NCBI GenBank assembly: GCA_964415895.1
Contig: CAYQCC010000003.1
Coordinates: forward strand, 3,053-67,052
Source: an uncultured Candidatus Saccharibacteria bacterium
GTDB lineage: Bacteria > Patescibacteriota > Minisyncoccia > Phycocordibacterales > UBA1006
Length of the DNA stretch: 64,000 nucleotides
Reading direction: 5' to 3'
The notes beneath the pieces were generated by a model. That model saw only the letters and a program-made list of their open reading frames with translations, had not been told where the DNA came from and searched no databases. Of this stretch, positions 1 through 64,000 are shown piece by piece. Numbering within the stretch: the stretch's first letter is position 1; the number at the start of each line of letters is the position of its first letter. Both the position numbers and the translations under genes were made by a program.

Positions 1-49
1 TTCCATAATCAATTCCCATGTATTTCATGGGTTTACTATAGCATACGAA

Positions 50-90
50 ATACAAATGTGGGATTTGCTGCGCAAATCCCACATTTGTAT
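50..90. terminator. Palindromic hairpin 'acaaatgtgggatttgc-tgc-gcaaatcccacatttgt' followed by T-run; likely bidirectional terminator upstream of the tRNA
   Basis: Perfect ~17-bp inverted repeat read directly in sequence, flanked by A/T runs. Confidence 0.5.
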
Positions 91-151
91 TTCTGCTTGT
101 ATTTTCCAGACAATTTGATATAGTAGCCACGCATAACCTGCACCAATTCAC

Positions 152-236
152 GGAGGCGTGGATGAGTGGTTTAAATCAACAGTCTTGAAAACTGTCGACT
201 CGAAAGGGTCCGTGAGTTCGAATCTCACCGCCTCCG
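152..236 (+). tRNA. tRNA-Ser (anticodon TGA), class II with long variable arm
   Basis: Acceptor GGAGGCG/CGCCTCC; anticodon stem ACAGT/ACTGT with loop CTTGAAA (U33, anticodon UGA); long variable arm CGACTCGAAAGGGTCCG; T-arm GTGAG-TTCGAAT-CTCAC; discriminator G. Confidence 0.85.
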
Positions 237-1919
237 CATAGTGATACAAAACTCTTCGTTTTGATGATTTAACCCTTCGTATGTAAGGGTTTTTTCATTG
301 CCGAACCCCTCAAAATTGCTCTGTATCATTTTTATCCCAGAAAAGAATACTTCTATTGATTTTTTACTGTAAAATATGAGTTTTTCTTCATCCCATACTA
401 TGTTCGAACCCAGTGCAGTTAACACTCTTCTTTTTGCTTCATACGAACCGTTTTCAATTGTGTTTATTACTGATGATGCAACATCTGTTATTTCATCTAG
501 TTTTTTTACCCATTCAGTATTTACTGGCTTTGAATTATAAATATCGGAGTATTCAATATCTATCTCTGCCAAGAAATCATCTCGTTCTTCTTTTGTAAGT
601 GAGCCTTCAATAAATAATCTTGTGGCTCGTTTCTTTTTATCATCATACTGCTGTTTTCTTTTTTCAATATCTTCAATTTTTCGTAGACCATCTTTTACTT
701 CCTGTTCAGCTATTTCGTGAATATATTTCTTACCCCAATCAATGAAAGGGCTTGGAGTAGAGAGGTTGTCTTTTGCGTACTGAATAAATTCAGTATTTAC
801 TCTCTCTTCAGTCACAGAATGATATTCAAGTTTTTTCTTTTTCTTTCGGTTATCAAAATAATACTGTTGTATAAAATACTTAGGGTTTTCGAGTGTTGAA
901 ATTCGTTTGTTACATTTTGGACAGTGAGTTTTATCTCTATACGCAAATTTATGTTTGCAGTCGCACCATAGTTGTACTTTGATGTCCTGAGAAAGAGTGT
1001 ATCCTAGTGACGAATTAATAAAACCTGTATAGGTCATTTCGTGTTTTTGGTTTTTAGGCTTGTTTCTACCACCCAATATCTGCTCAATCTTGTTAAAATT
1101 GGTTTCGGTAATCATTCTTGGTAGGTTACTATCGAGCGTATGTCTCTCACCTTGAACATAAAAGAAACCTGCGATAACTGGATTATGGAGAAGTTTTCCA
1201 ATATATTCTCGAGTGACAAAATTTCCTCCTAAATTTTTATGTTTCGCTGTTGTAAGTTTTAATTCTTCAACGGCGTATTTATGAATTTTTGTAATGGAAT
1301 ATCTCCCTGAAAGAAATTCCTCTAAAAGTTTTTGGACTTTCCAAAAACGTTCATCATCCACATACCACCAACGTGTTCCTTTTTCTCCCTGTTTTGAATT
1401 TAGGTAACCAATAGTTGCAAGTCCTGAAGGTAGCCCCATTGTACGAGCCTTGTCTCGCTGTCCTCGTTTTACATCTCTACTGAGTGCTAGGGAATACTCT
1501 TTTGATGCACCAAATTTCTGTGCTATGACTGATACGTCGGAACTGTCATCCCAGACTTCAATGTTGTCATCACAAACAGTAATAATCATCAACTTGCCTT
1601 CACTCAAAAGGTCAATGAGAATACCTCCTTCGGTCATATTGCGAGCGATACGGTTCAAGTGCCACGCTAAAATACAGTTTATTTTTCCTGAAAAAATATC
1701 ACTCAACATTTGAGTAAACAGTGGTCGCTTGTGTGCATTTTTTGCAGAGCGAGCTTCTTGGTATTTTGATATTGCTGGAGTGAGAGTTTTATGTTTCTCT
1801 CTCACTTTGTTTATTGCGTCTTCTTGTCCCTCAAGTGATAGTACCTGTCTCTCTCCGTCTCGAGAAGATTTTCTCAAGTATTCAGCAATCTTTAAGTTTT
1901 TATTTTCTAGTTTTTCCAT
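225..1919 (-). CDS. Large serine recombinase (resolvase/integrase family, serine catalytic N-domain plus C-terminal recombinase/zinc-ribbon domain)
   Basis: N-terminal 'AEYLRKSSRDGERQVLSLEGQ' catalytic-serine motif; C-terminal Cys cluster 'CDCKHK...HCPKCNK'; 564 aa; stop lies ~12 nt inside the 3' end of tRNA-Ser. Confidence 0.8.
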   Translation of the reverse strand: MEKLENKNLKIAEYLRKSSRDGERQVLSLEGQEDAINKVREKHKTLTPAISKYQEARSAKNAHKRPLFTQMLSDIFSGKINCILAWHLNRIARNMTEGGILIDLLSEGKLMIITVCDDNIEVWDDSSDVSVIAQKFGASKEYSLALSRDVKRGQRDKARTMGLPSGLATIGYLNSKQGEKGTRWWYVDDERFWKVQKLLEEFLSGRYSITKIHKYAVEELKLTTAKHKNLGGNFVTREYIGKLLHNPVIAGFFYVQGERHTLDSNLPRMITETNFNKIEQILGGRNKPKNQKHEMTYTGFINSSLGYTLSQDIKVQLWCDCKHKFAYRDKTHCPKCNKRISTLENPKYFIQQYYFDNRKKKKKLEYHSVTEERVNTEFIQYAKDNLSTPSPFIDWGKKYIHEIAEQEVKDGLRKIEDIEKRKQQYDDKKKRATRLFIEGSLTKEERDDFLAEIDIEYSDIYNSKPVNTEWVKKLDEITDVASSVINTIENGSYEAKRRVLTALGSNIVWDEEKLIFYSKKSIEVFFSGIKMIQSNFEGFGNEKTLTYEGLNHQNEEFCITMRRR

Positions 1920-2459
1920 ATAAATTAAACAAAAATGAGGTAACGACTTGGTTTCTTTTAGTTGCTACACCAGAGAAAAAGTCATTACCTCGTTTTTATT
2001 TACAAAAACATTTTTTAATAAGTCTCAAATACGATGTTCTTGTAATTCTCTGATGTAGCACTGCTAATATAGCATTTTTCTTTATCCTTTCCAAAGGGAG
2101 GCTAAAAGCCTGTGTTTACCAGTCTTTTTACCCAACTACTCGATGATTATTTTCGTTCTCATCTGATAACGTAGAAACAATAGTTTCCCTATTCAACATC
2201 ACTGTAACCGTGACGTCACTCTTGCCCCTGTCGGTAGCTTAGCGTCGGGTAGGATTATCATTTTACGCTGTTCCTATTTACCCCGCTTTGTTCTTTATCC
2301 CCACCAACTAGGGTTCCTGCCCTAGCCATCAGCTATAAAGTCTTCACATTTAACGGCATCCAAGGGGTGGCTGTGAAGTTCGCCTACCATTTCCCCTCAG
2401 CAAATCGAGCTAATACTAGCTCTGAAATAAACACACTATGTTCATTTCAGAACAAACAT

Positions 2460-2623
2460 TTAAGCTTCTAAAACACGAATTTTTAAGTCTTCTACCATAG
2501 GAACAATAATTGAAAGTCCAATTTCATTTATCTCCTCATCTGTTAATGCTCCATCAAAGTCCTCACCGAAAGTTTTTCGGAGAGCAATTCGTAAATCTTC
2601 AATTGCTTTCTTTGATAAATGCA
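2460..2623 (-). CDS. Small hypothetical protein (54 aa; MHLSKKAIEDLRIALRKTFGEDFDGALTDEEINEIGLSIIVPMVEDLKIRVLEA)
   Basis: Hand-translated uninterrupted frame below the ORF-track cutoff; protein-like composition; no recognisable family. Confidence 0.3.
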
Positions 2624-2706
2624 TAAATAAAAACACAACGTAGTGTTGTGCTTTTATAGTAAACCCATATCGTTATTGTTTATTAAACTAAATCTGGGAC
2701 CCACAT

Positions 2707-3477
2707 TTAGTATTTTTTATCAATTTCTTTTTTTATTTTAACAATATGCTGTTTATCAATATGGATTTTATGTTTTCCTAATTCTTTGGATATTTCAACA
2801 AGTGTTTTTCCTTGAGATTTTGAAATAACTTCTTTAATTTTTGAGGTTTTTGGATTATTTTTTACCTTTTTATTCTTATATAAATTTGTCGTTATGTGTT
2901 GTCTCAAAAGTGGCTTTATGTCACTTTCAAAGTGTTTATCGATAAAGTTAATTAAGTCATTTTTGGTTATTTCTGGGTGTAATAAAATACCAACTGGCTT
3001 TTCGTTAAATAGGTCCTTAGGTGTTCCTATACTTTCTTCAAACCATTCAAAATCAACCACTTCCTGTAATCCATACCTATTGTAAAATTCTGTAATCTTC
3101 TCGCTCCAATCAAAAGATATCTGATTAAAAAATAGGTAGTAAGCAACGATACTTGGTGTAAAAATTGTTATAGGTTCAATGTGTCCTTTGAGTATATTTT
3201 CTTGTATCTCTTGTCTTATTTTTTGTGCTAAGTTGTTGTTTGTTTTCTTATCTTTAGTAAGCAGTTGAGTGGGAAGAAAAAGAAGGTGTTCTTCTTCGGA
3301 CAGGATAATATATTCATCTTCAGTTATTTCAAAACCATCTTCGGGGATATGGTATTTCTGTCTCATTTCCATAATTTTGTTCACAAAAAATGGTGAGTAC
3401 ATAAAATCCTCTAGTACTTTCAAAACTTTTTTAGTTGTTTGAGGGAGCTCCTTTTTCTTTGGTGTAGCATTTTTCAT
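2707..3477 (-). CDS. Hypothetical protein, 256 aa (island cargo; C-terminal basic/HTH-like segment)
   Basis: Long ORF with coding-like composition; no motif recognised. Confidence 0.5.
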   Translation of the reverse strand: MKNATPKKKELPQTTKKVLKVLEDFMYSPFFVNKIMEMRQKYHIPEDGFEITEDEYIILSEEEHLLFLPTQLLTKDKKTNNNLAQKIRQEIQENILKGHIEPITIFTPSIVAYYLFFNQISFDWSEKITEFYNRYGLQEVVDFEWFEESIGTPKDLFNEKPVGILLHPEITKNDLINFIDKHFESDIKPLLRQHITTNLYKNKKVKNNPKTSKIKEVISKSQGKTLVEISKELGKHKIHIDKQHIVKIKKEIDKKY

Positions 3478-3720
3478 ACCCCTATAATAGCATTTTTGTC
3501 TTTATTTTTGAAGAAAATTATGATACATTTATATTGCTCAACAAACAAATTTAGTGCATTTCCTGCGAAGGCAGTTTTTGTCGTTGCTCGTCCACGGTAT
3601 TGGCATTCCAATATGAGGAAGATGAGCAATGGCAGAAATGCTTTGTTTGTTGAGCACCTCATTAATTGGGGTGCCAATACTTTGTATTAAGAAGACAAGG
3701 TTTGCACCCATTGCAACCTT

Positions 3721-4368
3721 ATGAAATATATTTATATATTCTTAATCGCAGTATTGGCAAATCTCACTTTTCAAACAAACGCCTTTGCGTATGATTACTA
3801 TTCCGACAACGGAATGAACTACAGCGATGAACAGTTCAAAAGAGATATGAAATCATATATTGATGAACAAATGACCAGACAAGAAAATCAAGAATTACTA
3901 GACCGTATTCGCTCGAAAGGCAATGGTCACACTGATACCGATATTCAGATACTTCAAGAAAAGTTTAACCAACAACAAAAAGACAATCAGATGACATTAG
4001 ACCAAATGAAGCAGATGGTTGATAGTGTAAATGCAGATACGGCTAAATTACTACAAGAAAAAGAAACGTATCAAAATACTCGCACTTTTTGTTTATCATT
4101 AGCAGAAAAATATGCTGTATCTGGAGCTACGAGTGACCTTGTGACAAATTGTAGAAAATACAATGTTGAAATACCGCTAGAGAAAAAAGTTACGACCGTT
4201 GCAGGAAAAGAAAGTGTAAAAGAGGAACCAAGAGAACAAACACTTGATGAAATTCTTGCCAGTCCAAGTAGTTCAACAACGCCTATAGCTCAAGAGGTGT
4301 CACAAAAGCAATCATTCTTTAAGCGTGCAGTTTCTCATATTAAGGGCTGGTTTTCTTGGTTACGTTAA
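3721..4368 (+). CDS. Secreted coiled-coil protein (signal peptide MKYIYIFLIAVLANLTFQTNAFA)
   Basis: N-terminal hydrophobic signal with AFA cleavage-like site; Q/E/K-rich body. Confidence 0.55.
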   Translation: MKYIYIFLIAVLANLTFQTNAFAYDYYSDNGMNYSDEQFKRDMKSYIDEQMTRQENQELLDRIRSKGNGHTDTDIQILQEKFNQQQKDNQMTLDQMKQMVDSVNADTAKLLQEKETYQNTRTFCLSLAEKYAVSGATSDLVTNCRKYNVEIPLEKKVTTVAGKESVKEEPREQTLDEILASPSSSTTPIAQEVSQKQSFFKRAVSHIKGWFSWLR

Positions 4369-4573
4369 GCTACTTTCTGCTCAGTGACCGAATACGATAT
4401 TTGCCCGAATTTGATGGTGTTTTGTTAAAATAAGTAATTGGTACATTTTAAGATGAAAAACCTTATGAAGAGGCAAATAAGTGGCTTCTAGGTGGGTATC
4501 ATATTATAGGCTTACTGTCTAAAACTTATTATACCTGTCTTGGTTAATCTTCCTTATTTTTTTGTACGCATCC

Positions 4574-4597
4574 TGTCTAATCCTGTGGAGTTTTTGG
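4574..4597. repeat. Left boundary repeat 'tgtctaatcctgtggagtttttgg' (related to 12501..12524). Further 'GTCTAATCTT' copies at 4666..4678 and 4699..4710, and a tandem 'CCCTTGGGTT' x3 at 4632..4667
   Basis: Direct sequence comparison: 13-mer gtctaatcttacg identical at 4666..4678 and 12502..12514; flanking ggagtttttg shared. Confidence 0.6.
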
Positions 4598-4740
4598 TAC
4601 TATATTTATATTATCTATTCTTATCTCTTCTACCCTTGGGTTCCCCTTGGATTTCCCTTGGGTCTAGTATCTCTGGTCTAATCTTACGCAAAGTATCTGT
4701 ATTTTCAGGTCTAATCTTGCATAGATTTTATATAGACTTT

Positions 4741-6018
4741 CTAGTCTAAGACTGTTTTAAGAGTTTCTACTACCTGTAAATTTTCTCTTAGTGCCTTCTT
4801 TACTTCAGCCTCTAATACGTCTTTCCCTTTGTGGATAACCTTATTTCTAACATCTTTATACGAAGAACACCAGTTAGTCCACAACGACTGGTTTTTATTT
4901 TCTAAGGTAAATCCAGTAACTTCTCTTAAAACTTCTTTTAATCTTGTTTTTGTTTTCCAGTTATCGTCTTTAGATATAAAATCTATAGCCTCTTGCTCAG
5001 TTAAACCTTTATTCTTTTGCAGTTTATCAACAAGAAAGTTTTCAATAAAAATCTCAAGACCTTGATAGGATTGAACAACTGCTAATGCGTAGTTTTTATG
5101 ATTAAAGGAGTTTTCAGCATCCAGCAAAAGTAAGTTATACAGGTCTGGCTTTTGACCCTCTTCAAGCATTTTTTCTATTGCCTCAATTTCAACTTTTGAG
5201 CGATTTATAGTTGCCGTTTCTACATTCATTGGAAGAAGATATAAGCCTTGATTTAGTTCAGTGAAATAAATCATATTTATACTTAGCGTACCCAATCTTG
5301 TTATGTATTCTTGCTTAGTGGTAAATCGATAACTATCAATAAGTTTATTTACCGCATCAAGGGCTTTTTCATTGACCGTGTCTATAACTTTTTCTGATAG
5401 CTCTTTATTCTCGAGGTCTTCTTTTTTGACTTCTAAGTTGAACTGAATATATAAGCGAGTAAATCTGAAAATACCGTTTGTGTCCTTAATTTTTTGAAGG
5501 TTGATGCCTGTGTAATTTTGTTCCCAGCCATCACTAGGGTCAATTGGCATTTTAGGAGTAAGGAATTCACTGTCTTTTAAGTATGTAATTCTATCATCTG
5601 CGTAGAAATCAACTTCATCGGACGGTTTTCCGTCTGAAATAGCTTTTTTTGTCCAAATCTTTTGAGGTGTTAAAAGAGCAGCATCATCAGGGGTGTGTAA
5701 TAAGACTTCAAGGTCATAATTGTTTGGTATATGTAGACAGTAAGGTAGATGAGCTTCAACAAATACATTTCCGTAATCGAAATCTTTCATTGCATTTCTG
5801 CCATTAAAACTAAAAAAAGATTGTGCTACAAAAATACCACTTCCTCCTGTTGGGGATGTTTTTGTGATTTCAGTAAGCAATACAGATTTTGCATCATCTT
5901 CATTTAATTGTTTAAAGCTTTCATCTAATAAAGCATTAAAATTAATGAACTCGCCAGTTAAGCCTGATTTTGCTTGCATATTAATATGGACCACTTTTCG
6001 TTTGTATGGGTCTGACAT
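4741..6018 (-). CDS. Hypothetical 425-aa protein with C-terminal Rx4H (HEPN-like) motif 'VRNKVIHKG'; candidate abortive-infection/defence protein divergent from hsdM
   Basis: ORF track; R-x4-H motif ~40 aa from the C-terminus; position directly upstream of a Type I R-M operon. Confidence 0.45.
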   Translation of the reverse strand: MSDPYKRKVVHINMQAKSGLTGEFINFNALLDESFKQLNEDDAKSVLLTEITKTSPTGGSGIFVAQSFFSFNGRNAMKDFDYGNVFVEAHLPYCLHIPNNYDLEVLLHTPDDAALLTPQKIWTKKAISDGKPSDEVDFYADDRITYLKDSEFLTPKMPIDPSDGWEQNYTGINLQKIKDTNGIFRFTRLYIQFNLEVKKEDLENKELSEKVIDTVNEKALDAVNKLIDSYRFTTKQEYITRLGTLSINMIYFTELNQGLYLLPMNVETATINRSKVEIEAIEKMLEEGQKPDLYNLLLLDAENSFNHKNYALAVVQSYQGLEIFIENFLVDKLQKNKGLTEQEAIDFISKDDNWKTKTRLKEVLREVTGFTLENKNQSLWTNWCSSYKDVRNKVIHKGKDVLEAEVKKALRENLQVVETLKTVLD

Positions 6019-6136
6019 AATTCATTCATTATATCATTTTTAGGCTAATTTGTAGTGCTATGCAAAATTATTTAGCAAGCTATAAAACCATTATTTTCTA
6101 GTAAAATGATGGTTTTTATGGTAAAATAATACTATT

Positions 6137-7594
6137 ATGTTCGAACAAACTTTTAAAAATATCGATGATATTTTACATAAAGATGCAGGCTGTGGAAGTG
6201 AGCTTGATTATGTAGAGCAAACCTCTTGGGTGTTGTTTTTGAAGTATCTTGATGATTTAGAAGAGGACCGAAAAACCGCATCAGAACTTGATGGAAAAAA
6301 GTATCTTCCTCTCATTAAACCTGAATACAAGTGGAGTGTTTGGGCAACACCAAAACGTAGCGACGGCAAGGTGGACCATAACGCAATGACAGGCGATGAT
6401 TTGTTGGATTTTGTAAACGTTAAACTCTTCCCTTATCTTAAGGGATTTAAAAAATCTGCTGAAAATGCTGATACCTTGGAATATAAAATCGGAGAAATCT
6501 TTAGTGAAATCAAAAACAGAATACAATCAGGATATAATCTACGTGAAGTAATCAATCTGATTGATACGCTACGTTTTCGTTCTGATAGCGAAAAGCACGA
6601 GATGAGCCACCTCTATGAGGCTAAAATTCAAAATATGGGTAACGCAGGGCGTAATGGTGGTGAATACTATACACCTCGTCCACTCATTACTACTATCGTG
6701 CGTGTTGTTGGTCCAAAAATTGGTGACAAGATTTATGACGGAGCAGTAGGAAGTGCAGGCTTTTTGTGTGAAGCATTTGAGTATCTAAAAAATAGCAAAA
6801 GCCTGACTACAAAAGATACCGAGATTTTACAAAAGCAAACATTCTATGGGAAAGAGAAAAAGTCTCTCGCATATATCATTGGTATTATGAATATGATTTT
6901 GCACGGTATTGAAGCGCCAAACATTATCCATACCAATACACTTGCAGAAAATCTTGCAGATATTCAAGAAAAGGACCGTTACGATGTGGTTCTTGCAAAC
7001 CCTCCTTTTGGTGGAAAAGAACGCGCAGAGGTCCAACAAAACTTTCCCATAAAAACAAGCGAGACAGCATCGCTTTTCTTGCAACATTTTATCAAGATTT
7101 TACGTGCTGGTGGACGTGCGGGTATTGTCATTAAAAATACATTTCTTAGTAACACTGACAATGCCAGCATTGCGCTTCGTAAGCAACTCCTCGAAAACTG
7201 TAACCTTCACACGGTACTTGATTTGCCAGGTGGGACCTTTACGGGTGCTGGTGTTAAAACAGTTGTGTTATTTTTCCAAAAAGGAACCCCTACACGCAAG
7301 GTGTGGTTTTATCAATTAAATCTCGACCGTAATTTAGGAAAAACTAATCCATTAAGTGAAAAGGATTTGGCTGAATTTGTAACACTACAAAAAACCTTTG
7401 CTGACAGTGATAATTCGTGGAATGTTGATGTTTCTACTATCGACCAAAATACTTTTGATTTGAGTGTAAAAAACCCTCATAAAAAGGAAGAGAAAGGATT
7501 TCGTGAACCAAAAGAGATTTTGAAAGAAATTGAAATACTTGATAAGCAAAGTAAAGATATAGTCGGGGGTATTCTGAAGTTAATCAATCCTTAA
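6137..7594 (+). CDS. hsdM: Type I restriction-modification system, DNA methyltransferase subunit M (N6-adenine)
   Basis: NPPF(G) motif IV 'VLANPPFGG'; SAM-binding 'DGAVGSAGFL'; N-terminal HsdM_N-like region; 485 aa. Confidence 0.9.
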   Translation: MFEQTFKNIDDILHKDAGCGSELDYVEQTSWVLFLKYLDDLEEDRKTASELDGKKYLPLIKPEYKWSVWATPKRSDGKVDHNAMTGDDLLDFVNVKLFPYLKGFKKSAENADTLEYKIGEIFSEIKNRIQSGYNLREVINLIDTLRFRSDSEKHEMSHLYEAKIQNMGNAGRNGGEYYTPRPLITTIVRVVGPKIGDKIYDGAVGSAGFLCEAFEYLKNSKSLTTKDTEILQKQTFYGKEKKSLAYIIGIMNMILHGIEAPNIIHTNTLAENLADIQEKDRYDVVLANPPFGGKERAEVQQNFPIKTSETASLFLQHFIKILRAGGRAGIVIKNTFLSNTDNASIALRKQLLENCNLHTVLDLPGGTFTGAGVKTVVLFFQKGTPTRKVWFYQLNLDRNLGKTNPLSEKDLAEFVTLQKTFADSDNSWNVDVSTIDQNTFDLSVKNPHKKEEKGFREPKEILKEIEILDKQSKDIVGGILKLINP

Positions 7595-7599
7595 GATAT

Positions 7600-8832
7600 A
7601 TGCTTACAAATACCACAACAAATACATTTAACTTATCGCAAGATAACATTGAAGATATTGCAATTAATACTTCAAATGACGGAGAAACCTGCTATATTTC
7701 GAGAGCAGACAACAGAACCATATTTTATGGTGATTTTATTATTTACGATGGACCAAAAGTAAAAAAGTGTTGTAGTGTTACCTTTCAAAAAAGTAGCAAG
7801 ACGACAAAGTTTATACCTAGATTGGTTTTTTATAAAATCAACCAAGAAGGTAATATCGTAGACACGAATAGTCAGAAAGTAAACATTGAATTTAATCAAT
7901 CAGAAACAGGGCTATTTGAGTTTTGGAAGCTAATCTCATTCCTTAAGGGGTATAAAGACTTGATTGATGTCGGTGACTTTGATGAAAAGTATAAAGTTAT
8001 TGATAATTCTTTGTACATTGCAGAATTTAAAAATAAACAAGAATTTGATAAGGTACAAGAATTAAAAAAGCTAGATATTGATGAGGATACTCTTAAATCA
8101 TATTTAGCAGATAAACGAAAAGATGATTTAGTTTTATTTGCACAACTTTTAGCCGATAATAAGGCTAGAGAAGATTATCGAACTCAATACAATGTTACAA
8201 AGCAAGGAGATGAGGCAATATGGCATCATTTCTTAAAAAATAGAACTTGGATATTGGGCTTAAATACAGAACTTAAGTTTATTCAGGACTTTGCCGATGA
8301 GGTCCACGTTGGTAATCCTGATACAACAAACAAAGGAAATCCAACCACTGATTTAATGGGTATTTCAGACTATACCACCCTTGTTGAGCTAAAAACCTCT
8401 GAAACTAAGTTCTTTACAGAAACTAAAACATCAAATTCTCGAGCTGGTACTTGGTCTTTTTCCGCAGAGTTTATTGAGGGTATAAGTCAATGCTTATCTC
8501 AAAAAAATAGTTGGGATAAAAATCAGGGTTCTAAGCAATTAGTTGTTGATGGAAGCGTTAAAGACCAAAACGTTTATAGAACTACTGACCCAAACACTGT
8601 ATTTATTATCGGAAACAAAGAAAAAGAATTACCCAAAAACCAAACAACTCCAGATATTCTCGTAAAAAGAGATACACTTGAAAGATTTCGTCGAAATAGT
8701 CGAAATGTTGTTATCATTTCATATGATGAGCTTTACCAAAAGGCTTATTATATAGTTCACCATACAACTGCTCCAGATTTGGTGTACGATAATGAAAAAT
8801 TATCAGAAGACACTAATAGTATCCCATTTTAA
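7600..8832 (+). CDS. Uncharacterised 410-aa protein embedded between hsdM and hsdS; C-terminal PD-(D/E)xK-like motif (D...ELK); candidate R-M-embedded defence nuclease (DUF4263/Shedu-like?)
   Basis: 5-nt and 3-nt gaps to hsdM and hsdS indicate co-transcription; motif 'GISDYTTLVELKTSE'; no M/S/R-subunit motifs. Confidence 0.5.
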   Translation: MLTNTTTNTFNLSQDNIEDIAINTSNDGETCYISRADNRTIFYGDFIIYDGPKVKKCCSVTFQKSSKTTKFIPRLVFYKINQEGNIVDTNSQKVNIEFNQSETGLFEFWKLISFLKGYKDLIDVGDFDEKYKVIDNSLYIAEFKNKQEFDKVQELKKLDIDEDTLKSYLADKRKDDLVLFAQLLADNKAREDYRTQYNVTKQGDEAIWHHFLKNRTWILGLNTELKFIQDFADEVHVGNPDTTNKGNPTTDLMGISDYTTLVELKTSETKFFTETKTSNSRAGTWSFSAEFIEGISQCLSQKNSWDKNQGSKQLVVDGSVKDQNVYRTTDPNTVFIIGNKEKELPKNQTTPDILVKRDTLERFRRNSRNVVIISYDELYQKAYYIVHHTTAPDLVYDNEKLSEDTNSIPF

Positions 8833-8835
8833 TTT

Positions 8836-10047
8836 ATGAAAACTAACTGGGAAATAAAAAAGCTAGATGAATTATACAGGGTTGGCTCGAGTAAACGAGT
8901 GCTAAAGTCTCAATGGAAAACCAAAGGGGTGCCTTTTTATAGAGGTAGAGAGATAACACGTCTTTCCAATGATGGTTTTGTTGAAAATGAGTTGTATATT
9001 TCTGAAGAGCACTATACTGAACTTTTAGAAAAAACAGGTGTTCCAGTTGCTGGGGATATTGTTATTACTGCAATTGGGACAATCGGAAATACGTATATAG
9101 TTCGTGATACAGATAAGTTTTATTTTAAAGATGCGAGCGTTTTGTGGCTTAAAAAAATCTCCGATGTAAGTAGTGAGTTTTTGAGATATTTTTTGAAATC
9201 ATCATTATTTTTCAATCAATTAAGCAAAGGAAATGGTGCAACCGTTGACACCCTAACAATAGAAAAGTTGCAAGGAATTAAACTACCCTTGCCCTCTTTA
9301 ATTGAACAAAAACGCATTGTTTCCATTCTAGATAAAGCTTTTAGTGAAATTGAAAAAGCAAAAACAAATGCTGAGCAAAACCTCAAAAATGCGAAAGAGC
9401 TTTTTGAAAGTTATTTACAAGGGGTGTTTGAGAATAAAGGTGAAGATTGGGAAGAGAAAACATTAGGAGAGGTTTTAGTAAAAACAGAAACTGTTGACCC
9501 AACCAAAAAACCAAATAAAGAGTTTATTTATCTTGATGTTTCAAGTGTAAATAAGGAAACCAAAGAAATTGAAAATGCTACCGTTTTGCTTGGCAAAGAT
9601 GCACCAAGCCGAGCTAGAAAGTTGGTTAGAACTAACGATGTTATTTTTGCTACTGTTAGACCAACTCATAGTAGAGTTGCTCTAATTACTGATGAGTATG
9701 ATGAACAAGTTTGTAGCACAGGTTATTTTGTTTTAAGAGCAAAGGATTTTCTTAATAATAATTTTGTGTTCTATTTTCTTCTTACATACGGTTTCAATAA
9801 ACAGATGGAAAAACTTCAAAAAGGAGCAAGTTATCCTGCTGTAACTGATGCAGAAGTCAAAAGCATTGTAATACCTTTTCCAAAATCAAAAGAAGAACAA
9901 CAAGCAACCATTCAAAAATTAGATACCCTGCGAGCCGAAACCAAAAAACTTGAAGAAATATACAGAAATAAAATTACAGACTGCGAAGAACTCAAAAAGT
10001 CGATTTTACACAAAGCCTTTACTGGCGAATTATCAACCCCTAACTAA
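8836..10047 (+). CDS. hsdS: Type I restriction-modification system, specificity subunit S (two target-recognition domains)
   Basis: 403 aa; duplicated TRD architecture with conserved central and C-terminal coiled-coil spacers (LPLPSL...QKRIVSILD...; LDTLRAET). Confidence 0.8.
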   Translation: MKTNWEIKKLDELYRVGSSKRVLKSQWKTKGVPFYRGREITRLSNDGFVENELYISEEHYTELLEKTGVPVAGDIVITAIGTIGNTYIVRDTDKFYFKDASVLWLKKISDVSSEFLRYFLKSSLFFNQLSKGNGATVDTLTIEKLQGIKLPLPSLIEQKRIVSILDKAFSEIEKAKTNAEQNLKNAKELFESYLQGVFENKGEDWEEKTLGEVLVKTETVDPTKKPNKEFIYLDVSSVNKETKEIENATVLLGKDAPSRARKLVRTNDVIFATVRPTHSRVALITDEYDEQVCSTGYFVLRAKDFLNNNFVFYFLLTYGFNKQMEKLQKGASYPAVTDAEVKSIVIPFPKSKEEQQATIQKLDTLRAETKKLEEIYRNKITDCEELKKSILHKAFTGELSTPN

Positions 10048-10056
10048 TCAATTCAT

Positions 10057-12414
10057 ATGAACGAAGCAGAAACAAGAGCAGAAATGATTGACCCAAAACT
10101 AACTGCCCTCGGCTGGGGTGTTGTTGATGGTTCAAAGGTACTCCGTGAATACAACATTACCGCAGGAAAAATAAAGGTTGGAGAAAAGAGGGGTAAGCCA
10201 ATGATTGCTGACTATGTATTGGTCTACAAGGGCGTAAAATTGGCTGTTATTGAGGCAAAATCAGTAAAATTAGATGTGAGTGAAGGTGTGGCACAAGCAA
10301 AGCAATATGCGCTCAAACTAGGTATTCGTACTACCTATGCAACTAATGGTAAAGAAATCTACGCAATTGATACGATGACAGCTGATGAGGGTTCTGTGGA
10401 TACTTTTCTGTCACCAGACGAGCTATGGAATAAAACATTCGAGGTACAAAATGAATGGCGAGAAAAGTTCGCATCGGTCCCATTCGAGGATAAAAGTGGT
10501 TCGTGGTCTCCACGATATTATCAAGAGCTAGCTGTTAAAAACACCCTCGAAGCAGTTGCGAATGGTAAAAACAGAATACTCCTCACACTGGCAACAGGTA
10601 CAGGTAAAACTGCTATTTCATTTCAAATTGCGTGGAAACTATTCCAAACTCGCTGGAATTTGTCAGATAGTGGTACTCGTCGTCCGCGTATTCTATTCCT
10701 TGCGGATAGAAACATATTAGCGGACCAAGCTTTTAATGCCTTCTCTGCATTTCCTGAAGACGCACTGGTACGCATTAATCCCAAGGAAATACGCAAAGGA
10801 GGTAAAGTTCCCACAAATGGAAGTATTTTCTTTACCATATTCCAAACGTTTATGAGTGGAACAGATAGTGAAGGAAACCCTGCTCCGTATTTTGGAGAAT
10901 ATCCGCCAGATTATTTTGATTTTATTATTATCGATGAGTGTCACCGCGGAGGTGCAAATGATGAGAGTAATTGGCGAGGTATTTTAGAGTACTTTTCACC
11001 AGCGGTACAGCTCGGTCTGACAGCTACACCAAAACGAAAAGATAACGTTGATACCTATAAGTACTTTGGTGAACCAGTATACATCTACTCACTCAAAGAA
11101 GGTATTGATGACGGATTTTTGACACCGTTTAAAGTGAAGCGTATCAAAACAACACTTGATGATTATATCTATACGAGCGATGACCAAATCGTTGAGGGTG
11201 AGATTGAGGCAGGAAAACTATATCAGGAAAAAGACTTTAACCGAACCATTGAAATACGTGAACGTGAAGCAAAACGTGTAAAAATCTTTTTAGATGATGC
11301 AAATCAAAACGAAAAAGCAATCATTTTCTGTGCTAATCAAACCCACGCCGCAGTGGTCCGTGATTTAGTAAATCAATACAGTGAAAGTAAGGACCCACAC
11401 TATTGTGTACGCGTAACTGCCAATGATGGCGAAATTGGCGAGCAATTCTTGCGAGAATTCCAAGATAACGAGAAGTTTATACCAACTATTCTAACTACCT
11501 CTCAAAAGCTCTCAACGGGTGTAGATGCTCGTAATATACGAAATGTAGTATTGATGCGCCCTGTGAACTCTATGATTGAATTCAAGCAGATTGTTGGTCG
11601 TGGTACTCGTTTATTTGATGGAAAGGAATTCTTTACTATCTATGACTTTGTTGATGCGTACCATCACTTTGCAGACCCAGAGTGGGACGGTGAACCTGTT
11701 TCAGATGAAGGTGATGTACTTGATGAAAATACTGGTGAAAAGATTAAGAAAGAAAAAGAGCAAGTCGAACGTGAGCCAAAAGTTGATGAAGAAAATACCG
11801 CTCCTAAAAAAGTAAAAGTGAAGCTTCGAAATGGTAAAGAAATGGAAATACAGCATATGGTTGCAACATCGTTTTGGGGAGCAGATGGTAAGCCTGTTTC
11901 TGCTGAAGAGTTCCTCCAAAACCTTTTTGGGGCACTACCACAATTCTTTACCTCTGAAGATGAATTGCGTGACCTATGGGGTAATCCAGTAACGCGTGCT
12001 ACATTACTTGAGAAACTTGAAGAAGCTGGTTATGGAAAAGAAGAACTTGCTTCACTGCAAAAACTTATTGATGCCGAAAAGAGTGATATTTTTGATGTAT
12101 TGGAATATGTTTTTAATAGTGATATCAAGCCTATAACAAGAGAAAATCGTGTCCAGTCTGCACATAATGACATTATGGGGGCCTTGTCAGAGAAACAACA
12201 AGAGTTTATCGATTTCGTACTCCAGAAATATATCGAGACAGGAGTTGAAGAATTAAGTGAAGAAAAACTATCATTGCTCCTTGTGAACAAATACCAGTCA
12301 CTCACAGATGCACAAAGTGCTCTAGGAGATACGACATCTATTCGCTCACTTTTCTTTAATTTCCAAAAGTATTTGTATCGTAAACCGAAACAAGAAACAT
12401 ACACAAAGGTTTAA
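10057..12414 (+). CDS. hsdR: Type I restriction enzyme R subunit (N-terminal PD-(D/E)xK nuclease plus SF2 helicase)
   Basis: Motif I 'LATGTGKT', motif II 'DECHRG', N-terminal 'VIEAKS' nuclease core; 785 aa; follows hsdS by 9 nt. Confidence 0.85.
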   Translation: MNEAETRAEMIDPKLTALGWGVVDGSKVLREYNITAGKIKVGEKRGKPMIADYVLVYKGVKLAVIEAKSVKLDVSEGVAQAKQYALKLGIRTTYATNGKEIYAIDTMTADEGSVDTFLSPDELWNKTFEVQNEWREKFASVPFEDKSGSWSPRYYQELAVKNTLEAVANGKNRILLTLATGTGKTAISFQIAWKLFQTRWNLSDSGTRRPRILFLADRNILADQAFNAFSAFPEDALVRINPKEIRKGGKVPTNGSIFFTIFQTFMSGTDSEGNPAPYFGEYPPDYFDFIIIDECHRGGANDESNWRGILEYFSPAVQLGLTATPKRKDNVDTYKYFGEPVYIYSLKEGIDDGFLTPFKVKRIKTTLDDYIYTSDDQIVEGEIEAGKLYQEKDFNRTIEIREREAKRVKIFLDDANQNEKAIIFCANQTHAAVVRDLVNQYSESKDPHYCVRVTANDGEIGEQFLREFQDNEKFIPTILTTSQKLSTGVDARNIRNVVLMRPVNSMIEFKQIVGRGTRLFDGKEFFTIYDFVDAYHHFADPEWDGEPVSDEGDVLDENTGEKIKKEKEQVEREPKVDEENTAPKKVKVKLRNGKEMEIQHMVATSFWGADGKPVSAEEFLQNLFGALPQFFTSEDELRDLWGNPVTRATLLEKLEEAGYGKEELASLQKLIDAEKSDIFDVLEYVFNSDIKPITRENRVQSAHNDIMGALSEKQQEFIDFVLQKYIETGVEELSEEKLSLLLVNKYQSLTDAQSALGDTTSIRSLFFNFQKYLYRKPKQETYTKV

Positions 12415-12441
12415 GTGGTAGAAATTATATCTCCAAAAGAT

Positions 12442-12468
12442 AACGTCATAACAAGGCGTTATTTTTTG
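12442..12468 (+). terminator. Rho-independent terminator after hsdR (ataacg-N-cgttat + T6)
   Basis: Hairpin plus T-run immediately after hsdR stop. Confidence 0.5.
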
Positions 12469-12500
12469 TAGATTAAGTTTTCTATAAAGTTTACGTGTCT

Positions 12501-12524
12501 TGTCTAATCTTACGGAGTTTTTGT
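12501..12524. repeat. Right boundary repeat 'tgtctaatcttacggagtttttgt' (direct-orientation partner of 4574..4597)
   Basis: See left repeat; same orientation; brackets the 425-aa gene plus hsdM-X-hsdS-hsdR. Confidence 0.6.
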
Positions 12525-12637
12525 TTAATTATCTTGATTATTTCGGGTGCTTGGTTGCTCATTCATTCATTTTCTTTGGTTATTATTTTTAGAACATCTT
12601 TACAAGTTTTGGAGTAAGAATTTTTTATATAGTCTAT

Positions 12638-12788
12638 GATAGGCTATCGATAGTCTATCGTTTACTATCTTTAGATATATTGCTTATGCTTACGCTTCTT
12701 TCAATATTGCTTTCCGAACATCATCCCACGTTCGGAGTAGGGATATTTGTTTTTGTTATAGTCTAAGATAGTCTATAGATAGACTATC
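12638..12788. promoter_or_regulatory. Cluster of palindromic operator-like boxes GATAG(G/T)CTATC. Two abutting copies at 12638..12659 and an inverted pair 'gatagtctat-ag-atagactatc' at 12767..12788
   Basis: Exact palindromes read in sequence; located in a 730-bp intergenic region between hsdR and the HNH gene. Confidence 0.45.
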
Positions 12789-12832
12789 TTGTTTATATTT
12801 TACGCTTCTTCTAATATTGCTTGCCGAACATC
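12690..12832. repeat. Two 33-bp direct repeats 'ttacgcttctt(t/c)(c/t)aatattgctt(t/g)ccgaacatc' (12690..12722 and 12800..12832), 110 bp apart, flanking the palindromic boxes
   Basis: 30/33 identity by eye alignment. Confidence 0.6.
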
Positions 12833-12912
12833 GTATACCCACTTCCGCCAAGAGAATAAAGTATCGGAGCTGACTCACTTGCCTCAAATGAGTGATAATG
12901 CCCTGACCAGTA

Positions 12913-12936
12913 AAAAGCACGGTTTCGTGCTTTTTA
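12913..12936. terminator. Rho-independent terminator hairpin aaaagcacg-gttt-cgtgctttt
   Basis: Perfect 9-bp stem, 4-nt loop, T-run; explains away listed ORF 12789..12971. Confidence 0.6.
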
Positions 12937-12951
12937 CTTTAAAATTGATAT

Positions 12952-13113
12952 ATGGAAACAAAAGAAAATGAAAAAACTGAGGAAGAGATTATTATCGACA
13001 ACGAATTGGACTATCTTGCGGAAGTTCTAGTAGAAGCATTCTTAGAAGAGAAAGGGTATGAGTCAATTGATTGGTTGTATCAAAAGAAGATTTGGCAAAA
13101 AAGAAAGAAATAG
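12952..13113 (+). CDS. Small acidic ORF (53 aa; METKENEKTEEEIIIDNELDYLAEVLVEAFLEEKGYESIDWLYQKKIWQKRKK) immediately upstream of the HNH gene
   Basis: Hand translation; ends 33 nt before the 13147 start; below ORF-track cutoff. Confidence 0.3.
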   Translation: METKENEKTEEEIIIDNELDYLAEVLVEAFLEEKGYESIDWLYQKKIWQKRKK

Positions 13114-13146
13114 ATTTTTTAGGTCAATTCATGGTAGGCTAAAAAT

Positions 13147-14241
13147 ATGCCTAGATGTATTTATTGTTTGAAAACAAGTCCAGAAGTTACTTTCGACACA
13201 ACGGAACATGTAATCCCTCAGTCTTTTGGTACTTACGAACCATTAACTCCTACTCTCGAGGAGCTAGTTTGTGATTCGTGCAATTCATTGTTTTCAAAAC
13301 TTGAAACCAAATTAAGAGAAGATACCTTTGAGGGTGTTTTTGGGCAAAGACTTAACTTTCAAAATAAAAACAGTATCACCATAAGAAATAAAAATTTCAA
13401 GATTACTTCTTTAAGTGAATTTAAAGATCCAATGTTTACTAGAACATTTTTTCTTTTTAAAATTGAAGATGAAAAGATTGTGCCTGATATCAAACCTCAC
13501 ATAACTATTAAAATGAAAAATGGCGGGTATAGAGTATTTCTTATAGAAGCACTGAAAAGAATAGAGAAAGATACCAGCAGGTTCAATAAGCTTAAAAAAG
13601 ATATATCAAAACTGAGCAAAGAAGACATTTGGATTTTTGTCCCTAGAGATGATGCTTCTTTGAAAGAAGCGGAGTCGATATTAAAAGATTACGGTATTGA
13701 ATATACAGAAAAGAGTAGAGGTATAGCTGGAGAAGAAACTCCGGAAGCAGTCGAAGTCATAGAGGATTACCAAGGTGTTGTAGATAAAGAAATTTGCAGG
13801 GTTTTAGCAAAAATAGTTTTTAACTATTTTACGTATTGTGCTAAAGAACAAGGAATGGCTGATTTGGTCTTCAGTCCAAATTTTGATCCTATTCGAAACT
13901 TTATTTTAAATGGCGCTGGATATAGTGATACTTTTGTACATATGCCCGAGAGGCGAATTCTAGGGCAAGAGGTTGGAACTAATAGGTATGTCTTTGGTCA
14001 TACGGTATGTTTCGGAGAAGATGAGGCAGGGAAAGTTTATTGTCACTTAGTTCTTTTCAGTTTTCGGCCTTACACAATATCTCTGGGAATTCTTCCGCAA
14101 GAAATAAAAAATCAATTATTTGGCTGCGGGCATGTTTTTGATCCTGTAACAAAACGAATTGAAAATATTGCTCAAAATACACAACCCCGCATGCCTGATG
14201 CTCTCGATCTGTCTTTTGGACTATATAAAAGATTTAGATAG
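13147..14241 (+). CDS. HNH (His-Me finger) nuclease-domain protein with ~300-aa uncharacterised C-terminal extension; candidate defence protein
   Basis: N-terminal 'CIYC...EHVIPQSFG...CDSCNS' matches the CxxC...[DE]H...P...CxxCN HNH signature; 364 aa. Confidence 0.55.
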   Translation: MPRCIYCLKTSPEVTFDTTEHVIPQSFGTYEPLTPTLEELVCDSCNSLFSKLETKLREDTFEGVFGQRLNFQNKNSITIRNKNFKITSLSEFKDPMFTRTFFLFKIEDEKIVPDIKPHITIKMKNGGYRVFLIEALKRIEKDTSRFNKLKKDISKLSKEDIWIFVPRDDASLKEAESILKDYGIEYTEKSRGIAGEETPEAVEVIEDYQGVVDKEICRVLAKIVFNYFTYCAKEQGMADLVFSPNFDPIRNFILNGAGYSDTFVHMPERRILGQEVGTNRYVFGHTVCFGEDEAGKVYCHLVLFSFRPYTISLGILPQEIKNQLFGCGHVFDPVTKRIENIAQNTQPRMPDALDLSFGLYKRFR

Positions 14242-14439
14242 CCTCTTCAGTTAAAAGAGTAAGTTCTTTATCCATATAAACAATCCTAGCTCTCAGATTC
14301 GCCAGCAGTTCTCGCTTCTCAATCACCGTGCCTTCTTTTAGAATATACTTCGCATAGTTCCGTATATCGGTATCTTTTCTGTTCTCAACCTTGTCCGTGC
14401 TTCCAAGCACGGATCTTTGGAATATGTTAAAATACCCCT

Positions 14440-14850
14440 ATGAACTCAATTGCCCATATAGAAGTTAATGTTACAGATCTACAAACCTCAACAAAATTAT
14501 GGAATCTATTTATTTCTCATCTTGGATGGGAGCAATTCGATGTCGATGACCCTTTGGTAACTGGATTCAAAGGTTTGGATAAAACACACATATTTCTTGT
14601 TCAGACAGACCAAGAGTTTATAGGCAACGGATATCATCGTAAAAACATTGGATTAAATCACTTTGCTTTTAGAACAGATTCATTAGAAAAAGTAGATTTG
14701 TTCGCATCTTTTCTTAAAGAAAATGATATTCCTACTCTATATGGTGAAGGTCCAAAAGATTATTCTTTAGAGTATGGGCAAGAAAAGTATTATGCAGTTT
14801 TCTTTGAGGATCCTGACCGAATAAAAATTGAAGTAGTTTTTTGCAAGTAG
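14440..14850 (+). CDS. VOC/glyoxalase-bleomycin resistance family protein
   Basis: 136 aa; glyoxalase-like beta-alpha-beta-beta-beta composition 'HIEVNVTDL...HFAFRTDS'. Confidence 0.5.
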   Translation: MNSIAHIEVNVTDLQTSTKLWNLFISHLGWEQFDVDDPLVTGFKGLDKTHIFLVQTDQEFIGNGYHRKNIGLNHFAFRTDSLEKVDLFASFLKENDIPTLYGEGPKDYSLEYGQEKYYAVFFEDPDRIKIEVVFCK

Positions 14851-14892
14851 ACTATAATATAAAAACACACGATCGCTCGTGTATTTTTATTC

Positions 14893-15360
14893 TTATTTCT
14901 CCAAATCCTTGATAACAATCTTTCTCATCGTCATCATCTGCTGCATAGCATAACTTGCAACTTCTTTGTCGGCGCTTGTGTTTAACTCAAGCAATCTTTT
15001 GGGAGTTACTTGCCACGACAGTCCATACTTATCTTTACACCAACCGCAAGCACTTTCTGCGCCGTCTTTTGTAAAAGCGTCCCAGTAGTAATCTGTTTCT
15101 TCTTGATCTTCTGTCGTAATCATTAATGAAATAGAATCATTGAAATCAACATATCGTTTTGCACCCATAAAATGATATGTATTTCCAAAGAGTTTTACTG
15201 TGGCCATTTCAACTTTCTGCTCTGGCGTGTCTAACATGACATTGTGCATGACTTCTTCAAAATATACCTTTCCATCTCTGTTAAAGATGCCTTGATAATA
15301 ATTGATTACCTCTTTCAAACTCTGATCAAACCAGAAAAACGATGTAAGTTTGTTTTCCAT
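14893..15360 (-). CDS. PhnB-like / 3-demethylubiquinone-9 3-methyltransferase-domain (VOC superfamily) protein
   Basis: C-terminal 'CGWCKDKYGLSWQV' signature. Confidence 0.6.
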   Translation of the reverse strand: MENKLTSFFWFDQSLKEVINYYQGIFNRDGKVYFEEVMHNVMLDTPEQKVEMATVKLFGNTYHFMGAKRYVDFNDSISLMITTEDQEETDYYWDAFTKDGAESACGWCKDKYGLSWQVTPKRLLELNTSADKEVASYAMQQMMTMRKIVIKDLEK

Positions 15361-15367
15361 ATAATTA

Positions 15368-15790
15368 TTATTTAGTTGAATAATCCACCATCCACTCTAC
15401 TCCGTACTTGTCCCGAAACATTCCAAAGTAGGAACCCCAAGGACTGTCGCCCATAGGAAATTCAACAGCTCCTCCAGCTGAAAGCGCATTGAATAATTTG
15501 TCTGCCTCTTCTTTGCTTTCACAATTGATTGAAATTTTGCTTCGATTTTCGTTTTCATTAGTTCGTCCCATAAATGATGGAACATCGTTTCCCATCAAGA
15601 CATTGCCGCCGATAGGAAGCGCGATATGCATGATCTTCTCTGCGTCTTCGTCTCCCACAGGATTCTCGGCGGTTGCCATATCCTTGAAGCGAGCCACGGT
15701 CGCAAATTCTCCGCCAAAGGCAGATTTATAAAAATTGAATGCTTCTTCGGCATTTCCGTTGAAGTTTATTGAAGGATTGATTGTTGCCAT
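15368..15790 (-). CDS. PhnB-like VOC-superfamily protein (paralog of 23600..24037)
   Basis: 'NFNGNAEEAFNFYKSAFGGEF...DKYGVEWMV' shared almost verbatim with 23600..24037. Confidence 0.6.
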   Translation of the reverse strand: MATINPSINFNGNAEEAFNFYKSAFGGEFATVARFKDMATAENPVGDEDAEKIMHIALPIGGNVLMGNDVPSFMGRTNENENRSKISINCESKEEADKLFNALSAGGAVEFPMGDSPWGSYFGMFRDKYGVEWMVDYSTK

Positions 15791-15919
15791 AATTTTAAAG
15801 GTTATTTGTTAATAGATGTATTTTACCATTTTTTATTATCTTTAGGCAAAATATGTGTATTTTTCTTAGAGCATGCCCTGTGCTATACCACCCTTCTATT
15901 AACCAATAATTATAACTAT

Positions 15920-16411
15920 ATGTATACAAAACAAGACTTTATTAACTCATTTGCGTACGATATGAGCATTATTAACCACTTGATCGAGAAAATTCCCGCT
16001 GATAAATACGACTTTAAATTGATGGATAATCAACGAGCAGTTACTGATTTGCTTCACTACCTTAGTTCAATCTTTTCAGACACATTACAAGTAATGAAAG
16101 CTAATGATCAAGATTTATATAAAACACTTCCAAAAGCTCCGGCAATTACTCCAGAAAATGCGATTGCGCAGATGAACGCAGAAGTAGCAAAGGTACAGGA
16201 ACTTCTTGCAACGTGGACAGATGAAGATTTGAAGGCTCCGATTTCATTATTCGGTGGACCAGAAATGTCTAAAGGTACTATGCTGGTAGATTATCTATTA
16301 CAATGGGCAGCTGCATATAAAATGCAATTGTTCCTGTACATCAAACAAATGGGAGCCACTGTTGGTACCAGCAACGTTTGGGGCGGTATGGACATGCCAG
16401 AAATTAAATAA
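15920..16411 (+). CDS. Hypothetical protein (DinB/YfiT-like four-helix-bundle candidate); annotated ORF 15806.. probably starts at internal Met
   Basis: ORF track; N-terminal 38 codons look non-protein-like. Confidence 0.35.
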   Translation: MYTKQDFINSFAYDMSIINHLIEKIPADKYDFKLMDNQRAVTDLLHYLSSIFSDTLQVMKANDQDLYKTLPKAPAITPENAIAQMNAEVAKVQELLATWTDEDLKAPISLFGGPEMSKGTMLVDYLLQWAAAYKMQLFLYIKQMGATVGTSNVWGGMDMPEIK

Positions 16412-16413
16412 TT

Positions 16414-18156
16414 ATGCAGACACTTTATAATTACCTTAAAAAATATTGGAAATTGTGTGTTGCCGTATTGGTGTTGGCCCTGATTAATCAGTTCTTCTCA
16501 CTACTTGAACCCTATATCACGCAACAGCTGATTGACCGATATGCCAGCCATTATAAAGATTTTACACAGCATGAATTTCTGCTTGGTATCGGATTATTCG
16601 TTCTTGCATTTATCGGAACCGCATTCATTTCACGTGTTGCAAAGAATTTCCAGGATTATTATTTAAACACTGTCAGTAAACGATCCGGCGCCGACATGTA
16701 TCGCGAAGGAGTGAAGCATTCGCTCGCGCTGCCGTACAGCGTTTTTGAAGATGAACGATCTGGAGAAACTCTTGGAAAGCTACAGAAGGCGCGACAGGAT
16801 ACGGAAAATCTAATGCTTCAAATCGTAAACTCGATATTCGTTTCGGTTCTTATTTTTATATTCATTGCCGTGTATTCGGCTACGATCTACTGGCTCATTC
16901 CAATCGCGTTTTTTAGTATGGTGTTCCTTGTTGGTGGAATCAGCGCGTTCATGTCTCGTCGCATCAAGAAGATCCAGACTACGATCGTTGCGGAAACAAC
17001 TGCACTTGCTGGGTCTACCACAGAATCGCTACGAAATATCGAGCTTGTAAAATCGCTCGGCCTTGCAGGACAGGAAGTCGATCGCCTAAACATGGTTACG
17101 GAAAAGATTTTGAAACTGGAACTTAAGAAATTGCGTTATCTACGATCTTTGGATTTCGTCCAAGGAACAATTATGAATGCTGTTCGCGCAGCGCTTCTGT
17201 TCTTCCTATTCTACCTGATTTATATAGAGACAATTACGCTTGGTCAGTACTTCTCGCTCAGCATCTATACATTCTTCCTATTCTTCCCATTACAGCAGAT
17301 CGCACCATTTATTGCTGCATATCGCGAGACAGAAGCATCACTTGCAAATTATGAAAAGCTGATGAACACATCACCGGAACCGAACCCAGAAAGCGCAAAA
17401 GCAATTGGCGATGTAACGAAACTTGAATTTAATAATGTTTCATTTGGTTACGGCACCGCAACTACGAAAGCTCTTTCGGATATATCGTACAATGTACAGC
17501 AAGGAAAAACGATTGCATTCGTTGGTCCGTCTGGATCTGGAAAAACATCGCTTGTGAAATTATTGGTTGGTTTGTATATTCCAACAGATGGTGCAATTTT
17601 GTACAACAATATCCGCCACGACGAAATTAACAAGGAAGAACTTCGCAAGCAGATCGGATTTGTTACCCAAGACACGCAATTATTTTCGGGAACAATTCGC
17701 GAGAACTTATTATTTGTGAACCCAAATGCAACAGACGATGAATGTTTGGATGTACTGAACAAAGCACAGTGTCAAAACTTGCTTTCTCGCGGTGGACAAG
17801 GTCTCGACACAGTAATCGGTGAAGGTGGCGTAAAAGTTTCTGGTGGTGAAAAACAACGACTATCAATTGCTCGCGCACTGTTGCGCAAGCCAAAAGTTTT
17901 GGTATTCGATGAGGCGACATCAGCTCTTGATTCATTGACCGAGGAAGAAATCGGAAAAACTATTCGTGATGTATCTCAATTAAAATCTCATATTACCATT
18001 TTGATTGCACACCGACTTTCAACAATCATGCATGCAGATTGTATCTATGTTCTTGAGAAAGGATCTATTATAGAATCTGGAACTCATACACAATTGATCG
18101 AAGAAAAAGGTTTGTACAGCGCTATGTGGCGCCAGCAAGTCGGGGAACGAAACTAG
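16414..18156 (+). CDS. ABC transporter, fused permease/ATP-binding protein (type I exporter, MsbA-like)
   Basis: Six-TM N-domain; Walker A 'GPSGSGKTS', signature 'LSGGEKQRLSIARAL', Walker B 'VLVFDEATSALD'. Confidence 0.85.
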   Translation: MQTLYNYLKKYWKLCVAVLVLALINQFFSLLEPYITQQLIDRYASHYKDFTQHEFLLGIGLFVLAFIGTAFISRVAKNFQDYYLNTVSKRSGADMYREGVKHSLALPYSVFEDERSGETLGKLQKARQDTENLMLQIVNSIFVSVLIFIFIAVYSATIYWLIPIAFFSMVFLVGGISAFMSRRIKKIQTTIVAETTALAGSTTESLRNIELVKSLGLAGQEVDRLNMVTEKILKLELKKLRYLRSLDFVQGTIMNAVRAALLFFLFYLIYIETITLGQYFSLSIYTFFLFFPLQQIAPFIAAYRETEASLANYEKLMNTSPEPNPESAKAIGDVTKLEFNNVSFGYGTATTKALSDISYNVQQGKTIAFVGPSGSGKTSLVKLLVGLYIPTDGAILYNNIRHDEINKEELRKQIGFVTQDTQLFSGTIRENLLFVNPNATDDECLDVLNKAQCQNLLSRGGQGLDTVIGEGGVKVSGGEKQRLSIARALLRKPKVLVFDEATSALDSLTEEEIGKTIRDVSQLKSHITILIAHRLSTIMHADCIYVLEKGSIIESGTHTQLIEEKGLYSAMWRQQVGERN

Positions 18157-18183
18157 TTTAATAAAACACGCTTTATGCGTGTT

Positions 18184-18582
18184 TTATTTTTGTATCATTT
18201 CCAAACGTCCTTTTCGCTTTGTGATATTTTTATAATCCCATTGAATCTCTTTCGCTTTTTTCAGCCATCGCTTCAAGTGAGTAATCTTTATTTGTTTTAG
18301 ATCTGCATAATTTATCTCTGCTGCCTTAAAAGATCCTTCTGGTTTTAAATCTGGTTCATCGAATGATTGTCCACTCCAAAATAGTAATTGAACATCACCT
18401 TTCTTTCTCACCCAATATCCAACAATGGGATTTTCATCAATAAACCATACGGGTCTGCCGTGCCAGACTTTTGAAGTGCTTTTCTTAAGACTGGCATTAA
18501 TAGTAGTTTCCAGAACATCACAGATTTCTTTGATGTTCTTTGGTTGAGATTTATTGTATTCAGTAATGGTTTTAGTGTTCAT
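18184..18582 (-). CDS. Hypothetical protein, 132 aa
   Basis: ORF track only. Confidence 0.4.
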   Translation of the reverse strand: MNTKTITEYNKSQPKNIKEICDVLETTINASLKKSTSKVWHGRPVWFIDENPIVGYWVRKKGDVQLLFWSGQSFDEPDLKPEGSFKAAEINYADLKQIKITHLKRWLKKAKEIQWDYKNITKRKGRLEMIQK

Positions 18583-18586
18583 ATGA

Positions 18587-19723
18587 TTATATTTCGTAAT
18601 CTATTTTTAATTGCTTAATAAATTTATTATGCGTATTTATATTAACTGCTTGTTTCCATAGCCCAAACCCTTCTTTTACATGAGGGTTATCTAAGTCAAA
18701 GTTTTTTGAAATCTTGCTAATGTCTTTGTGTAATCTTTTTTGCTCATTTTTAAGCCATTCAATAATCTCTTTAATAATACTGTGTTGCTTTAGGAATGCA
18801 TGAACTTTCATCGGTAAGTCCTTATTGACGTACTCTCCTGTATTAGCAGCAGTAACCACTTCATTAAATAGATCAGGGTCTGTATCTTGAGCTATTTTCA
18901 GAAGTTTGTAAGTAGGTTCGGTCATTCGATCAGAAATAATATCTTTCATATAGTCTTCGCCTGCAATCTTTTCAGCAGTTGTTATTTCCTTGTTCGGAAT
19001 CATAAAGTCTGAAGCATTATTTATTGCCTGTAGATGAAGACCGTTCTGATAACATATTTTAAAGATGTTTTCCTTTTTTCCTTTAAATAAATCCTGATTC
19101 TCAGAAGGATCAAATTCTCTGGTTATAATTTCAAAACACATTTGATAAAGAGTTCCATTAGTAAATCCGCCGACACTGTTATCCATCTTCCAGAAATTAT
19201 TCTCGGTCATAGTATTGAAATCTTTGAACCGCGTGAAATTCTCACTTGCATATCCTAGAGCACTATTTGAGAACCAAGTATCGAATATAAACAACTTCGT
19301 ACTGTCTTGTAATGGAAGTTTCAGGATATCGTGATGCATTAAATAGCCTAATGTGATCAAGTCTGACATTCTTTGCTTCGGATCTTTTGTTCCAATATTT
19401 TTATTATCAAGAATCCAGTTATATGTATATGATGACCACATGCATAATTCTATGGCTGCCATAGATGGTAATAGCTCCTTAATTGTAATCTCTTTACCGA
19501 GCAATATCTTGGCAGCAATATAAACCCAATTTGCACGAACATGTCCTTTTTTAACTTTCAATTTCCGCTTTAAAATATAGTCTTCATAAAGCGCTTCGAC
19601 AAAATTGCCTTCGATGATTTTATCGAATACTGGCGTTTCCATTGAATGATAGAAGTCGAGCAAATACTGGTTTAGCTCTGCTCCGATTTCTTCACTTATC
19701 TTGTAATAATCTGGTTGATTCAT
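18587..19723 (-). CDS. Hypothetical protein, 378 aa (possibly alpha-helical terpenoid-synthase-like fold; unverified)
   Basis: ORF track; no definitive motif. Confidence 0.4.
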   Translation of the reverse strand: MNQPDYYKISEEIGAELNQYLLDFYHSMETPVFDKIIEGNFVEALYEDYILKRKLKVKKGHVRANWVYIAAKILLGKEITIKELLPSMAAIELCMWSSYTYNWILDNKNIGTKDPKQRMSDLITLGYLMHHDILKLPLQDSTKLFIFDTWFSNSALGYASENFTRFKDFNTMTENNFWKMDNSVGGFTNGTLYQMCFEIITREFDPSENQDLFKGKKENIFKICYQNGLHLQAINNASDFMIPNKEITTAEKIAGEDYMKDIISDRMTEPTYKLLKIAQDTDPDLFNEVVTAANTGEYVNKDLPMKVHAFLKQHSIIKEIIEWLKNEQKRLHKDISKISKNFDLDNPHVKEGFGLWKQAVNINTHNKFIKQLKIDYEI

Positions 19724-19876
19724 AACTTTGTGGAGAGTTGAGGCAGTGAACCCCTTGCATAGATACCTCTATACTTAGCTACAATTAGCACTCCCCAATA
19801 CCACGATTATACTCAAAGCCTCCTTAAAGGAAAGATGTATACCTAAAATACTCTTTTTAGGCTAAACTATACTTAT

Positions 19877-20128
19877 ATGACACAGAAAAAGGTTTCCTCT
19901 GGAACCGTTCACAAATTACCTCTTGATTTGCGCCAAGCTATTATTAGCTCACCTAAAGTTTATGCTTTATGGGAAGACATCACACCGCTTGCTCGTAATG
20001 AATGGATCTGCTGGGTCACTTCTGGCAAGCTTGCGGAAACACGAGGTATTCGCATTGCAAAAGCAATTTCCAAAATGTCAGGCGGAATGCGCCGACCATG
20101 CTGTTGGGCAGGATGTACTCATCGGTAA
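19877..20128 (+). CDS. Small hypothetical protein (YdeI/OmdA-like?)
   Basis: 83-aa ORF; weak family resemblance only. Confidence 0.3.
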   Translation: MTQKKVSSGTVHKLPLDLRQAIISSPKVYALWEDITPLARNEWICWVTSGKLAETRGIRIAKAISKMSGGMRRPCCWAGCTHR

Positions 20129-20161
20129 AATACAATTTATAATTAAGACTAGAAACCCTTT

Positions 20162-20500
20162 ATGATCACTTATGAAGATTTTGAAAAAGTTGATATCCGC
20201 GCTGGAAAAATTATCAATGTCGAAGACTTCCCAGAAGCTCGAAAACCAGCTTTCAAGCTAACAATCGATTTCGGTCCAGAGATTGGAATAAAACGATCAA
20301 GCGTTCAATTGCCAGGAACGTATGTAAAAGAAGAATTGCAAAACATGCTAGTTGTATGCGTGGTAAACTTTCCACCAAAGCGCATTGATACGTTCGTATC
20401 GGAAGTTCTTACGCTTGGATTTAAGAATACCGACGGACAAGGATATGTATTGGTTTCACCATCCAAATCAAGCATTGAACTTGGTGATAAGCTTTGTTAA
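20162..20500 (+). CDS. csaA: tRNA-binding domain protein (CsaA/EMAP-type OB fold)
   Basis: 'DIRAGKIINVEDFPEARKPAFKLTIDFG' is typical of CsaA/MetRS C-terminal tRNA-binding domain. Confidence 0.65.
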   Translation: MITYEDFEKVDIRAGKIINVEDFPEARKPAFKLTIDFGPEIGIKRSSVQLPGTYVKEELQNMLVVCVVNFPPKRIDTFVSEVLTLGFKNTDGQGYVLVSPSKSSIELGDKLC

Positions 20501-20522
20501 TAAAAAACACCGTAGGTGTTTT

Positions 20523-21284
20523 TTATTTTTTGAATGACAGCTTACTTTCTTTTAGCGCTTTCCTTAATACTGGAATTGCGCTTGGCCCAATGCCATGGAG
20601 GCTCATCAATTCTTTTTCAGTCCACTTTGATAAATCTTTTAAATTCTTTATCTTTGCATTTTCAAGTGCACGAGTCGCTGGTGCAGAAATCTTTTCAAAC
20701 ACGCTTGTTAGTTTCATTTCTGTGACCTTATAAGCCTTTCCTTTTGAATCATAGGTCGTCCATGTCCCCCTTTGAATTCCTTTGTCAAAAGTTCCTGATC
20801 GCATTTTTGTTCCGTCCTTCCGAAACCATTCCCAGTATCCATCCATTGTTTTACCAGTAAGTTTTCCTTTCGCCCACATACTTCCGTCTGCATGATAATG
20901 TGTGTAATTACCTGAAGGGCTTTTCTTTGGTGCTTTCTTTACAGATTCTTTCAATCTAAATTTTGTTATCTTTCCAATTAGTGCCAAAGGAGGTTGTTTG
21001 TTAACCGGAAAACGAACACAGCCTTTTGACGTTGAATAACCTGAAAGTTCCTTTTCAAATTTCACAATTGCAGACGGTGCTGGATAAAAACCGATGTGAG
21101 TTTTATAGCCAGCAAAGTGTACAAGATTCTCGTCATTCAGCCGAAATGTCGGCATACCATATCGAATTGCTTCCTCTGCACCAGGAATAGCTTTGTTGAT
21201 CGTCATTCGCATAGACTGCAGTGTGACTTGCATATCTTTCGGAAATGATTTGATGTATTGATCGATGGTCTTATAGTCTTTCAT
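20523..21284 (-). CDS. DUF1801(YdhG)-like N-domain fused to MORN-repeat and helix-hairpin-helix C-region; hypothetical
   Basis: MORN-like 'YHADGSMWAKGKL...GYWEWFRKDGTKMRSG'; C-terminal HhH 'LHGIGPSA'. Confidence 0.45.
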   Translation of the reverse strand: MKDYKTIDQYIKSFPKDMQVTLQSMRMTINKAIPGAEEAIRYGMPTFRLNDENLVHFAGYKTHIGFYPAPSAIVKFEKELSGYSTSKGCVRFPVNKQPPLALIGKITKFRLKESVKKAPKKSPSGNYTHYHADGSMWAKGKLTGKTMDGYWEWFRKDGTKMRSGTFDKGIQRGTWTTYDSKGKAYKVTEMKLTSVFEKISAPATRALENAKIKNLKDLSKWTEKELMSLHGIGPSAIPVLRKALKESKLSFKK

Positions 21285-21316
21285 ATTGTTATTATATCAA
21301 GGTTTGTAACAGTTGT

Positions 21317-22162
21317 TTATTGCTTCTTAATCCAGAAATCCTTACTTAATTTTTTAACAATCTTTTGAGTCTTTTTTGAGTTTTTCGATATAACAATGCG
21401 GTTCTTTCCTCGATTATTAATAATGTCATCGAGTCTTGCAACTGATTCTTTTGTCATGTGAGTATAATTCTTAAAGAATTCTTCTAGTCTATTTGCTGTT
21501 GGAATATCGATATATATTTCAATCAAAATATCACCAAAGATATTTAAATAGTAATTCTTCTTTTTAAATAACGGACGATCAAGATTATTTGCTTGAATAC
21601 CTTCAAGTTTAAGTAGAATCTTTTTTGCCTCTTTATCCAATAATGTATTATTGCCAGCTGTTGCCAAATATTGAACCCCTTTTGTAAAAGCCTTTTTAAT
21701 CTGCCATTCCTCACTATGCGCACGACTCATTAACATAAACCAGTCATGAGGAACATAGGTATATACTTGTGAACCTCTTTTCACGACGTCTAAAAACAAC
21801 CCAAATACGTGTGACCAAAACATTTCGGCTTCCTGAGCCGAGTTAAAGAAGTACTCGATCCGCTCGCTTTCCTGCAAATCCAAGAAAGATTTTTGGGGAG
21901 ATATACCCTTGTTGTTATATTTTGCAACATTCACGTAATCTGCCAAGTCATCCAACCACCGTGAATACAATGTTATTACACCTTTATTAATAGTAATAAC
22001 CCCAGAGTCAGTCAGCTCACGTAATGCCAAATAGACAGCTTGTTTAGTAAAGCTTGTTTTTGATTTCTTAAAATGATCAACCATCTCAAGCGTTTTTATG
22101 GGACCGCTTTTCAGCTCTTTAAGTATTAAATCCTTTAATTTTTTAGGCTTATAGAGCTCCAT
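21317..22162 (-). CDS. wHTH-like 281-aa protein, paralog family member 1 (see 50728..51612 and 53547..54374)
   Basis: Shares N-terminal '...ALREL...', central 'MFW.H' and 'Y.Y.PH.W' blocks and a basic C-terminus with the other two paralogs. Confidence 0.5.
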   Translation of the reverse strand: MELYKPKKLKDLILKELKSGPIKTLEMVDHFKKSKTSFTKQAVYLALRELTDSGVITINKGVITLYSRWLDDLADYVNVAKYNNKGISPQKSFLDLQESERIEYFFNSAQEAEMFWSHVFGLFLDVVKRGSQVYTYVPHDWFMLMSRAHSEEWQIKKAFTKGVQYLATAGNNTLLDKEAKKILLKLEGIQANNLDRPLFKKKNYYLNIFGDILIEIYIDIPTANRLEEFFKNYTHMTKESVARLDDIINNRGKNRIVISKNSKKTQKIVKKLSKDFWIKKQ

Positions 22163-22225
22163 ATAAATAAGTATAGTAAAGTATTACTTTACTGACAAGT
22201 CTTATATTGACATTTTGTTGTAGAT

Positions 22226-23128
22226 GTGTCAATTCCCTGCTATCGTTACGCTATGAGAACATCATTCGACAATGTTTTACGAAAACGACTGATCATTGAA
22301 GCAATTGTTTCGCCTGAGAGTGCGCGCAATTTAAGCAATGTGACTTTTCTTGAAAATTACCTAAGAGACTTAAGCACTCGCGCAAACATGACAATCATGT
22401 TTGGTCCGCTCGTTCACAACTGGGCAGAGCAGCTTGATTATGAAAAATATGCAGGACTGGAAGGTGTGATCATCTGGGCTGAGTCAGGCGTGCAATTATA
22501 TACCTGGGAAAAACATAACGCTCTTACTATTGATATTTATAGCTGCAAGGACTTTTCCATTAACGAGATGGTAGAATTTACAAAAAATTACTTTACTACT
22601 GAAAAAATTGAGTGGAAGGAGGTGGAACCTATCCTAACTCTTGGCTTACCTGAAAACGAACATGTTGAAGTGCGAGATACCCCACATAAAGGAAAAGGCC
22701 TCTTTTTAAAGCATGACGTAAAAAAAGATACAATACTTGCGAGTTTTGACGCTGACATTCATTATGCAAAACGCGCTAGCGAACTTTCACTTCCTGTTCG
22801 AGATCGTGGTATTCAGTGCGGAGAATATTTTTACCGTGACTCTTACCTTATTCAATTTATTAATCATTCTTGTGAACCAAATGCAGGAGTGCATGGATTA
22901 TTTGATATTGTCGCAATGGACAACTTAAAAGCAGGAACTGAAATTAATTTTGATTATGCAATGAGCGAAGATAGCGACTGGGAACTGCCAAATGGAGCTT
23001 GTAAGTGCGGAACCCCAACATGCCGGGGAAAAGTTGGATCTTATAAAAATCTCCCTCTTTCAAAAAAAGCTGAGTATTGGGATTACACTTCTGATTGGCT
23101 GAAAGAAAAATATGGATTTCCAAAATAA
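22226..23128 (+). CDS. Fusion protein: N-terminal pyruvoyl-type S-adenosylmethionine decarboxylase-like domain plus C-terminal SET-domain methyltransferase
   Basis: 'IWAESGVQLYTWEKH' resembles the SpeD/SpeH Glu-Ser self-cleavage motif; SET motifs 'GKGLFL', 'NHSCEPN', post-SET 'CKCGTPTCRGK'. Confidence 0.55.
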   Translation: MSIPCYRYAMRTSFDNVLRKRLIIEAIVSPESARNLSNVTFLENYLRDLSTRANMTIMFGPLVHNWAEQLDYEKYAGLEGVIIWAESGVQLYTWEKHNALTIDIYSCKDFSINEMVEFTKNYFTTEKIEWKEVEPILTLGLPENEHVEVRDTPHKGKGLFLKHDVKKDTILASFDADIHYAKRASELSLPVRDRGIQCGEYFYRDSYLIQFINHSCEPNAGVHGLFDIVAMDNLKAGTEINFDYAMSEDSDWELPNGACKCGTPTCRGKVGSYKNLPLSKKAEYWDYTSDWLKEKYGFPK

Positions 23129-23145
23129 AAACACCAAAGGTGTTT

Positions 23146-23595
23146 TTATTTTTCTGAAATCTCCTTCAATTTTTCAAGCGCTCGTGGCCACATTTCTGTA
23201 AACATATCCGCGTATTGCTCCTCAATTTCAAGCTCTACAGATAGTTCCGTGCCGCCATCTTTTTCATGGAATGTGTAACTTTCAGATGACTTATTCCAGT
23301 GCTGCGCTGCCTCGCTTTCAGTATCAATAATGCCATTTGCATAGATTCCCTTGTGTGCTAGTAAGACATATTCGTGCGGTCGGTTTTCTGCGACATCTGC
23401 AACCATACCATCATCCATTCCGTTCTCGTTTGGTCCAACAAACAACATTCTTGACCCCTTACTCCAATCGCCTTTGTAATAGGATCCTGCATGAAACTCG
23501 TTTGTCCAAACGCGATACGTCGCATCATCTAACATCATATTCCATACATGCTCGATAGGTGCGTTGATAAAGATTGTGTAGTGAACTTTTTTCAT
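23146..23595 (-). CDS. SRPBCC (AHSA1/Aha1-like) domain protein
   Basis: 'TIFINAPIEHVWNMMLD...RVWT' START/Bet v1-like signature. Confidence 0.55.
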   Translation of the reverse strand: MKKVHYTIFINAPIEHVWNMMLDDATYRVWTNEFHAGSYYKGDWSKGSRMLFVGPNENGMDDGMVADVAENRPHEYVLLAHKGIYANGIIDTESEAAQHWNKSSESYTFHEKDGGTELSVELEIEEQYADMFTEMWPRALEKLKEISEK

Positions 23596-23599
23596 ATAA

Positions 23600-24037
23600 T
23601 TATTTATTAGCGCAATTAATCATCCACTGTACGCCATATTTATCAGTGAACGCTGCATAATATCCGCCCCAAAACATTTCGATTGGAGCTTGCTCGATCT
23701 TTCCATCACCCGAAAGAGCTGAAAACAATGTATCAACCTCTGTGCGCGTATCTGGTTCAAGATTGATATAAACATTATTTCCAAAGTTTACTATAAAACC
23801 CATGGATTCAGGTGCATCCGTTCCCATTAATACGTGTCCACCAGTGATCACAAGTTCAACATGTAAGACAAGATTCTTGTCCTCGTCTGATAATTCAGGC
23901 TGTCCGTCAGGTCGTGGTGCGTCACCTAGACGTGCAATTCCATCATTGCCAAATTCACCACCAAATGCAGATTTATAAAAATTGAATGCTTCTTCGGTAT
24001 TGCCATTGAAATTTAAATACGTTGATGTTCGTGCCAT
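23600..24037 (-). CDS. PhnB-like VOC-superfamily protein (paralog of 15368..15790)
   Basis: 'NFNGNTEEAFNFYKSAFGGEF...DKYGVQWMIN'. Confidence 0.6.
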   Translation of the reverse strand: MARTSTYLNFNGNTEEAFNFYKSAFGGEFGNDGIARLGDAPRPDGQPELSDEDKNLVLHVELVITGGHVLMGTDAPESMGFIVNFGNNVYINLEPDTRTEVDTLFSALSGDGKIEQAPIEMFWGGYYAAFTDKYGVQWMINCANK

Positions 24038-24054
24038 ATAAAAGAGATTAATTA

Positions 24055-24483
24055 TTAATTTGCTTCAACATGCTTCTTGAAATTTGAAAGTATAGCTTCC
24101 CACCCAGCTTTCTGCACCTCTTCTGAATTTTGATTTTCAGGATCAAATGTTTCGGTTACTTTTGTCGTATCTCCGATCGCTTTAAATGACACTGAGACAT
24201 TGCGGCCGACTTCTTCACCTGGAAACTTATTCATTGTGTATTCAATCAATTCATTTGGAACAACATTTGTGTATGTTCCTCCAAAATCAAAACTTACTGA
24301 TTTGTCTTTTGCTGCCATAGTCGTTACAAATGTTCCACCAACTGTCAAATCATTAGTTGCATGTGGTGCTTCCCAGTCATCTGAAGCGAATGCCCATTTT
24401 GTAATATGCTCTGGCTCGTTCCAGTATTTCCACACTTTCTCGATTGGTGCATTAATAATTGTTTCTACGGTTATTTTATTCAT
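24055..24483 (-). CDS. SRPBCC (AHSA1-like) domain protein
   Basis: 'ETIINAPIEKVWKYWNEPEHITKW'. Confidence 0.55.
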   Translation of the reverse strand: MNKITVETIINAPIEKVWKYWNEPEHITKWAFASDDWEAPHATNDLTVGGTFVTTMAAKDKSVSFDFGGTYTNVVPNELIEYTMNKFPGEEVGRNVSVSFKAIGDTTKVTETFDPENQNSEEVQKAGWEAILSNFKKHVEAN

Positions 24484-24508
24484 ATACCCAAGTTTAACAT
24501 TTTTAGAT

Positions 24509-25186
24509 TTAATAGGAAATTCTAATGTTTTCTTTCTCTTGTTTTATTTTCCTAATTGAAACGGGTCCAATATCACCAAGATTTTCAACGTGCGTTCCGC
24601 CGCACGGAATGCTGAAATCACCATAATATACAACACGTTGCGGTTTTCCATTCTGTAAAACATCGTTTTCAAACACAAGAGTTGTTTTAATATTCCTATT
24701 TATTATTTCATTGCATTTATTTTCAATATCTTGTAGCAACTTTTCTTTATCTAATCCATCCAAACTTCCTGCATACTCTACGTACGGTCCGTTTGGAAAA
24801 TGATAACCCTTGCCTGGAACCCAGTCGATTAATAATTCTTTTAATGCCATATCTACCAAGTGACCAATGGAATGCAGCCTTGTATGAAGTATCCGTTTTT
24901 CCTGATCGACCAATAGTTCAACCTTTTCTCCAATACTCAAATTTCCTGACTCGTATGTGCCAATATGATGAACCTGTTCGTTCACATAACGAACTTCTTC
25001 GACTTGAAAAATCGCATTGTCATTTTTAATAATGCCAGTGTCGTACGGCTGACCACCACCTTGCGGATAAAAAATTGTCTCGTTCAATACAATGACAGTT
25101 TTTCCATCAATGGTCTTTATATCTTCAATAATAGATTCGTAGGAATACATATTCATGTGCTCCATATAGATAAGTTTTGTAGTCAT
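24509..25186 (-). CDS. alaX: AlaX-like alanyl-tRNA editing protein (tRNA synthetase second additional domain)
   Basis: 'ETIFYPQGGGQPYDTG', 'HTRLHSIGH' (HxxxH) and 'CGGTHV' zinc-binding motifs. Confidence 0.7.
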   Translation of the reverse strand: MTTKLIYMEHMNMYSYESIIEDIKTIDGKTVIVLNETIFYPQGGGQPYDTGIIKNDNAIFQVEEVRYVNEQVHHIGTYESGNLSIGEKVELLVDQEKRILHTRLHSIGHLVDMALKELLIDWVPGKGYHFPNGPYVEYAGSLDGLDKEKLLQDIENKCNEIINRNIKTTLVFENDVLQNGKPQRVVYYGDFSIPCGGTHVENLGDIGPVSIRKIKQEKENIRISY

Positions 25187-25305
25187 ATAGTTTCAAGAAA
25201 ATATTAATAATCATTAATAAGTATAAATATGTGCAAATATAAGTTAATTTTTATAGCAAATTAATCATATTTGTATCTTTTTGTTATAAATGATAGATTA
25301 TCAAC

Positions 25306-25938
25306 ATGATCAAGATTAATGAAATTGTTGAGAATATTGTGTATTCCGAGGAAGAAGCCTTGTATTCCCTTTCGCAGAAATTTATGAACCTGTCTGCGTA
25401 TGCCAAACGCATTCGGAAAGAGGTTGACCGGCAAACAAAGAAAACCGTTCAAGCAACTAGTATTGTTGTTGCACTTTCGCGTATCCAGAAACAAATGAAA
25501 AAGGTGCATCCGTTAATTCAAGATGTTAAGATTAATAATATCACTGCCAAATCTCCCTTGTCAGAAATCGTGTTTGAAAAAACGCCAGCAATTGTGAGCA
25601 AACTTTCCCAGCTATATGAGCAAGTGAAAACAACCAGTGATGATTTTCTAACTATGACACTTTCAACATCGGAAATCACCGTAATTTGTTCTGATCGGAT
25701 TAAAGATTCAGTATTAAAGCATTTCAATGAAAAGCCAATCATGATCGAATCAGGACTGGCTTCGCTTGGCATATCAATTGACCCGAAATATTATCCGATG
25801 CCAAATATCACCTATTCGTTGATCCGCAGAATCGCTACTAAAAAGATTCCATTAGCAGAAACGATTACGACACATGCTGAAATTATTTTTGTGTTTCATC
25901 AGAAAGATCTTTCCGAGATGATTAGCTTGTTTTCGTAA
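25306..25938 (+). CDS. Hypothetical protein, 210 aa (ACT-like regulatory fold?)
   Basis: ORF track only. Confidence 0.35.
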   Translation: MIKINEIVENIVYSEEEALYSLSQKFMNLSAYAKRIRKEVDRQTKKTVQATSIVVALSRIQKQMKKVHPLIQDVKINNITAKSPLSEIVFEKTPAIVSKLSQLYEQVKTTSDDFLTMTLSTSEITVICSDRIKDSVLKHFNEKPIMIESGLASLGISIDPKYYPMPNITYSLIRRIATKKIPLAETITTHAEIIFVFHQKDLSEMISLFS

Positions 25939-27053
25939 TCAAATAATTTTGATGCTTGTTCAGGTTCCGGGCCAATAATCGTATTGTAAAACTGCTCAAG
26001 TAATCGAATCCTATTATTCATTGAATACTTTCCTTGGACATATTTCGCATGACTGTCTTGTTTTGAGGAATTGATTGTTTGTAATATCTTTTCAGCCATA
26101 TCTATAGCATTACCAACCTGAAATGTTGTACCAAGTTTTCCTTGTTCCAGCAATTCTGATAGACCTTCAACGTCAGATGCAACAATAGGAGCACCGACAG
26201 ACAATGCTTCCATAGCCAGATTACACCACGTCTCGGTAAGTGACGGCACGACAACTATTTTTGTTGCGCTTAAATATGATGCGAGTTGTTGATTTTCTAT
26301 ATAATCGACAAGTTCAACATTCGTGAACCCGCTACATTCTATGATTGATGCGACCTGTTGCTTGTCTTGACCATTTCCAATAATTCTAATCGTGAGACTT
26401 GGAATCTTTTGTGTCAGATATGGAATCACTGAAAGCAATACGTGCAATCCCTTCATCCATGAAATTTCACCAACATATGTAAGTGTTACAGGCTTAATAG
26501 ATTCATTGTGTGATAGAAATTGACCCCAATCTTTTGCATTGTAAATTGTTGTGAATTTTTTTGTAACATTTAAAAAATCTAGGCTCGGTTTAAAACAATT
26601 CGAAACAGTTTGAATGGAACATAAATCACTATTCAGATAATCTGAAAACTGATTCAAGAGATTCTCTTTTTCTGATGATTCGAGTGTTGCTAAACGTGAA
26701 AACGGAATATGGTTAATACTTGTACGCAGACAAACAACGTGTTTTTTACCAATTTGGTTAAGGATTCTAAGTGCGTTTATCATGCCATCACGCAAAGAAA
26801 ATGTCGCCTGGATTGATACAATGTCATGATTTGTAATTAGTGAAACAAGACTTTCTTCGGATTCTATATAACAATATTCAATTATAGATTCCGCCGGCAC
26901 AATGACTTTCGAATATGTTTCCGAGGATATTCTTGTAGAAGCAATCGTTACATCATGACCGCGCTTAGAAAGTTCTAATGCATCTAAATTTGTTTGTACT
27001 TCAATACCGCCACCCTCTTTAAAAGGATAGTCGTGAATATATAAAATTTTCAT
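25899..27053 (-). CDS. Glycosyltransferase family 4 (GT-B, retaining)
   Basis: C-terminal 'TETWCNLAMEALSVGAPIVASDVEGLSE' is the EX7E region typical of GT4. Confidence 0.7.
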   Translation of the reverse strand: MKILYIHDYPFKEGGGIEVQTNLDALELSKRGHDVTIASTRISSETYSKVIVPAESIIEYCYIESEESLVSLITNHDIVSIQATFSLRDGMINALRILNQIGKKHVVCLRTSINHIPFSRLATLESSEKENLLNQFSDYLNSDLCSIQTVSNCFKPSLDFLNVTKKFTTIYNAKDWGQFLSHNESIKPVTLTYVGEISWMKGLHVLLSVIPYLTQKIPSLTIRIIGNGQDKQQVASIIECSGFTNVELVDYIENQQLASYLSATKIVVVPSLTETWCNLAMEALSVGAPIVASDVEGLSELLEQGKLGTTFQVGNAIDMAEKILQTINSSKQDSHAKYVQGKYSMNNRIRLLEQFYNTIIGPEPEQASKLFDYENKLIISERSF

Positions 27054-27055
27054 AT

Positions 27056-27769
27056 TTACTCTATTAGTTCTGATAATATTGTGAGCGCATGTGATGTATA
27101 TGATGTCGACCTAACAGGAATAATGCTGTAACACTCTGCGGCTGTTAATTTTTTGCGTGCACCGCGTAGTTGTGCTTTATGAATATCCATATCAATTAAT
27201 GTTCCTAGTCGTTCACGATACGCAAGATTTATAATTCGAGTTTTTTCTGCCAACACGTCAGAGATATCAACATAAAAATCTGGATTATTAATAAGCTCGA
27301 GCCCATCAGCTTCCAATAATACTGAGTCAGTTAGCTTTGGGCCGAGTTCAGAAAACGAAGACCTGCATGCAATTTCAAATGCTTTCTTGACTGAGTTATG
27401 AACAACCTGATGTTCGTCGTGGTAATCATTATTCATGTGTGTCACAACAACAGAAGGTCGTAGTTTTCGTAATGTTGTAAGAATCTCTAATACCAGATTT
27501 TCATTTTCAACCAGCTGCGTATTGGGATTTCGGAGAATACGTGCTGACATTACTCCGATTGCATTGCAGTAGGTTTCAAATTCAAGATTTCTTTCAGTAA
27601 TCATGTGTTGCTGATCACTTACAACTTCTGCTGTATTTGGTTTTCCATTTTTTCCTTCGCTACATATTAAAATATGAGTTTCAAAGCCTTTTTGCTTTGC
27701 TTTTAAAAATAATCCTGTCGCCAATGTTTCGTCGTCAGGATGCGCACCAATAAATAATAATGATTTCAT
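27056..27769 (-). CDS. PIG-L/LmbE-family N-acetylglucosaminyl deacetylase (start likely at internal Met MKSLLFIGAHPDDE)
   Basis: 'GAHPDDE' zinc-binding motif; listed ORF extends to 27847. Confidence 0.65.
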   Translation of the reverse strand: MKSLLFIGAHPDDETLATGLFLKAKQKGFETHILICSEGKNGKPNTAEVVSDQQHMITERNLEFETYCNAIGVMSARILRNPNTQLVENENLVLEILTTLRKLRPSVVVTHMNNDYHDEHQVVHNSVKKAFEIACRSSFSELGPKLTDSVLLEADGLELINNPDFYVDISDVLAEKTRIINLAYRERLGTLIDMDIHKAQLRGARKKLTAAECYSIIPVRSTSYTSHALTILSELIE

Positions 27770-27833
27770 AATGTTTAAAATTAAACAGGTCAGTGATAAA
27801 AGTGGTCTTGCCTGTAATGACAAGACCGATGTG

Positions 27834-28781
27834 CTACGTACATGCAATAACCGTATCGCCGCGCGAGAATGGCGGCTCGATTAAAATAGTGCTTGCACTG
27901 ATAAACGAATCAGATAATGGTTCGTTTACGTAAATTCTTTTTGCGACAATTAATTGATCCTTGAAATTCTCTGCGCATTGCTTTAATGTGCCTCGCGCAT
28001 TTGAATAATCACGAAGAGTAATTGCAGTGCGTGGATTCGCAGCCAGATACTGGGCGTACAATCTAAAGGCGGCTTTTCCATTAATTCTTGCGCCAAGGAT
28101 TCTCTGCAGTTGCGCGAGTTCAGATTCTGCCAATAACTGTAATATCTTTTCAGAATATCCAGGTATTGGTTGTGCAATGTGACTTTTAGTGAGAACCCAT
28201 CCATTTACAGATTGTGAGGACTTACGAACGTACACCATTACTTCTTTTCCCTTTTCTTTTGAAAGAATGGGGCAAGTAAAATTAATAATGGACTCATCTT
28301 CACGTGCACCAACCAAAAGATGCTGAATTGTGAATCCTGCGTGTGGACCATACGAAAATTCGATTCTGGAAATATCTGGAATATCACCTAATAACGTTTG
28401 ATAGTTCAGAATTTTTTCCTTACGGACATCAGTAATACGATTTCCATGTTCTAACATCATGAACGGACGAAGATGTACTGGAATATCCATACCCAAAATT
28501 TCACATACTTCATCCGACGCTTTTCCAAGCATACCGTTGGTATAACTTCCAATCGTGCCAGCATACCAATGGTCAACAATTAATTTCTTGGTGCCAAGAA
28601 ATCTTAACAACCAAGCTGTTTCAAATAACTCTTGGTCATTATTACCTGGTACAGGAGTACCGCAACTCATTGCGTAAATTGTTTGAGCTGCATCAAATCG
28701 GGCAACGGACGTTTCAAATGAAATACCTGCCTCTGTAAATCCACCCAGTGGATCAATGTTGTTGTTTACAAAAAATTCCAT
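27834..28781 (-). CDS. Hypothetical protein, 315 aa, co-oriented with GT4 and LmbE-like genes
   Basis: ORF track; no motif recognised. Confidence 0.4.
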   Translation of the reverse strand: MEFFVNNNIDPLGGFTEAGISFETSVARFDAAQTIYAMSCGTPVPGNNDQELFETAWLLRFLGTKKLIVDHWYAGTIGSYTNGMLGKASDEVCEILGMDIPVHLRPFMMLEHGNRITDVRKEKILNYQTLLGDIPDISRIEFSYGPHAGFTIQHLLVGAREDESIINFTCPILSKEKGKEVMVYVRKSSQSVNGWVLTKSHIAQPIPGYSEKILQLLAESELAQLQRILGARINGKAAFRLYAQYLAANPRTAITLRDYSNARGTLKQCAENFKDQLIVAKRIYVNEPLSDSFISASTILIEPPFSRGDTVIACT

Positions 28782-29057
28782 AAATATTTGGTTTTAAAAT
28801 GAACAAAACTGCATTATGGTATACAAATAAACCCCTTTGATGATTCAAAGGGGTTTATCGTCCGAGGAGGTTGTATGAAAAAAAATACAACAATTTACTG
28901 GATAACGACAAAACTCTTTGAACCATTGTTCAAAGGACAGAAGTGTCGATACCATGAAATTTGTTGAATTTTAATTAAATTCATACCGTACGTATAACAT
29001 ATGTATAAAATAAATGCAATTACCAACAAAAAAACACTCTCGTGTTTTTTTGTTGGT

Positions 29058-29492
29058 TTATTTTTTTCTGTGATTGTCCATCTTAGGTAATCGTTTATCA
29101 GTAGGCCCTTGTTCTGATAACAAAACATTTCGGATTTGTTCCTTGGTAAGATTGTGACTCTTTAATATTTCTGGCATTGATTTTCCTGCGTCAATTTCTG
29201 ATTGAATACCAGATACCGTCACACCAAGTTTCGTCGCAATATTTGCAATTTGCGTATTAGTCAATTTATGATGACTATTTCCAATTCCAGTTTCTGCGAG
29301 GGTTGATCGAATCGCACTCATCGTAATGTTGTGAGACCTCAAGACGTCTTTCACAGGTGTTCCTGCGTTGATTTCAGACTTTATCTTGGTAACTTCGTCG
29401 CTATTTAATTGTAATGTTGATGCAAATGCTGTGTTTGAAAGCAGCAGCATAAGTACCAATAATCCACCGGTAATAAAGGCTTTTTTTCGCAT
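29058..29492 (-). CDS. Secreted small protein (signal peptide; duplicated ~35-aa helical repeats)
   Basis: 'MRKKAFITGGLLVLMLLLSNTAFA' signal; internal repeat '...NITMSAIRSTL...' / '...NLTKEQIRNVL...'. Confidence 0.45.
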   Translation of the reverse strand: MRKKAFITGGLLVLMLLLSNTAFASTLQLNSDEVTKIKSEINAGTPVKDVLRSHNITMSAIRSTLAETGIGNSHHKLTNTQIANIATKLGVTVSGIQSEIDAGKSMPEILKSHNLTKEQIRNVLLSEQGPTDKRLPKMDNHRKK

Positions 29493-29642
29493 AATAATAA
29501 AATATAGTAATTAAAGAACTTGATAAAAATGATTCAAAATAATAAGCATTAATGAGAGATCACGACTGTGATCTCTCTGATAGATTATACGCGACAAATC
29601 AATTTCTGGTGCGAATGTTCCACACTATGGTATGGTTACAAC

Positions 29643-30209
29643 ATGGAAATAACTGACGCACAATTGGTTGAGCAAACGATGCTTGGTGATCAAGGGTCTT
29701 TTGACGAACTTGTGCGCAGATATACAAAACAGATCTATAATTTCAGTTTCAGACTCACAGGAACTATTGAATCAGCTGAAGACATTACACAGGAAACATT
29801 TATTAAGGTTTGGAAGAACTTGAAAAAATACGATTCCAATCAAAACTTTCGTCCGTGGATATTCACTATCGCGCGAAATACTGCCACTGACTGGTTGCGT
29901 AAGAAGAAAAATATATCGTTCTCGCAGTTATCGCATGATGATATGCAGTTCGAGGATTCCGTTTCAGATACAAATGCGGATATTGAGAAAGATATTAGTC
30001 AGATTGAGAATGCTGATCTTGCTAAAAAACTATTGAGCGAGCTTTCGCCAGATTATAAATCAGTTCTAGTTCTGCACTATACGGAAAGTATGACATTTGA
30101 TGAAATTGGAACTATTTTAAATAAACCTCTTAATACTGTAAAAAGTTGGCATCGGCGCGCACTGCTACAACTACGAAAAATGGCATTGAGCAAAAACCCT
30201 TTTAATTAA
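29643..30209 (+). CDS. ECF-type RNA polymerase sigma-70 factor (regions 2 and 4)
   Basis: 'DELVRRYTKQIYNFSFRLTG' (region 2), C-terminal HTH 'MTFDEIGTILNKPLNTVKSWHRRALLQLR' (region 4); start chosen at internal Met of listed ORF. Confidence 0.75.
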   Translation: MEITDAQLVEQTMLGDQGSFDELVRRYTKQIYNFSFRLTGTIESAEDITQETFIKVWKNLKKYDSNQNFRPWIFTIARNTATDWLRKKKNISFSQLSHDDMQFEDSVSDTNADIEKDISQIENADLAKKLLSELSPDYKSVLVLHYTESMTFDEIGTILNKPLNTVKSWHRRALLQLRKMALSKNPFN

Positions 30210-30249
30210 TAAGTGCACCAAAAACCCTTAATCTAACGTATCTATCTAT

Positions 30250-30663
30250 ATGAATCGCGACCATACTACTATTAATAAACTATTCCAAGACCTTGAATCG
30301 CCTCGAGTTGATTTAGAGAATCAAATTATCAAGGCCATTCACAAGCGAATCTACCGCGCACTCCTTATCAGACGAAGCGTTCTGGCAGTTGCAACAACCC
30401 TATCAATTGTCGCAATCGTTCCAGCTGTATCGCACCTGTTGGCTCAGTTATCACAAACTGGATTTGCCCAATATGCTTCGCTTGCATTCTCTGATGGTGC
30501 TGCAATTTGGACCAACGCAAAAGACTTCGGATTATTACTTGCAGAATCACTACCTGTTATGAGCGTCGTACTCGTGTTTACTATTGTACTTGTCATGACA
30601 TGGTCAATCAGAAAACTTATCCAAAAACCATTATCAATTTCTTCGTTTGCTGCGCAAATGTAA
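30250..30663 (+). CDS. Putative anti-sigma factor (single-pass membrane protein)
   Basis: Immediately downstream of ECF sigma; central TM helix. Confidence 0.45.
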   Translation: MNRDHTTINKLFQDLESPRVDLENQIIKAIHKRIYRALLIRRSVLAVATTLSIVAIVPAVSHLLAQLSQTGFAQYASLAFSDGAAIWTNAKDFGLLLAESLPVMSVVLVFTIVLVMTWSIRKLIQKPLSISSFAAQM

Positions 30664-30678
30664 TTCTAAAATAATTCT

Positions 30679-31179
30679 ATGGAAAAAACATTTCAACAAT
30701 TACACACTGCTGTTAAGGATTCGCTCGTAGATAAAGCAACAAAACGGATTACAACTTTGATTGTTGCGCTGATTCTTGCGCTCATCATATTCCAAGCAGG
30801 CGTCACGGTTGGTTTTCGAAAAGCTCATTTTGTAAAATCTTGGAACGATAATTATTTTAAAAATTTTGGGCCACATAAAAAAGGGTTTCCTGTTCCTATG
30901 CCAGGACAATTTCCAAATGCACATGGAACGATCGGAAAGATTATCAGCGTAAATTTCCCAACATTCATCGTTGAAGATCGTGATAAAACAGAAAAGATTA
31001 TTACGCTAGCTGATACTACGAAGATTCGAAAAATGGATAATGATGGCATACAAGCAGACCTATCGATTGATACATACGTCGTAGTTGTCGGAGATCCAAA
31101 TGATCAAGGTCAAATTAACGCAAAATTTATTCGTATCATACCAGCACCACCAACTCAATCCGAGTCAAGAATTCAATAA
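30679..31179 (+). CDS. Membrane-anchored hypothetical protein
   Basis: N-terminal TM 'ITTLIVALILALIIFQAGV'. Confidence 0.4.
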   Translation: MEKTFQQLHTAVKDSLVDKATKRITTLIVALILALIIFQAGVTVGFRKAHFVKSWNDNYFKNFGPHKKGFPVPMPGQFPNAHGTIGKIISVNFPTFIVEDRDKTEKIITLADTTKIRKMDNDGIQADLSIDTYVVVVGDPNDQGQINAKFIRIIPAPPTQSESRIQ

Positions 31180-31182
31180 TAT

Positions 31183-32715
31183 ATGAAACTATTTCTTCAA
31201 AAAATTAAATTATGGATTCCAACTCATAAAAAGACAACGGCTTTTATTGCCGTTGTCGCAATCGCATTAATTGTGATTCTTGTGAAAACGTTGAAATCAA
31301 ATGACGCAAATACAACCTATGTATTAGGAACCGCATCAAAAGGGACCGTCGTATCAACCGTAACAGGAACGGGCCAAGTATCATCCTCAAACGAACTTGC
31401 TATCACACCAAAAGCATCCGGTACTGTAACATTTGTTCGCGTAAAGTCAGGCGACAAAGTAAAAAAAGGTCAGCAATTGTTTTCAATCGATGCAACTGAC
31501 GCACAAAAAAGTGTTCGTGATGCTCAACTGAATTTAAACTCGGCTTTGGCTGAACAGAAAAAATCAACATCAGGCTATCAAACAGCGATTGATAACGCAT
31601 ATGCAACATTATTGAGTTCTGGATTACAAGCAGCAGCAGCCAACAATCTAACACAAAACTATGCAGCACCAACGATTTCAGGAAATTATACGCTTGGCAA
31701 AGAAGGCGTCATTACACTTGAAACATATGAATCAACAGGAGGGATTTCTTTCAAAGCTACAGGGCTCGCAACAGGAACAGGACTTGTAAGCTCAACCACA
31801 TCACAACCAATTGGAGATTCGGGATTATTTATTACGTTTCCATCTGCATCTATCGCAGGAAAACAATTATGGACAATTTCTATTCCAAACAAAAATTCAT
31901 CGAACTACATTTCTAATTACAATAATTACCAAACGGCTTTGAAAAATAAAACTGATGCGCAAGATCCGAATGACACGTCAGCACTTTCGATTCAGTCAAA
32001 ACGCAATGCACTTGCCGATGCGCGACAAAATCTTTCAAACTATTACGTAACGGCACCATTCGACGGAGTGATCGCAAGTGTACCAGTGGAAGTTGGCGAC
32101 AATGCATCGTCTGCAACTACGCTTGGTACGTTAATCACAACAGATAATGTGGTGACTGTTTCGTTGAACGAGGTAGACATTGCAAAGGTAAAAATCGGAC
32201 AAAAAGCGACGATGACATTCGATGCCATTACCGATCTTGAAATGACTGGAAAAATTGCGTCAGTAGATTTATTGGGAACCGTGACATCGGGTGTTGTAAA
32301 TTACAACGTGGAGATCTCATTTGATACTAACGATGAACGAATTAAATCTGGAATGTCAGCAAACGTAACAATCGCAACTAATGTTGCGCAGGATGTGATC
32401 GTCATTCCAAATGCTGCAGTGAAAACTGCTAATGGATCATCATACGTTCAAATTGCTCCACTTGGAAGTGATGCCACAACGACTACAGGAATCGAGCTTC
32501 AAGAAATGCCAGAACGTGTAACCGTCGAGAAAGGAATTTCAGACGATACGTACACGGAAATTAAGTCAGGACTTTCAGAGGGTGATATTATTGTTACAAA
32601 GACAATCACAGCAAGCACTGCAAAAACCACAACTGCTTCTGCGCCAAGTTTACTAGGTGGCGGAACAGGACGAACAACAACGGGTGGAAATGCTACGCGA
32701 GCGTTAGGAAGATAA
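31183..32715 (+). CDS. Efflux periplasmic adaptor (HlyD/MacA-like membrane fusion protein) with long Thr/Ser-rich C-terminus
   Basis: N-terminal TM, biotin-lipoyl-like 'VRVKSGDKVKKGQQLFSID', beta-barrel 'YVTAPFDGVIASV'. Confidence 0.65.
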   Translation: MKLFLQKIKLWIPTHKKTTAFIAVVAIALIVILVKTLKSNDANTTYVLGTASKGTVVSTVTGTGQVSSSNELAITPKASGTVTFVRVKSGDKVKKGQQLFSIDATDAQKSVRDAQLNLNSALAEQKKSTSGYQTAIDNAYATLLSSGLQAAAANNLTQNYAAPTISGNYTLGKEGVITLETYESTGGISFKATGLATGTGLVSSTTSQPIGDSGLFITFPSASIAGKQLWTISIPNKNSSNYISNYNNYQTALKNKTDAQDPNDTSALSIQSKRNALADARQNLSNYYVTAPFDGVIASVPVEVGDNASSATTLGTLITTDNVVTVSLNEVDIAKVKIGQKATMTFDAITDLEMTGKIASVDLLGTVTSGVVNYNVEISFDTNDERIKSGMSANVTIATNVAQDVIVIPNAAVKTANGSSYVQIAPLGSDATTTTGIELQEMPERVTVEKGISDDTYTEIKSGLSEGDIIVTKTITASTAKTTTASAPSLLGGGTGRTTTGGNATRALGR

Positions 32716-32719
32716 TTTT

Positions 32720-33424
32720 ATGATTGAAATAAAAAACATCACAAAAACATATTCATCTGGAAGTGATAATGAATTTCAGGCATTAAAAGGCGTTTCGTTT
32801 ACCATAAACGACGGCGAGTTTGTCGCGATCATGGGACCGTCTGGTTCGGGTAAATCGACACTCATGCACATCCTTGGATGTTTGGACACGCCGACATCGG
32901 GAACATATCATTTGGACAAGAAAGATGTTTCAAAAATGAGCGACGATGACCTTGCAGAAATACGCAGGGATAATATCGGATTTGTATTCCAATCATTCAA
33001 CCTGCTACCACGAACAACAGTACTTCAAAACGTAATGCTGCCATTGGTTTACGCAGATGTTGATGAGAAAGAACGAGAAAAGCGCGCACGGAAAGCATTG
33101 GAGTCTGCTGGTATGCAGGAAACTCATTTCGACCACAAGTCGAACCAACTATCCGGAGGACAAATTCAACGTGTTGCGATTGCGCGAGCATTAGTAAATA
33201 ATCCAACGATGATTCTGGCGGATGAACCGACAGGAAACCTAGATACTAAAACAGGTGAAATTGTACTTGGAACATTCCAACAATTAAACCGCGAACACGG
33301 ACGAACCATTGTCTTGATCACCCATGAACCCGATGTTGCAGAACATGCGGATCGTATCATTACGATCCGTGATGGAGTTATTGTGAGTGATGACAAGAGT
33401 CATGCGAAACGAAAAGTAAAATAA
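32720..33424 (+). CDS. ABC transporter ATP-binding protein, MacB/LolD family
   Basis: 'GPSGSGKST', 'LSGGQIQRVAIARAL', 'ILADEPTGNLD'. Confidence 0.85.
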   Translation: MIEIKNITKTYSSGSDNEFQALKGVSFTINDGEFVAIMGPSGSGKSTLMHILGCLDTPTSGTYHLDKKDVSKMSDDDLAEIRRDNIGFVFQSFNLLPRTTVLQNVMLPLVYADVDEKEREKRARKALESAGMQETHFDHKSNQLSGGQIQRVAIARALVNNPTMILADEPTGNLDTKTGEIVLGTFQQLNREHGRTIVLITHEPDVAEHADRIITIRDGVIVSDDKSHAKRKVK

Positions 33425-33442
33425 AAACACCAAACGGTGTTT

Positions 33443-33853
33443 TTATTTTATAATTTCTAGATCTTTAGCATCTTGTTTCAAAGAAATAAGATTATTTTTA
33501 TCCCACCAGGTCTTGAACCTTGTAATTAATTCTTTCGAAACAATTCCTGCTGCATATACACCAGTAACACTTGATACAATAGGGTGACGTTCATAATTAG
33601 CATATGAAAGCATAATAGTTACAATGCTTGCACAAAACGCAATTAAGGCACCATATTTTATTACTGAAAGTTCATGTGTTTTTGTAGTAATTAATTCGTC
33701 TAATTTATTAATACCACCAAGAGCATTTATTTTTTGTTTTATTATTTCTATCTTTTTAAGAAATTTTTGACGTTCCTTGGAAACAAACTCTTCTTTTGTT
33801 TCAACGGGGTTTATAGCTTTTGGTTCGTGGGAGAAATTTGGTACAGGGTTCAT
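33443..33853 (-). CDS. Hypothetical membrane protein, 136 aa
   Basis: ORF track; TM 'GALIAFCASIVTIMLSY'. Confidence 0.4.
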   Translation of the reverse strand: MNPVPNFSHEPKAINPVETKEEFVSKERQKFLKKIEIIKQKINALGGINKLDELITTKTHELSVIKYGALIAFCASIVTIMLSYANYERHPIVSSVTGVYAAGIVSKELITRFKTWWDKNNLISLKQDAKDLEIIK

Positions 33854-33867
33854 AAGATTATTATATA

Positions 33868-34080
33868 TTATTCTGATACGTTATCTTTTTCAATGGAATT
33901 AATTATATCTTCTAAGGCGTCAGCTCCTTTGTTTAAAGCTTGAAGAAGACTAATTTCCTCATCAGTAGTGATAGTGTCGTTGCCAGCTTTTTCTAACAAT
34001 TCTTTAAGTTCTTGTTCTGTCATAATAATTAAAGTATACCGTAACCTCCACGAAATACAACTAATGTACTTTTGCACCAA
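33868..34080 (-). CDS. Small acidic hypothetical protein
   Basis: ORF track; likely starts at internal MTEQELKELL. Confidence 0.3.
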   Translation of the reverse strand: MVQKYISCISWRLRYTLIIMTEQELKELLEKAGNDTITTDEEISLLQALNKGADALEDIINSIEKDNVSE

Positions 34081-34109
34081 AAACCTTTATTTTCACGTAT
34101 AATAATCAT

Positions 34110-35330
34110 ATGACAACACTCGATATTCTCCATGAAACATATAGCGCACTAACCGCCAACAAGGTCCGAACGGGCCTTACTATGCTCGGAATCATCATTG
34201 GTATCAGTTCAGTGATCGCTATGGTTTCAATCGGAAACGGCGCGAAAGGAACGATCCAATCAAGCATCGAATCAATTGGTTCAAACCTTGTGATGGTTAC
34301 ACCTGGCGCTGCACGAAGTTTTGGTGGGCCAAGCGGCGGACGTGGAAACGCGCAGACATTAACTGTTGAAGACGCGGAAGCAATTCAAAGCACTGTTGAA
34401 AATATTTCTGGCGTTGCGTTCGTTGTGTCATCACGACAGCAGGTTGCAGCAACTGGAACCAACACTAACACAAGCATTGTCGGAACCAATGTTGATTATG
34501 CAACTGTGCGAAACGTGACAGTTGAAGATGGCGAATTTTTGAGTGATGCAAATGTGCAATCAGCCGCAAAAATTGCTGTGATTGGACCCACAACGAGCAC
34601 CGATTTGTTTGGTGAAGATGGACAAGCAATTGGTCAGACGATTCGTATCAAAGGTGCGCAATACAAAGTGATTGGTGTAACAAAATCAAAAGGTGGTTCA
34701 GGATTCAGCAACGCAGACGACACAATCTATATTCCCTACACAGCAGCGCAACGCTATCTAACAGGAAATAAATATCTGACAGAGATTGATATTTCAGCGA
34801 GCGATCCAGATGTCACAACTCAAGTTCAAACAGATGCCACAGACTTGTTGATGACTCGACACAATATTACTGATGCAACCAAAGCTGATTTTTCAATTTT
34901 GAATCAATCAGACATCTTAGCAACTGCATCAAGTGTTACAGGCACGTTCACCATATTGCTTGCAGCAGTGGCTGGAATATCTCTTGTTGTCGGCGGAATC
35001 GGAATTATGAATATGATGCTCACAACGGTTACTGAACGAACGCGGGAAATCGGACTACGAAAAGCTATTGGTGCGAAGAAGGGCGACATCAACAAGCAAT
35101 TTCTCTTTGAATCCGTGATGCTTACATTTTCAGGCGGTGTCATTGGAGTAATACTTGGCTGGGCGATATCGTTTACAGTGACAAAACTTGGCATACTGCA
35201 AACCAGCGTTACGTGGTCATCAGTGCTGCTCGCGTTCGGCGTATCTGCGTTCATTGGAGTCGTATTTGGATACTATCCAGCACGACGCGCATCAAATCTG
35301 AATCCGATTGATGCATTGCGATTTGAGTAA
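34110..35330 (+). CDS. ABC transporter permease, MacB/FtsX family
   Basis: N-terminal TM plus periplasmic domain plus C-terminal FtsX-like 3-TM bundle; 406 aa. Confidence 0.8.
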   Translation: MTTLDILHETYSALTANKVRTGLTMLGIIIGISSVIAMVSIGNGAKGTIQSSIESIGSNLVMVTPGAARSFGGPSGGRGNAQTLTVEDAEAIQSTVENISGVAFVVSSRQQVAATGTNTNTSIVGTNVDYATVRNVTVEDGEFLSDANVQSAAKIAVIGPTTSTDLFGEDGQAIGQTIRIKGAQYKVIGVTKSKGGSGFSNADDTIYIPYTAAQRYLTGNKYLTEIDISASDPDVTTQVQTDATDLLMTRHNITDATKADFSILNQSDILATASSVTGTFTILLAAVAGISLVVGGIGIMNMMLTTVTERTREIGLRKAIGAKKGDINKQFLFESVMLTFSGGVIGVILGWAISFTVTKLGILQTSVTWSSVLLAFGVSAFIGVVFGYYPARRASNLNPIDALRFE

Positions 35331-35701
35331 TCAAGATCCTCGAAAGAGGATCTTTGTAATAAAAAAGCCGTCCTAAGTGTGCGGCTAAATTTCAATAATA
35401 AATTGTTGGAACATTGGATTAATCGTCTTCCTCTTCGGCTAACTGACTTTTTGCGTCTGCAGTACGAATATTATTCTCTACCTTGCCTGCCTTATTTTGA
35501 GTATTTTCTTTTTCTGGCTGTTCCGTTGTTTGCGACTTGTTTGTGTCGTCTTTTTCACCATTTGGCATGTCTTTTTTTTAAATTGTTATCAATACTATAA
35601 ATTTGATATTACCTTCTATTCTAAGCAAGTCAATATGCACCAAAAACCCTCTCCTTTCCCGTACTAAAAAGTGTTAGTAATTAATTTTAAATTTTATAAT
35701 T

Positions 35702-36184
35702 ATGTCAAAAGACTTAAAGGTTAAGGCAATCATTGGAGGAATCATCGTTGCTATCGTTTTCTTTGGAATAGGAATGGCTGCAGGGCGTCACAGCGGAAAG
35801 CGCGGACAGATGAACCGAATGGGTGATCGTTCAGGTATGATGCAAGGCGGAAGTTTCCAAGGCGGTATGCCAAATGGTGCACAAGGTGGACGCATGGGTG
35901 GAATGAATCGTGGTGGTGGATTCGCATCTGGTGAGATTATTTCATCAGATGACAAAAGCATCACAATTAAATTACAAGATGGTGGATCAAAAGTGATTTA
36001 CTTAACAGATACCACGCCTGTTATGAAATCAACTTCTGTTGCAAAATCAGATCTTGCAACAGGAATAACTGTTACTGTGAATGGAACATCAAATGCTGAT
36101 GGATCAATTGCAGCACAGTCTGTACAAATCAGGCCAGCTGGTATAGCAGTACCAATGGGACAGGCCACACAACCAAAGCAATAA
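35702..36184 (+). CDS. Gly/Met-rich secreted or membrane-anchored protein
   Basis: N-terminal TM; 'GGMPNGAQGGRMGGMNRGGG' low-complexity. Confidence 0.4.
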   Translation: MSKDLKVKAIIGGIIVAIVFFGIGMAAGRHSGKRGQMNRMGDRSGMMQGGSFQGGMPNGAQGGRMGGMNRGGGFASGEIISSDDKSITIKLQDGGSKVIYLTDTTPVMKSTSVAKSDLATGITVTVNGTSNADGSIAAQSVQIRPAGIAVPMGQATQPKQ

Positions 36185-36261
36185 TACATTATTAAAACTC
36201 GAATAACATTCGGGTTTTAATGTTGCTGTTTAAAAAATATTCAAAGTGATATACTTATCAC

Positions 36262-37170
36262 ATGAAATTGCGTTTACTAGTTGTGACACTCTTTACTCTA
36301 TTCTGTATCGTCTTCATTATCGAAAATAATTCGATGGCAGTTTTTCGCTGGTTTGGTGCAATCGTATCGGCGATGAGCATCACATCAATGTACTACGCAC
36401 ATCGCAAGGAACGACGTGAAAAATCTGAACAAGAAAAAGGTGCCATTATGGAACAAGCTAATAAAAAGATGGAAACTATTAACCAAGCAAAGGATGAATT
36501 TCTTTCATTTGCAACGCATCAGTTGCGCAGTCCGCTTACTTCGATAAAATGGGGTTTGAATGCTATTTCTGATTCTGTAAAAAATGATACAACAACTCTC
36601 CAACTGGTTGAACAGCTGCGAACCATTGCAGACAATATGGTAAACACAGTTAATGATTTGTTGGATATTTCAAAAATAGAACAAGGCGGACTCGTTTTAA
36701 CAGTAGAGCCAGTTGATTTGGTTGAACTATTGGATCAACTTGCTGAGAACTACCGTATGACAGCTGCTGCAAAAAATCTACTATTGCAATTTCAGACAAA
36801 TCTTCCTATTGCGATTATTTCAGGCGATAAAACAAAACTGCGGCAAGTGTTTGCAAACCTTATTGATAATGCCATTAAATATACAAGCACTGGATCAATC
36901 GCCATATCGCTTTCCTATCAGCAAGATCGTAACGAATTTATTGTTGATGTTACAGACACTGGTCCTGGAATCGCAAAAGAAGAACTTGATAACTTGTTTG
37001 AAAAGTTCGCGCGTGGAACAGCAGGAAAAGCATCCGCAACAAAAGGTTCAGGGCTTGGACTCTATCTTGGCAAGAAAATAGTAGAACTCCATAAAGGCTC
37101 TATTAACGTAACCTCTGCAGGCACAGACAAAGGAAGCACTTTTTCAGTACATCTTCCAAAAAACGTATAG
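36262..37170 (+). CDS. Sensor histidine kinase (HisKA plus HATPase_c), membrane-anchored
   Basis: H-box 'FATHQLRSPLTSI', N-box 'NLIDNAIKYT', G-boxes 'DTGPGI', 'GSGLGL'. Confidence 0.8.
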   Translation: MKLRLLVVTLFTLFCIVFIIENNSMAVFRWFGAIVSAMSITSMYYAHRKERREKSEQEKGAIMEQANKKMETINQAKDEFLSFATHQLRSPLTSIKWGLNAISDSVKNDTTTLQLVEQLRTIADNMVNTVNDLLDISKIEQGGLVLTVEPVDLVELLDQLAENYRMTAAAKNLLLQFQTNLPIAIISGDKTKLRQVFANLIDNAIKYTSTGSIAISLSYQQDRNEFIVDVTDTGPGIAKEELDNLFEKFARGTAGKASATKGSGLGLYLGKKIVELHKGSINVTSAGTDKGSTFSVHLPKNV

Positions 37171-37213
37171 TTGTTTGTCTTGATAAAAAAAATAACGTAT
37201 AATAATAGCAATT

Positions 37214-37690
37214 ATGATTCACGAAGAAACAATCGAATTCTCATGGAGTACGCTGCAATACGAACACCGCGTGAAAAGTACCGACTGGTATTGGGCTTTG
37301 GGTATTTTAGTAGTACTTGGTGCGGCAATAGCATTCATCAGTAAGAACTTATTATTTGGATTTCTTATCTTGATGGGTGGTTTTATGATTGGACTGTTTG
37401 CGAATAAAAAAAATGATCCAATGTCAGTCGAGGTAAGTGAGCGCGGAGTTATTATTAACGATCTTATTATCAATTTTAGTGATATTAGCGGGTTCTGGCT
37501 TTATAAAAACATTTCAGGTATTCGAAAGCTTATCTTAAAAACAAACCGTAACATGGCTTCTGTTATATCTTTACCTATTCCAGACGATATGCGTGCAGCT
37601 GATCTACGAGATTTTCTACTAAAACATATTCCAGAAAAAGAATTAAAGGAATCATTCGTAGACTTACTGTCAGAAAAGATTGGTTTTTAA
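37214..37690 (+). CDS. Hypothetical membrane protein
   Basis: Two TM helices; ORF track. Confidence 0.4.
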   Translation: MIHEETIEFSWSTLQYEHRVKSTDWYWALGILVVLGAAIAFISKNLLFGFLILMGGFMIGLFANKKNDPMSVEVSERGVIINDLIINFSDISGFWLYKNISGIRKLILKTNRNMASVISLPIPDDMRAADLRDFLLKHIPEKELKESFVDLLSEKIGF

Positions 37691-37764
37691 TAAAAATACA
37701 CATTACGTGTATTTTTATTACGGTTCTTGAATAATCAAACAATCCATGGTATGGTTGCCCTACT

Positions 37765-37836
37765 GCTTTCGTCGTTCAACGGATAGGACATAACTTTGCG
37801 GAAGTTAAGATCCAGGTTCGATTCCTGGCGAGAGCA
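37765..37836 (+). tRNA. tRNA, putative Arg (anticodon GCG as folded by hand)
   Basis: Acceptor GCTTTCG/CGAGAGC (one G-U), D-arm GTTC-AACGGATA-GGAC, anticodon arm TAACT-TTGCGGA-AGTTA, V-loop AGAT, T-arm CCAGG-TTCGATT-CCTGG, discriminator A; followed by terminator 37848..37878. Confidence 0.6.
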
Positions 37837-37847
37837 CCTGCGAAATA

Positions 37848-37878
37848 AAGAAAAACACCGATTCCTAGGTGTTTTTCT
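37848..37878. terminator. Bidirectional rho-independent terminator aaaaacacc-N-ggtgttttt
   Basis: Perfect 9-bp stem with A/T runs on both sides. Confidence 0.55.
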
Positions 37879-38493
37879 TTATTCTTCAATTACTTTTGCA
37901 ATCGGTTTTCCGTTCTGGATCAGATATTTTTTAAGGGATCGGAATAACATCGTTCCAATCACAATGATGAATATGACAAGTATTATGTTTTGTATAATTC
38001 CTACTCCAGCAAGGACGCGTTCCAGCTGATTTCGCAAGAAGTAACCAACGCCGATGAAAAGACTTGTGTATATTGAAAGCGAAACAAATTCATATCCAAC
38101 AAATCGCTTGAAGGATATCTTGTAAAATCCTGCGAGGAATCCAGATAAGAATCGAAAATAAATCAAGAATCGAGCAAAAATAATAACGCGCTCCAATTTT
38201 TCATCTGTCATGTCGTTCAAGAAATCGAACTTATCGGCAAACAGTTTCTTGTAAAACTTGGTTGTGATTTTTGATCCATGATATGCCAACTGATACACTG
38301 CGAAATCTGCAACAAATAATCCTGCCATACAAACTGGTATAAGTATCGCAAGATGAAACACGCCGATTCCTGCTAAATATCCAAATGAGATCAATGTGAC
38401 TTCCTCGGGAAATGGCAAAACGATCATTGCTAGCATCGAAATTCCAAACACTCCTAAATATGATAATCCGCCCAATTGATGAATAAACTCCAT
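37879..38493 (-). CDS. DedA/TVP38-family membrane protein
   Basis: Multi-pass; 'VTLISFGYLAGIGVFHLA' DedA core. Confidence 0.55.
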   Translation of the reverse strand: MEFIHQLGGLSYLGVFGISMLAMIVLPFPEEVTLISFGYLAGIGVFHLAILIPVCMAGLFVADFAVYQLAYHGSKITTKFYKKLFADKFDFLNDMTDEKLERVIIFARFLIYFRFLSGFLAGFYKISFKRFVGYEFVSLSIYTSLFIGVGYFLRNQLERVLAGVGIIQNIILVIFIIVIGTMLFRSLKKYLIQNGKPIAKVIEE

Positions 38494-38502
38494 AGAATAA
38501 TA

Positions 38503-38781
38503 CTATTGTACCACATTTGCACCTTGCGCCCAAGACACTAATTGCTTGTAGGTTACCTCGCCACACAACACAACATTGGTCATCGTATTTATGAAAACAG
38601 GAATTCCTGGACAATCCGTTTCGCGCGTATAATTTTCCATTAATCGATAATTAGATTCGTTCGTCCAAACTTCGCGTTCGTCGACAATAATCCCAAATTC
38701 TGTTTCCATTCGAGAAATTAATCGACGCATTATTTCACAATGGTCGCAATCCGCGCCAGAGAAAAAGAGTAAGTGGTTCAT
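38503..38781 (-). CDS. Thioredoxin-fold protein (glutaredoxin-like, CxxC = CDHC)
   Basis: 'SGADCDHCEIM' active-site-like motif; 92 aa. Confidence 0.5.
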   Translation of the reverse strand: MNHLLFFSGADCDHCEIMRRLISRMETEFGIIVDEREVWTNESNYRLMENYTRETDCPGIPVFINTMTNVVLCGEVTYKQLVSWAQGANVVQ

Positions 38782-38821
38782 AAAAAAAGTATATCATATA
38801 ACAAAAAAATCCTATGAAGGA

Positions 38822-39070
38822 TTATTTTGCTTGTTTTTTAGCAACAGCTTTTGAAAGTCGTGACTTCTTTCGGCTTGCTGCATTTTTCTTGATAACGCCG
38901 CGTTTTGCCGCTTTATCAATTGCTTGGAATGCTTTTGAAAGGTCTTCAGCTGCACTTGAAACCTTTACAGATTTCACAGCAACTTTCATAGCACGACGAC
39001 GTCGGTCATTCAATACTCGTTTTCGAGCTGCTACGCGCAACGCTTTTTTTGCATTTTGGAGATTAGGCAT
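38822..39070 (-). CDS. rpsT: 30S ribosomal protein S20
   Basis: 'MPNLQNAKKALRVAARKRVLNDRRRRAMK...' is canonical S20. Confidence 0.9.
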   Translation of the reverse strand: MPNLQNAKKALRVAARKRVLNDRRRRAMKVAVKSVKVSSAAEDLSKAFQAIDKAAKRGVIKKNAASRKKSRLSKAVAKKQAK

Positions 39071-39240
39071 AATTAATTAAATAGGTTTGAGAGCGTTTCA
39101 AATAATATGTCACATAGTCGGTAGAATATGTGACGATGAAACAAGTGAATATCTGTCAGGAGAACAGAGGCTTGATTCATTGAACTGCCCACACAATATA
39201 GCACAGTTTTTAATTTCTGCAACCAGTGAATTATATAGGC

Positions 39241-39813
39241 TTATTTCCCAAGAATCTTCAAAGCTTCACGGATAATACGACTTGTGTCACCGTCATCGGT
39301 GTCGATTGATTGGATAGAAATGCGTATAACACGTTCGTGATAGCCCATAGCAAGCAAGGCATCCACTACGTCACGGATATGGTCGGATTCCACATGGCCA
39401 TGTTCCATTGATAGTTTTTCAACCTTATCTTTCAATTCCAGTACAATTTTCTCGGCAGTTTTTTTGCCTATTCCTGATACTTGCGTTAGATATGCAACGT
39501 TTTCTGTCTTGATAGCATGAATCAACGAACCCATATCTGCTACTGACAATATTCCAAGAGCGGATTTTGGTCCAATTCCTGAAACGTTTAAAAGGAGTTC
39601 AAATACGTCTTGGGCAGATAGTGATTCAAACCCAAACAAATCAAGAGCATCCTCGCGGACAGATGTGTAAATCCAAAGTGAGGTTTGTGCACCAACAACA
39701 GATTGCTGCAAGATTGGTGGCGCAACAAACACCTTATATCCAACACCACCCGTATCAATCACGATATATTTTTCCGTAACGGCAATAATAGTGCCCGATA
39801 AATAACTAATCAT
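39241..39813 (-). CDS. ruvA: Holliday junction DNA helicase subunit RuvA (start at internal MISYLSGTI; listed ORF is extended through a repeat element)
   Basis: 'MISYLSGTI...GGVGYKV', HhH pairs 'VSGIGPKSALGIL' and 'VSGIGKKTAEKIV'. Confidence 0.8.
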   Translation of the reverse strand: MISYLSGTIIAVTEKYIVIDTGGVGYKVFVAPPILQQSVVGAQTSLWIYTSVREDALDLFGFESLSAQDVFELLLNVSGIGPKSALGILSVADMGSLIHAIKTENVAYLTQVSGIGKKTAEKIVLELKDKVEKLSMEHGHVESDHIRDVVDALLAMGYHERVIRISIQSIDTDDGDTSRIIREALKILGK

Positions 39814-39838
39814 ATGCGTCAGTATATCACATGTATTG

Positions 39839-39967
39839 TCATTCCCGCGAAGGCGGGAATCTGTATGAGACCAGTTCATTCGGGTACTCATTTTTTATAA
39901 GAATATAGCTCATAAAATCTACAGATGCAGTTCTGCAAATCATGGATTCCCGCCTTCGCGGGAATGA
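39839..39967. repeat. Palindromic repeat element: two inverted 23-bp arms 'tcattcccgcgaaggcgggaatc' and 'gattcccgccttcgcgggaatga' around an 83-bp core; MITE-like
   Basis: Arms are exact reverse complements; each arm is itself a GC hairpin (ttcccgc-gaag-gcgggaa); translates into the spurious 'DSRLRGND' peptides seen in listed ORFs. Confidence 0.75.
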
Positions 39968-39996
39968 CAGCAAAATTCATGATATACTAATTTCAT

Positions 39997-40269
39997 ATGG
40001 CAGATGCTCCAAAAGATGGAAAAGACAAAGGTGGCGACAAAAAACCTTCCAGTGGTGGTGGGTCAAGTGGCGCAAGCTCTTTTTTGGCAATCTTACTGAT
40101 TCTGTTTATTTTATGGGTTATCAGCGGGGGACCTGAACGAAATCCCGAGTCACGATTCAATCAATTTATAGAGCCAATTGGTGTTAATGGTCATGTTGGT
40201 GAAACCTACCATGACGATCCATTTGGACAACCTGGCTCTGTGACAAACACGTTGCCGTTTCTAAAATAA
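39997..40269 (+). CDS. Small membrane protein, Gly/Ser-rich N-terminus
   Basis: ORF track; TM 'FLAILLILFILWVI'. Confidence 0.4.
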   Translation: MADAPKDGKDKGGDKKPSSGGGSSGASSFLAILLILFILWVISGGPERNPESRFNQFIEPIGVNGHVGETYHDDPFGQPGSVTNTLPFLK

Positions 40270-40276
40270 GCTACAT

Positions 40277-40873
40277 ATGCATTACGTTATAATTGTTAAT
40301 GGACTGGGTGGCGAAACCACACCTTTACGATGGGCTACAGCATCTTGGAAACAATACGGGCTCACTCCGATAGTTTTTCATATCGACTGGAAGGAAAAGA
40401 ATACTAATTTAGAAAACAAATTGAATTCATTTTTGGAAAAGATAGACTCTCTAATATCTTCAGAAAACAAGGTATCACTGATTGGATGTAGCGCTGGCGC
40501 AGGATTTGTCTTGAATGCGTTTCTGGAACGAAGAAATGCTATTGATCATGTGATCAATATCTGCGGACCAGTAAGAATGGATCGTCCGCAAACAATAAAA
40601 CTTCGATCGATCTCATGGTGGAAAAATGTCAGCCCACTATTAATACAGTCGTTGACTAGGTTGGAAGACAACTTCCACAAACTAAGAGATTCTGATATAG
40701 AAAAAATAATGACTATACGTGCCGCGTTTGGAGACGAATTGGTCCCTTCAGAAACGATTATGGTCAAAGGTGCATATAATATAACCATTCCTACAATCGA
40801 ACATACCCTTTCTATTTATTTAGCACTTACTATATTTAAAAAAAGGTTAATCAAATTTCTGTATACAAAATAA
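40277..40873 (+). CDS. Alpha/beta-hydrolase-fold protein (lipase/esterase-like)
   Basis: GxSxG nucleophile elbow 'GCSAG'. Confidence 0.5.
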   Translation: MHYVIIVNGLGGETTPLRWATASWKQYGLTPIVFHIDWKEKNTNLENKLNSFLEKIDSLISSENKVSLIGCSAGAGFVLNAFLERRNAIDHVINICGPVRMDRPQTIKLRSISWWKNVSPLLIQSLTRLEDNFHKLRDSDIEKIMTIRAAFGDELVPSETIMVKGAYNITIPTIEHTLSIYLALTIFKKRLIKFLYTK

Positions 40874-40901
40874 AATCCTTAGAAGGATTTTATTTTGATT
40901 A

Positions 40902-40937
40902 TAGACTTTGTGTTTTATGTGCGCCCGGTAGGAATCG
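40902..40937. repeat. 36-bp direct repeat copy of tRNA-Lys 3' end plus flank (agactttgtgttttatgtgcgcccggtaggaatcg); partner 41082..41117
   Basis: Exact 36/36 identity read in sequence. Confidence 0.8.
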
Positions 40938-41099
40938 GTCACGATCGCATAGTCGCTATCGCTCCTTGCGCCCCGACCCGGACTCGCCGACAAAATTCTC
41001 ATGCTTCGAATTTCGTAGACCGGCTCCGTCTTTCGATTCCTCCGTACTTGGTAAAACACAAAAGCCTGAACGCTTTGCGTCCAGACTTTGTGTTTTATG

Positions 41100-41172
41100 T
41101 GCGCCCGGTAGGAATCGAACCTACGACCCTCTGCTTAAAAGGCAGGTGCTCTACCAGCTGAGCTACAGGCGC
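41100..41172 (-). tRNA. tRNA-Lys (anticodon TTT)
   Basis: Reverse complement GCGCCTG-TA-GCTC-AGCTGGTA-GAGC-A-CCTGC-CTTTTAA-GCAGA-GGGTC-GTAGG-TTCGATT-CCTAC-CGGGCGC-A. Confidence 0.9.
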
Positions 41173-41213
41173 AATGTAGTTAAATATACACAATTTCTGT
41201 ATAATGACAAGAT

Positions 41214-41723
41214 ATGAAAGTTGTTAAACCTATCGAATCCCTAAATCTACCTCAAACAATCCTGATTCTAAACGATATCCGCAGCATAATCAATGTTGGT
41301 GCCATCTTTCGAACAGCAGACGCAGTTGGAATTAATCAGATCATCCTATCAGGCGTAAGTCCAGCCCCTATTGATCGATTTGGTCGTGTCCGCGGAGATT
41401 TTGCAAAGGCATCGCTTGGATCAGAGCATTCGGTTCCCTGGGAACAAGTTGAAGATATTATTAAGTCGATTAAAGACTTTAAAAAGCAAGGATATACGAT
41501 AATTGCGATCGAACAGGCTAAGAATTCCGTTCATTTCAAGAAATATTCCCAAATTGTGGATCAGAAAGTAGTTATTATCCCTGGAAACGAGGTTGATGGT
41601 GTGCCAAGCCCTATTTTAAAATTAGCAGACGTTATCCTAGAGTTGCCTATGCGAGGAATTAAGGAATCATTGAACGTATCCGTTGCGACAGGAATTATTT
41701 TGTATCACTTGTTAGATAATTAG
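41214..41723 (+). CDS. SpoU/TrmH-family RNA 2'-O-methyltransferase
   Basis: 'NVGAIFRTADAVGINQIILSG' and C-terminal 'LNVSVATGIILY'. Confidence 0.75.
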   Translation: MKVVKPIESLNLPQTILILNDIRSIINVGAIFRTADAVGINQIILSGVSPAPIDRFGRVRGDFAKASLGSEHSVPWEQVEDIIKSIKDFKKQGYTIIAIEQAKNSVHFKKYSQIVDQKVVIIPGNEVDGVPSPILKLADVILELPMRGIKESLNVSVATGIILYHLLDN

Positions 41724-42056
41724 TTATCCACAGTTTTATTTCTATTTACCATACAAACACTTGCGGTGTGTTTTTTGTTTAGGTATACTGTGGGTAGAGA
41801 TTTAGAAACCAAAAAGTACCTGAGTTCCAGATTGGAACAAATATTACAGTCTTTTTTAACTAAATGTACATTATATCTTGTTCCTCTCAACTACAAAAAC
41901 TTTTAGTTTTACAACTAAATCTCCTCAAAAATTTCATAACCGTGTTTAATTATTATTAAACACACGATCACACTTCATCTCTATATACCGATGTAAGTGT
42001 TTTTTATTACCTTGATTTTAAAACAAAAAAGAGTAATGTAGTGGAAAATAAAAATT

Positions 42057-42209
42057 ATGAAAAAAATTCATCCTTTCACTCATTCATTCTTCGTGTTCTT
42101 CTTCGTTCTGAGTCTCGGCTTTGGTATCTTTGCGAAAAATTGGACTATTTCAATCTCCATTGCTGCAATATATGTAATAATGGTTATGTTTATGCTAAAA
42201 AAGTCCTGA
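42057..42209 (+). CDS. Small hydrophobic ORF (50 aa; MKKIHPFTHSFFVFFFVLSLGFGIFAKNW...) followed by perfect terminator
   Basis: Hand translation; terminator gtcctgataagcaattgcttatcaggac at 42203..42230. Confidence 0.3.
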   Translation: MKKIHPFTHSFFVFFFVLSLGFGIFAKNWTISISIAAIYVIMVMFMLKKS

Positions 42210-42237
42210 TAAGCAATTGCTTATCAGGACTTAAAAA

Positions 42238-42864
42238 CTATAGATCTTTCCGTGATAATTTTAATAATACTTCTTCTAATCCTGTTTCAAGTTCACCACC
42301 TGTTTCTCGAGCTTGTGAATAGGCAGTTAGAAATGTTTTCAATGTTTTCTTGAACTCTGGCGTAATAGCTGGTTTTTTCTTTGCAATATCTTTTAATTTC
42401 CACCATAGGATTCCAAAAATTGCTTCTGGTGCTTGGTTTTCAGCAAGGAGTTCTTGGTATGTTGTCCATAATCCAGAGGAGCTTCCTGATGATAATTGAT
42501 TTGCAATAGCAAACGGGTTTGATTTTTCAGATGTTTTTTTCTCTGCGTATTCCTGTAATTGATGGGTTGGCATCGATTTTAGAAATGCGACAGGAAAAGA
42601 ATCTTCTGACCAAACAACGATGGTCGATTCCGAGATACTTGAAAGAGTGTCGATAATCTTATTCCATAATTCTCGATCAATATCTGATAAGAAAATTAGC
42701 TGATCATTTCCAAATAAATTTTGTGCAGTTAGTGCATGTGTAATTTCTGTTGCGTCGCCATCAAATCCACTGAATCGTATCATGTCATGATTCGGATAAT
42801 CTGATTTTATAATTGAAAGAATATCTTCACGTGGAAATTTTTTATATAAATAGATCATAGCCAC
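42238..42864 (-). CDS. holA: Putative DNA polymerase III delta subunit (minimal HolA-like)
   Basis: 208 aa; 'AQNLFGNDQLIFL' and 'ILWWKLKDIA' resemble HolA N-domain and helix; weak. Confidence 0.4.
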   Translation of the reverse strand: MAMIYLYKKFPREDILSIIKSDYPNHDMIRFSGFDGDATEITHALTAQNLFGNDQLIFLSDIDRELWNKIIDTLSSISESTIVVWSEDSFPVAFLKSMPTHQLQEYAEKKTSEKSNPFAIANQLSSGSSSGLWTTYQELLAENQAPEAIFGILWWKLKDIAKKKPAITPEFKKTLKTFLTAYSQARETGGELETGLEEVLLKLSRKDL

Positions 42865-43355
42865 ATGCGAACCTGCGCGCAGTACTTAATATATTCTTCA
42901 CCACAAAATGCAGTCATATGTTTCTCGACGATTGGGATAATAATCCATGATAATACTGACGAAATAACCCATGCACAAATAATAATAGTGATTGAGTTTA
43001 CAAAAAATCCAAATCCAAAAAATAGCAATAGAAATCCGATTGTTCCGGGATGACGACTGTATTTATAAATTCCACGTGACAAATCATTACAAGTCATTTC
43101 GCCTGAAAATAACTGAGAAAGTTTGTGGTGAGAAAATTCACACCATGCAACCATAACCGTTCCCCACACAAAAAAGATAACACCCATTACAATAGCTGTT
43201 GTTGGTGAGTGAAAAAGACGCTGGGGAAATACCCGGAATAATAGTAATGCAATAATGAGAGCGACCAAAAATAATACAGGTATGTAAAATGCAGATAATT
43301 TATAATATTTTAATTTGGCGGGTTCCTGTTCCATAATGAAAGTATTGCACAGCAA
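42855..43355 (-). CDS. Membrane methyltransferase of ICMT/PEMT family
   Basis: Multi-TM with C-terminal 'HPGTIGFL...EEYIKYCAQV' ICMT-like region. Confidence 0.5.
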   Translation of the reverse strand: MLCNTFIMEQEPAKLKYYKLSAFYIPVLFLVALIIALLLFRVFPQRLFHSPTTAIVMGVIFFVWGTVMVAWCEFSHHKLSQLFSGEMTCNDLSRGIYKYSRHPGTIGFLLLFFGFGFFVNSITIIICAWVISSVLSWIIIPIVEKHMTAFCGEEYIKYCAQVRMWL

Positions 43356-43387
43356 ACAAAAAAAGCAAACATTTGCTTTTTTAATGA

Positions 43388-45868
43388 TTAAACTAAAGGC
43401 TCTAAATGATTTAAATCACGCCCTGCTTCCACTGAAACAGTAATCGGAATATCAAGCGTTTTTGCCACTGTAGTATCGACAATATTCATATGTCGCGTAA
43501 TAACTGATTCCATAAGCTCTTTCAGAATCTTTCCAAATGGTTTCACTAAATCATCTGCAACTTCGTATACAATTTCATCGTGAATTTGTAAGACTGGAAA
43601 GACTTTATCTTGCCAATCCTTTTCCTTGATAGCCATGTCAATATCGACCATCGCTAATTTCACAATATCAGCGTTGGTTCCTTGAATTGGTGCATTAATC
43701 GCTGTTCGTTCGGCAAGCGCAATCATAAACGGCAATTTTGAGCGAAACATGGGGAAATTACGCACTCGTCCAAATAATGTTTTTGTCTCAAGCGTTTCTT
43801 TTGCATTTTTCTTTACATTATCAATATATTCACGGATGGCTGGAAATTCATTAAAATATGCCTCGTAAAATTGTTCAGCTTCCCCACGCGTTCCACCAAG
43901 ATTTTTCTGAAGTGAAGAAATCCCCATTCCGTATAAAATTCCAAAATTAATAATCTTTGCATCGCGACGATGACTTTTTGTAACTTCTGATTCTGGAATT
44001 TTTAATACGCGCGAAGCAACAGCCGTATGGATATCTCGGTTTGTTTTAAATACATCGTGCAAAATTGCATCACCTGACAACATTGCTAATACGCGCAGTT
44101 CAATTTGCGAATAATCGGCTGAAATTAATGTATGACCTGGAGCTGCAACAAACGCAGTTCGGATGGCTCGACCCACGTCTGTACGAATTGGAATATTCTG
44201 GAGATTTGGATTCTGTGAAGAGAATCGACCCGTGGTTGTTCCATGCTGCAAGAATTGTGCATGTAAACGCATTCCACTATCAAGCAACGTTGGCAGTGTA
44301 TCAATATAAGTGCCAACCAATTTTTGAAGTTCGCGGTAGTCTATAATTTTTTGAACTAATGGGTGAGCGTCAGTTAATTCTTCAAGAATATCGCCACGTG
44401 TTGAAAAACTTCCTGTTTTATTTTTCTTTCCTTTTGGTTTTAAGCCAAGTTCGTTGAATAAAAATTCAGATAGTTGTTTTGGTGAATTAATGTTAAAAGG
44501 TTCCTTTGAAACGGAAAATATCTCTGCTGCAAGTTCATCAATTTTCTTATGGTATTCAGTTGAAAGATTCTCTAAATACTTTTTATCAATCATAATTCCG
44601 TGCTCGGTCATAGCGTGCACCACAGGAATCAACGGCTTTTCAATATTGTTGAAAATATCAAGCAGTTTCTTTTCTTTCAGTTTTTTCAAGATAACTGCAA
44701 GCGCCTGATCTACTGTTTCGGTTTCTGTTTCTCGTAACACCTCTGCTGTACTTGGGTGTGCCATATCAGAATTTAATACCCACAATCCAACGGACGCGGC
44801 AAATGCTGTATTCCAATTTTCAGAAGTTTCAGGTATTTCTTCAAATGAAATTTCATTTTTTATAGGACTATCAAAATCATCATCGATTGTTTCATTTGGT
44901 GCGTATATTTTCTTTGGGGCTTTCACTGGCAATACAGCTGAAAATAAATGTTCGAATTTTGAAATAAGAGACCTGAATTCATATTCGCGGATCAGTCGTA
45001 CCATCTTTTCAGCATCATACTGATCTTTAAATGTTTTTTCTGGTAATTCAAAAGTAATTGGCGCATCACGGCGAATGGTCGCAAGTATTTTTGAAAACTG
45101 TGCGCCTTCCTCGTGTTCGGTTAGTAAATCCAATATTCGTGGTTTAATTCCTGCGTCCAAAAATGGCTGTCGATCTGTATGTAGCTTTTTGTAAATTTCT
45201 TCAATTGTTCCAAATTTTGTAATTAAATCGGTTGCAGTTTTTTCGCCAATCCCGGGCACACCAATAATATTATCAGATGGATCACCACGAAGACCTTTAT
45301 AGTCTGCAACGAAACTTGGAGGAAATTTATATCGCTCAACGACATCTGATTCTTTGTAAATCATTGTTTCTTGGATTCCCTTTTTCATTGTATAGACAAC
45401 AACTCGATCATTATCCACCAACTGCAGTGTATCCATATCGCCTGAAACAATCACAATACGCATAGTTGGATGAGATTCGGTTACTTGTTCAACAATCGTA
45501 CCTAACATGTCGTCAGCCTCGAATCCTGGGGCCTCGTAAACAGGAACGTGCAAAGCATGAAACACGTTTCGCGACTCATCGATTTGAATCTTTAATGAAT
45601 CCTCTGTCGCTTTTCGTCCTTTTTTATAACCATCATAACTTTCATGACGAAATGTTGGTTGCGGTAAATCATAACACGCAATCACGTAATCTGGCTTCAA
45701 GTCAGTCAGCATTTTCAGAAACATATTCAAAAGACCATAGAGTGCGCCAGTTGGAACACCAAGTGACGACGTAAAATCAGGCACAGCGTGGTATGCGCGA
45801 TGTAAAATAGCATGCGTATCAAGTAATACCAGCGTTTTAACGTCGGATTGTTTAGGAGATTTTGCCAT
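43388..45868 (-). CDS. polA: DNA polymerase I (5'-3' exonuclease plus polymerase domains); start probably MAKSPKQ
   Basis: 5'-nuclease 'LLDTHAILHRAYHA'; polymerase motifs A 'LISADYSQIELR', B 'RRDAKIINFGILYG', C 'LQIHDEI'. Confidence 0.9.
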   Translation of the reverse strand: MAKSPKQSDVKTLVLLDTHAILHRAYHAVPDFTSSLGVPTGALYGLLNMFLKMLTDLKPDYVIACYDLPQPTFRHESYDGYKKGRKATEDSLKIQIDESRNVFHALHVPVYEAPGFEADDMLGTIVEQVTESHPTMRIVIVSGDMDTLQLVDNDRVVVYTMKKGIQETMIYKESDVVERYKFPPSFVADYKGLRGDPSDNIIGVPGIGEKTATDLITKFGTIEEIYKKLHTDRQPFLDAGIKPRILDLLTEHEEGAQFSKILATIRRDAPITFELPEKTFKDQYDAEKMVRLIREYEFRSLISKFEHLFSAVLPVKAPKKIYAPNETIDDDFDSPIKNEISFEEIPETSENWNTAFAASVGLWVLNSDMAHPSTAEVLRETETETVDQALAVILKKLKEKKLLDIFNNIEKPLIPVVHAMTEHGIMIDKKYLENLSTEYHKKIDELAAEIFSVSKEPFNINSPKQLSEFLFNELGLKPKGKKNKTGSFSTRGDILEELTDAHPLVQKIIDYRELQKLVGTYIDTLPTLLDSGMRLHAQFLQHGTTTGRFSSQNPNLQNIPIRTDVGRAIRTAFVAAPGHTLISADYSQIELRVLAMLSGDAILHDVFKTNRDIHTAVASRVLKIPESEVTKSHRRDAKIINFGILYGMGISSLQKNLGGTRGEAEQFYEAYFNEFPAIREYIDNVKKNAKETLETKTLFGRVRNFPMFRSKLPFMIALAERTAINAPIQGTNADIVKLAMVDIDMAIKEKDWQDKVFPVLQIHDEIVYEVADDLVKPFGKILKELMESVITRHMNIVDTTVAKTLDIPITVSVEAGRDLNHLEPLV

Positions 45869-45920
45869 GGAATCATTATAGCACAGCACACCTCTTGAAT
45901 CTTTTTTAATATGTTATGAT

Positions 45921-46421
45921 ATGAATATGAAAATTATCGCCATTGACCCAGGGTATGATCGTGTTGGGGTCGCAATCCTTCAAAAACCAAATTCTGGAAA
46001 GGAACAAGTTCTCTACTCGACCTGTATAACAACTAATCGCAAGGCTGATTTTTACGATCGATTGAAAGATGTTCAGGCAAGACTGTCCGTAGTAATCGAA
46101 GAATATGCGCCAAATATAATGATTATGGAAGAATTGTTTTTTGCCAATAACTCGCCAACCGCACTTCACGTAGCAGAAGCTCGAGGCATTATCAGTGGCG
46201 AGGCATTGCGACAAGGCATCCAAGTGCGAGAAATACATCCTAATCACGTAAAAATTGCAATCACAGGTCATGGTGCCGCCAAAAAGGCAGATATACTGTG
46301 GATGATTCCGAAGTTGGTTGATATTGATGTTTCTGGGAAGCTTGATGATGAACTGGACGCTATTGCTATTGGTATCGCTTATTTTGCACATTTTAAATAT
46401 GAAACGTTATTAGGAAAATAA
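45921..46421 (+). CDS. ruvC: Crossover junction endodeoxyribonuclease RuvC
   Basis: 'MKIIAIDPGYDRVGVAIL', '...IMEELFF', 'HVAEARG', C-terminal 'DELDAIAIGIAYF'. Confidence 0.85.
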   Translation: MNMKIIAIDPGYDRVGVAILQKPNSGKEQVLYSTCITTNRKADFYDRLKDVQARLSVVIEEYAPNIMIMEELFFANNSPTALHVAEARGIISGEALRQGIQVREIHPNHVKIAITGHGAAKKADILWMIPKLVDIDVSGKLDDELDAIAIGIAYFAHFKYETLLGK

Positions 46422-46555
46422 AATGCTAAAATTGCTTGCAAAAAAATCTATATTTGATACAAATAGAACTAACCCGTCGCTCGCAGTTCTTGCAGTGGGG
46501 ATATTATAAGTCAACCAAGAATTATTTCTTGAATATTATTTATATATTTTAATAT

Positions 46556-46744
46556 ATGGAATTTGATGACGATACTGATTTTGCAGAAATACCAGCCGGA
46601 TATCATATTGCTGATGAAAGCGATACTGATGACGAGCTAGACGATGATATCTTTCCAAAGAAAAAAGTTACTGACGAGGATGAAGACGAATTCGACTTTG
46701 ACGAAACGCCTTTGGAAGATGACATAGAGAGCGAGTTATTCTAA
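46556..46744 (+). CDS. Highly acidic 62-aa protein (~45% Asp/Glu)
   Basis: 'MEFDDDTDFAEIPAGYHIADESDTDDELDDDIF...DEDEDEFDFDETPLEDDIESELF'; followed by terminator 46745..46772. Confidence 0.45.
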   Translation: MEFDDDTDFAEIPAGYHIADESDTDDELDDDIFPKKKVTDEDEDEFDFDETPLEDDIESELF

Positions 46745-46781
46745 TGCAAACTAAAAAACACACATATGTGTGTTTTTTAGT

Positions 46782-49436
46782 TTATTTGATTGTAATAGGT
46801 ATAATCTTTTCTCCGCGATTATAAATCGAATCTACAGCAACAATACGCACATTCATTATCCCTGCAGAACTTATATATTCAGATGGCAAGAATGAGTAAT
46901 GCCCGATCTCGCCATCAGTTGAACCAATGAATTGATCGTTTACGTAATACTCGAATTTTTGAATAGGACGAAGCGCTGTTGCCATTGCATCAATCGATAC
47001 GAGTTGATTTAATCCAATCGACATATCTGATGTAGGGTTTTCAACAGTTACAGACGGAGCATATTCTGGTCTATGCACATCATCAGTGCCAACAGGCGCA
47101 GGCGGTGTTGCGGGAACATTAGAAATACCGTGTGTTTGAATCCAGCTTTGGAATGCCGCTTCCCAGTTTTTATACTGACCATCAGACAATCCAATTCCAG
47201 AACGCGAATTTAGTAAATCAGCTTTGTTAATCCAATATAAAATATTATGTGGATTAACAATCACATGTTCTTCTTTTGTCTCTGGTGGCGTATATTCTGT
47301 TGCTAGCTTTCCAGATATTTTATCTGTAAAGAACGATTCGCCACCCCACCATGATCCACGAATCACAGGAGGCATTTTATCATCTGATCCGTTGTACTGA
47401 CCGAACTGCGTGATCGGCTTGTCAGCAAGCGCAGCATTCATCACAGCACGCCATGCAGGAACCGAAATACTTGAACCTTTTTTCATTGGCTTGTTATCAT
47501 TGTTTCCTGACCACACACCAACCGCTATGTCGGGTGAGTATCCAATCAGCCATGCATCCTTATTGTCGTTTGTGGTTCCAGATTTTGCAGCCACAGGACG
47601 ATCTCCGAAATTCAATTGAGAATTTGCTCCAAACAATGGTGTTCGAGCAACATTATCAGACAATACCGATGAAAGCATTCGTGCAGCATTTGCAGATATT
47701 ACTTGTTCTCCTGGTTGTGGTTTATATTCTTCGAGCACTTTTCCGCTTAGGTCTTCAATTTTCAAAATTCCTGTGGGCGGAACGCGAATTCCGTCGTTTG
47801 CAAATACTCCATATACTGACGTCATTTCAAGAAGTGATACTTCACCACCTCCCAATACCAATGTCAGTCCGTAACGATCTGCGTTTTTATCAAGCGTTGT
47901 AATACCAAGTTGTTTCGCGCTTTGTAATGCATCACTTACTCCAACTAAATAGAGTAGTTCTACGGCAGGAATGTTTCGTGATTGACCGAGAGCACTTCGA
48001 AGTGATAATGGTCCAACAAATTTTCCATCATAGTTATCTGGCGCATAACAACCAGTTGCACTACTACTTCGATCAAACGCCCCACAAGACGGATTAAACT
48101 GAGTCGGAACGTCAAAGATCGTTGTTTCAGGTCGATACCCTTTTTCAAATGCTCGTGCATACACAATCGGTTTAAACGATGATCCAGGCTGGCGATTTGC
48201 AGTTGTTACATTAAACTGCCCGTCGATAGTCGTATCAGAATATCCACGAGATCCAACCATAGCAAGGATTTGCCCTGTCTTTGGATCAAGGGCAACAATC
48301 GCCATGTTCGACGCGTTCCAATCTTTTTCATTCTTTGCAGCTTGTTCTGCTGCTGCTTTTTCTGCCTGTTCCTGTAATTTCCAATCAAGCGTTGTGGTCA
48401 CTTTCAAACCATCAACGGTCAAAGATTCTTTTCCGTAGTTTTCTTCTAAGTAGCTACGAATATAATCTACGAAGTGAAGTGCTTTTCCATTACTGTCAGA
48501 GAGTGGTTTAAATACAACTACATCAGCTTTTGCTGCATCGTATTGTTCTTGTGTAACAAAACCTTGTTCTAACATTTTTTTCAACACAAGATTCTTTCGC
48601 TCATCTAATAGTTTTTTATTCTTTCCGTAAGGCGAATAATAACTTGGCGCGTTTGGAACTGCCGCAAGATATGCCGCTTCTGCAAGCGTTACATCGTTAC
48701 TCGACTTTCCAAAGAATGTTTTTGCACCTTGCTCAACTCCATACACTGAACCACCATACGGTGCTTCGTTTAGATAAAGCGCGAGAATATCGTCCTTGCT
48801 CATTACTCGTTCCAATTTTAATGATAAAATCCATTCTTTTACTTTTCGTGAAATTCGTTTATCAGAATTCAATAATGTGTTTTTAATAACTTGTTGAGTA
48901 ATTGTTGAACCACCCTGTGTTCCGTTCAATGGTGTCAGATTTACAATTACCGCTCGAATTGTAGAACTAAACTTAATTCCGTGATGCTGATAGAAATCCT
49001 TGTCCTCGATCGCTATGATCGCATGCTTAATTTTTTCATCAATCGTGTTTCCTGGAACAACTGTTCGGCGAATGTTTTCATGTACATCATATAAGATAAC
49101 GCCATTGCGATCATAAATTTGAGTTGAGCTTGCAACCTTTCGTTCTGCAAAATTATCTAGGGTTGGAATTTTTAGCGTAGCTACCCAGATAAAGAATCCT
49201 CCGACAATAAGTGCTCCAACAATCGCAATAGTCCAAACAATCAGTTGCGTATGATGACTTGCCCATCCTCGGAAACGTCCCCAAGCGGTTTTTGCACGCT
49301 TTGCCTGTTTTTCAACAAGTGGTTTTACTGTCTTCTGAGCATGAACGTGGGTGTATTTTTTTACCTCGTGCACGGAATCAAAGAATTTTTTTGAAGGTTT
49401 TTTTTCTGGTGTCATATTAAGGGTAGTGTACCGCAT
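46782..49436 (-). CDS. Class A penicillin-binding protein (glycosyltransferase plus transpeptidase) with long C-terminal extension; listed start 49502 overlaps tyrS, so an internal Met is more likely
   Basis: GT51 'IEDKDFYQHHGI'; TP 'SSFKP' (SxxK), 'KSGTT' (KTG). Confidence 0.85.
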   Translation of the reverse strand: MRYTTLNMTPEKKPSKKFFDSVHEVKKYTHVHAQKTVKPLVEKQAKRAKTAWGRFRGWASHHTQLIVWTIAIVGALIVGGFFIWVATLKIPTLDNFAERKVASSTQIYDRNGVILYDVHENIRRTVVPGNTIDEKIKHAIIAIEDKDFYQHHGIKFSSTIRAVIVNLTPLNGTQGGSTITQQVIKNTLLNSDKRISRKVKEWILSLKLERVMSKDDILALYLNEAPYGGSVYGVEQGAKTFFGKSSNDVTLAEAAYLAAVPNAPSYYSPYGKNKKLLDERKNLVLKKMLEQGFVTQEQYDAAKADVVVFKPLSDSNGKALHFVDYIRSYLEENYGKESLTVDGLKVTTTLDWKLQEQAEKAAAEQAAKNEKDWNASNMAIVALDPKTGQILAMVGSRGYSDTTIDGQFNVTTANRQPGSSFKPIVYARAFEKGYRPETTIFDVPTQFNPSCGAFDRSSSATGCYAPDNYDGKFVGPLSLRSALGQSRNIPAVELLYLVGVSDALQSAKQLGITTLDKNADRYGLTLVLGGGEVSLLEMTSVYGVFANDGIRVPPTGILKIEDLSGKVLEEYKPQPGEQVISANAARMLSSVLSDNVARTPLFGANSQLNFGDRPVAAKSGTTNDNKDAWLIGYSPDIAVGVWSGNNDNKPMKKGSSISVPAWRAVMNAALADKPITQFGQYNGSDDKMPPVIRGSWWGGESFFTDKISGKLATEYTPPETKEEHVIVNPHNILYWINKADLLNSRSGIGLSDGQYKNWEAAFQSWIQTHGISNVPATPPAPVGTDDVHRPEYAPSVTVENPTSDMSIGLNQLVSIDAMATALRPIQKFEYYVNDQFIGSTDGEIGHYSFLPSEYISSAGIMNVRIVAVDSIYNRGEKIIPITIK

Positions 49437-49492
49437 TTTGACGCTTTTTTCAAAAGCTCCACAATTTCCAGTTTTTCTGGTAGGGTGTAGAT

Positions 49493-50701
49493 ATGACAAC
49501 AAAGAATCCCGAACAAATCAATGAATTTTTAAGCCGAGGAGTTGAAGCAATTCTTCCTTCTCGTGATTTTGTCGAATCACAACTTACTTCAGGAAAGCAA
49601 CTGACTGTCTATCTGGGAATCGACCCAACAGGACCAACTCTTCATATTGGTCATGCTATTGCGATGAAAAAATTGGCACAGTTGCAGAACTTGGGACATA
49701 AAATCATTTTGTTAATGGGAGATTTCACAGCAAAGATTGGCGATCCTACTGATAAATTGGCTGCTCGAAAAACTCTTACAACGGAAGAGATTATGGAGAA
49801 TTTGAAGAACTACAAACAACAGGCCTCAAAGATTATTTCATTCAGCGGAGACAATGCGGCAGAAATCAAATTCAACTCAGAATGGTTAGGCAAGATGAAT
49901 TTTGCAGATGTATTAGAACTCGCATCAAAGACAACAGTTCAGCGTATGCTTGAACGCGACATGTTTCAAAAACGCATCGAGGAAGGAAAACCAATCTACG
50001 TACATGAATTCATGTATCCATTAATGCAGGGACAGGACAGTGTTGCAATGGATGTTGATGGTGAAATCGGCGGAAACGATCAATTATTCAACATGTTAAT
50101 GGGTCGCGAACTATTAAAAGACTCTGGTAAGGAAAAGTTCGTCGTTACTGTAAAACTCCTTGCAGATCCAACAGGAAAGAAAATGGGTAAATCTGAAGGT
50201 AACATGATCACACTTGATGATTCTGCAGACAGTATGTTTGGAAAAATCATGTCGTGGAGTGATGGAATGATTATTGGTGGATTTGAATTGTGTACTGATA
50301 TTCCACGCGAACAAATTCTGCAAATCGAACTTGCTATTCAAAATAATGAAAATCCAATTCAGTTCAAGAAACAATTGGCGCGCGAGATCATCACGATCTA
50401 CCACAGCGCGGACCAGGCAATGGACGCACAGAACAATTGGGAAAAGACATTTTCAGAGGGTGGACTGCCTGATGTCGTTGCCGAAATTAATGGAGAACAG
50501 AGGAAATTGCTTTCTGAAGTATTGGTTGAAAACGGATACCTTGAATCCAAAGCGGAATTTCGGCGATTAACAGACGAGGGCGGAATTAAAATTATTTCTG
50601 AAGACTTATCTGAAGAAAAGATTACAGATTTCCAGTATAAGTTATCTGAAACAGTTGTGTTGAAGATTGGAAAGAAAAAGTTTGTGAAAGTTATTATATA
50701 A
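49493..50701 (+). CDS. tyrS: Tyrosyl-tRNA synthetase with C-terminal S4-like domain
   Basis: 'GIDPTGPTLHIGH' (HIGH), 'KMGKS' (KMSKS), 402 aa. Confidence 0.9.
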   Translation: MTTKNPEQINEFLSRGVEAILPSRDFVESQLTSGKQLTVYLGIDPTGPTLHIGHAIAMKKLAQLQNLGHKIILLMGDFTAKIGDPTDKLAARKTLTTEEIMENLKNYKQQASKIISFSGDNAAEIKFNSEWLGKMNFADVLELASKTTVQRMLERDMFQKRIEEGKPIYVHEFMYPLMQGQDSVAMDVDGEIGGNDQLFNMLMGRELLKDSGKEKFVVTVKLLADPTGKKMGKSEGNMITLDDSADSMFGKIMSWSDGMIIGGFELCTDIPREQILQIELAIQNNENPIQFKKQLAREIITIYHSADQAMDAQNNWEKTFSEGGLPDVVAEINGEQRKLLSEVLVENGYLESKAEFRRLTDEGGIKIISEDLSEEKITDFQYKLSETVVLKIGKKKFVKVII

Positions 50702-50727
50702 AAAGCACCTAATGGTGCTTTTTATAT

Positions 50728-51612
50728 TTAAAACAAATCAAACTTTTCACGAAGCTCTCGTGGAATATGAAATTCGGTTGATATCCGCTTGCGAAGCTTT
50801 TTTGCTTTTAATTCATCATATTCTACGGTCATATTTATTGGTCCTGGTTTTAGGAATCTTGGCTTCAAGATATCAAAAAGTTCTTTTTCCGATTGAGATG
50901 TTCCGTATGCAAAATCAAGAACGCGAGAAATAGTTGACGATGTTTTAGTTGTAATAATATAAGGACCAATTATTGAATAATGCTCCCTCCTTGTAAAGGG
51001 GTATTTTTTAGTGAATGAAAAATGTTCAAAACCTGACCGCTCTTTATTACTATTTTTATCAAAAACAGTAACGCCACCTATTAACGTGAAAACGTGCTTT
51101 TCTTTTTCTGAAAAGATTTCTCGGTATTCTTTTTCACTTGAACCTCTTCCAGGAACTAAGTACCAAAAATTATGTGGATTACTGTGGAATACTGGAAAAT
51201 CACCTAATTCATCATGAATATCATTAATAGTATGTTTCCAAAACATATCCATATGGTCTATTTTTGAGAATCGATACACAACTTGTTCTCCTGGAAAAAG
51301 CCTGAATGTTCTTCTGTTTGAAATTGCACTATTTACCTTATTTCTCCAAACATTACTAATTATAAAGCTCTTTCTTTGTTTTGTAACAACATCTCCTTTT
51401 ATCAACTCTCGTAGGTTTTTATATACACCTTCAAGAGTAACACTCTCTTTCAATACTTGTTCGAGGCTTTTCTGTAACTCAATGGCGCTAAGTGGTTTTT
51501 CAATAAGAAGCTCAATAATAACGTCTCGTATTGTTTTTTTGGAAGAGAAGATCATATATATCAGTATATAAAAATACAACTTTTTGTTCAAATTTAATAT
51601 AAAAAGTACCAT
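50728..51612 (-). CDS. wHTH-like ~280-aa protein, paralog family member 2 (likely start MIFSSKK at ~51555)
   Basis: C-terminus 'KKLRKRISTEFHIPRELREKFDLF' nearly identical to paralog 3. Confidence 0.5.
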   Translation of the reverse strand: MVLFILNLNKKLYFYILIYMIFSSKKTIRDVIIELLIEKPLSAIELQKSLEQVLKESVTLEGVYKNLRELIKGDVVTKQRKSFIISNVWRNKVNSAISNRRTFRLFPGEQVVYRFSKIDHMDMFWKHTINDIHDELGDFPVFHSNPHNFWYLVPGRGSSEKEYREIFSEKEKHVFTLIGGVTVFDKNSNKERSGFEHFSFTKKYPFTRREHYSIIGPYIITTKTSSTISRVLDFAYGTSQSEKELFDILKPRFLKPGPINMTVEYDELKAKKLRKRISTEFHIPRELREKFDLF

Positions 51613-51616
51613 TTAA

Positions 51617-52333
51617 ATGAAAAAAGTCAATATCCTTGTTATGCTTCCCTTGTCTATGAAACAAGATTTATCAAAACAATACAACGCTTTTGCTCAAGAC
51701 TTTATTTCCGAGATTAGTCACAGTAATAACATTTCTCGAAATGAGTTTTATAAAAAAATACCAAGAGACCTTACTAGCCTTAAGGTTCTCGATCTAGCAT
51801 GTGGTGATGGGAGTGATATATTTGAATATAAAAAAAGAGGTGCAATCTGTTCTGGTTGCGACTCATCCGAAGAATTAATAAAAGTTGCACGACAAAAAAT
51901 TGGAGATTCTATTGATTTACAAGTACAAGATATGCGCTCTACTTCTTATAATGACCAATCCTTTGATATGGTATTTAGTAAATATGCGATTGGTACTGTT
52001 GATGTTATTTCTGATGTGTATGATGAGGTTTCAAGAATAATCAAGCCAGGCGGATTATTTGTTTTTCTTACAACACACCCTATGCGTCTTTTCCTTGAAA
52101 ATAAAAATGAGACGAAGGATTATTTTATTCAAGAATCTGTCCCTTTAGAATGCTTTAATAGGAAATTTATTATCACCGAACCATCTCACACATTTAATGA
52201 ATTCTTTAGCCGTCAATTCTTCAAGAATTTTGAATTACTGGACTTTACTGAGCATTATGACCCACAATCAGCGTCTTTTAATGGTCGAGATATTTACCCA
52301 GATTTTTTTATTGTGGTAGCTCAAAAAAAATAA
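51617..52333 (+). CDS. Class I SAM-dependent methyltransferase
   Basis: Motif I 'VLDLACGDGSD'. Confidence 0.7.
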   Translation: MKKVNILVMLPLSMKQDLSKQYNAFAQDFISEISHSNNISRNEFYKKIPRDLTSLKVLDLACGDGSDIFEYKKRGAICSGCDSSEELIKVARQKIGDSIDLQVQDMRSTSYNDQSFDMVFSKYAIGTVDVISDVYDEVSRIIKPGGLFVFLTTHPMRLFLENKNETKDYFIQESVPLECFNRKFIITEPSHTFNEFFSRQFFKNFELLDFTEHYDPQSASFNGRDIYPDFFIVVAQKK

Positions 52334-52335
52334 TT

Positions 52336-53001
52336 ATGAAACAAAACCTAACAAAACAATATAATGGAATTGCTAACACATTTAATGTAAGTAATAACAA
52401 TTTCAACCGATTCAGCAACACAGAATTCTTTTCTCACCTCCCAGAAGATTTGAGCGGTAAGAAGCTGTTAGATGTTGGCTGTGGTGATGGAAATGATTTT
52501 GAGGAATATCAAAACAAGGGAGCCGATGTATATGGAACTGACGCTTCGGAAGAATTAATTAACCTTTCAAAATTTAAAGAAAAGATAATATTAGGATCTT
52601 TTGATTCAATACCCTTCGAAAAAGAACATTTCGATGTTGTTGTTAGTAAATACGCTCTGCAAACCTCAGCTGAAATTGACCCTTTTTACAATGAATCGGC
52701 GCGTATTTTAAAACAAAATGGAGAACTTCTTTTTCTAGTAGTTCATCCTATGCGCCAATTTTTTGAGAAAAAAACCCACCATAAAGATTATTTTGATAAA
52801 ACGGTAGTAGATTCCAGTATTTTTAATGGAACCATTACTGTAAAAGAGCCAACACATACAATGCAAGAATATCTCAGTGAAACATTCTTTAATGAATTTA
52901 CTCTTGAATCCATATATGAGGGTTGTGATTTCTATTCTGCTGAAAAAATTGGTTCAAATGACTATCCAACATATCTTATTATTAAAGCTCACAAGAAATA
53001 A
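52336..53001 (+). CDS. Class I SAM-dependent methyltransferase (paralog)
   Basis: 'LLDVGCGDGND'; C-terminal 'YPTYLIIKAHKK' shared with 54442..55152. Confidence 0.7.
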   Translation: MKQNLTKQYNGIANTFNVSNNNFNRFSNTEFFSHLPEDLSGKKLLDVGCGDGNDFEEYQNKGADVYGTDASEELINLSKFKEKIILGSFDSIPFEKEHFDVVVSKYALQTSAEIDPFYNESARILKQNGELLFLVVHPMRQFFEKKTHHKDYFDKTVVDSSIFNGTITVKEPTHTMQEYLSETFFNEFTLESIYEGCDFYSAEKIGSNDYPTYLIIKAHKK

Positions 53002-53003
53002 TT

Positions 53004-53537
53004 ATGAATATTGCAATTATATCTTCCGCAGACGAGAGAACTTCACGTCAATATACCAAACCTACGAAAGATCTTATTTTAAAGCTTGGAAAGTCTTTTT
53101 CAAATCTTAAGATTATAACAGGCGGTTCACTTGGAATTCCAGGGATTGCAGTTAAGCACGCCCAGGCATTAGGCATTGCAACTAAATGTTATTCACCTGA
53201 TAAAAACTCTCGGGCACATGAATTGCGCGACGACAACCTAAAAACTAAATATTTTTCAGAGATAGTTTATATACCTGGATTTACAAATCGTAGCTTACGT
53301 ATGATTAATGATGCTGAGGGTATTATTTTACTCAACGGTCGCATTGGAACACTATCTGAATTCACTATCGCACTGGAAGAGGGTAAGAAAATTGCCGTAC
53401 TCACTGAAACAGGTGGTGTAGCAGATCATTTGGAATATATTTTAGATATAGCTCAAAAAGAATTCCCTGGGCAAACCTTTTTTTCTGACAATATTTCTGA
53501 AATTATTAACTTTTTAAAACAAGAACCTACTGAATAG
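53004..53537 (+). CDS. LOG/SLOG-superfamily Rossmann protein (TIGR00725-like)
   Basis: 'TGGSLGIPGIA' and 'NGRIGTLSEF' correspond to LOG GGGxxGLM and PGGxGTxxE motifs. Confidence 0.6.
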   Translation: MNIAIISSADERTSRQYTKPTKDLILKLGKSFSNLKIITGGSLGIPGIAVKHAQALGIATKCYSPDKNSRAHELRDDNLKTKYFSEIVYIPGFTNRSLRMINDAEGIILLNGRIGTLSEFTIALEEGKKIAVLTETGGVADHLEYILDIAQKEFPGQTFFSDNISEIINFLKQEPTE

Positions 53538-53546
53538 GTTCTTGTT

Positions 53547-54374
53547 TTAAAATAGATTAAATTTTTCCCTTAATTCCTTTGGAATATAAAAATCTTTCGA
53601 TAATTTCTTTCTTAGTTTTTTCGCCTTTTCCTTATTTCTCTCGATAATCAATTTTACTTTTTTCGTCTGGAAATCTATTTTCTGGATGTTTTGTTCTAAT
53701 TCATTAATATTTTTTGCTATTTTATAACATTCTTCTATTTCTTGAACTGTTTTTTTTGAAAGCTGTGTAGTAATAATATATTCATTAAATATCGCTATAT
53801 AGCCAGATTTATCCAGTGGTATACTATCAATATAAATACGAACATATTCGCTTTCAATTATTTTTTTTGTTTCTATTTCTAGTGGTGAATTAGATCCAAC
53901 TAATGAAAATGCAAATTTCTTATCTCGGATAAAGGATTTATAGTATTCAATTTCAGATTTTTTTCGAGATTCTCCTAAATGAATCCATATATAGTGGTAG
54001 TTGTAGAAAAAAATGGGGTCATTAGTATATTTTTCATGTAAAGGAAGTACAATATTTTTCCATTGAATATCGTGGTGATTAAGCGATGAGAGTATATAAA
54101 TATATTGTTCCCCTTCATTAATTTCAAAATCTTTTTCTTGTCCTAACTCTCTAATTACTTGTTGTTGCCATTCTTTATTTAATGAGTACTTAGTCCCTCT
54201 TTTAAAAACTATTTCTTGCTCTAATAAATCTCGTAAAACAACATATAATGCCTGAATCGTATACTTCCCATGCTCTTGTTTGATCTTTGAAAGCATATGT
54301 TTTGCAGTACTTTCAGATATTATTAAGCTTTTCACAATTAAATCCTCAATGTGTGCTTTTTTGGAGAATAACAT
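53547..54374 (-). CDS. wHTH-like 275-aa protein, paralog family member 3
   Basis: See paralogs; C-terminus 'KKLRKKLSKDFYIPKELREKFNLF'. Confidence 0.5.
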   Translation of the reverse strand: MLFSKKAHIEDLIVKSLIISESTAKHMLSKIKQEHGKYTIQALYVVLRDLLEQEIVFKRGTKYSLNKEWQQQVIRELGQEKDFEINEGEQYIYILSSLNHHDIQWKNIVLPLHEKYTNDPIFFYNYHYIWIHLGESRKKSEIEYYKSFIRDKKFAFSLVGSNSPLEIETKKIIESEYVRIYIDSIPLDKSGYIAIFNEYIITTQLSKKTVQEIEECYKIAKNINELEQNIQKIDFQTKKVKLIIERNKEKAKKLRKKLSKDFYIPKELREKFNLF

Positions 54375-54441
54375 AGCTTTATAATATCATATTTTTAAAA
54401 TAATTTTTTAAAAATATATCATAAAACAACATTATTTTGAT

Positions 54442-55152
54442 ATGTCAATTATTTTCAGGTATAGTTACTTTGCTATGAAAAAAATAACTAACCAATATAA
54501 TAATTTTTCTGAAACATACTCAAAAAATGTTAATTATGACAAAAAAAGCAATGTTGCCTTTTATCAACATATTGATTTTAACCTTACTAATAAAAAATTA
54601 TTAGACATAGGTTGTGGTGATGGTGTGGATTTATATAAATTTCAAAAATTAGGTGCTGTTGTGTATGGAATTGATCCAAGTAAAGAATTTATCGATATAT
54701 CAAAGAAAAATAACCCAACTGGAATATTAAAACAAGGCATGGCGGAATTAATACCCTTTAATAATGAAACATTTGATGTTGTAGTATCTAAATGGGCACT
54801 ACAAACATGTTCTGATCTTCCAAAAGTATTATATGAAGTAGGTCGAGTACTAAAAAAGAATGGATTATTTGTATTACTTTCTAAGCATCCCTGGATGCAG
54901 TGGATGGAAAAAAATAGGGATTATGGCAATGGTGTAGATTATTATGAACAAAAAATTGTAACTTCTAATATTTATGAGGGAAAAATTGTTTTAAAAGAAC
55001 CAACACATACAATTAATGACTATTTGAATTCTGAATTTTTAAACCAATTTGAAATAATGTCTTATGAAGAAAATACTGATTTTCCTGCAAGCGAACAAAT
55101 TGATGGGAAAATTTATCCTACCTATTTTATAATTAAGGCTCGTAAAAAATAA
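54442..55152 (+). CDS. Class I SAM-dependent methyltransferase (paralog)
   Basis: 'LLDIGCGDGVD'; 'YPTYFIIKARKK'. Confidence 0.7.
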   Translation: MSIIFRYSYFAMKKITNQYNNFSETYSKNVNYDKKSNVAFYQHIDFNLTNKKLLDIGCGDGVDLYKFQKLGAVVYGIDPSKEFIDISKKNNPTGILKQGMAELIPFNNETFDVVVSKWALQTCSDLPKVLYEVGRVLKKNGLFVLLSKHPWMQWMEKNRDYGNGVDYYEQKIVTSNIYEGKIVLKEPTHTINDYLNSEFLNQFEIMSYEENTDFPASEQIDGKIYPTYFIIKARKK

Positions 55153-55154
55153 TT

Positions 55155-55703
55155 ATGAAAATAGCCATCTTTAGTTCGTGGTTACCAGAGATTACTCAGG
55201 AAAATAGAGACCTTATAGTTAAGATAAGTGAATACTTATGCAGTAAAAATATAACCGTTGTTACGGGTGGTTGCAGCGGAATACCGGCGCTCGCGATAGA
55301 AACTGCGTTTAACCTAAAAAATAAAACAATGGGTTACTTCCCATTAAAAGATCAGCAAGATTATTTTGATCGACAGCACGAGAAAAATATTCACTGTATT
55401 GATTTTTATTCAACTGCTCATTTTGTTGCAGGGTTTACCGCGCGAAGTCTTGAAATGATTAAAAATGTCGACGCAGCCATAGTTTTAAATGGTCGTATTG
55501 GAACACTATCTGAATTCGGCATTGCAATCGAAGAAGGCTTACCCCTTGCTGTCATCGAAGGAACGGGTGGAGTTAGTAATGAACTGCGCACTATCGTGAC
55601 TGTCGCGCAAAAGGAACTTCCAAATAATGAAGTTATTTTTGAAAAGAATTATAAAAAAGCAATTGATAAATTAATCGAAAACTACAATCTAAAAACCGCT
55701 TAG
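55155..55703 (+). CDS. LOG/SLOG-superfamily Rossmann protein (paralog of 53004..53537)
   Basis: 'TGGCSGIPALA', 'NGRIGTLSEFGIAIEEG'. Confidence 0.6.
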   Translation: MKIAIFSSWLPEITQENRDLIVKISEYLCSKNITVVTGGCSGIPALAIETAFNLKNKTMGYFPLKDQQDYFDRQHEKNIHCIDFYSTAHFVAGFTARSLEMIKNVDAAIVLNGRIGTLSEFGIAIEEGLPLAVIEGTGGVSNELRTIVTVAQKELPNNEVIFEKNYKKAIDKLIENYNLKTA

Positions 55704-55714
55704 GCGGTTTTTAG

Positions 55715-55984
55715 TTACATAATCCTTTTAATCACCAACTTCATCCCATGTTCTTTCAGATGCTTGTTCAAATCATCCATGCACGGTTCGCATTGCGCGG
55801 AGAACTTGGCGCGGATAATAGGGGAGACATGCAGCTGGATCATGTTTTTCGTAAGGATAATATCTTTTCGATCTATTTCAATGCTGCAGTTTTCTTTCAG
55901 ATACTTCATTAGAAAATCACGCACACGTGTTTCAGTGGGAATTCCTCTTGCAACTATAGGTAGTAATTCAAGGAAAGATTTCAT
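55715..55984 (-). CDS. Hypothetical protein, 89 aa
   Basis: ORF track only. Confidence 0.35.
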   Translation of the reverse strand: MKSFLELLPIVARGIPTETRVRDFLMKYLKENCSIEIDRKDIILTKNMIQLHVSPIIRAKFSAQCEPCMDDLNKHLKEHGMKLVIKRIM

Positions 55985-55994
55985 AATAAGTTAA

Positions 55995-57104
55995 TTAGTT
56001 TCGATTTAATGGCATGATCAGATACAAGAATGTATTATCATGCTGTCCGCGTACAATTAATGGTTTTTTAGGGTCTAACCATTCAAAGAACAATGAATCA
56101 CTTTGAATAATATTAATTCCTTCTTGGATTTGCTGAGCAGATAATCCAACCTCGATTGAATTTCCCTCGATCACCGCATCAAGCGTCGTATGAATTTCAC
56201 CAACACTTGTGTTCTCGGCGTGAAACAAAACTGTTTTATCTTCCGCACTCACTGTCATGGTGATGTGGTGGTAGTGGTTTGAAAAGAGGGGAATGGTTTT
56301 TAATAGATGAACCAGGTCGTTTCGCAGGATAATTACTTGAGTTGTGTGGGTTGTTGGAATAATTTTTGTATAGTCTGGAAAATTTCCATGGGTCAGCTGC
56401 GCAGTAATAAAGATATTTTGTGTTTGTAGGTAGATCTGATGATCGTTTACTGAAAGTATTACGTCCTCGTCTGAGTCTGCTAGAATTTTGATAATATCCT
56501 GAGCATTTTTAATTGGGAGTAGGAACGACCCAATGGATTCTGCGTTTATAAAGGCAATTTTCTTTTCTGCGAGGCGAAACGCGTCAGTGGCTACAAAATA
56601 AAGATTATTCTCCTTGCCAGTAATGTAAATACTTGATAATTCTGGCTTAATATCACTGTTTGATCCAGCGAATAACACTGACTTCATGCCTGATAGTAAG
56701 TCTGATACAGGAAGTGTTATCTGCGTGTCACCATCAACCTTTTTAGGAAGTTCTGGAAAATCGTCTACCGGGAAAGTTTTAAGCTTACTTTTTGATTTTT
56801 TGGTCTTGATATGAAAAATATCACCTTCTGTTTCGCATGTAATAGTTTCTTGGTGAGGAATACCAGAAAGAACTTGTGAGAAGTAGCTTCCAGGTAGAGC
56901 ACATACACCAGGTTCGTCGACTTTTGCTGAAATAGTTATTTCTGCACCCGTGTGTAAGTTGGTAGATCTAAATACTACCTTTCCATCAGTTGTTGCAGTA
57001 CATAAGATGCATGACAGCACTGGAAGTGTTGGATGCTTTCCTGTCACCTTTTCAGTTTTTGTGATTGCAGAGAATATTTTCTCATGAGAGCATTCGAATT
57101 TCAT
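55995..57104 (-). CDS. dnaN: DNA polymerase III beta sliding clamp
   Basis: 369 aa; three-domain clamp pattern; directly downstream of dnaA. Confidence 0.85.
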   Translation of the reverse strand: MKFECSHEKIFSAITKTEKVTGKHPTLPVLSCILCTATTDGKVVFRSTNLHTGAEITISAKVDEPGVCALPGSYFSQVLSGIPHQETITCETEGDIFHIKTKKSKSKLKTFPVDDFPELPKKVDGDTQITLPVSDLLSGMKSVLFAGSNSDIKPELSSIYITGKENNLYFVATDAFRLAEKKIAFINAESIGSFLLPIKNAQDIIKILADSDEDVILSVNDHQIYLQTQNIFITAQLTHGNFPDYTKIIPTTHTTQVIILRNDLVHLLKTIPLFSNHYHHITMTVSAEDKTVLFHAENTSVGEIHTTLDAVIEGNSIEVGLSAQQIQEGINIIQSDSLFFEWLDPKKPLIVRGQHDNTFLYLIMPLNRN

Positions 57105-57386
57105 AGTAGTAATAGATTTGAATTGATAATTTTTTAAAATACAAGATTATTATGAGGGGTGTGGATACTGTGGAAAAGTTTTTATATCCTTACGGTAACA
57201 ATCTTATTTTCATAAACGAGTGTTGATAATTGTTTGGATAAAAACAAATAGTAAACAGTGTTGTGAATATTATTCTAAACCATACAAACTTATTAAATGT
57301 TTTCCCACACTTACAAGTATGTTATCCAAAAGAAATAAGTGAGATACCACCATACTTCTCCACACCCTTATCCCAATAATTTGTTT
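57105..57386. promoter_or_regulatory. oriC: oriC segment (dnaN-dnaA spacer): AT-rich with DnaA-box-like 9-mers (tgtggatac 57160..57168, ttatccaaa 57322..57330, ttctccaca, cttatccca)
   Basis: Matches to TTATCCACA/TGTGGATAA with 1 or 2 mismatches counted by eye; AT-rich 'ttttttaaaat' candidate DUE. Confidence 0.55.
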
Positions 57387-58775
57387 TTATGTTTGCAACA
57401 TGGCACGAATTTGTTCGATATCATGAATTAAGTTTGGACTCTCTGTTAGTTCGCGTGTAATCTTTTCATATGAGTGCATTACGGTTGTATGATCGCGTCC
57501 TCCTAATTTCTTTCCTATATGAGGGAATGAGATACTGTAATCTTCTCGTAAAATATACATAGCCACCTGGCGTGCCTCAACAATTTCTTTTCTACGATTC
57601 TTTTCATACATAGATGCTTCTTCAAGGTTATAAAAATGTGCCACTACCTTTACAATATCTTCCAATGAAATATTTCGTTTTGGTTTAATATTATTTTTAA
57701 TAAGAAGTTTTATTTCTTGAATATTTAATTCTCTTTTCCGTAATTCCATCTGCATAATAAGGGTGTTAATAATACCCTCTAATTCGCGAATATTACCCTC
57801 TACATGGCTCGCAATGTAATCAATTGACTCTTCGGTTAGTTGGAAATTATGAGCCTTTAATTTTGATTGTAGGATCGCACTACGAGATTCATATTCTGGA
57901 CGAGCCATATCAACAGTCATTCCGGCAGAAAATCTTGATTTTAAACGATCTTCTAGGCCTACAATATAGTTTGGGTGCTTATCAGAAGAGAATATTAACT
58001 GACGGTTCCTATCATGAAGTGTGTTAAATAAATGGAATAATTCTTCTTGAACCTTCTCTTTTCCTGCTGAGAAAAATTGAATATCATCCATAATTAATAC
58101 ATCACAAGTTCTATATTTCTCTTTAAATTGGTTTATACGGTTTGTTTGAAGTGATGAGACATAATCCATCAGGAATTTTTCAGAACTTGTATAAAAGACG
58201 TTCAAGTTTGGATTACTTGCAACCATTGCGTTCCCTACTGCTTGAACAAGGTGAGTTTTTCCAATTCCTGTTGACCCGTAAATAAATAATGGATTAAATG
58301 ACCCAGGTTTTTTAATAACAGCCTGAGCCGCAGAATACGCAACTTCATTAAATGATCCAATAATAAATGTTTCGAATGTATATTTTGGATTTAGATTATT
58401 TTTTCTTGGTACTGAATGGTCAAGTGGTAATTCTTGCATAATCTCCTTCTCCATCTTTTCTTGTTCTGTGGCAATTGGCGCAGTAACCACCTTTGTTGGT
58501 TTTTTTGCAATAATAAATTCAACTGACCTAATATTTTCTCGATGACTGCGGATAGATTTTAATACTTCGCGACTAAATTTTGTCGCAAGCCAGTCCTTAA
58601 TAAACTCATTAGGTACGCCCACAAAAAAAACGCCGTCCTCCTCGCGCACTGCGTGAGTATTTTTGAACCACGTTGTAAAATTGGCCTTTGAAACGGACAA
58701 TTCTATTTCAGCGAGTACGGTTTCCCAAAGGTTTGTGACATCCTGCATACACGTTAAAAGAGAGTTACTGAGCAC
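57387..58775 (-). CDS. dnaA: Chromosomal replication initiator DnaA
   Basis: Walker A 'GSTGIGKTHL', sensor and box VII regions, C-terminal DNA-binding 'HTTVMHSYEKI'. Confidence 0.9.
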   Translation of the reverse strand: MLSNSLLTCMQDVTNLWETVLAEIELSVSKANFTTWFKNTHAVREEDGVFFVGVPNEFIKDWLATKFSREVLKSIRSHRENIRSVEFIIAKKPTKVVTAPIATEQEKMEKEIMQELPLDHSVPRKNNLNPKYTFETFIIGSFNEVAYSAAQAVIKKPGSFNPLFIYGSTGIGKTHLVQAVGNAMVASNPNLNVFYTSSEKFLMDYVSSLQTNRINQFKEKYRTCDVLIMDDIQFFSAGKEKVQEELFHLFNTLHDRNRQLIFSSDKHPNYIVGLEDRLKSRFSAGMTVDMARPEYESRSAILQSKLKAHNFQLTEESIDYIASHVEGNIRELEGIINTLIMQMELRKRELNIQEIKLLIKNNIKPKRNISLEDIVKVVAHFYNLEEASMYEKNRRKEIVEARQVAMYILREDYSISFPHIGKKLGGRDHTTVMHSYEKITRELTESPNLIHDIEQIRAMLQT

Positions 58776-58941
58776 CTAATAAAAAGATATCCACAGTATA
58801 TATCCTTTTGCCTTCAATGTGAAATTAAAATCTCGGGTTTACTATGTGGATTACCTGTTGAAAAAGTGGATAACTAAACATTTCGAAACTTGTCAAAATA
58901 CCTTGCACATTTTTTATTTTCATGTATTATGGCTCGTATCT
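58776..58941. promoter_or_regulatory. oriC: dnaA-rpmH divergent spacer with DnaA boxes (atatccaca 58787..58795, tgtggatta 58845..58853, agtggataa 58865..58873)
   Basis: Box matches read directly; classic dnaA autoregulatory/origin region. Confidence 0.55.
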
Positions 58942-59076
58942 ATGTCAGTTACCTACCAACCAAAGGTTAAAAAACGAAAAACAACTCACGGTTTTCTGGT
59001 TCGTCAAGCTACAACCAGCGGACGAAACACAATCCGAAACCGACGTCGCAAAGGACGAGCAAAATTAGCTGTATAA
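58942..59076 (+). CDS. rpmH: 50S ribosomal protein L34
   Basis: '[44 protein letters not shown]'. Confidence 0.9.
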
Positions 59077-59130
59077 TCACCTTGTTTAACAATAAAAGCC
59101 TTATTTATAAGGCTTTTATTGTGGCTATAC

Positions 59131-59158
59131 TTGACAAATAATCTAATATGATTATAAT
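59131..59158 (+). promoter_or_regulatory. Near-consensus sigma70-type promoter: TTGACA, 16-nt spacer, TATAAT
   Basis: Exact -35 and -10 hexamers at 59131..59136 and 59153..59158. Confidence 0.5.
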
Positions 59159-59164
59159 GCCTAG

Positions 59165-59266
59165 CTAACATTATTCACAGGTATGTGCTGTGTCTATGCC
59201 AGGGTGTTCTAAAGGGTTACGACCTTTAGAATGCCTGTTGCCAAGCTTGTGAAAGCTTGGTTTTTT
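59165..59266 (+). ncRNA. Candidate ~100-nt small RNA or leader between rpmH and rnpA (two hairpins, the second an intrinsic terminator ccaagctt-gtga-aagcttgg + T6)
   Basis: Promoter upstream, hairpin ttctaaagg-N7-cctttagaa at 59199..59225, terminator 59241..59266; no ORF. Confidence 0.3.
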
Positions 59267-59310
59267 AATATATATTTCCCTTTAAGTTCCAACCATGGTA
59301 TGGTTTTTAC

Positions 59311-59682
59311 ATGATTTCAAGTAAATACCGTATTTCTAAACAGCATTTCCCTGCTATTCTACGAAACCCATCCATAAATGGAGCCTATTTTCGTGCGGTT
59401 ATTGCGCCTTCATTTTCAACAAATAAGCCTCATTTTGCGGTTATTATCTCGAAAAAACATGCAAACCTCGCTGTTATACGTAATTTATTTCGACGCACTG
59501 TATATCAGGTAATACATGATAAAATAAGCCAAATACCTGTAAAATCAATCATTTTTGTCATGCAAAAAGCAGTAATATATGAAAAAACCGCGCTAGGACG
59601 AAAAAATGCCACATTACAGCTCGCTAATGACATAAACAATGTCTTAGATCAAATCATTAAAAAATATGACAAAAACAAGTAA
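59311..59682 (+). CDS. rnpA: Ribonuclease P protein component
   Basis: '[15 protein letters not shown]' RNR-like motif; position after rpmH. Confidence 0.8.
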
Positions 59683-59899
59683 TTCACCTTCAAAAAAGAT
59701 TGGGATTTTTTTGATCAAAATATACCAACTCATCTTGCGACCATTATTCCCTTCCGCGTGCAGATTTACTCCAACCTGTTCCGAGTATTCAATCCAAGCA
59801 ATTGAAAAATATGGGTTTTTAAAAGGTGTAACTCTAGGGATAAAACGAATCTCGCGTTGCCATGGCGGGAATATTGGTGGATTAGATGAACTAAAATAA
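59666..59899 (+). CDS. yidD: Membrane protein insertion efficiency factor YidD
   Basis: '[19 protein letters not shown]...RCHGG'. Confidence 0.85.
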
Positions 59900-59922
59900 T
59901 ATCTATCTCAAGGTCTATCTTT

Positions 59923-60660
59923 GTGATATACTCACATTCTATGTTTAACACCATCGTTTTTATACCACTTACCAATGCGCTTGTATTTCTAACATCATTA
60001 TTATGGGGAAATATCGGACTTGCAGTTATTGTTTTAACTATATTAATAAAATTAATACTCCTACCTTTTTCATACGCTCAAACTAAAAGCCAGATTGCTA
60101 TTAAAAAGATTCAGCCATTAATTGATGATATCAAGAAGAATACACCAGACAAAACAGAACAAACTCAAAAAATAATGGCATTGTATAAGGAACACAACAC
60201 CAATCCATTATCTGGATGTTTGCCTTTAATTATTCAGTTGCCAATTATTATTGCACTCTATCAAGTATTTTTACGAGGAGCATCTGTCGATGGAAGTGTA
60301 CTATATTCATTTGTACACGCGCCAGAAACGATTTCAAATATGTTTCTAGGAATTAATATGGCAGACAAAAGTATCATCATTGCGTTAATTGCTGGAATAT
60401 CTCAGTATTTCCAATTGAAATTATCTCCAAGTATGAAGGATGATGTTGCTACTGTTACAACTGGTTCATCTGATATGCAAACAGAAATGATGGCAAATAT
60501 GTCGAAAGTTATGAAATATAGCTTACCTGTTATGATTACCGTGTTTGCAGCACTTGTTCCTGCAGCTGTTGCGTTGTACTGGGTTGTAACTAACTTGTTC
60601 CAAATTGTTCAAGAGTGGTGGATTAATAAAAAGGTTAATGCGTTAACTATAAAAGTATAA
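59923..60660 (+). CDS. yidC: Membrane protein insertase YidC (short form)
   Basis: 'NIGLAVIVLTILIKLILLPF...SQIAIKKIQP...GCLPLIIQLPI'. Confidence 0.8.
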   Translation: MIYSHSMFNTIVFIPLTNALVFLTSLLWGNIGLAVIVLTILIKLILLPFSYAQTKSQIAIKKIQPLIDDIKKNTPDKTEQTQKIMALYKEHNTNPLSGCLPLIIQLPIIIALYQVFLRGASVDGSVLYSFVHAPETISNMFLGINMADKSIIIALIAGISQYFQLKLSPSMKDDVATVTTGSSDMQTEMMANMSKVMKYSLPVMITVFAALVPAAVALYWVVTNLFQIVQEWWINKKVNALTIKV

Positions 60661-60704
60661 ATAAAAACATCTCATACGAGATGTTTTTATTTATCTATTC
60701 TTTA

Positions 60705-62294
60705 TTAATTTGCGCCACCTACACGATATGACCATAATTCATTACTAATTTTATTAATGAAAAATAAGTAGCCGGCTTCTGGATGTGATTCCATTTTAAT
60801 AATATCTATAACTTGTTTTGGAACAGCTACCTGTTCTACTGATTTTGTAGATACGGTATAGCTCCAAAGAGTATCTGAAAGATTTACTAAACCTTTATAC
60901 CAGTCGTCAGGATAAGTTCCTGTTGGAAACGAGTTAACAATACCGCAATATAATATATCGTTTGAATACCAAGCACATTTCTCTGGAAGGGTTGTGAAAG
61001 GCATATTTTGAATGGTGCCTGTAGTTATATCAACCAGACGAGTAGTTAACATGTTGCCTTCAGTGGTGGCAGTTAGTGTATGTACACCGTCCGGGCTGGT
61101 TAGTGTTGTTAGTCCTCGTAATGGTCCAAGTAATTTAGAAAATGTATTTGTTACTGGGTTAAGTCCGTACATATATCCATCAACAGACGCTGCTGAATAT
61201 GTTGTTAACGTAACAAGGTTTTTATTTACATACTGAGGCATCCATTCATTAAATGATGAACTAAATACAGGTTTCACCTGGTTTGAATCAGAAAAGCGAA
61301 TTGAACCCTTTGTCTTTAGCTTATCTGTTTCCAACGCAAAGAAGTCGCCTGTTTGTAAGTTATGTACCAACTGTGAAACGTATCCTGTAACCAAAGACCC
61401 CTTCAACTCTTTTGGTTCATTGGTATTGGCGAGCTCGGCTTCTTTTTGTATATCAACACACTCTTTTGATAGCGCATCACGCGTTGCCTGATCAACAATA
61501 CCTGTTTCTTTTAGGGCTGACATGTTTTGAACCTTTTTAACTGATGCTTCAGTTCCTTTTCCAAATATTCCGTCCAATTTTAAGTTCTGACTGAATTTGT
61601 AGTTTAAATAATCTTGTAGAATTTTTACCTGATCATTTTTATCTTTTATTTTAAGATCAGCTGTTAGTGTTGTTGTACACACTTGCGGAACTGTTATTTT
61701 TTTATCACTTGGAATAGTTAATTTAAATGTTTCAATACCATTATTCTTTTCATATCGCAGGAAGCCAACATTACCGGTTGCGTTAAATATTAATTCTTCT
61801 GCAGACGGTAAGTCAGTTTTTGTTATTTGACTGTTTAAAATTGAACTATCTTCAACTATTCCATCAAAAATATGTCCATTACGCTGATCGTTGTAGCGTA
61901 TGTGGTGAGCGGTGAAAGGAATTGTTATTTGTTTTTCTTTCCCTGTTTTCTCATCTATAACTGTTTCGATTCTTATATTTTTTACAAGAAATGAGACAAA
62001 TCCAGAAACAGGAAACGATGTTATTTTACGTAGTCGTTCTTTTGTATTGCTTGAAACAGGATTTACCTCGAGTTCAGTAATTGGGTTGTCAGTACTTGTG
62101 CCATCTATAGTTATGATTCCGTTACTCTCAGACAATGCTCTTTCGTCAAATGGGACAAGTGATTTATTTACAGAAACTGATTGAAGTGAGTTGTCATTTT
62201 TTCCTGCAAAAAAGATGAAATAAATAGTAACACCTAAAAACAGCAAAATAACAATCGCTGCAATAGTAAGAAGTCGTTTTCCGCGTTGATCCAT
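60705..62294 (-). CDS. Membrane-anchored protein with peptidoglycan-binding (PG_binding_1) domain
   Basis: N-terminal TM; 'VKILQDYLNYKFSQNLKLDGIFGKGTEASVKKVQ'. Confidence 0.55.
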   Translation of the reverse strand: MDQRGKRLLTIAAIVILLFLGVTIYFIFFAGKNDNSLQSVSVNKSLVPFDERALSESNGIITIDGTSTDNPITELEVNPVSSNTKERLRKITSFPVSGFVSFLVKNIRIETVIDEKTGKEKQITIPFTAHHIRYNDQRNGHIFDGIVEDSSILNSQITKTDLPSAEELIFNATGNVGFLRYEKNNGIETFKLTIPSDKKITVPQVCTTTLTADLKIKDKNDQVKILQDYLNYKFSQNLKLDGIFGKGTEASVKKVQNMSALKETGIVDQATRDALSKECVDIQKEAELANTNEPKELKGSLVTGYVSQLVHNLQTGDFFALETDKLKTKGSIRFSDSNQVKPVFSSSFNEWMPQYVNKNLVTLTTYSAASVDGYMYGLNPVTNTFSKLLGPLRGLTTLTSPDGVHTLTATTEGNMLTTRLVDITTGTIQNMPFTTLPEKCAWYSNDILYCGIVNSFPTGTYPDDWYKGLVNLSDTLWSYTVSTKSVEQVAVPKQVIDIIKMESHPEAGYLFFINKISNELWSYRVGGAN

Positions 62295-62357
62295 AATGTG
62301 AAGTATATCATAAATTAAAAAAACCTCGAACGAGGTGATTTTAACAAATAATATTAC

Positions 62358-63542
62358 CTATATATCCAACTGTCTGAACCCTTTATCTTTCGAAGAAGCG
62401 TCACATGACCATTGATTGTTCATAATATTTTGATATGAACGAATAACTTTTGGTCCATACGTTCGGTTTTCTGCATAGCCTTGACCACAAATCCATTTTG
62501 CCTTCCCGCAGGAACCGTTGGCATTTGCACCCTTTCCTCCATTATATGCGTGTGCAGCATATCTAACAATTCCTGAGCCAGCTGAGTTTCCAGGATTAGC
62601 AATGAAACCTTTAATAAGACCTGCTGCCATTGTTGCGTTTGTTTTAGGAACATCCAAATCAATACCGTTTCTTTTGAGCGATGCATGTACTTGCGCCTGC
62701 AGTGAAGCGTTCCATAGATAACTAATAGTTTGTCCTGGAAAATCTGCCTGAACCTTGGCTCTGATCGCTGCGGGTACAGTATCATAAGCAGTTGTTGGCA
62801 TGATTTGAATGATTCCACGCGCACCAACAGGACTTAAGGTGTTCTGGCCCGCAGTTGACTCAACATACATAAATGCTTTTAGAACACCACAATCAAGGCC
62901 TGCTGCTTGCGCTGCCTCTTTCAATACGGTGTCGTATGTCGTTACATTTCTATTAAGGATATTGGTTACGCTTAATGGAGTATTGCTTTTACCAGAACCA
63001 GAGGCTCCCTGCTCATCAGCAAGATTAGCAACGCTTAAGAGGCTGATACTTGTTAGGTCTGGCTCCACAATCAACAAATCTGGATTAATCGTTCTTAGAA
63101 TTATTGTAATACCAAGCAACAACATCAAACCAAGAATAACCTTTGTAATCTTGTCTTTTAACTGAGCAAACGTACCCACATTCTTGTCTTCTGCTGCGTA
63201 CTGAAATCCGTACACAACTAACATAACAACACCTAATACTCCTGCTATTCCAATACCTATCTCCATCGCAAAGTTAATGAAACCCCCAATTCCTCCTGTA
63301 CCTCCTGTTTTTCCAAGATCAATACTCTCTACAGGTACTCCATCACTTCCTGGTAATGCCTCAAGGAGTACATAACAGTCTCCCGCTTTAGCGGTACTGT
63401 CACATTTGGGGACGATGGAAGGAACAACTCCATTTTGGGGTGTCTGAGCAAGGGTCGTCGTCCCAAATAGAAATATGCCAACAATTATCGAAATCAAGAG
63501 AAAATAAGTCTTCATATAATAAACAGAGTATATCATGTCCAT
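62358..63542 (-). CDS. Membrane protein with C-terminal lytic transglycosylase (SLT) domain
   Basis: 'GARGIIQIMPTTAY' SLT catalytic-region motif; several TM helices. Confidence 0.55.
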   Translation of the reverse strand: MDMIYSVYYMKTYFLLISIIVGIFLFGTTTLAQTPQNGVVPSIVPKCDSTAKAGDCYVLLEALPGSDGVPVESIDLGKTGGTGGIGGFINFAMEIGIGIAGVLGVVMLVVYGFQYAAEDKNVGTFAQLKDKITKVILGLMLLLGITIILRTINPDLLIVEPDLTSISLLSVANLADEQGASGSGKSNTPLSVTNILNRNVTTYDTVLKEAAQAAGLDCGVLKAFMYVESTAGQNTLSPVGARGIIQIMPTTAYDTVPAAIRAKVQADFPGQTISYLWNASLQAQVHASLKRNGIDLDVPKTNATMAAGLIKGFIANPGNSAGSGIVRYAAHAYNGGKGANANGSCGKAKWICGQGYAENRTYGPKVIRSYQNIMNNQWSCDASSKDKGFRQLDI

Positions 63543-63571
63543 TCATAAGAAAAAACCACCCTGATTGGTGA

Positions 63572-64000
63572 TTAGTTTTCTGGCCCTTGGAAAAAGAGAG
63601 AAACAGAGCTTGTTAAAGATTGCAAGAATGTTTTTGGATTTTCTATAGCCACTTTAAATATTGCTTGTCCTGCTTGTCCAGGATTCTGTACCAACAGCTC
63701 TCTTTTAATGGATCCAGGCTCCAAATAAAGTGTGTCATTGTTTATTTTCCAAGCATAATTTAGATCTGCAGCATTAGCTATTGTTGAAAAGAAATAGGGT
63801 TCTGACACAAGGGTTACATTACCATTTGTAATGCGTAATCCTCTATCAATAGATGCTAGTTTCCTATAATTGTTTTCGTTTTTGTAATACCAGTGAATCT
63901 GAGGATTTCCAATAGGAACTACGACTGTTTTTTGGGCTCGTGTACTGTTGTTAACATCTGAAACATCTACGCTAATCTTTTCTGTTGCACGTAGTCTATT
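63572..64000 (-). CDS. Hypothetical protein, 5'-partial (reading frame continues beyond window end)
   Basis: Frame of listed 63572..63808 ORF stays open upstream to position 64000. Confidence 0.4.
   Translation of the reverse strand, partial: NRLRATEKISVDVSDVNNSTRAQKTVVVPIGNPQIHWYYKNENNYRKLASIDRGLRITNGNVTLVSEPYFFSTIANAADLNYAWKINNDTLYLEPGSIKRELLVQNPGQAGQAIFKVAIENPKTFLQSLTSSVSLFFQGPEN

Follow-up and report, generated by a model that had tools for sequence, protein, structure and literature searches.

A probable integrative genomic island with a large serine recombinase and predicted defence genes at a tRNA-Ser gene of a Paceibacteria bacterium

The window analyzed here is a 64,000-nt stretch of a contig from a Paceibacteria (CPR) bacterium, an ultra-small host. 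A tRNA-Ser(tga) gene was predicted on the plus strand by ARAGORN (152–237) and was also recovered with Rfam (152–236, 59.4 bits). The gene is intact and shares 100% identity with its copy in relative L089, in which the site is empty. A large serine recombinase (LSR) gene, encoding 564 aa in the integrated state, is located on the minus strand (225–1919). Its TGA stop is the complement of tca at 225–227, within the tRNA 3' end. The preliminary description of this DNA had placed the recombinase directly against the tRNA with its stop inside the tRNA 3' end; the overlap was confirmed to be 13 nt, and the other features that it named were all found at their positions. The last three codons and the stop of the LSR gene come from the host tRNA. 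The locus has the layout of a tDNA island, in which the integrase adjoins a tRNA gene left intact by the insertion.

The LSR contains a Resolvase domain (PF00239; E = 1.5e-14, 54.8 bits against a cut-off of 23.3) and matches the PHROG 95 integrase family across residues 5–515 (7.6e-40). PDB profile matches cover the catalytic domains. Residues R16, K17 and S18, which include the catalytic serine, are invariant among 53 homologues, and so is a Cys4 motif (C319, C321, C333, C336). The recombinase family PF07508 is precomputed for most of the homologues; this family and the zinc ribbon family PF13408 match homologues only, with no match to the window LSR itself. The AlphaFold model (pLDDT 80.8) has long helices spanning residues 371–503. 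Foldseek retrieved full-length matches between the model and the integrases of SPbeta, PhiC31, Bxb1 and A118 (best E = 2.8e-17), with approximately 570–650 aligned columns (mostly 570–585) to the first three, 385 columns to the A118 RD-ZD-CC structure 4kis, and 13–18% sequence identity in these fold alignments. From the Cys4 motif and the predicted fold, a zinc ribbon with an inserted coiled coil is assigned to the C-terminal part. Weak NCBIfam matches were found to CcrA, CcrB, CcrC and XisF, and Ccr scores of 26.8–38.1 bits against cut-offs of 700–900 place the enzyme outside the Ccr family. The LSR is a member of a previously undescribed serine recombinase family.

Just upstream of the LSR gene, on the same strand, lies a gene for a small partner protein of about 55 aa (2460–2636). 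Such a gene is present in essentially every locus of the LSR family (55 ORFs), and the 53 representative clusters all encode 48–96 aa. No match to the small partner was obtained in Pfam, PHROG or PDB. It is likely a directionality or accessory factor. Beside it, a hypothetical protein of 256 aa is encoded on the minus strand (2707–3477). In many loci this position is occupied by fast-evolving genes of about 200–290 aa, and the family of the 256-aa protein has homologues in just four other loci (L025, L027, L011 and L051). A further orphan cargo gene (3721–4368, plus strand) encodes a predicted secreted protein of 215 aa, whose hydrophobic N-terminal signal ends in AFA and which has no family match in Pfam, PADLOC, NCBIfam or PHROG searches.

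The remaining cargo is predicted to serve defence. Direct repeats of the GTCTAATC type bracket this block of HEPN and R-M genes, with a left copy at 4565–4721 (plus strand) and a right copy at 12492–12541. Within it, an hsdM-sduA-hsdS-hsdR operon (6137–12414, plus strand) was identified with Pfam, PADLOC and NCBIfam, with intergenic gaps of 3–9 nt. The hsdM gene (6137–7594) matches PADLOC MTase_I (6.4e-161), hsdS (8836–10047) has two Methylase_S stretches, and hsdR (10057–12414) matches NF046051 (818 bits against a cut-off of 550). HsdM, HsdS and HsdR are all full-length, and by sequence the operon is predicted to encode a complete EcoAI-family (type IB) Type I restriction-modification (R-M) system. 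The Shedu gene sduA (7600–8832) is located between hsdM and hsdS and is supported by PADLOC SduA (1.7e-54) and by PF14082 (DUF4263, SduA_C; 76.9 bits against a cut-off of 27). Upstream of the operon, the minus strand encodes a protein of 425 aa with a C-terminal HEPN-like domain (4741–6018). Its family matches are below threshold (HEPN_Apea E = 0.0029, 18.5 bits in Pfam against 24.4; PADLOC CARF_HEPN 5.6e-4). The Rx4H motif R391-NKVI-H396 is kept in a homologue of 53% identity that is itself cargo of a sister island (L030), and the protein is a candidate RNase effector of the HEPN kind. A defence island is recognized by at least two systems on a variable segment, and here Type I R-M and Shedu share a segment that is absent from relatives. 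The stacked defence genes proposed in the preliminary description are therefore borne out as a complete Type I R-M system, Shedu and the HEPN-like protein, a cargo that probably acts against phages.

Beyond hsdR, the right end of the element is non-coding (12415–12823, plus strand) and contains a module of about 110–129 nt, present twice, with ATAGTCTAT palindromes and a 33-nt repeat. A second arm copy, a vestigial P arm of the tRNA-Asn type (12714–12738, plus strand), lies in the same stretch. The attR site (12824–12848, plus strand) consists of the P arm CCGAACATCGTATACCCACT and the core TCCGC (12844–12848). This P arm is a look-alike of a tRNA-Ser 3' end; beyond the 5-nt core its agreement with the tRNA now at the site is loose, and its motif is identical at 20 of 26 positions to three units in another locus (L005). 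A displaced copy of the tRNA 3' end was not found in the window at ≤3 mismatches in 21 nt. The att core anticipated near the tRNA 3' end is present at both junctions, and the far end has a degenerate look-alike and not an exact copy of the tRNA end.

Comparison with relatives revealed two precise empty sites, in L089 and L096, and the gene order is not conserved as core genome. These results support the earlier proposal of a genomic island at tRNA-Ser. L089 (AlaX identity 91%) shares 95% identity across window 1–241, tRNA included; this identity ends at window 238, the tRNA end, and homology resumes at 15872. The distance between the tRNA and DinB is 1.9 kb in L089 versus 15.6 kb in the window. 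In L096, the intact tRNA is followed directly by the sequence of window 12849 onward, with L096 positions 22–60 corresponding to window 12844–12882 at 95% identity. Because L096 joins its tRNA to the 12844–12882 sequence, attR and the shared core TCCGC could be defined, the sole source for attR being a 2.3-kb contig of this relative (88% nucleotide identity). The host trailer B' occupies 12849–12882 (plus strand); in L089 another trailer follows the tRNA. With the TCCGC core at both junctions, the element is limited to window 238–12848 (12.6 kb). The right boundary, left undetermined in the preliminary description with a guess near 14.3 kb that included the HNH gene, is now placed at 12848, and the HNH gene falls outside the recombinase-bounded element. 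The tetranucleotide signature of 238–12848 is off-core (r = 0.925; core chunks of matching size give 0.986 ± 0.004), and the GC content (0.351 versus about 0.365) does not set the island apart.

A second variable slot lies beside the element, and outside it (12849–14259). After the trailer, this slot encodes a 54-aa ORF (12949–13113, plus strand) and an HNH_5 protein identified with Pfam (13147–14241, plus strand); L096 has a different gene there, a 461-aa Shedu gene, followed by a VOC gene at 88%. The next segment (14260–15871) contains a VOC gene (14440–14850) and two PhnB-like genes (14893–15360 and 15368–15790). This flank varies between lineages: L096 shares VOC and PhnB140 and has nothing that matches PhnB155, and in L089 an ABC exporter takes their place. 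The conserved core begins at 15872, and the region from DinB to AlaX is core in relatives. The VOC/PhnB genes and ABC exporter that had been noted beyond about 14.3 kb are indeed present; the former belong to the variable flank, and DinB, the ABC exporter and AlaX belong to the core.

The left junction was defined by a four-way comparison of attL, attR and the attB sites of L096 and L089. The attL core TCCGC (233–237) is made up of the final three bases of the acceptor stem, the discriminator base and one base beyond it. The attL and attR sequences diverge immediately left of 233, and attL and attB diverge immediately right of 237. The 5-nt shared core is compatible with the 2-bp crossover of an LSR, and the crossover probably falls within it. 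The adjacent P' arm (238–297, plus strand) starts with ATAGTGATACAAAAC, lies within the C-terminal coding region of the LSR gene and includes a replacement tRNA trailer; a terminator scan identified an intrinsic terminator hairpin (271–291) followed by a T-run. The predicted junction forms are CCCACTTCCGC joined to ATAGTGATAC for attP and CCGCCTCCGC joined to CAAGAGAATAAAG for attB.

These features suggest a mechanism in which attP would have two arms, both overlapping the 3' end of the LSR gene. The P arm would imitate the tRNA 3' end (T-loop, T-stem and acceptor), and the P' arm would imitate a tRNA trailer with its intrinsic terminator. Recombination within TCCGC would then swap look-alike halves, so that tRNA-Ser would be kept intact and a new terminator would be supplied by the element. 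In the integrated state, the LSR ORF crosses the junction and stops in the tRNA T-stem, ending in CITMRRR. In the excised state, translation would continue into the P arm and end in CITMRKWVYDVRQAILEEA, giving a computed ORF of 576 aa.

A scan of species-representative genomes returned 294 matches to the LSR family, nearly all from Patescibacteria. Of 55 loci, 28 have a convergent tRNA gene (Asn, Ser or Tyr; mostly tRNA-Asn) adjoining the 3' end of the LSR gene. In 22 of these 28 tRNA-adjacent homologous loci, all from other species, the LSR stop reaches exactly 13 nt into the tRNA, a recurrence that argues against a chance overlap. The island-side P' arm is conserved at the DNA level throughout the family. 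In the tRNA-Asn clade its terminator stem covaries, with 96.8% paired and compensatory changes at all 7 of 7 pairs, a level reached in 0 of 500 shuffles, versus 30–43% paired in a control with slid partner columns. The family P-arm motif, a 25-nt look-alike of the tRNA 3' end, has 31 matches in 21 of 53 loci, marking the far ends. All matches are in tRNA sense, on the cargo side and 4–11 kb away; no antisense matches were found, and none in shuffled loci. Three loci, L020 plus L039 and L070 (same sequence), showed the attP configuration, with P-core-P' abutting the LSR gene and LSR tails (MLRTWDDVR...) that are translations of the P arm. Defence cargo of sister islands includes Type III R-M, Schlafen/AlbA_2, AAA_15/21, KAP, Hhe and MkoA. 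One simple integration event does not account for the several P-arm copies of sister loci or for the vestigial second copy in the window.

We consider it quite probable that window 238–12848 is an integrative genomic island, inserted by the LSR at the extreme 3' end of tRNA-Ser(UGA). An element reaching to about 14.3 kb (HNH included) or to 15.87 kb (VOC/PhnB included), with 12848 as an internal relic, would fit the comparison with L089, in which the whole of 242–15871 is replaced. Inner P-arm copies in sister loci need not mark an end, and HNH is a plausible defence gene. However, this larger element is unlikely given L096, which joins its tRNA to 12849 and shares the VOC gene with its upstream spacer (14260–14887, 88%), with Shedu replacing HNH. 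The tetranucleotide signature of 14260–15871 (r = 0.889) is also the same as that of core chunks of that size, and VOC homologues occur in unrelated contexts in other Paceibacteria. The island bounded at 12848 may also be a fossil, once inserted by the recombinase and now fixed, with an LSR that is inactive or otherwise employed. We regard this as possible but rather doubtful. No excised circle or attP/attB junction reads were seen from this organism, both contigs with the exact LSR protein (L001 and L002) show the integrated ORF, another contig (L004) holds the VOC region alone, and the right end has duplicated and vestigial arm copies. Against this, the LSR retains its full length, every residue that is invariant in the family and a confident predicted fold, the same core persists at both junctions along with arms that follow the family consensus, and the partner gene is intact, all consistent with an element that may still be mobile.

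Serine integrases are typical of temperate phages, and PHROG places the LSR closest to a family of phage integrases, which would suit a degraded prophage or phage satellite in place of a defence island. This origin appears very improbable. Capsid, terminase, tail, portal, packaging and replication families were absent from all island ORFs, as were a relaxase and a type IV secretion system, so that the marks of a prophage, ICE or IME were not found. In addition, the LSR family is absent from IMG/VR viral contigs, where only generic LSRs were retrieved (≤33% identity over extended matches), and the sister islands, 4–11 kb in size, also carry defence or accessory genes. The unremarkable GC content would agree with ordinary core genome in which the overlap of tRNA and recombinase is an annotation coincidence. 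This reading is ruled out by the empty sites in L089 and L096 and has practically no probability, given also the overlap geometry kept in 22 other species and the off-core k-mer signature.

Phage-type LSRs, such as SPbeta SprA and the integrases of PhiC31, Bxb1 and A118/LI, share with the window enzyme the domain order (resolvase catalytic, recombinase, zinc ribbon with coiled coil) and junctions with few common bases, as expected for a 2-bp crossover. The small partner could act as a directionality factor; SprB of SPbeta and Orf7 of TP901-1 are likewise small. Unlike phage-type LSRs, to which identity is only 13–18%, the family described here is not on viral contigs and targets a tRNA 3' end. 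Its attP imitates the target and overlaps the integrase ORF, and the C-terminus depends on the integration state. The SCC/Ccr elements of staphylococci are likewise LSR-driven, non-phage and non-conjugative; they insert at the very 3' end of a conserved housekeeping gene that is preserved, carry accessory and defence cargo and often form composite or tandem arrays bounded by att-like repeats (PMC11470126). In contrast to SCC, the target here is a tRNA gene and not rlmH, one recombinase and a 55-aa partner take the place of the ccrAB pair, and the host is a CPR bacterium. In tRNA-gene islands of the Islander/TIGER type, a tyrosine integrase adjoins the tDNA, the tRNA 3' end is restored and presence is variable (PMC4383910). 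The island here differs in its serine enzyme, in a shared segment of 5 nt versus tens, and in the degenerate P arm at its far end, where those islands have an exact, displaced piece of the tRNA gene. Prochlorococcus tycheposons are tRNA-associated integrative cargo elements of streamlined genomes, 27 of 937 of which use an LSR (10.1101/2020.12.28.424599); most use tyrosine recombinases, often with replication modules, whereas searches of the island revealed no replication gene. Additional defence genes of the nuclease type have also been described within Type I R-M operons, as for TgvAB in Vibrio VPI-2 and for PrrC (PMC11411939). In the window, the embedded gene is Shedu (SduA, DUF4263) between hsdM and hsdS, and the tight spacing implies co-transcription.

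An ORF of 564 aa (225–1919, minus strand) runs into the 3′ end of a tRNA-Ser(tga) gene, which ARAGORN placed at 152–237 on the plus strand and Rfam confirmed at 152–236; the Rfam scan of 1–16.5 kb revealed nothing besides this tRNA. The TGA stop codon of the ORF is the complement of tca at 225–227, giving a 13-nt overlap with the tRNA 3′ end. The encoded protein is a large serine recombinase (LSR) of the serine integrase class. It matches Pfam Resolvase (1.5e-14) and a PHROG integrase family (7.6e-40, residues 5–515), and its PDB profile matches include SPbeta SprA and PhiC31. Its AlphaFold model (mean pLDDT 80.8) was aligned by Foldseek over the full length to the integrases of SPbeta, PhiC31, Bxb1 and A118 (best E 2.8e-17), with predicted disorder (pLDDT <50) confined to the last ~25 residues (539–564). 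A hairpin (271–291) and T-run inside the ORF tail (271–297) apparently serve as the terminator of tRNA-Ser. Upstream of the tRNA, a perfect 22-bp hairpin at 47–93 is probably the terminator of the gene before it.

Contigs syntenic with the window were obtained from the nearest relatives of AlaX (24509–25186), a widespread gene in Patescibacteria (CPR). One of them, L089, encodes an AlaX with 91% identity and aligns to window 18584–15872 (85%) and to 241–1 (95%), with an identical tRNA. Between these two matches L089 has 1.9 kb, containing one ABC exporter gene and a terminator, versus 15.6 kb in the window, and identity ends directly after ...CCTCCGCA, at window 238. Upstream, one arm of the 47–93 hairpin is different in L089, and the following 145 nt and the tRNA are the same. 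Homology to another relative, L092, is lost at the same right-hand point (15877). These breakpoints show that the DinB-to-AlaX block is core in the genus and that everything from the tRNA to 15871 is variable. The decisive contig for the right boundary, L096, was found through an 88% homologue of the VOC gene. It begins with the final 26 nt of the same tRNA-Ser, followed by CAAGAGAATAAAGTATCGGAG..., which corresponds to window 12844–12882 at 95%. After this trailer come a 461-aa Shedu gene, sequence similar to window 14260–14887 (VOC, 88%) and a counterpart of PhnB140 (15368–15790). Since L096 joins the tRNA directly to right-flank sequence, the recombinase-bounded element is 238–12848. A metagenome scan with the left-flank pattern returned the L089 organism again and nothing further.

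Only TCCGC is common to the left junction (attL), the right junction (attR) and the empty host site (attB), with window copies at 233–237 and 12844–12848. To the left of this core, attL has CACCGCC (tRNA) and attR has ACCCACT; to the right, attL has ATAGTG (element), whereas attR and attB share CAAGAG (host). From these alignments, the crossover is inferred to lie inside TCCGC. The predicted junction of the excised element (attP) reads ...GCCGAACATCGTATACCCACTTCCGCATAGTGATACAAAAC... and that of attB reads ...TCTCACCGCCTCCGCCAAGAGAATAAAGTATCGG.... Three other candidates for the right end were discarded. The tRNA 3′ end does not recur in the window as a long direct repeat, just 5 nt being shared as the core; the L089 trailer is missing from the window, and the L089 and L096 trailers differ; and an inverted repeat of the junction had no significant match.

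The preliminary description had proposed an island at tRNA-Ser with a recombinase and defence genes, extending to roughly 14.3 kb. The finding is real and this interpretation holds, given the empty tRNA sites in L089 and L096; its right edge, however, is sharpened to 12848, leaving the HNH gene outside. The suggested composition profiles gave mixed results. Tetranucleotide usage of the element is off-core (r = 0.925, compared with 0.986 ± 0.004 for equal-sized core chunks) and that of the VOC and PhnB genes is core-like, in agreement with the limits 238–12848, but GC content does not set the island apart.

The genes listed in that description are all present. Upstream of the LSR lie a small partner ORF (2460–2636, minus), a 256-aa hypothetical gene (2707–3477, minus), a signal-peptide protein gene (3721–4368) and a gene for a 425-aa protein (4741–6018, minus). 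The last has HEPN matches below threshold, and its R391-x4-H396 motif is conserved in a 53% homologue from the cargo of L030, another locus with this LSR family. The restriction-modification (R-M) genes follow as hsdM (6137–7594), the Shedu gene sduA (7600–8832), hsdS (8836–10047) and hsdR (10057–12414; EcoAI family, 818 bits against a cut-off of 550), with intergenic gaps of 3–9 nt. A known case of a second system embedded in a Type I R-M operon is TgvAB (PMC11411939). No phage structural, packaging, replication or conjugation family was detected among the island's genes by family and profile searches. The HEPN gene and the hsdM-sduA-hsdS-hsdR block may constitute a nested cassette. Direct repeats of ~50 nt (72% identity) flank them at 4565–4721 and 12492–12541, contain four copies of the GTCTAATC motif, and are absent from all other fetched loci. 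The PolA encoded in the window falls into a ≥90% cluster with a protein named Candidatus Paceibacterota, and contigs of PolA relatives stop short of the island. Exact-protein look-ups for this organism gave just a few short Logan contigs, so the organism is rare; sequencing runs with this population or its relatives are SRR13208906, SRR26856460, SRR26856459 and SRR14751609.

An alignment of 53 LSR homologues was searched against species-representative genomes, yielding 294 relatives, of which 78 loci were fetched. Almost all homologues are from Patescibacteria. A convergent tRNA adjoins the LSR 3′ end in 28 of 55 loci scanned, mainly tRNA-Asn(gtt), but also Ser(tga), another Ser and Tyr(gta). 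The 13-nt overlap of ORF and tRNA seen in the window recurs exactly in 22 of these 28 loci. In L006 (2655–2750, 2805, 1486, 11650–11737), the adjoining tRNA is assigned to serine despite an unusual anticodon, 'act', and a regular tRNA-Ser(gct) is located at a distance of 1.9 kb; the far end of L006 has two P-arm units (tRNA-3′-end look-alikes), and the locus also contains an exact 20-nt tRNA-3′-end copy facing an inverted copy 57 nt off. LSRs with 31–35% identity were also seen in Flavobacteriaceae and other Bacteroidota, including Dokdonia and Kordia (L049, L050, L053, L055–L057 and L063). These loci carry the same small partner gene and have no adjoining tRNA; the module of LSR and partner is not restricted to CPR. 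Among IMG/VR viral contigs, just distant generic LSRs were found, with ≤33% identity over extended matches.

In practically all loci of the family (55 ORFs), the LSR gene is immediately preceded on its own strand by the gene for the partner, a ~55-aa protein with the consensus M.LS.kAi.dLr..L.k.yG.dF...LsdEElNeIGllLL...aEsLK. It has no relative in Pfam, PHROG or PDB. Among 1.84 billion proteins it forms 53 representative clusters, every one of them small. From its linkage, we infer that it may act as a directionality or accessory factor. The 256-aa gene was also considered as a universal member of the module and was rejected, as it has homologues in four other loci only. The sister islands also carry defence genes. 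Among 136 ORFs on the cargo side of 26 loci, including some host genes past short islands, we identified Type III R-M genes (four methylases and at least two restriction subunits), ResIII (5), Schlafen/AlbA_2 (3), AAA_15/21, KAP NTPase, Hhe and MkoA.

Family comparison defines the layout of the element-side arm (P′) as A..GTAGAAAAAAC, a stem-loop and GTTTTTTC. The stem is 96.8% paired, with compensatory changes in 7/7 pairs. None of 500 shuffles reached covariation as high, and sliding the partner columns drops pairing to 30–43%. The covariation indicates that a replacement terminator for the tRNA is supplied by the integrase coding sequence of the element. The C-terminal peptide motif of the family (...EKT-x5-VFSTMLRG, then stop) is a by-product of these DNA signals.

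At their far end, the islands carry the P arm, a 25-nt sequence resembling the 3′ end of the target tRNA. The Asn-type arm is [CT]CGAAC-ATC-nTCCCAnGnnnGGAGC and the Ser-type is CCGAACATnGTATAnnnnCTTCCGC. The strict pattern gave 31 matches in 21 of 53 loci, all in tRNA sense, on the cargo side and at 4–11 kb; there were no antisense matches in the 53 loci and none in shuffled sequence. After a P-arm match there is usually the displaced host trailer, in the form of an A-rich stretch and a terminator. A 13-nt match to the tRNA-Asn end in L023 (6224–6236) was set aside as chance; it falls inside an ORF, and the P-arm motif puts the far end of L023 at 3210. In L020 (6715–6787), L070 (11641–11710) and L039 (same sequence as L070), the P arm adjoins the LSR in place of the tRNA. 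This is the attP configuration, and the loci correspond either to elements in the excised state or to copies in tandem; the L020 and L039 contigs showed no terminal overlap when checked for circularity. Their LSR tails, MLRTWDDVRT... or MLQWLDEVRT..., are the translated P arm. For the window LSR, the computed excised form would be a 576-aa ORF ending ...CITMRKWVYDVRQAILEEA before the stop (RKWVYDVRQAILEEA, stop), and the integrated 564-aa form ends RRR.

The far end in the window also holds a vestigial Asn-type P arm, CCGAACATCATCCCACGTTCGGAGT, at 12714–12738, 110 nt inward of the Ser-type arm in use. This vestige may be a relic of a change of target from tRNA-Asn to tRNA-Ser. Both arms are preceded by a 33-nt repeat (12690–12722 and 12800–12832) that is part of a duplicated module; translated in the frame of the LSR, its two copies give a common tail, ...DVR(K/Q)AIL(K/E)EA before the stop. 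Palindrome clusters of ATAGTCTAT and ATAGACTAT occur at 12621–12790 in two tandem copies of a ~129-nt module, and resemble iterons or operators. Several sister loci have 2–4 P-arm units separating cargo blocks, often with a terminator after them: four in L030 (987, 2009, 3080 and 3597), three in L008 (1189, 2783 and 3481) and three in L005 (223, 1051 and 3554). Two of the L005 units have the exact P′ motif GTGATACAAAAC ~48 nt downstream. Such loci look like cassette arrays or successive insertions, and could have arisen by tandem accretion or from LSR-less cassettes mobilised in trans.

In the proposed mechanism, the core would be flanked in attP by a mimic of the tRNA end (P) and a mimic of the trailer and terminator (P′), and in attB by the tRNA end itself (B) and the native trailer (B′). 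Halves would be swapped at the core by the LSR, leaving the tRNA body unaffected, and the integration state would alter the last residues of the LSR ORF. The bases after the discriminator are CCA in L096, CAT in the window and CAA in L089 (window 235–241 compared with L096 24–30). As the window and L089 lack an encoded CCA, tRNA maturation must depend on CCA addition, and the occupied CAT of the window against CCA in L096 indicates that element insertion replaces the CCA end where it is encoded. The cargo would be expected to provide layered defence: the Type I R-M system would restrict unmethylated DNA, Shedu, co-transcribed within the R-M operon, would act as a second nuclease, and the HEPN protein would be an RNase-type effector. 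A more far-reaching reading, which we regard as unlikely, takes the family as a dedicated CPR-wide platform with tRNA cassette arrays, a tail switch sensing integration state and a retargetable P arm. Each cassette would then end in a tRNA-3′-end look-alike and terminator. The LSR gene would be wired through its own attP, with an excised tail (...WxDVR...) and an integrated one (stop in the tRNA), and the embedded terminator would gate expression as a built-in sensor of integration state. A new tRNA would be reached by duplicating and editing the P-arm module, of which the Asn-type arm in the window would be a trace.

CPR bacteria have tiny genomes and are mainly uncultured, and their gene exchange is poorly understood. 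With both junctions and two empty sites, the window contains a fully delimited gene-exchange vehicle of this group, and it brings to light a family numbering several hundred serine integrases that target tRNA 3′ ends; their elements move restriction, Shedu, HEPN and other defence genes from species to species. Their architecture is unusual for serine integrases, as attP copies the target tRNA end and terminator inside the integrase ORF; target encoding, re-aiming (Asn, Ser, Tyr) and integration-state feedback thus become directly testable. Because tRNA genes are universal and serine integrases serve as genome-engineering tools, such readable tRNA-based att sites are possibly of practical use. 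Large LSR mining studies may include such proteins, but without this anatomy. In the literature that we searched, no publication deals with serine recombinases of Patescibacteria or with their tRNA islands. By lifestyle, the nearest known systems are SCC/Ccr elements, which are LSR-driven, use the 3′ end of a housekeeping gene, form composite arrays and carry defence cargo (PMC11470126); the window LSR, however, scores under the Ccr family cut-offs. The island also resembles the tDNA islands of tyrosine integrases (PMC4383910), but lacks their exact displaced tRNA fragment, and the LSR-bearing minority of tycheposons. What is new in the family is the tRNA-mimicking attP in the integrase ORF, the embedded covarying terminator and the small partner gene.

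Variable regions were also observed beyond the element. Between the tRNA trailer and VOC, 12849–14259 forms a gene-swap slot with flanks conserved on both sides in the window and L096. In the window it holds, within 12883–14259, a 54-aa ORF and the gene for a 364-aa HNH_5 protein (13147–14241); the L096 equivalent (61–1548) holds a stand-alone Shedu gene. The swap with Shedu suggests a role in defence for the HNH protein as well. Past the HNH gene come, in order, VOC, two PhnB-like genes, DinB, an ABC exporter, DUF1801, SRPBCC and AlaX. Small detox-type genes are expanded in this lineage. PhnB155 (14893–15360) is without a match in L096. The PhnB-like paralogues at 15368–15790 and 23600–24037 share a 66-nt stretch with 89% identity, and in L089 nothing equivalent to the latter lies between the two SRPBCC genes. 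Further downstream, a 6.7-kb segment (29547–36243) is missing in the relatives L084, L089 and L093, in which the DUF433 and HisKA genes are direct neighbours. Encoded on this segment are an ECF-type sigma-70 factor (29568–30209) and a MacAB-like efflux set of HlyD (31183–32715), ABC ATPase (32720–33424) and MacB/FtsX permease (34110–35330). With a tetranucleotide r of 0.918, lower than that of core chunks, this segment is a second insertion, unrelated to the tRNA-Ser island.

Follow-up and report, generated by a model that had tools for sequence, protein, structure and literature searches.

Background

The attB and attP half-sites of large serine recombinases are known to differ by a 5-bp offset; partner att sites have the same crossover dinucleotide at the centre of an imperfect dyad of 40-50 bp. 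Recombinases of this kind, the Ccr enzymes, mobilise the composite islands known as SCCmec. The res sites of small serine resolvases adjoin the gene for a resolvase of ~185 aa and consist of three dimer-binding subsites. Arrays of short repeats that serve as binding sites, iterons or operators, include the iterons of Rep proteins, the 11-bp repeats of the R1 parC partition site and the omega-repressor heptads. In Prochlorococcus, tycheposons are cargo islands that target tRNA genes, and a minority of them use a large serine recombinase (bioRxiv 10.1101/2020.12.28.424599). Shedu has been found inside restriction-modification (R-M) loci in 602 cases (bioRxiv 10.1101/2023.08.10.552793), and TgvAB, in the Vibrio pathogenicity island VPI-2, are defence genes embedded in a type I R-M locus (PMC12409362).

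The window analysed here is a stretch of 64,000 nucleotides, ~90% of one 71-kb contig. A preliminary description had singled out a 7.9-kb block of defence genes bracketed by direct repeats and took it to be a discrete, mobile cassette. We find a mobile unit at this locus with other ends, and the repeats inside it.

An integrative island at a tRNA-Ser gene

Ends of the mobile unit were set by comparison with four related islands, including L008, L100 and L006. The comparison shows an integrative island of 12.6 kb (~238-12848) that sits at the discriminator/CCA end of a tRNA-Ser(TGA) gene and, judging from its sequence, owes its insertion there to a large serine recombinase. Its backbone comprises the recombinase with its structured leader, a 54-aa ORF and a right-end att block of ~60 nt; the region from ~2.6 to 12.8 kb is variable cargo built from independent modules. 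The features of the backbone are as follows.

152-237, plus strand: tRNA-Ser(TGA) gene (ARAGORN, Rfam), whose last bases are the bacterial (B) half of attL
225-1919, minus strand: large serine recombinase, 564 aa (Pfam Resolvase; weak NCBIfam matches to XisF and CcrA/B/C)
1929-1999, minus strand: conserved, covarying hairpin in the recombinase leader, part of the backbone and separate from the repeats
2460-2624, minus strand: 54-aa ORF upstream of the recombinase
12793-12856, plus strand: attR, with the conserved phage-type (P) arm TTGCCGAAC, 15 nt, the core TCCGC, then the tRNA's original CCA and downstream flank

At the left end, homology to L006 breaks right after a shared TGCGG, at the end of the tRNA (~237/238), and homology to L008 runs on to the end of the L008 contig, which stops inside tRNA-like sequence. 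At the right end, CTTCCGCCAA (12842-12851) marks the limit of homology to L006, L008 and L100; the attR arm is conserved in all three, and the sequences diverge thereafter. Only the core TCCGC, at 233-237 and 12844-12848, is common to attL and attR. The distance between a CGAA motif and the core is 10 nt in the tRNA arm and 15 nt in the island arm, a spacing that matches the 5-bp attB/attP offset of large serine recombinases. The tRNA and recombinase genes are convergent and overlap, with the stop and last four codons of the recombinase lying across attL within the tRNA. The left arm and the right-end block are kept, around unrelated cargo, in L008, L100 and L006; L100, which occupies the same tRNA-Ser(TGA), carries entirely different cargo. 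Excision of the whole island would leave an empty attB containing CGCCTCCGCCAAGAG (junction of ~237 to ~12849), and the excised circle would carry a junction of CCCACTTCCGC with ATAGTGATAC.

The nearby serine recombinase had been proposed as the responsible enzyme, and it does fit that role, as the enzyme of the 12.6-kb island. The defence block itself appears to be horizontally acquired cargo of a recombinase-mobilised unit, as the preliminary description supposed, but the ends of that unit are the 3' end of tRNA-Ser and 12844-12848 rather than the repeats.

The recombinase has 64 homologues, and all those with a taxonomic name belong to candidate-phyla bacteria. Most of these relatives adjoin the 3' end of a tRNA: tRNA-Ser(TGA) in L100, tRNA-Ser(GCT) in L012 and L013, and tRNA-Asn in 14 loci. 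The leader hairpin has 23 pairs, with 97.8% of cells paired and compensatory changes at 7 pairs, values reached by 0 of 500 shuffles; no Rfam family matches it. The 54-aa ORF has tblastn matches at the same relative position in 28 related loci and is a backbone gene, a candidate directionality factor or regulator.

Modular defence cargo

Besides the genes for a 256-aa protein and for a secreted protein of 215 aa, the cargo comprises a HEPN-like gene and a type I R-M operon in which a Shedu nuclease is embedded.

2707-3477, minus strand: 256-aa protein, with a C-terminal stretch that looks helix-turn-helix-like by eye
4741-6018, minus strand: HEPN-like gene, 425 aa, with a weak C-terminal signal (Pfam HEPN_Apea, E=0.003; PADLOC CARF_HEPN, E=6e-4)
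6137-12414, plus strand: type I R-M operon, co-oriented genes with HsdM, HsdS and HsdR domains and an SduA C-terminal nuclease domain (Pfam, PADLOC)
6137-7594, plus strand: hsdM
7600-8832, plus strand: sduA (Shedu nuclease)
8836-10047, plus strand: hsdS
10057-12414, plus strand: hsdR

The 256-aa protein has no match in Pfam, NCBIfam, PADLOC or PDB, and a structure model from the single sequence reached a pLDDT of 40 and is unusable. The order hsdM, sduA, hsdS, hsdR recurs in the closest relative, L092.

That the 7.9-kb block is one discrete unit, as had been suggested, is contradicted by the distribution of its parts. Island L009 has the HEPN-like gene (81% amino-acid identity) without the R-M operon, and L037, an island of a different clade, has a related R-M operon without Shedu (HsdM 80%, HsdR 73%). 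The module boundaries in both fall at gene ends, away from the repeats: L037 homology starts exactly at the hsdM start codon, and DNA homology to L009 covers 4772-6054, ending ~30 nt short of the HEPN-like stop codon (4741), with protein homology reaching the C-terminus. A search for near-identical copies of the cassette found a closest Shedu at 58% identity and a closest HEPN-like protein at 81%. The block holds no recombinase gene.

Repeats around the defence genes

The repeats occupy the non-coding spacers on either side of the HEPN-like gene and the R-M operon. The elements of the two spacers are these.

4574-4596 and 12501-12523, both plus strand: 23-nt repeat pair TGTCTAATC(C/T)T(G/A)(T/C)GGAGTTTTTG, 20/23 bases identical
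4571, 4672, 4705 and 12498, plus strand: starts of the 17-nt core TCTnGTCTAATCTTACG, 4 copies in the window
4575, 4676, 4709 and 12502, all plus strand: starts of GTCTAATC, 4 copies in the 64 kb
4517-4752, plus strand: left repeat cluster, in the spacer between two convergent genes
4565-4614: 50-nt copy in the left cluster, with the 23-mer inside it at 4574-4596
4571-4587, 4672-4688 and 4705-4721: 17-nt cores of the left cluster
4611-4631: TTATCTATTC, two copies, left cluster
4633-4663: CCCTTGGGTTC, 2.8 copies in tandem, left cluster (tandem repeat finder)
4743-4752: AGTCTAAGAC, left cluster
12492-12541, plus strand: right repeat copy, with the 23-mer at 12501-12523 and the 17-nt core at 12498-12514

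Much of what had been described here holds. The two 24-mers at 4574-4597 and 12501-12524 are in place and in the same orientation, the left side does have three GTCTAATC copies and a CCCTTGGGTTC tandem, and the repeats do bracket a HEPN-like gene with hsdM, a gene X, hsdS and hsdR, X being the Shedu nuclease SduA. The exact 13-mer gtctaatcttacg, placed at 4666-4678 in the preliminary description, is actually at 4676-4688 on the left.

Three of the four GTCTAATC copies are packed into 142 bp of the left spacer, and the fourth is that of the right spacer, where the repeat copy lies 78 nt past the hsdR stop and ~330 nt inside the right end of the island. Successive copies are spaced 101, 33 and 7793 bp apart (the 33 bp being that between 4676 and 4709), without uniform helical phase. 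The right copy pairs with two different left copies, at 16/17 and at 20/23. In pairwise comparison of the four, cores agree at 12-16/17 and flanks at 4-10/20, the sole exception among the flanks being the pair 4575/12502 (14/20). The centre of the 23-mer reads CTGT in one copy and TTAC in the other, different at 3/4 positions. Both spacers also contain tandem repeats with periods of 10-11 bp.

Near the right end of the island lie further repeats of another sequence.

12629-12660 and 12758-12787 (region 12628-12788), plus strand: two sets of 11-bp palindromic repeats GATAGNCTATC (tandem repeat finder, pattern scan, alignment)
12682-12746, plus strand: degenerate duplicate of the att-like right-end block (nhmmer E=2.8e-11; 91% identity over 33 nt)

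The GATAGNCTATC sets belong to two tandem units of ~129 bp, which carry the att-like block, and the right repeat copy is in register with these units in 129-bp steps. The relative L006 has three copies of a 102-nt att-like block between its cargo modules. GTCTA is dense in both repeat-bearing spacers, which are the two richest windows of the 64 kb (7 and 6, against a mean of 0.31 per 400 bp). We considered GTCTA as a single motif that the left sites might have in common with the right palindromes and set this aside, as the right 11-mers have the form GATAGNCTATC, variable at the centre, and the overlap is partly coincidental.

The worry that the repeats might be a genome-wide common motif is not borne out by the part of the genome covered, ~90% of one contig, in which the motif is confined to these sites. 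Among 185,579 genomes, each standing for one species and the source genome evidently not among them, there was one isolated Clostridium hit, consistent with chance, and the scan of viral contigs gave 0 hits. Neither spacer resembles plasmid or phage records. The closest islands, L008 and L100, contain no comparable internal repeats and no repeat-flanked cargo, which occurs in L006 only in the form of att-like blocks. We looked for empty sites, hybrid junctions and the same repeats flanking other cargo and found none, other samples providing only identical contigs of this organism.

The repeats had also been read as att-like or resolution sites. They sit 4.3 kb and 0.33 kb inside the island, not at the homology junctions (~237/238 and 12844-12851), and they have no resemblance to the att sequences of the recombinase. 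A family profile of the right-end block (nhmmer) matches only 12682-12746 and 12793-12856, with nothing in 4369-4760 or 12492-12541 even to E=50, and copies of the att block were rejected on that negative result. Sites like the res of Tn3 and gamma-delta were rejected as well: the only recombinase is the 564-aa large serine type, 2.6 kb away, and there is no inverted half-site arrangement. No dyad at the repeat coordinates is among the 25 longest inverted repeats, but the two 23-mers keep identical blocks of 9 to 10 nt, within one of which a crossover might still take place. Remnants of tRNA 3' ends were tried by aligning the tRNA and its flank to every copy, with scores no better than shuffles. 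The resemblance of GGTCTAATCTTAC to a tRNA T-arm (10/13) is at chance level, and the 13-mer TTTTTGTTTAATT shared with the recombinase leader is not a significant match.

What the repeats may be

Our favoured reading, to which we give a probability of roughly 0.45, is that the repeats are four short island-specific elements, most likely binding sites of the iteron or operator type inside the 12.6-kb island, and not the edges of a mobile cassette. The prediction of binding sites rests on a core that is kept among copies whose flanks are unrelated. The 33-bp spacing of two copies, the 10-11-bp tandem repeats of both spacers and their density of GTCTA also speak for a motif of this kind.

Several observations count against binding sites. 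The similarity of 4565 and 12492 past the core (36/50) also fits a duplication; the 256-aa candidate binder matches no family and its model failed; the spacing and phase of the copies are irregular; and the closest islands are without such repeats.

Chance similarity of two T-rich non-coding spacers is improbable in our judgement, although parts of the pattern are ordinary. The 13-mer had been called far beyond chance, which is wrong for the 13-mer alone, since exact direct 13-mer pairs number 213 in the window and 97 +/- 14 in simulations by a first-order Markov model. Four copies of GTCTAATC are unremarkable as a count (1.7 expected; at least four in 9 of 100 shuffles), a search for GGTCTAATCTTAC that tolerates up to 3 mismatches gives 16 sites where 16 are expected, and pairs at 20/23 number 19 in the window, with about 2-3 expected by chance. 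The 23-mer with 3 mismatches allowed, in contrast, has 2 matches in the window and 0 in 100 shuffles, and the ungapped 36/50 identity of the extended pair 4565-4614 and 12492-12541 exceeds chance, as do the packing of three copies into 142 bp and the GTCTA density of the two spacers. The count across the window was 11 pairs at 36/50 (10 of them listed as distinct, for the most part paralogues), none of 3 whole-window simulations produced such a pair, and when the two spacers alone were simulated with matched composition 0 of 400 runs reached 20/23 or 36/50. Nor does chance account easily for a right copy that matches two separate left copies. Still harder to accept is the idea that the repeats are duplicated small genes, for hydrophobic peptides or small RNAs. 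A single reading frame gives RILSNPVEFL and RVLSNLTEFL from the two copies, and the left peptide falls within a 69-codon ORF with a TTG start. Yet there is no ATG and no ribosome-binding site, 7 of 10 differing codons are non-synonymous, the remaining GTCTAATC copies are in another frame, no Rfam family matches, and the left spacer has no promoter-like site.

The repeats being direct, bracketing exactly the defence genes and unique in the window, together with the recombination-type blocks between cargo modules in L006, speak for the model of the preliminary description, in which a 7.9-kb cassette is inserted or excised at att-like or resolution sites by the island's serine recombinase or another enzyme. 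We nevertheless think it improbable: the sites that belong to the recombinase lie at other positions and have an unrelated sequence, the two copies disagree in the middle of the 23-mer, the block lacks a recombinase gene and is composite, and searches turned up neither an empty site nor a circle junction nor other cargo. A considerably more credible reading, though in our view still an unlikely one, is that the repeats are scars of modular assembly, left when a non-coding module was duplicated as the defence genes joined, by Campbell-type or illegitimate recombination or by tandem accretion, and functionless now. The pair 4565-4614 and 12492-12541 is alike past the core, scoring 96 in gapped alignment where shuffles score 64 +/- 8; the right copy keeps the 129-bp register; L006 modules are parted by their att-like blocks; and sequential insertion at one tRNA with remnants is documented in tycheposons (bioRxiv 10.1101/2020.12.28.424599). 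Against scars, the left spacer has no att-like block, the interval between the repeats gives only weak tblastx matches to the recombinase-bearing L006 and L008, and the module boundaries of L009 and L037 are at gene ends. Three of the four copies, moreover, share the 17-nt core alone with flanks at background, unlike a decaying duplication.

If the repeats are binding sites, an island-encoded DNA-binding protein would bind the core, and the sole candidate would be the 256-aa protein with the HTH-like C-terminus. They would probably act to control the transcription of the defence genes or to insulate these genes, or else to maintain the excised circle. They would not serve as crossover sites; as a by-product, the copies could offer short homology for loss or swap of the defence block by ordinary recombination.

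The three att-like blocks between the L006 gene modules hint that secondary recombination sites may exist in the family. It is improbable that the GTCTAATC elements here are such sites, used for exchanging or shedding the defence block as a cassette; were they so, the serine-recombinase islands of candidate-phyla bacteria would resemble small integrons that stack cargo between repeated sites.

The repeats define no new mobile cassette and, as flagged, matter little. Of greater note are the recombinases, as a family of candidate-phyla bacteria that targets tRNA genes, and the covarying hairpin in their leader. The comparison documents a coherent family of small defence-carrying islands in Patescibacteria-type bacteria, with a recombinase inserting at the end of a tRNA gene. 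The att geometry can be read from the sequence and helps to annotate the mobile DNA of poorly known genomes, and the family may supply compact site-specific integrases with defined targets. Should the repeats bind a regulator, they would give a handle on how the island controls its defence cargo.

Comparison with known systems

The operon differs in nothing essential from type I R-M loci with an embedded Shedu, which are already known. For the repeats, the nearest likeness is to iterons: several direct copies of 17-20 nt in a non-coding spacer, a conserved core with unconserved flanks, 10-11-bp tandem repeats nearby and one solitary distant copy. Unlike iterons, they are irregularly phased, and no Rep, Par or repressor gene was identified at the island. 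The likeness is one of functional analogy only, given the lack of similarity to plasmid and phage records.

The resemblance to SCCmec is in the insertion by a large serine recombinase, with the 3' end of a conserved gene as its target, and in composite arrays with integration-site repeats between modules, as in L006. The repeats of SCC, however, are the integration site itself, whereas those flagged here are unrelated to the att site, and the recombinase scores 27-38 bits against CcrA/B/C, far under the family cut-offs of 700-900. Tycheposons differ in other respects. The host of the present island is of the candidate phyla (Patescibacteria-type), the recombinase is always of the serine and never of the tyrosine type, the shared core measures just 5 nt and is no partial-tRNA direct repeat, there is no recognisable replication module, and the flagged repeats are not partial tRNAs. 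The likenesses to tycheposons lie in the architecture: the integrase adjoins the 3' end of a tRNA, a small conserved integration module accompanies variable defence or adaptive cargo, and the family bears signs of repeated insertion or accretion, as in L006.

Position and integrity of the repeats

The two flanking repeats, both + strand, lie where the preliminary description had placed them, at 4574-4597 and 12501-12524. They surround the 425-aa gene and the R-M operon in the following order of features.

Features of the window around the repeats
152-237, + strand: tRNA-Ser(TGA)
225-1919, - strand: large serine recombinase, 564 aa
2460-2624, - strand: 54-aa ORF
2707-3477, - strand: 256-aa ORF
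3721-4368, + strand: 215-aa protein, signal-peptide-like N-terminus (judged by eye)
4741-6018, - strand: 425-aa protein, weak HEPN signal
6137-7594, + strand: hsdM
7600-8832, + strand: Shedu sduA
8836-10047, + strand: hsdS
10057-12414, + strand: hsdR
13147-14241, + strand: HNH protein, HNH_5 domain

The repeats are real. Taken as 23-mers, the flanks differ at 3 positions, and a second match arose in 0 shuffles of the window; pairs matching at 20/23 are expected ~2-3 times per window. The exact 13-mer occupies 4676-4688, not 4666-4678. It had been called far beyond chance, which an exact 13-mer repeat is not: direct 13-mer pairs number 213 in the window against ~97 in first-order Markov simulations of it. 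The signal above chance is an extended pair, 4565-4614 and 12492-12541, matching at 36/50 positions, a level reached in 0/3 whole-window and 0/400 two-spacer simulations. The motif is not a common one in the sequences scanned: GTCTAATC occurs in the window only at 4575, 4676, 4709 and 12502, and the motif gave one isolated match in representative genomes of 185,579 species and 0 matches in viral contigs. Similarity of the repeats to the tRNA, or to the leader of the recombinase gene, was no higher than for shuffled sequence.

Ends of the island

Comparison with four related loci was used to set the ends of the element in which the repeats reside. On the left, homology to L008 and L006 spans the recombinase up to TGCGG, the tRNA end in the window; it breaks just past TGCGG in L006, and the L008 contig ends there within tRNA-like sequence (alignment A1). 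On the right, a ~60-nt block (12793-12851) terminating in CTTCCGCCAA is conserved in L008, L006 and L100, and past it these sequences and the window diverge. L100 also occupies tRNA-Ser(TGA), but its cargo is unrelated to that of the window. Because homology ends at these points and L100 shares the site with other cargo, the mobile island is, as judged from alignment, about 238-12848. Genes after attR in L100 also differ from those in the window.

The sequence common to attL and attR is TCCGC only (233-237; 12844-12848), and joining the flanks gives ...CGCCTCC-G-CCA, restoring a tRNA whose CCA end is encoded. The two arms differ in the spacing of a CGAA motif: the tRNA arm has it 10 nt from the core, and in the island arm, as in L008 and L006, the distance is 15 nt. 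For large serine recombinases, the half-sites of attB and attP are offset by 5 bp, and we infer that the difference in CGAA spacing is this offset.

The right end (12621-12860) comprises two tandem units of ~129 bp, each with three 11-bp palindromes GATAGNCTATC and one att-like arm; the core of the inner att copy is degenerate. Between attR and the glyoxalase gene (12851-14400), a 53-aa ORF and the HNH_5-domain protein may be what remains of an earlier insertion at the island's tRNA. Genes farther on carry ordinary non-defence Pfam domains (glyoxalase, DinB, ABC transporter, DUF1801). Elsewhere, a tRNA-Lys 3' end and its flank are duplicated 180 bp away (40894-40937 and 41074-41117; 44 nt, 91% identical), which looks like the att scar of another integrative element.

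The repeats are probably not the edges of a cassette

The repeats had been read as att-like or resolution sites bounding a discrete ~7.9-kb unit. The left copy is 4.3 kb and the right copy 0.33 kb inside the island, and an att-block profile matches only attR (12793-12856) and its degenerate duplicate (12682-12746), with no match in the left spacer. The 425-aa gene and the R-M operon occur separately. In L009, the former (81% amino-acid identity) sits in an island that encodes another serine recombinase and lacks an R-M operon, and DNA homology is limited to that gene (4772-6054). The tRNA-Asn-clade island L037 has a related operon (HsdM 80%, HsdR 73%) without Shedu, with a 228-aa ORF between hsdS and hsdR, and its homology starts at the hsdM start codon. 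The closest relative, L092, keeps the order hsdM, sduA, hsdS, hsdR. R-M with Shedu is a known arrangement, with 602 cases of Shedu inside R-M loci already reported (bioRxiv 10.1101/2023.08.10.552793). Near-identical cassette copies, empty sites and alternative junctions were looked for and none were found; the contigs of this organism available for comparison were identical. The enclosed block is composite. We reject the repeats as the island's att sites and consider them unlikely to be edges of a discrete mobile cassette.

What the repeats may be

We favor the repeats as putative iteron- or operator-type sites, to which a protein encoded on the island would bind. Four copies share a 17-nt core, TCTnGTCTAATCTTACG, at 12-16/17 positions (the right copy also matches a second left copy at 16/17; repeat family D11), and their flanks agree at 4-10/20, background identity. 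The copies at 4676 and 4709 are 33 bp apart, the two repeat spacers are the two windows densest in GTCTA of the 64 kb, and both hold tandem repeats of 10-11-bp period: TTATCTATTC and CCCTTGGGTTC on the left (the latter x2.8, 4633-4663), and the palindrome on the right, in two triplets within the two 129-bp units. The binder would be the 256-aa protein, the sole candidate.

A serious rival is that the repeats are a scar of modular assembly. Similarity past the core, found only in the 4575/12502 pair and reaching into GGAGTTTTTG, extends that pair over 50 nt, and in L006 three att-like block copies separate cargo modules, as such a history would have it. A conserved core amid unrelated flanks, however, is the pattern of binding sites and not what a decaying duplication should leave, and for this reason binding sites remain our preferred reading. 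The L006 blocks themselves, in a CBASS-bearing relative, are 102 nt long (158-269, 986-1095 and 3489-3601), 73-87% identical to the reference copy and each followed by a terminator hairpin; the layout, with three modules set apart, suggests that modules lacking a recombinase were accreted.

The recombinase family and its leader

Named homologues of the recombinase come from candidate-phyla groups such as Nomurabacteria, Kaiserbacteria and Minisyncoccia. As a rule in this family, the recombinase gene lies by a tRNA end: 14 loci have tRNA-Asn(GTT), two have tRNA-Ser(GCT), and tRNA-Ser(TGA) is also used; the genes (window 152-1919, L012-L047, L100) converge on the tRNA 3' end from 0-250 nt away. 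In the window the stop codon falls inside the tRNA, and therefore excision would add ~14 residues to the protein. Around 11490-11690, tRNA-Asn-clade islands (L017, L022, L023, L027, L031, L036, L037, L047) carry three copies of the 8- to 9-mer TCGAACCT(A) at ~100-nt spacing, two within the recombinase gene 3' end and one in the tRNA T-arm.

Directly upstream of the recombinase start codon is a hairpin of ~70 nt (1929-1999, - strand). Its DNA is 71-91% identical in >30 loci; in most of these loci the recombinase shares only ~40% identity with that of the window. Across 25 loci (alignment A8) it has 23 pairs, with 97.8% of cells paired and compensatory changes in 7 pairs, and the loop TGGTGTAGCAAC is almost invariant. 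The stem sequesters GAGG and an A/U tract just before the ATG, and the hairpin is probably a translational control element; it matched no Rfam family. Farther upstream, a GC-richer non-coding block (2244-2400) is conserved in DNA across all reading frames (75% with L100, about 68% with L008) and may represent another structured or regulatory element. Beyond it lies the acidic 54-aa ORF, which is conserved in 28 related loci, likewise upstream of the recombinase; its product is a candidate regulator or directionality factor. In three islands (window 3440-3520, - strand; L100 5050-5130; L037 7900-7980), the post-backbone gene has an extended -10 box, TGCTATAAT, ~8 nt before its ATG and keeps the protein start MKNATPK, the remainder being unalignable; this promoter may yield a leaderless transcript.

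Comparison with known systems

More notable than the repeats is the tRNA-end-targeting serine recombinase family with its covarying leader hairpin. Large serine recombinases are used by a minority of tycheposons, the tRNA-targeting cargo islands (bioRxiv 10.1101/2020.12.28.424599) like which the window island appears to work, and it also resembles SCC-type composite islands.

Follow-up and report, generated by a model that had tools for sequence, protein, structure and literature searches.

A minus-strand gene for a 425-residue protein lies head to head with a type I restriction-modification (R-M) operon in the 64,000-nucleotide stretch of DNA analyzed here (the window), and the question raised by this locus is whether the protein works with the R-M system or acts alone. 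The initial annotation had described it as a candidate abortive-infection (Abi) effector linked to the R-M system, with a HEPN-like motif near its C terminus. We favor, with a probability of roughly 55%, a self-contained single-polypeptide HEPN RNase, likely an anti-phage or Abi effector, that travels as cargo close to one edge of large-serine-recombinase integrative elements.

The open reading frame begins with ATG and comprises 425 codons plus a stop, with a C terminus containing ...SYKDVRNKVIHKGKD...; the ORF listing and translation agree with the extent and the C-terminal Rx4H motif first reported for it. Comparison with an 81%-identical homolog (L002) gives a dN/dS of ~0.05, with low pN in all three protein regions, which indicates a real gene under purifying selection. 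The motif reads RNKVIH, and the protein has no second match to Rx4-6H. Taken by itself it is not beyond chance, since 15% of composition-preserving shuffles contain Rx4H (and 40% contain Rx4-6H). Across the aligned sequences, the conservation of the motif, unlike its bare presence, does exceed chance. In an alignment of 41 full-length homologs (35–81% identity), R391 and H396 are invariant in all 41, the R, N, and H of the motif are strictly conserved, and H396 is the only invariant histidine among six. In a second set, of 60 remote relatives, no columns are invariant except those of the motif R and H. Loss of the motif among homologs, which would have spoken against the original assignment, is therefore not what we find.

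Table 1. Positions of the gene, its regions, and surrounding features in the window
Feature	Position	Strand	Basis or remark
tRNA-Ser(tga), abuts end of recombinase gene	152..237	+	Context
Large serine recombinase, 564 aa	225..1919	-	Pfam Resolvase, E = 1.5e-14; mobile-element marker
Left copy of 23-nt direct repeat, downstream of HEPN gene stop codon	4574..4596	+	Repeat search
Complete HEPN-domain family gene	4741..6018	-	ORF listing, 44 full-length homologs, dN/dS, AF2 model
HEPN-like helical bundle, aa 275-425	4744..5196	-	HEPN_Apea, CARF_HEPN, PHROG 37158, Foldseek
RNKVIH, aa 391-396, Rx4H catalytic-type motif with polar N after R	4831..4848	-	Translation, R391/H396 invariance
Middle region, aa 205-274: helix 205-234 and beta hairpin 246-266	5197..5406	-	Alignment, AF2
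N-terminal, mostly beta-strand region, aa 1-204	5407..6018	-	Alignment, AF2 strands
AT-rich divergent intergenic region between HEPN gene and hsdM, 118 nt	6019..6136	.	Context only
Type I R-M operon with embedded Shedu gene	6137..12414	+	Neighbor, not conserved partner
Right copy of 23-nt direct repeat, 87 nt past the hsdR stop codon	12501..12523	+	Repeat search

The full-length AF2 model (pLDDT 87.7, pTM 0.73) ends in a four-helix, HEPN-like bundle comprising residues 275–422, with pLDDT of about 90. RNKVIH is located at the C-terminal end of helix 377–397, the third core helix, and is followed by a loop and a last helix from residues 403–422. This agrees with the position described for HEPN domains, in which helix-3 ends in the Rx4-6H motif and the arginine is followed by a polar residue (PMC3710099). 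In a Foldseek search of the PDB, all credible neighbors were HEPN structures (2q00, 2hsb, 1o3u, 1wol, the Csm6 entry 8jbb, and the Csx1 entry 8y7f). The match to 2q00 has a probability of 1.0, covers the whole target, and gives a target-normalized TM-score of 0.60–0.66; E-values to the HEPN structures are weak (0.011–1.3), though the top matches reach probability 1.0. Sequence identity to 2q00, 2hsb, 1o3u, and 1wol is only 11–17%. Searches of PDB sequences with both the protein and the family profile returned nothing, and the BFVD viral structures contained no credible neighbor.

Sequence profiles point in the same direction. Pfam HEPN_Apea (PF18739) matches residues 317–403 over profile positions 3–103 of 136, with 18.5 bits (E = 0.0029) against a gathering cut-off of 24.4. 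The same profile matches 27 of the 41 homologs at E <= 0.1, weakly in general and at best with E = 9.6e-6, and one homolog (P0010) carries a precomputed PF18739 annotation. We also found a weak match to the PADLOC CARF_HEPN model (E = 5.6e-4) and a match to PHROG 37158 (E = 7e-7). PADLOC otherwise gave a weak PDC-M45A match, and no curated defense model was matched. A HEPN domain is identified by its fold, here predicted by AF2 and recognized by Foldseek, and by a conserved Rx4-6H motif that closes core helix 3, and both features are found in this protein; the helical bundle that the initial HEPN-like assignment called for is present in the model. Considered together, the AF2 bundle, the Foldseek neighbors, the profile matches, the motif invariance, and a relative fused to an AbiU2 HEPN domain (see below) uphold that assignment, and the gene product is very probably an RNA-cutting HEPN enzyme, as predicted from sequence and model.

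The statement that no other recognizable domain is present is borne out by searches of Pfam, NCBIfam, PADLOC, and the sequences in the PDB, which gave no further domain, but the protein does contain a conserved and structured region of ~270 residues ahead of the HEPN domain. Its N-terminal part includes the invariant residues P92, Y93, C94, P98, K120, W122, T123, S133, D137, P155, P158, G164, W165, T170, G171, N173, G182, F184, and R185. The middle region, which is conserved in the remote relatives too, includes an NxLIDxYR motif, and its invariant residues are N224, Y230, R231, Y251, N272, and R273. Residues from about 78 to 274 are common to a superfamily of 905 clusters at 50% identity that is essentially without Pfam annotation, and are marked by the invariant motifs LPYC, KxWT, GxFRYT, NxLIDxYR, and NR. 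For this segment there was no Pfam match, no PDB match, and no BFVD neighbor, and in none of the 41 members did a Pfam model match the N-terminal region at E <= 0.1 among the best 25 of 26 families. When residues 1–204 are modeled alone, the pLDDT falls to 63.5, compared with 76–95 within the full-length model, which implies that the region is packed onto the remainder of the chain. Foldseek with the isolated model returned noise, with a probability of at most 0.03 for long alignments, and assigned no fold. We infer that the N-terminal region is a sensor or regulatory region. A further-reaching proposal, possible but tentative, is that residues ~78–274 constitute a new infection-sensing module that gates the HEPN RNase allosterically, in which case the family would be an unrecognized single-protein immune family with a trigger unlike that of ApeA, spread by large-serine-recombinase elements.

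HEPN_Apea is the best-matching curated family, and the protein shares with it the RNxxxH type of motif; the match is nevertheless below the gathering threshold and covers the profile only in part. The ApeA/BMEI1217 HEPN family has been described as an ApeA-NTD1 domain of ~300 residues, mostly β and with conserved aromatics, followed by HEPN(Apea) (PMC3710099). Compared with this description, and by description only, the window protein likewise has a β N terminus, of ~270 residues, with invariant aromatics at Y93, W122, W165, F184, Y230, and Y251. The Pfam name prompted us to consider membership of ApeA itself, the anti-phage system of Gao et al. 2020, and we rejected this after direct comparison with E. 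coli ApeA. The PADLOC ApeA model PDLC02157 scores 1389 bits with Ec1ApeA as a positive control and has no match to the window protein at E <= 1. Alignment of the family profile to Ec1ApeA with hhalign gave a probability of 0.1%, and BLASTP against Ec1ApeA gave only E >= 1.2. Ec1ApeA, for its part, has no match to Pfam HEPN_Apea. The two proteins do resemble each other in their motifs, RNKITH in Ec1ApeA and RNKVIH here, which are nearly identical, and in being products of single genes without a conserved partner (in the 20 loci described below for the present family). In contrast to ApeA, a predominantly α-helical protein of ~600 residues with N-terminal, middle, and split 250-residue HEPN domains (10.64898/2026.01.26.701840; 10.64898/2026.03.20.713152), the protein described here has 425 residues, a β-rich N terminus, and a compact HEPN domain of ~150 residues. 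On sequence grounds, it probably belongs to an uncharacterized HEPN family of a known kind, set apart from ApeA.

The surroundings of the gene could suggest a different answer. The plus-strand operon comprises hsdM (6137–7594), sduA (7600–8832), hsdS (8836–10047), and hsdR (10057–12414), and the HEPN gene is, as reported, divergent from hsdM, with start positions of 6018 (-) and 6137 (+). A sigma-70 scan of the intergenic region, which covers canonical promoters, found no promoter-like site. The two copies of the 23-nucleotide direct repeat TGTCTAATCYTRYGGAGTTTTTG are identical at 20 of 23 positions, against a chance expectation of zero, and enclose exactly the HEPN gene and hsdM-sduA-hsdS-hsdR, in keeping with the repeat-bounded cassette of the initial annotation. 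Weaker similarity around the repeat runs for ~50 nucleotides, shorter GTCTAATCYT copies occur at 4676 and 4709, and there are no further copies of the 23-nucleotide repeat within the 64-kb window. Among all fetched loci the repeat occurs only in an identical contig (L001), which provides no comparative information.

Divergence across 118 nucleotides and joint enclosure by the repeat would fit an R-M-coupled suicide nuclease after the paradigm of PrrC, the concept behind the earlier reading, in which the HEPN protein is kept latent by the type I R-M system, or responds to its inactivation, and the two share a divergent promoter region. There is precedent for such an arrangement, as some HEPN families, ApeA/BMEI1217 among them, are reported to lie at times within R-M operons, and PrrC and RloC, which carry an N-terminal ABC-ATPase domain, are located inside the R-M operon (PMC3710099). 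The window protein resembles PrrC and RloC in combining a HEPN domain and Rx4-6H motif with proximity to type I R-M genes. It differs in having no ABC-ATPase domain of PrrC/RloC type, with no ATPase or P-loop match in Pfam, NCBIfam, or PADLOC and a mostly β N terminus, and its gene lies outside the R-M operon on the opposite strand. The gene that does occupy the embedded position is Shedu sduA, which counts against the proposed link to R-M.

We compared 197 neighboring ORFs from 20 loci of the family by all-against-all clustering, in which the only recurrent neighbors were recombinases and hsdM/hsdR. A few loci do favor coupling: in L012 the HEPN homolog has an hsdM of 72% identity at a distance of 4.5 kb, and a different type I system is near the homolog in L009 and L025. 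However, only 3 of the 20 have an hsdM within 5 kb, at distances and in orientations that differ among them, and the closest homolog (81% identity) has no R-M neighbor, its divergent neighbor being an unrelated AlbA_2 protein. The R-M linkage is not conserved, and the gene stands on its own as cargo that mobile elements carry. Coupling to the R-M system is thus very unlikely, and the position of the gene beside the type I R-M/Shedu operon is best explained as clustering in a defense island. The Abi half of the original proposal fares better. A defense or Abi role is plausible given AbiE, R-M, Shedu, prophage, and integrase neighbors, together with the AbiU2 fusion. About one locus in three has R-M genes. 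AbiEi/AbiEii adjoin the family gene in L018, a terminase and phage-type methyltransferases are nearby in L024, and prophage genes and integrases are among the neighbors elsewhere.

The other recurrent neighbor is a large serine recombinase, found within 5 kb in 10 of the 20 loci; besides hsdM/hsdR, no other type of gene recurs. It directly adjoins the family gene in L022, L024, and L025, with gaps sometimes of only 13–126 nucleotides. In the window, the tRNA-Ser(tga) gene is the likely integration site of the island. To delimit the island, we looked for a second copy of the 3′ end of tRNA-Ser and found none, which is consistent with the fact that serine recombinases leave no long duplications. 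Such proximity might also mean that the HEPN protein is an addiction or stabilization toxin of the recombinase element, or serves competition between elements, inhibited either by a factor that is not conserved or by the N-terminal region of the same protein, and HEPN toxins are indeed common in toxin-antitoxin modules (PMC3710099). Half of the loci, however, have no recombinase, and those that are present are very divergent (20–39% identity) and vary in spacing and orientation, as would be expected of a hotspot for cargo more than of two genes that function as a pair. Nor is there a conserved cognate antitoxin gene, MNT or other. The 20 loci contain no recurrent small or antitoxin-like partner, and no Pfam domain was matched by the small ORFs that adjoin the family gene at five other loci.

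The same point separates the protein from the minimal HEPN/HepT proteins (2q00, 2hsb, 1o3u, and 1wol), which are the closest solved structures to its C-terminal domain. HepT-type HEPN proteins have ~120 residues and act with an adjacent MNT nucleotidyltransferase antitoxin. The window protein has an additional N-terminal region of 270 residues, and there is no nucleotidyltransferase neighbor within the 64-kb window and no MNT or other partner in the 20 loci. An addiction role is therefore unlikely, and we return to the reading of a self-contained effector.

The distribution of the family bears on whether it functions in conflict at all. Its full-length homologs number 44, counted as clusters at 90% identity, and are found in CPR phyla, Gammaproteobacteria, Bdellovibrionales, Actinomycetes, Planctomycetota, and Omnitrophota, sparsely and patchily across these distant phyla and, by simple tally, most often in CPR/Patescibacteria. 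Searches with tblastn found no homolog in 50,697 phage records or in 72,556 plasmid records. Many loci have ordinary housekeeping neighbors, and several have only metabolic or translation genes nearby, such as fmt-def, enolase, and transporters. These would be at home around an enzyme that processes RNA in a housekeeping or regulatory role, or around a HEPN protein that binds RNA or a ligand without catalysis, and some HEPN families are non-catalytic (PMC3710099). Yet non-catalytic HEPNs lose the motif whose R, N, and H are strictly conserved here, the patchy and sparse cross-phylum spread is unlike that of a housekeeping gene, and the gene is found on islands beside integrases. One homolog of 632 residues (P0064) has, in addition, an AbiU2 HEPN domain fused at its C terminus (E = 6.8e-9). 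Both AbiU2 (HEPN_AbiU2, PF18734) and the present family are HEPN-based and of Abi type. No match to AbiU2 was seen in the window protein, and the fused relative is a case of guilt by association, not homology. A function outside conflict systems is quite improbable.

If the protein is a self-contained HEPN effector, its mechanism may be sketched by analogy with the characterized HEPN enzymes PrrC, RNase L, HepT, and ApeA. Two copies would dimerize via their HEPN domains and form a composite, metal-independent RNase site from both R/H motifs. The N-terminal and middle region would pack on the HEPN domain and silence it, and would release it on sensing a cue that arises from infection, be it a ligand, a nucleic acid, or a protein. 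The active enzyme might then cut cellular or viral RNA, for which the anticodon loops of tRNA, mRNA, and phage RNA are candidates; such cleavage would leave 2′,3′-cyclic phosphate ends and halt phage growth. ApeA provides a precedent, as a single-protein HEPN defense in which a sensing pocket between the NTD and HEPN gates the HEPN dimer, leading to cleavage of tRNA or phage RNA (10.64898/2026.01.26.701840; 10.64898/2026.03.20.713152).

Were this reading correct, it would add one more single-protein HEPN immune effector, of compact build and with a sensor region that resembles no structure solved so far. Specialists will not be surprised, as catalogues compiled since 2013 list HEPN domains of defense islands joined to N-terminal domains of unknown kind. 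A limited literature search found no paper on HEPN defense genes in ultra-small CPR bacteria. At the locus itself, the view is corrected: Shedu is the gene embedded in the R-M operon, whereas the island carries the HEPN gene as cargo in its own right. More broadly, the superfamily of 905 clusters could become a curated model for defense-system finders.

The C-terminal part of the window protein folds as a helical bundle (residues 275–422) in a confident AlphaFold2 model built from the homolog alignment (pLDDT 87.7, pTM 0.73). The initial annotation had placed the ORF correctly and had proposed a HEPN domain from a C-terminal Rx4H signature, which is present as RNKVIH within ...SYKDVRNKVIHKGKD.... 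Taken alone, this motif is poor evidence for HEPN, because 15% of shuffled versions of the protein carry Rx4H and 40% carry Rx4-6H. In the model, helix 377–397 carries RNxxxH at its C-terminal end, and a loop then leads to the last helix (403–422), in agreement with the position reported for the HEPN superfamily, "end of helix-3 and the beginning of the loop to helix-4" (Anantharaman et al., 2013; PMC3710099). The polar residue that typically follows the motif arginine in HEPN proteins (PMC3710099) is here an asparagine. All high-probability Foldseek matches in the PDB are HEPN structures (2q00, 2hsb, 1o3u, 1wol, Csm6 8jbb and Csx1 8y7f), the best being 2q00 (probability 1.0, target-normalized TM-score 0.65), with modest E-values of at least 0.011. 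Pfam HEPN_Apea, the nearest curated family, matches residues 317–403 at 18.5 bits, below its 24.4 cut-off, and is matched by 27 of 41 homologs (best E = 9.6e-6); six of the 41 match the classical HEPN family PF05168. The window protein also has a weak CARF_HEPN match in PADLOC, and residues ~280–416 match two PHROG families without assigned function (E = 7e-7 and 1.5e-5).

Features of the window, of the protein model and of the E. coli ApeA locus
Feature	Position	Strand	Remarks
tRNA-Ser(tga)	152–237	+	overlaps 3′ end of recombinase ORF by 13 nt
Large serine recombinase	225–1919	−	564 aa
23-nt direct repeat	4574–4596 and 12501–12523		20/23 identical
HEPN gene	4741–6018	−	ATG start, 425 aa
RNKVIH motif	4831–4848	−	sole Rx4-6H motif in the protein
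hsdM	6137–7594	+	Pfam N6_Mtase, 3.8e-64
sduA (Shedu nuclease)	7600–8832	+	PADLOC 1.7e-54; Pfam SduA_C 2.5e-21
Intergenic region after hsdR	12415–13146		long
53-aa ORF	12949–13113		in intergenic region after hsdR
HNH_5 nuclease-motif protein	13147–14241	+	364 aa; Pfam 7.8e-9; PHROG 35254, 1e-10
Mostly β-strand region	aa 9–193		AlphaFold2 model
Long helix	aa 205–234		AlphaFold2 model
Hairpin	aa 246–266		AlphaFold2 model
E. coli ApeA gene	L026, 3001–4806		NZ_CP042899.1

A search of 5.8 billion proteins returned 44 clusters of homologs at 36–81% identity, nearly all full-length (405–454 aa), with a few shorter fragments. Across an alignment of 41 of these clusters, R391 and H396 are invariant, H396 alone among the six histidines. 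The model and its Foldseek neighbors thus supply the HEPN-like bundle, and the invariant R391 and H396 the motif conservation, on which the initial annotation had made its proposal depend. Together with the HMM matches, they support the HEPN interpretation of the C terminus, and we regard the protein as very probably a catalytic HEPN RNase (probability roughly 0.85). Relative to the 81%-identical homolog, dN/dS is ~0.05, with non-synonymous divergence that stays low across all three parts of the protein (N-terminal, middle and C-terminal), so that purifying selection acts on the entire protein, beyond the motif. Named hosts are found both within the CPR (Paceibacterota, Taylorbacteria, Kaiserbacteria, Curtissbacteria and Staskawiczbacteria) and outside it (Gammaproteobacteria, Bdellovibrionales, Actinomycetes, Sedimentisphaerales and Omnitrophota), a patchy distribution typical of horizontally moving genes. 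Ordinary housekeeping genes do occur among the neighbors at other loci; with R391 and H396 invariant and the hosts so scattered, a housekeeping or non-catalytic role seems improbable.

The absence of any other recognizable domain, also claimed initially, holds in sequence searches of Pfam, NCBIfam, PADLOC and the PDB, but the first ~270 residues are conserved and structured. They contain 25 invariant residues in the homolog alignment, among them those of the motifs LPYC (92–94), KxWT (120–123), GxFR (182–185), N224...YR (230–231) and NR (272–273). Modeled in isolation, the N-terminal 204 residues fall to a pLDDT of 63.5, from 76–95 within the full-length model, which we take to mean that the region packs on the HEPN domain and is not a module of its own. 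When 1.84 billion representative proteins were searched exhaustively with a profile, a wider superfamily emerged, with 905 clusters at E ≤ 1e-3 and 68 at E ≤ 1e-30. Sixty remote members (about 230–420 aa) align with residues 78–425 of the window protein (hhalign probability 100%, E = 2.9e-54) and have the N-terminal and middle motifs in common with it, as well as the two invariant residues R and H; Pfam annotation is nearly absent among them. We place the gene in a large HEPN family that lacks annotation and is marked by its distinctive N-terminal region; the kind of protein is well known, the family is new, and its function is predicted. One metagenomic homolog (P0064, 632 aa) carries the whole architecture plus a C-terminal AbiU2 HEPN domain (residues 439–625, PF18734, E = 6.8e-9), a tandem dual-HEPN arrangement.

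The N terminus fits the verbal description of "ApeA-NTD1", a region of about 300 residues, mostly β strands with conserved aromatics, that is fused to a HEPN_Apea-type HEPN in a family sometimes embedded within R-M operons (PMC3710099). Among the matches listed, no N-terminal Pfam model matched the window protein or its homologs. The experimentally validated anti-phage protein ApeA of E. coli (601 aa), recovered from a RefSeq genome with the help of the partial insert given in the supplement of a preprint, is described as predominantly α-helical with a split 250-aa HEPN domain (ApeA preprint). As a positive control, it reaches 1389 bits with the ApeA model of PADLOC. The window protein does not match that model, its family profile aligns to E. 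coli ApeA with an hhalign probability of 0.1%, and BLASTP between the two finds nothing; membership of the ApeA family is thereby ruled out. Because E. coli ApeA matches the PADLOC model and not Pfam HEPN_Apea (PF18739; no match at E ≤ 0.01), an "Apea-like HEPN" annotation should not be equated with the ApeA defense system. Both proteins are single polypeptides with a near-identical RNK[IV][TI]H motif and, by analogy, a sensor region packed on HEPN, and the window protein may work in an ApeA-like manner while standing outside the family. HepT toxins have an MNT partner, which the window protein lacks.

HEPN and ApeA biology (PMC3710099; 10.64898/2026.01.26.701840; 10.64898/2026.03.20.713152) suggests a model in which two HEPN domains would dimerize, their two R/H motifs forming a composite metal-independent RNase site. 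The N-terminal region would keep the enzyme inactive until an infection cue is sensed, whereupon tRNA, mRNA or phage RNA would be cut and phage propagation stopped. We hold this full statement of a defense effector to be slightly favored. Were the N-terminal region a new type of infection sensor, the finding, now of modest interest, would gain in interest.

Clustering all genes within 5 kb at 20 loci (the window and 19 further non-redundant loci) yields one recurrent neighbor, a large serine recombinase, present in half of them, the window included. It directly adjoins the HEPN gene at L022, L024 and L025 (126, 73 and 13 nt, respectively), and at L024 it is preceded by a terminase and phage-type methyltransferases, which places that HEPN gene at a prophage end. 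The HEPN protein might then serve the recombinase element as an addiction toxin; this is unlikely, as no small partner gene recurs in the clustering and antitoxin-like domains are absent from the small ORFs adjoining the HEPN gene.

The initial annotation had also linked the gene to R-M. Its positional claims stand: the start codons of the HEPN gene and the divergent hsdM are 118 nt apart, and a 23-nt direct repeat brackets the HEPN gene and hsdM-sduA-hsdS-hsdR. The functional link does not, since only 3 of the 20 loci (the window, L012 and L009/L025) have hsdM close by, and the 81%-identical homolog has an AlbA_2 protein as its divergent neighbor instead. At L012, hsdM is 72% identical to that of the window and lies 4.5 kb from the HEPN homolog. 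Neighbors elsewhere include AbiEi/AbiEii, a C5 methylase with a MutH-like nuclease, and type IIG R-M enzymes and tyrosine integrases. A PrrC-like coupling to the R-M enzyme, which the divergent hsdM might invite, is therefore highly doubtful, and the protein lacks the ABC-ATPase domain of PrrC and RloC. The picture is of a self-contained cargo of integrative elements and defense islands, not a type I R-M component. In the unrelated genomes of L021 (4287–5691) and L024 (9970–11320), a few kb separate the HEPN gene from host fmt-def (formyltransferase, peptide deformylase); the two fmt genes are homologous, which suggests a common insertion hotspot for the HEPN-carrying element.

The gene truly embedded in the window type I R-M operon (6137–12414) is sduA, which follows hsdM after only 5 nt and precedes hsdS by 3 nt, in the slot held by PrrC in classical prr loci. 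At L012 the place of sduA is taken by three small ORFs without annotation (173, 189 and 175 aa), so the slot looks like a variable cargo site within the operon. The bracketing 23-nt repeat, a match for which chance predicts zero occurrences, has no further copies in the 64-kb window, and looser similarity surrounds it over about 50 nt. The tRNA-Ser/recombinase junction probably marks both the integration site and the left edge of an island carrying the HEPN, R-M/Shedu and HNH genes; a repeat of the tRNA-Ser 3′ end was not found elsewhere in the window. Upstream of this tRNA, a perfect 22-nt inverted repeat with a 3-nt loop (47–93; GAAATACAAATGTGGGATTTGC / GCAAATCCCACATTTGTATTTC) may be a terminator or recombinase site. 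The HNH_5 gene just past the R-M operon, its motif N-terminal and the other ~300 residues unannotated, may be a further defense or mobile-element gene of the HEPN-bearing island. Palindromic blocks rich in TAGTCTAT (about 12625–12670 and 12757–12790) occur in the intergenic region after hsdR, together with three copies of a 33-nt repeat (12566, 12690 and 12800; spacing 124 and 110 nt) that resemble iterons or operators.

Follow-up and report, generated by a model that had tools for sequence, protein, structure and literature searches.

The analysis of a 64,000-nt stretch of DNA from an uncultured Candidatus Saccharibacteria bacterium (referred to as the window) identified a 410-aa gene that almost certainly encodes a member of the Shedu (SduA) family of nucleases. 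The gene, sduA, is nested between hsdM and hsdS of a complete Type I restriction-modification (R-M) operon, and its product is predicted to be an autonomous nuclease that would probably add a second layer of defence to that of its R-M host system. The coordinates of the operon, of the protein domains and of the catalytic codons are given in Table 1.

Table 1. Features of the sduA locus and MmeI-like partners of sduA homologs. Positions are those of the window, except for the MmeI-like enzymes, which are numbered within their own loci.
Feature	Position	Strand	Evidence
hsdM, methyltransferase subunit, 485 aa	6137..7594	+	Pfam N6_Mtase 3.8e-64, HsdM_N 5.6e-09
sduA, long-form (Type 1) Shedu nuclease, 410 aa	7600..8832	+	
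Putative N-terminal sensor domain, aa 8-120	7621..7959	+	six beta-strands and one helix (predicted)
Helical linker between sensor and nuclease, aa 146-197	8035..8190	+	AlphaFold2 helices 146-157, 162-185 and 187-197; analogy with the B. cereus linker (Gu et al.)
DUF4263/SduA_C PD-(D/E)xK nuclease domain, aa 204-387	8209..8760	+	
E205 codon, motif I	8212..8214	+	invariant (55/55); aligns with the motif I glutamate region of B. cereus SduA
D251 codon, probable motif II	8350..8352	+	invariant (55/55); aligns with B. cereus D249
E263-L264-K265 codons, motif III	8386..8394	+	E263 and K265 invariant (55/55); align with B. cereus E264/K266
Q297 codon, candidate motif IV	8488..8490	+	invariant (55/55); on the helix after the core strands, like B. 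cereus Q295
hsdS, specificity subunit, 403 aa	8836..10047	+	Pfam Methylase_S, two stretches, 1.6e-33
hsdR, restriction/translocase subunit, 785 aa	10057..12414	+	Pfam HSDR_N, ResIII, Helicase_C, EcoEI_R_C
Terminator-like hairpin 3' of hsdR, likely operon 3' end	12764..12791	+	12-pair stem, 4-nt loop, T-rich tail
MmeI-like enzyme, locus L047	3266-6382		
MmeI-like enzyme, locus L051	232-3234		
MmeI-like enzyme, locus L053	3962-6988		
MmeI-like enzyme, locus L061	3954-6944		

Database and Profile Searches

The Pfam search of the translated ORF returned SduA_C/DUF4263 (PF14082) with 76.9 bits against a gathering score of 27, the match extending over aa 204-379 and profile positions 3-159 of 159. 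Ten PADLOC SduA models were also matched. The best of these (PDLC00392, 1.7e-54, model positions 71-393 of 396) aligned over aa 66-390 and another spanned aa 6-387; PDLC00391 was matched at 8.2e-38 over model positions 14-400 of 402. The ORF lies within the single-gene criterion of PADLOC for Shedu, which is deliberately strict (E ≤ 1e-25 and at least 50% model coverage; Payne et al. 2021). The NCBIfam search of the ORF gave no meaningful match. Among 5.8 billion proteins, 144 homologs were identified, with PF14082 present in 120 of the 120 matches listed, and several of the homologs have been named 'Shedu immune nuclease family protein' by NCBI. The sole match in the PDB sequence search was the SduA of Bacillus cereus (8TI8/8TI9, E 2.5e-05), limited to aa ~198-383.

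An earlier note on this DNA had proposed a DUF4263/Shedu-like nuclease with none of the M, S or R motifs. Both points were borne out, as no M, S or R family was matched by the ORF in Pfam, and the DUF4263 profile search and the structural comparison that the note had suggested were each positive. The note had also named three findings that would count against its reading, and none of them was made: an HsdS fragment was ruled out (no Methylase_S match at E ≤ 1 in Pfam), a housekeeping family was ruled out by the Pfam results, and a nuclease-like fold was predicted. Membership of the PrrC/RloC group was likewise rejected, since Pfam, NCBIfam and PADLOC gave only SduA matches and no ATPase domain.

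Catalytic Residues

The PD-(D/E)xK motifs of the B. cereus Shedu are E204, D249, E264/K266 and Q295 (Gu et al.). The conservation of the corresponding residues was counted in an alignment of 55 homologous sequences, in which all of the catalytic positions listed in Table 1 were invariant, as was Q301. [quoted passage not shown] The ExK portion of this assignment (E263 and K265) is correct, the E-L-K of the string being motif III; the aspartate, D257, is probably not. This residue sits in the hairpin joining two core strands and varies among the 55 sequences (45 D, 9 E, 1 N). D251, located on the strand before the hairpin, is the likelier motif II aspartate, because it is invariant and aligned to B. 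cereus D249.

Approximately 30 further positions were invariant, in homologs down to 38% identity. Together with the invariance of the catalytic residues, this argues for purifying selection on an active enzyme, and nuclease activity is predicted for the window protein.

Structural Modelling

The AlphaFold2 model of the full-length protein, built with 55 homologs, was of moderate confidence overall (pLDDT 78.9, pTM 0.60), with both globular parts mostly above 85-90. A Foldseek search with this model gave eight significant matches, all eight of them solved Shedu chains, and the nuclease fold agrees with that of solved SduA. The nuclease domain is preceded by ~200 residues, in which a putative sensor domain and a helical linker are predicted. 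When the N-terminal domain was modelled in isolation, the confidence was higher (pLDDT 86.2, pTM 0.79).

No detectable relative of the N-terminal domain was identified among the solved structures. [quoted passage not shown] The sensing of DNA ends can thus not be assumed for the window protein, nor can the trigger be transferred from the studied enzymes. Against 1.84 billion representatives, the domain profile matched only 186 clusters (50% identity), and the domain was almost always N-terminal in proteins of 360-430 aa with SduA_C; on the evidence of these sequences, it is Shedu-specific. As a folded, Shedu-specific domain and a linker lie ahead of DUF4263, the protein is a long-form Shedu, corresponding to Type 1 of Gu et al. 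and type I of Loeff et al. One homolog of 689 aa (P0251) contains AbiJ_NTD3 (2.8e-40), followed by the N-terminal domain of this clade (aa 299-414) and SduA_C (9.9e-27), and represents a Shedu carrying an extra AbiJ-type N-terminal module.

Genomic Context

The sduA ORF begins with an ATG at 7600 and ends with a TAA at 8830-8832 (+ strand, 410 codons). Its coordinates confirm the layout reported earlier, with 5 nt between hsdM and sduA and 3 nt between sduA and hsdS; hsdS and hsdR are separated by 9 nt. The Type I R-M operon is complete, with HsdM, HsdS and HsdR each present with catalytic motifs or Pfam domains. HsdM has an intact AdoMet motif (DGAVGSAGF at aa 201) and NPPF at aa 288, and HsdR has an intact nuclease motif (D52..E66xK68) and a DECH box at aa 293. 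Lying between hsdM and hsdS on the same strand, sduA fits the description of an embedded defence gene in the sense of Payne et al. (2024), who found embedded genes in the orientation of the host system in 96.7% of cases.

No terminator-like hairpin was found in either of the short gaps flanking sduA, and no ORF of at least 80 aa was found on the strand opposite to it. The terminator scan returned 9 sites where 4.1 were expected; most were weak stems of 5-6 pairs within genes, and only the 12-pair hairpin after hsdR was persuasive. The sigma-70 promoter scan was no richer than that of shuffled sequence and is uninformative on internal promoters. Given the short gaps without hairpins, the hairpin and T-run after hsdR and the lack of an opposite-strand ORF, we infer that hsdM, sduA, hsdS and hsdR are likely co-transcribed.

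Comparison with Homologous Loci

The closest homolog (P0002, 58% identity) lies in the same hsdM-sduA-hsdS-hsdR order, with the genes overlapping or abutting. Its HsdM, HsdS and HsdR are 71, 51 and 63% identical to those of the window. As this locus keeps the layout with M, S and R diverged alongside SduA, the four-gene cassette has been inherited as a unit, and some room is left for functional coupling. A second homolog (L038, SduA 46% identical) occupies the same slot between hsdM and hsdS, yet its HsdM is just 24% identical to that of the window. Members of more distant Shedu clades (L079 and L100) were also found between hsdM and hsdS. No hsdMSR genes were found near sduA in any of 12 reference-genome loci; the reading drawn from these, that the arrangement is unique, was ruled out by its recurrence in the closest metagenomic homologs.

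Most of the ~50 assessable non-redundant loci of the clade have unrelated neighbours and no abutting R-M gene. R-M genes of Type I, Type III-like or Type IIG kind abut approximately a fifth of the loci, and the Type I setting accounts for only three. A different four-gene cassette was found in four non-redundant loci (L020, L021, L023 and L024; for example, L023 297-8917), consisting of an SNF2 helicase (~980 aa), SduA, an N6_N4 methyltransferase (~525 aa) and a ResIII protein (~941 aa), with gaps of about -11 to 5 nt. This cassette resembles a variant R-M system of the Type III-like kind that has a Shedu gene nested in it. Its ResIII protein has a weak TnsA-like N-terminal match, some of the cassettes come from Patescibacteria MAGs, and a DUF2779 gene recurs nearby (L019, L020). 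A third type of R-M partner is represented by MmeI-like enzymes of ~1000 aa (N6_Mtase/Eco57I/MmeI_Mtase/TaqI_C, with NPPY at about aa 565), which lie directly upstream of sduA in four loci (-4 to 6 nt; Table 1). In L019, sduA lies beside a C5 methyltransferase gene and a PvuII-like gene.

In one locus (L018), a remnant of the HsdM C-terminus was identified directly before the sduA homolog. The remnant (7769-7933) comprises 56 residues and is 68% identical to aa 410-465 of the window HsdM (E 1e-15). The adjoining sduA (8001-9230) is intact and 51% identical, and the other flanking genes are HTH/M78 and NERD. This locus is a relic of a former hsdM-sduA junction, at which the R-M system decayed and the Shedu remained.

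Elsewhere, the sduA homolog is itself split or interrupted (L011 6240-8819, L012 8013-9219, L013, L045 7001-8245 and L061 6950-8159). These look like pseudogenes or insertions, and the gene also appears to have been lost in some lineages.

Flanking Sequences and Other Genes of the Window

A tRNA-Ser(TGA) gene (152-237, +) is overlapped by 13 nt by the gene of a 564-aa large serine recombinase (225-1919, -; Resolvase domain, 1.5e-14). The recombinase gene directly abutting the tRNA suggests that the ~14 kb that follow, including an HEPN-like gene, the hsdM-sduA-hsdS-hsdR operon and an HNH gene, form an integrated island. A repeat of the 3' end of the tRNA-Ser that could mark the island boundary was looked for and not found. 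A 17-nt direct repeat, TCTGGTCTAATCTTACG, is present at 4672-4688 and, with one mismatch, at 12498-12514 (0.01 matches expected by chance). The two copies bracket the HEPN-like gene and the hsd/sduA operon, and together with the tRNA-Ser/recombinase junction they suggest a mobile defence island.

Motifs resembling GTCTAATC and TAGTCTAT are iterated on both flanks (4516-4750 and 12630-12790). The flanking repeats and motifs may mark the boundaries of modules or serve as binding sites for proteins. The intergenic region of 730 nt that follows hsdR contains three copies of a 33-nt repeat (12566-12832; 67-100% identity, spacing of 124 and 110 nt), interleaved with the terminator-like palindrome.

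The HEPN-like gene (4741-6018, -) encodes 425 aa and is divergent from hsdM. Its HEPN matches were all sub-threshold, and those to Pfam HEPN_Apea (E 0.0029; 18.5 bits, below the cut-off of 24.4) and PADLOC CARF_HEPN (5.6e-4) both fall in the C-terminal quarter, where an Rx4H-type string, RNKVIH, is also found. This gene may encode an HEPN-type defence protein that has so far been poorly described, and as a source of something new it arguably holds more promise than sduA. A 364-aa protein (13147-14241, +) with an HNH_5 motif at aa 4-55 (7.8e-09) and ~300 residues without a family match is encoded a short distance downstream of the R-M operon, beside a 53-aa ORF. Further along the window, a 300-aa protein (22226-23128, +) combines AdoMet_dc (S-adenosylmethionine decarboxylase, 1.3e-14) with a SET methyltransferase match (3.2e-07). 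The DNA polymerase I encoded in the window falls into a cluster, at 90% identity or more, with a protein of a Candidatus Paceibacterota MAG, so that the genome is probably that of a member of the Patescibacteria.

Discussion

The gene had been described as uncharacterised in the earlier note; the Shedu family is in fact named, structurally solved and mechanistically studied. Among the closest known systems is the SduA of B. cereus (PDB 8TI8/8TI9; Type 1A of Gu et al., the type with an sPC4/Whirly N-terminal domain), with corresponding catalytic residues, in which the N-terminal and linker regions keep the enzyme inhibited until a conformational change activates it (Gu et al.). The E. coli SduA (PDB 8PS4; type I of Loeff et al.), 13-16% identical to the window protein, is a DNA-end-sensing nickase; it is tetrameric, detects free dsDNA ends with an N-terminal clamp and nicks 14 bp from the 5' end (Loeff et al.). 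The characterised Shedu enzymes provide their own autoinhibition and defend as single genes.

The description of the gene as a novel defence component is equally difficult to uphold. Shedu genes inside R-M systems of Types I-IV, Type I included, have already been counted (602 of 5,499; Gu et al. 2023), and it is a general phenomenon that Type I R-M, BREX, DISARM and Hma systems host embedded defence genes (Payne et al. 2024). The published R-M-nested Shedu genes (Gu et al. 2023; Payne et al. 2024) share the layout seen here, co-oriented between Type I R-M genes, and there is no categorical difference between them and the window gene, which belongs to a small clade with an N-terminal domain of its own. 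The best functional precedent for a second layer is TgvAB, a GmrSD-like Type IV system embedded in the VPI-2 Type I R-M operon of Vibrio cholerae. It is likewise a nuclease defence within a Type I R-M operon and acts independently of HsdR, but it consists of two proteins, is modification-dependent and belongs to another family (DUF262/DUF1524).

We consider it probable that the window SduA is an autonomous, self-inhibited Shedu nuclease, which would form a second defence layer co-transcribed and co-transferred with the R-M system. The protein would function in three parts, with an N-terminal sensor (aa ~8-120), a helical linker (aa ~146-197) and the C-terminal DUF4263 nuclease (aa 204-387). 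If it resembles the solved enzymes of B. cereus and E. coli, it would most likely form a homotetramer whose N-terminal and linker regions keep it inactive. Activation may come from a nucleic-acid cue associated with phage, for example free DNA ends or intermediates of replication or recombination; this is a default guess from the studied enzymes, to whose N-terminal domains that of the window protein is not demonstrably related. Once active, the nuclease would be expected to introduce nicks or breaks into phage DNA. Presumably produced from the hsd transcript and moving with the R-M system, it could provide a further layer, of different mechanism, against phages that evade Type I restriction by methylation of their progeny, by anti-restriction proteins or by having few target sites. 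It would do so without need of the R-M proteins, as is indirectly suggested by the clade loci with no abutting R-M gene and by L018 with its decayed hsdM.

Closer connections with the R-M system were weighed against this reading. An autonomous SduA might be triggered mainly by the double-strand ends that HsdR makes on unmodified phage DNA, and would then amplify restriction. Such product-coupled action is compatible with the autonomy of SduA. Free dsDNA ends are recognised by the E. coli enzyme, the R-M systems adjoining about a fifth of the clade loci are translocating or cut-at-a-distance types (Type I, Type III-like, Type IIG), and Gu et al. suggested that Shedu may complement R-M or BREX. 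We nevertheless regard it as unlikely that this is how the window protein works, as no relationship of its N-terminal domain to the E. coli end clamp was detected and most members of the clade have no R-M neighbour. Our literature search turned up neither an experiment on Shedu/R-M synergy nor a paper on whether a nested Shedu is functionally coupled to the R-M system around it.

There is a similarly small chance that the Shedu clade with this N-terminal domain is functionally tuned to R-M systems as such, by sensing a restriction product or state or by contacting the adjacent adenine methyltransferase subunit. If this were true, the ends or stalled translocation complexes of ATP-dependent or cut-at-a-distance enzymes would be the candidate cues, and the positions between hsdM and hsdS, before mod, and after MmeI-like enzymes would result from a working partnership with the R-M enzymes, for which hitchhiking alone would be too little an explanation.

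A role of the kind known from PrrC and RloC, as the earlier note envisaged, is quite improbable. In this scenario, a latent SduA would be bound and silenced by the Type I R-M complex and freed when Ocr, ArdA or a Stp-like protein disables R-M. PrrC is an established precedent for such logic, and the window gene resembles it in its position inside an hsd operon and its presumed co-expression. The tight embedding between hsdM and hsdS would fit, as would the retention of the cassette at 58% SduA identity with M, S and R co-diverged, and the reappearance of the slot in L038, whose R-M system is of another Type I family, as well as in remote Shedu clades. The protein itself, in contrast, is unrelated to these anticodon nucleases. 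It has neither the N-terminal ATPase of these proteins (ABC-type in PrrC, Rad50-like in RloC) nor their C-terminal anticodon-nuclease domain nor any other domain of the PrrC/RloC type (Pfam), and its target is presumably DNA, whereas theirs is tRNA. PrrC is found almost exclusively embedded in Type I RM (Payne et al. 2024), a tie that the SduA clade does not show, since its members also lie directly next to Type III-like and Type IIG-like genes and in most cases have no R-M gene beside them. Furthermore, sduA has been kept in L018 after the decay of hsdM, and the characterised Shedu enzymes inhibit themselves and defend alone.

That the gene is an inactive passenger, decaying or purely selfish and with no current defence function, is very improbable: some relatives are split or frameshifted (L011-L013, L045, L061) and embedding can profit the embedded gene through linked transfer alone (Payne et al. 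2024), but the window ORF is full length, its catalytic residues and some 30 other positions are invariant in the homologs, and identical copies of the locus were found on two further contigs from independent sequencing runs.

The autonomous, self-inhibited nuclease remains our preferred reading, and it leaves existing knowledge unchanged, because the Shedu family and its nesting in R-M systems have both been published. What is gained is a further Shedu gene with a secure annotation, probably from a patescibacterial (CPR) genome, together with a clear-cut case of a defence gene lodged within a Type I R-M operon, apparently on a tRNA-associated island. What remains of interest is the N-terminal domain, which is confidently predicted by modelling and appears restricted to Shedu, along with the repeated occurrence of clade members directly beside methyltransferase genes that belong to three R-M types. 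The compact four-gene operon would be a convenient construct for distinguishing independent, additive and synergistic action of Shedu and R-M.
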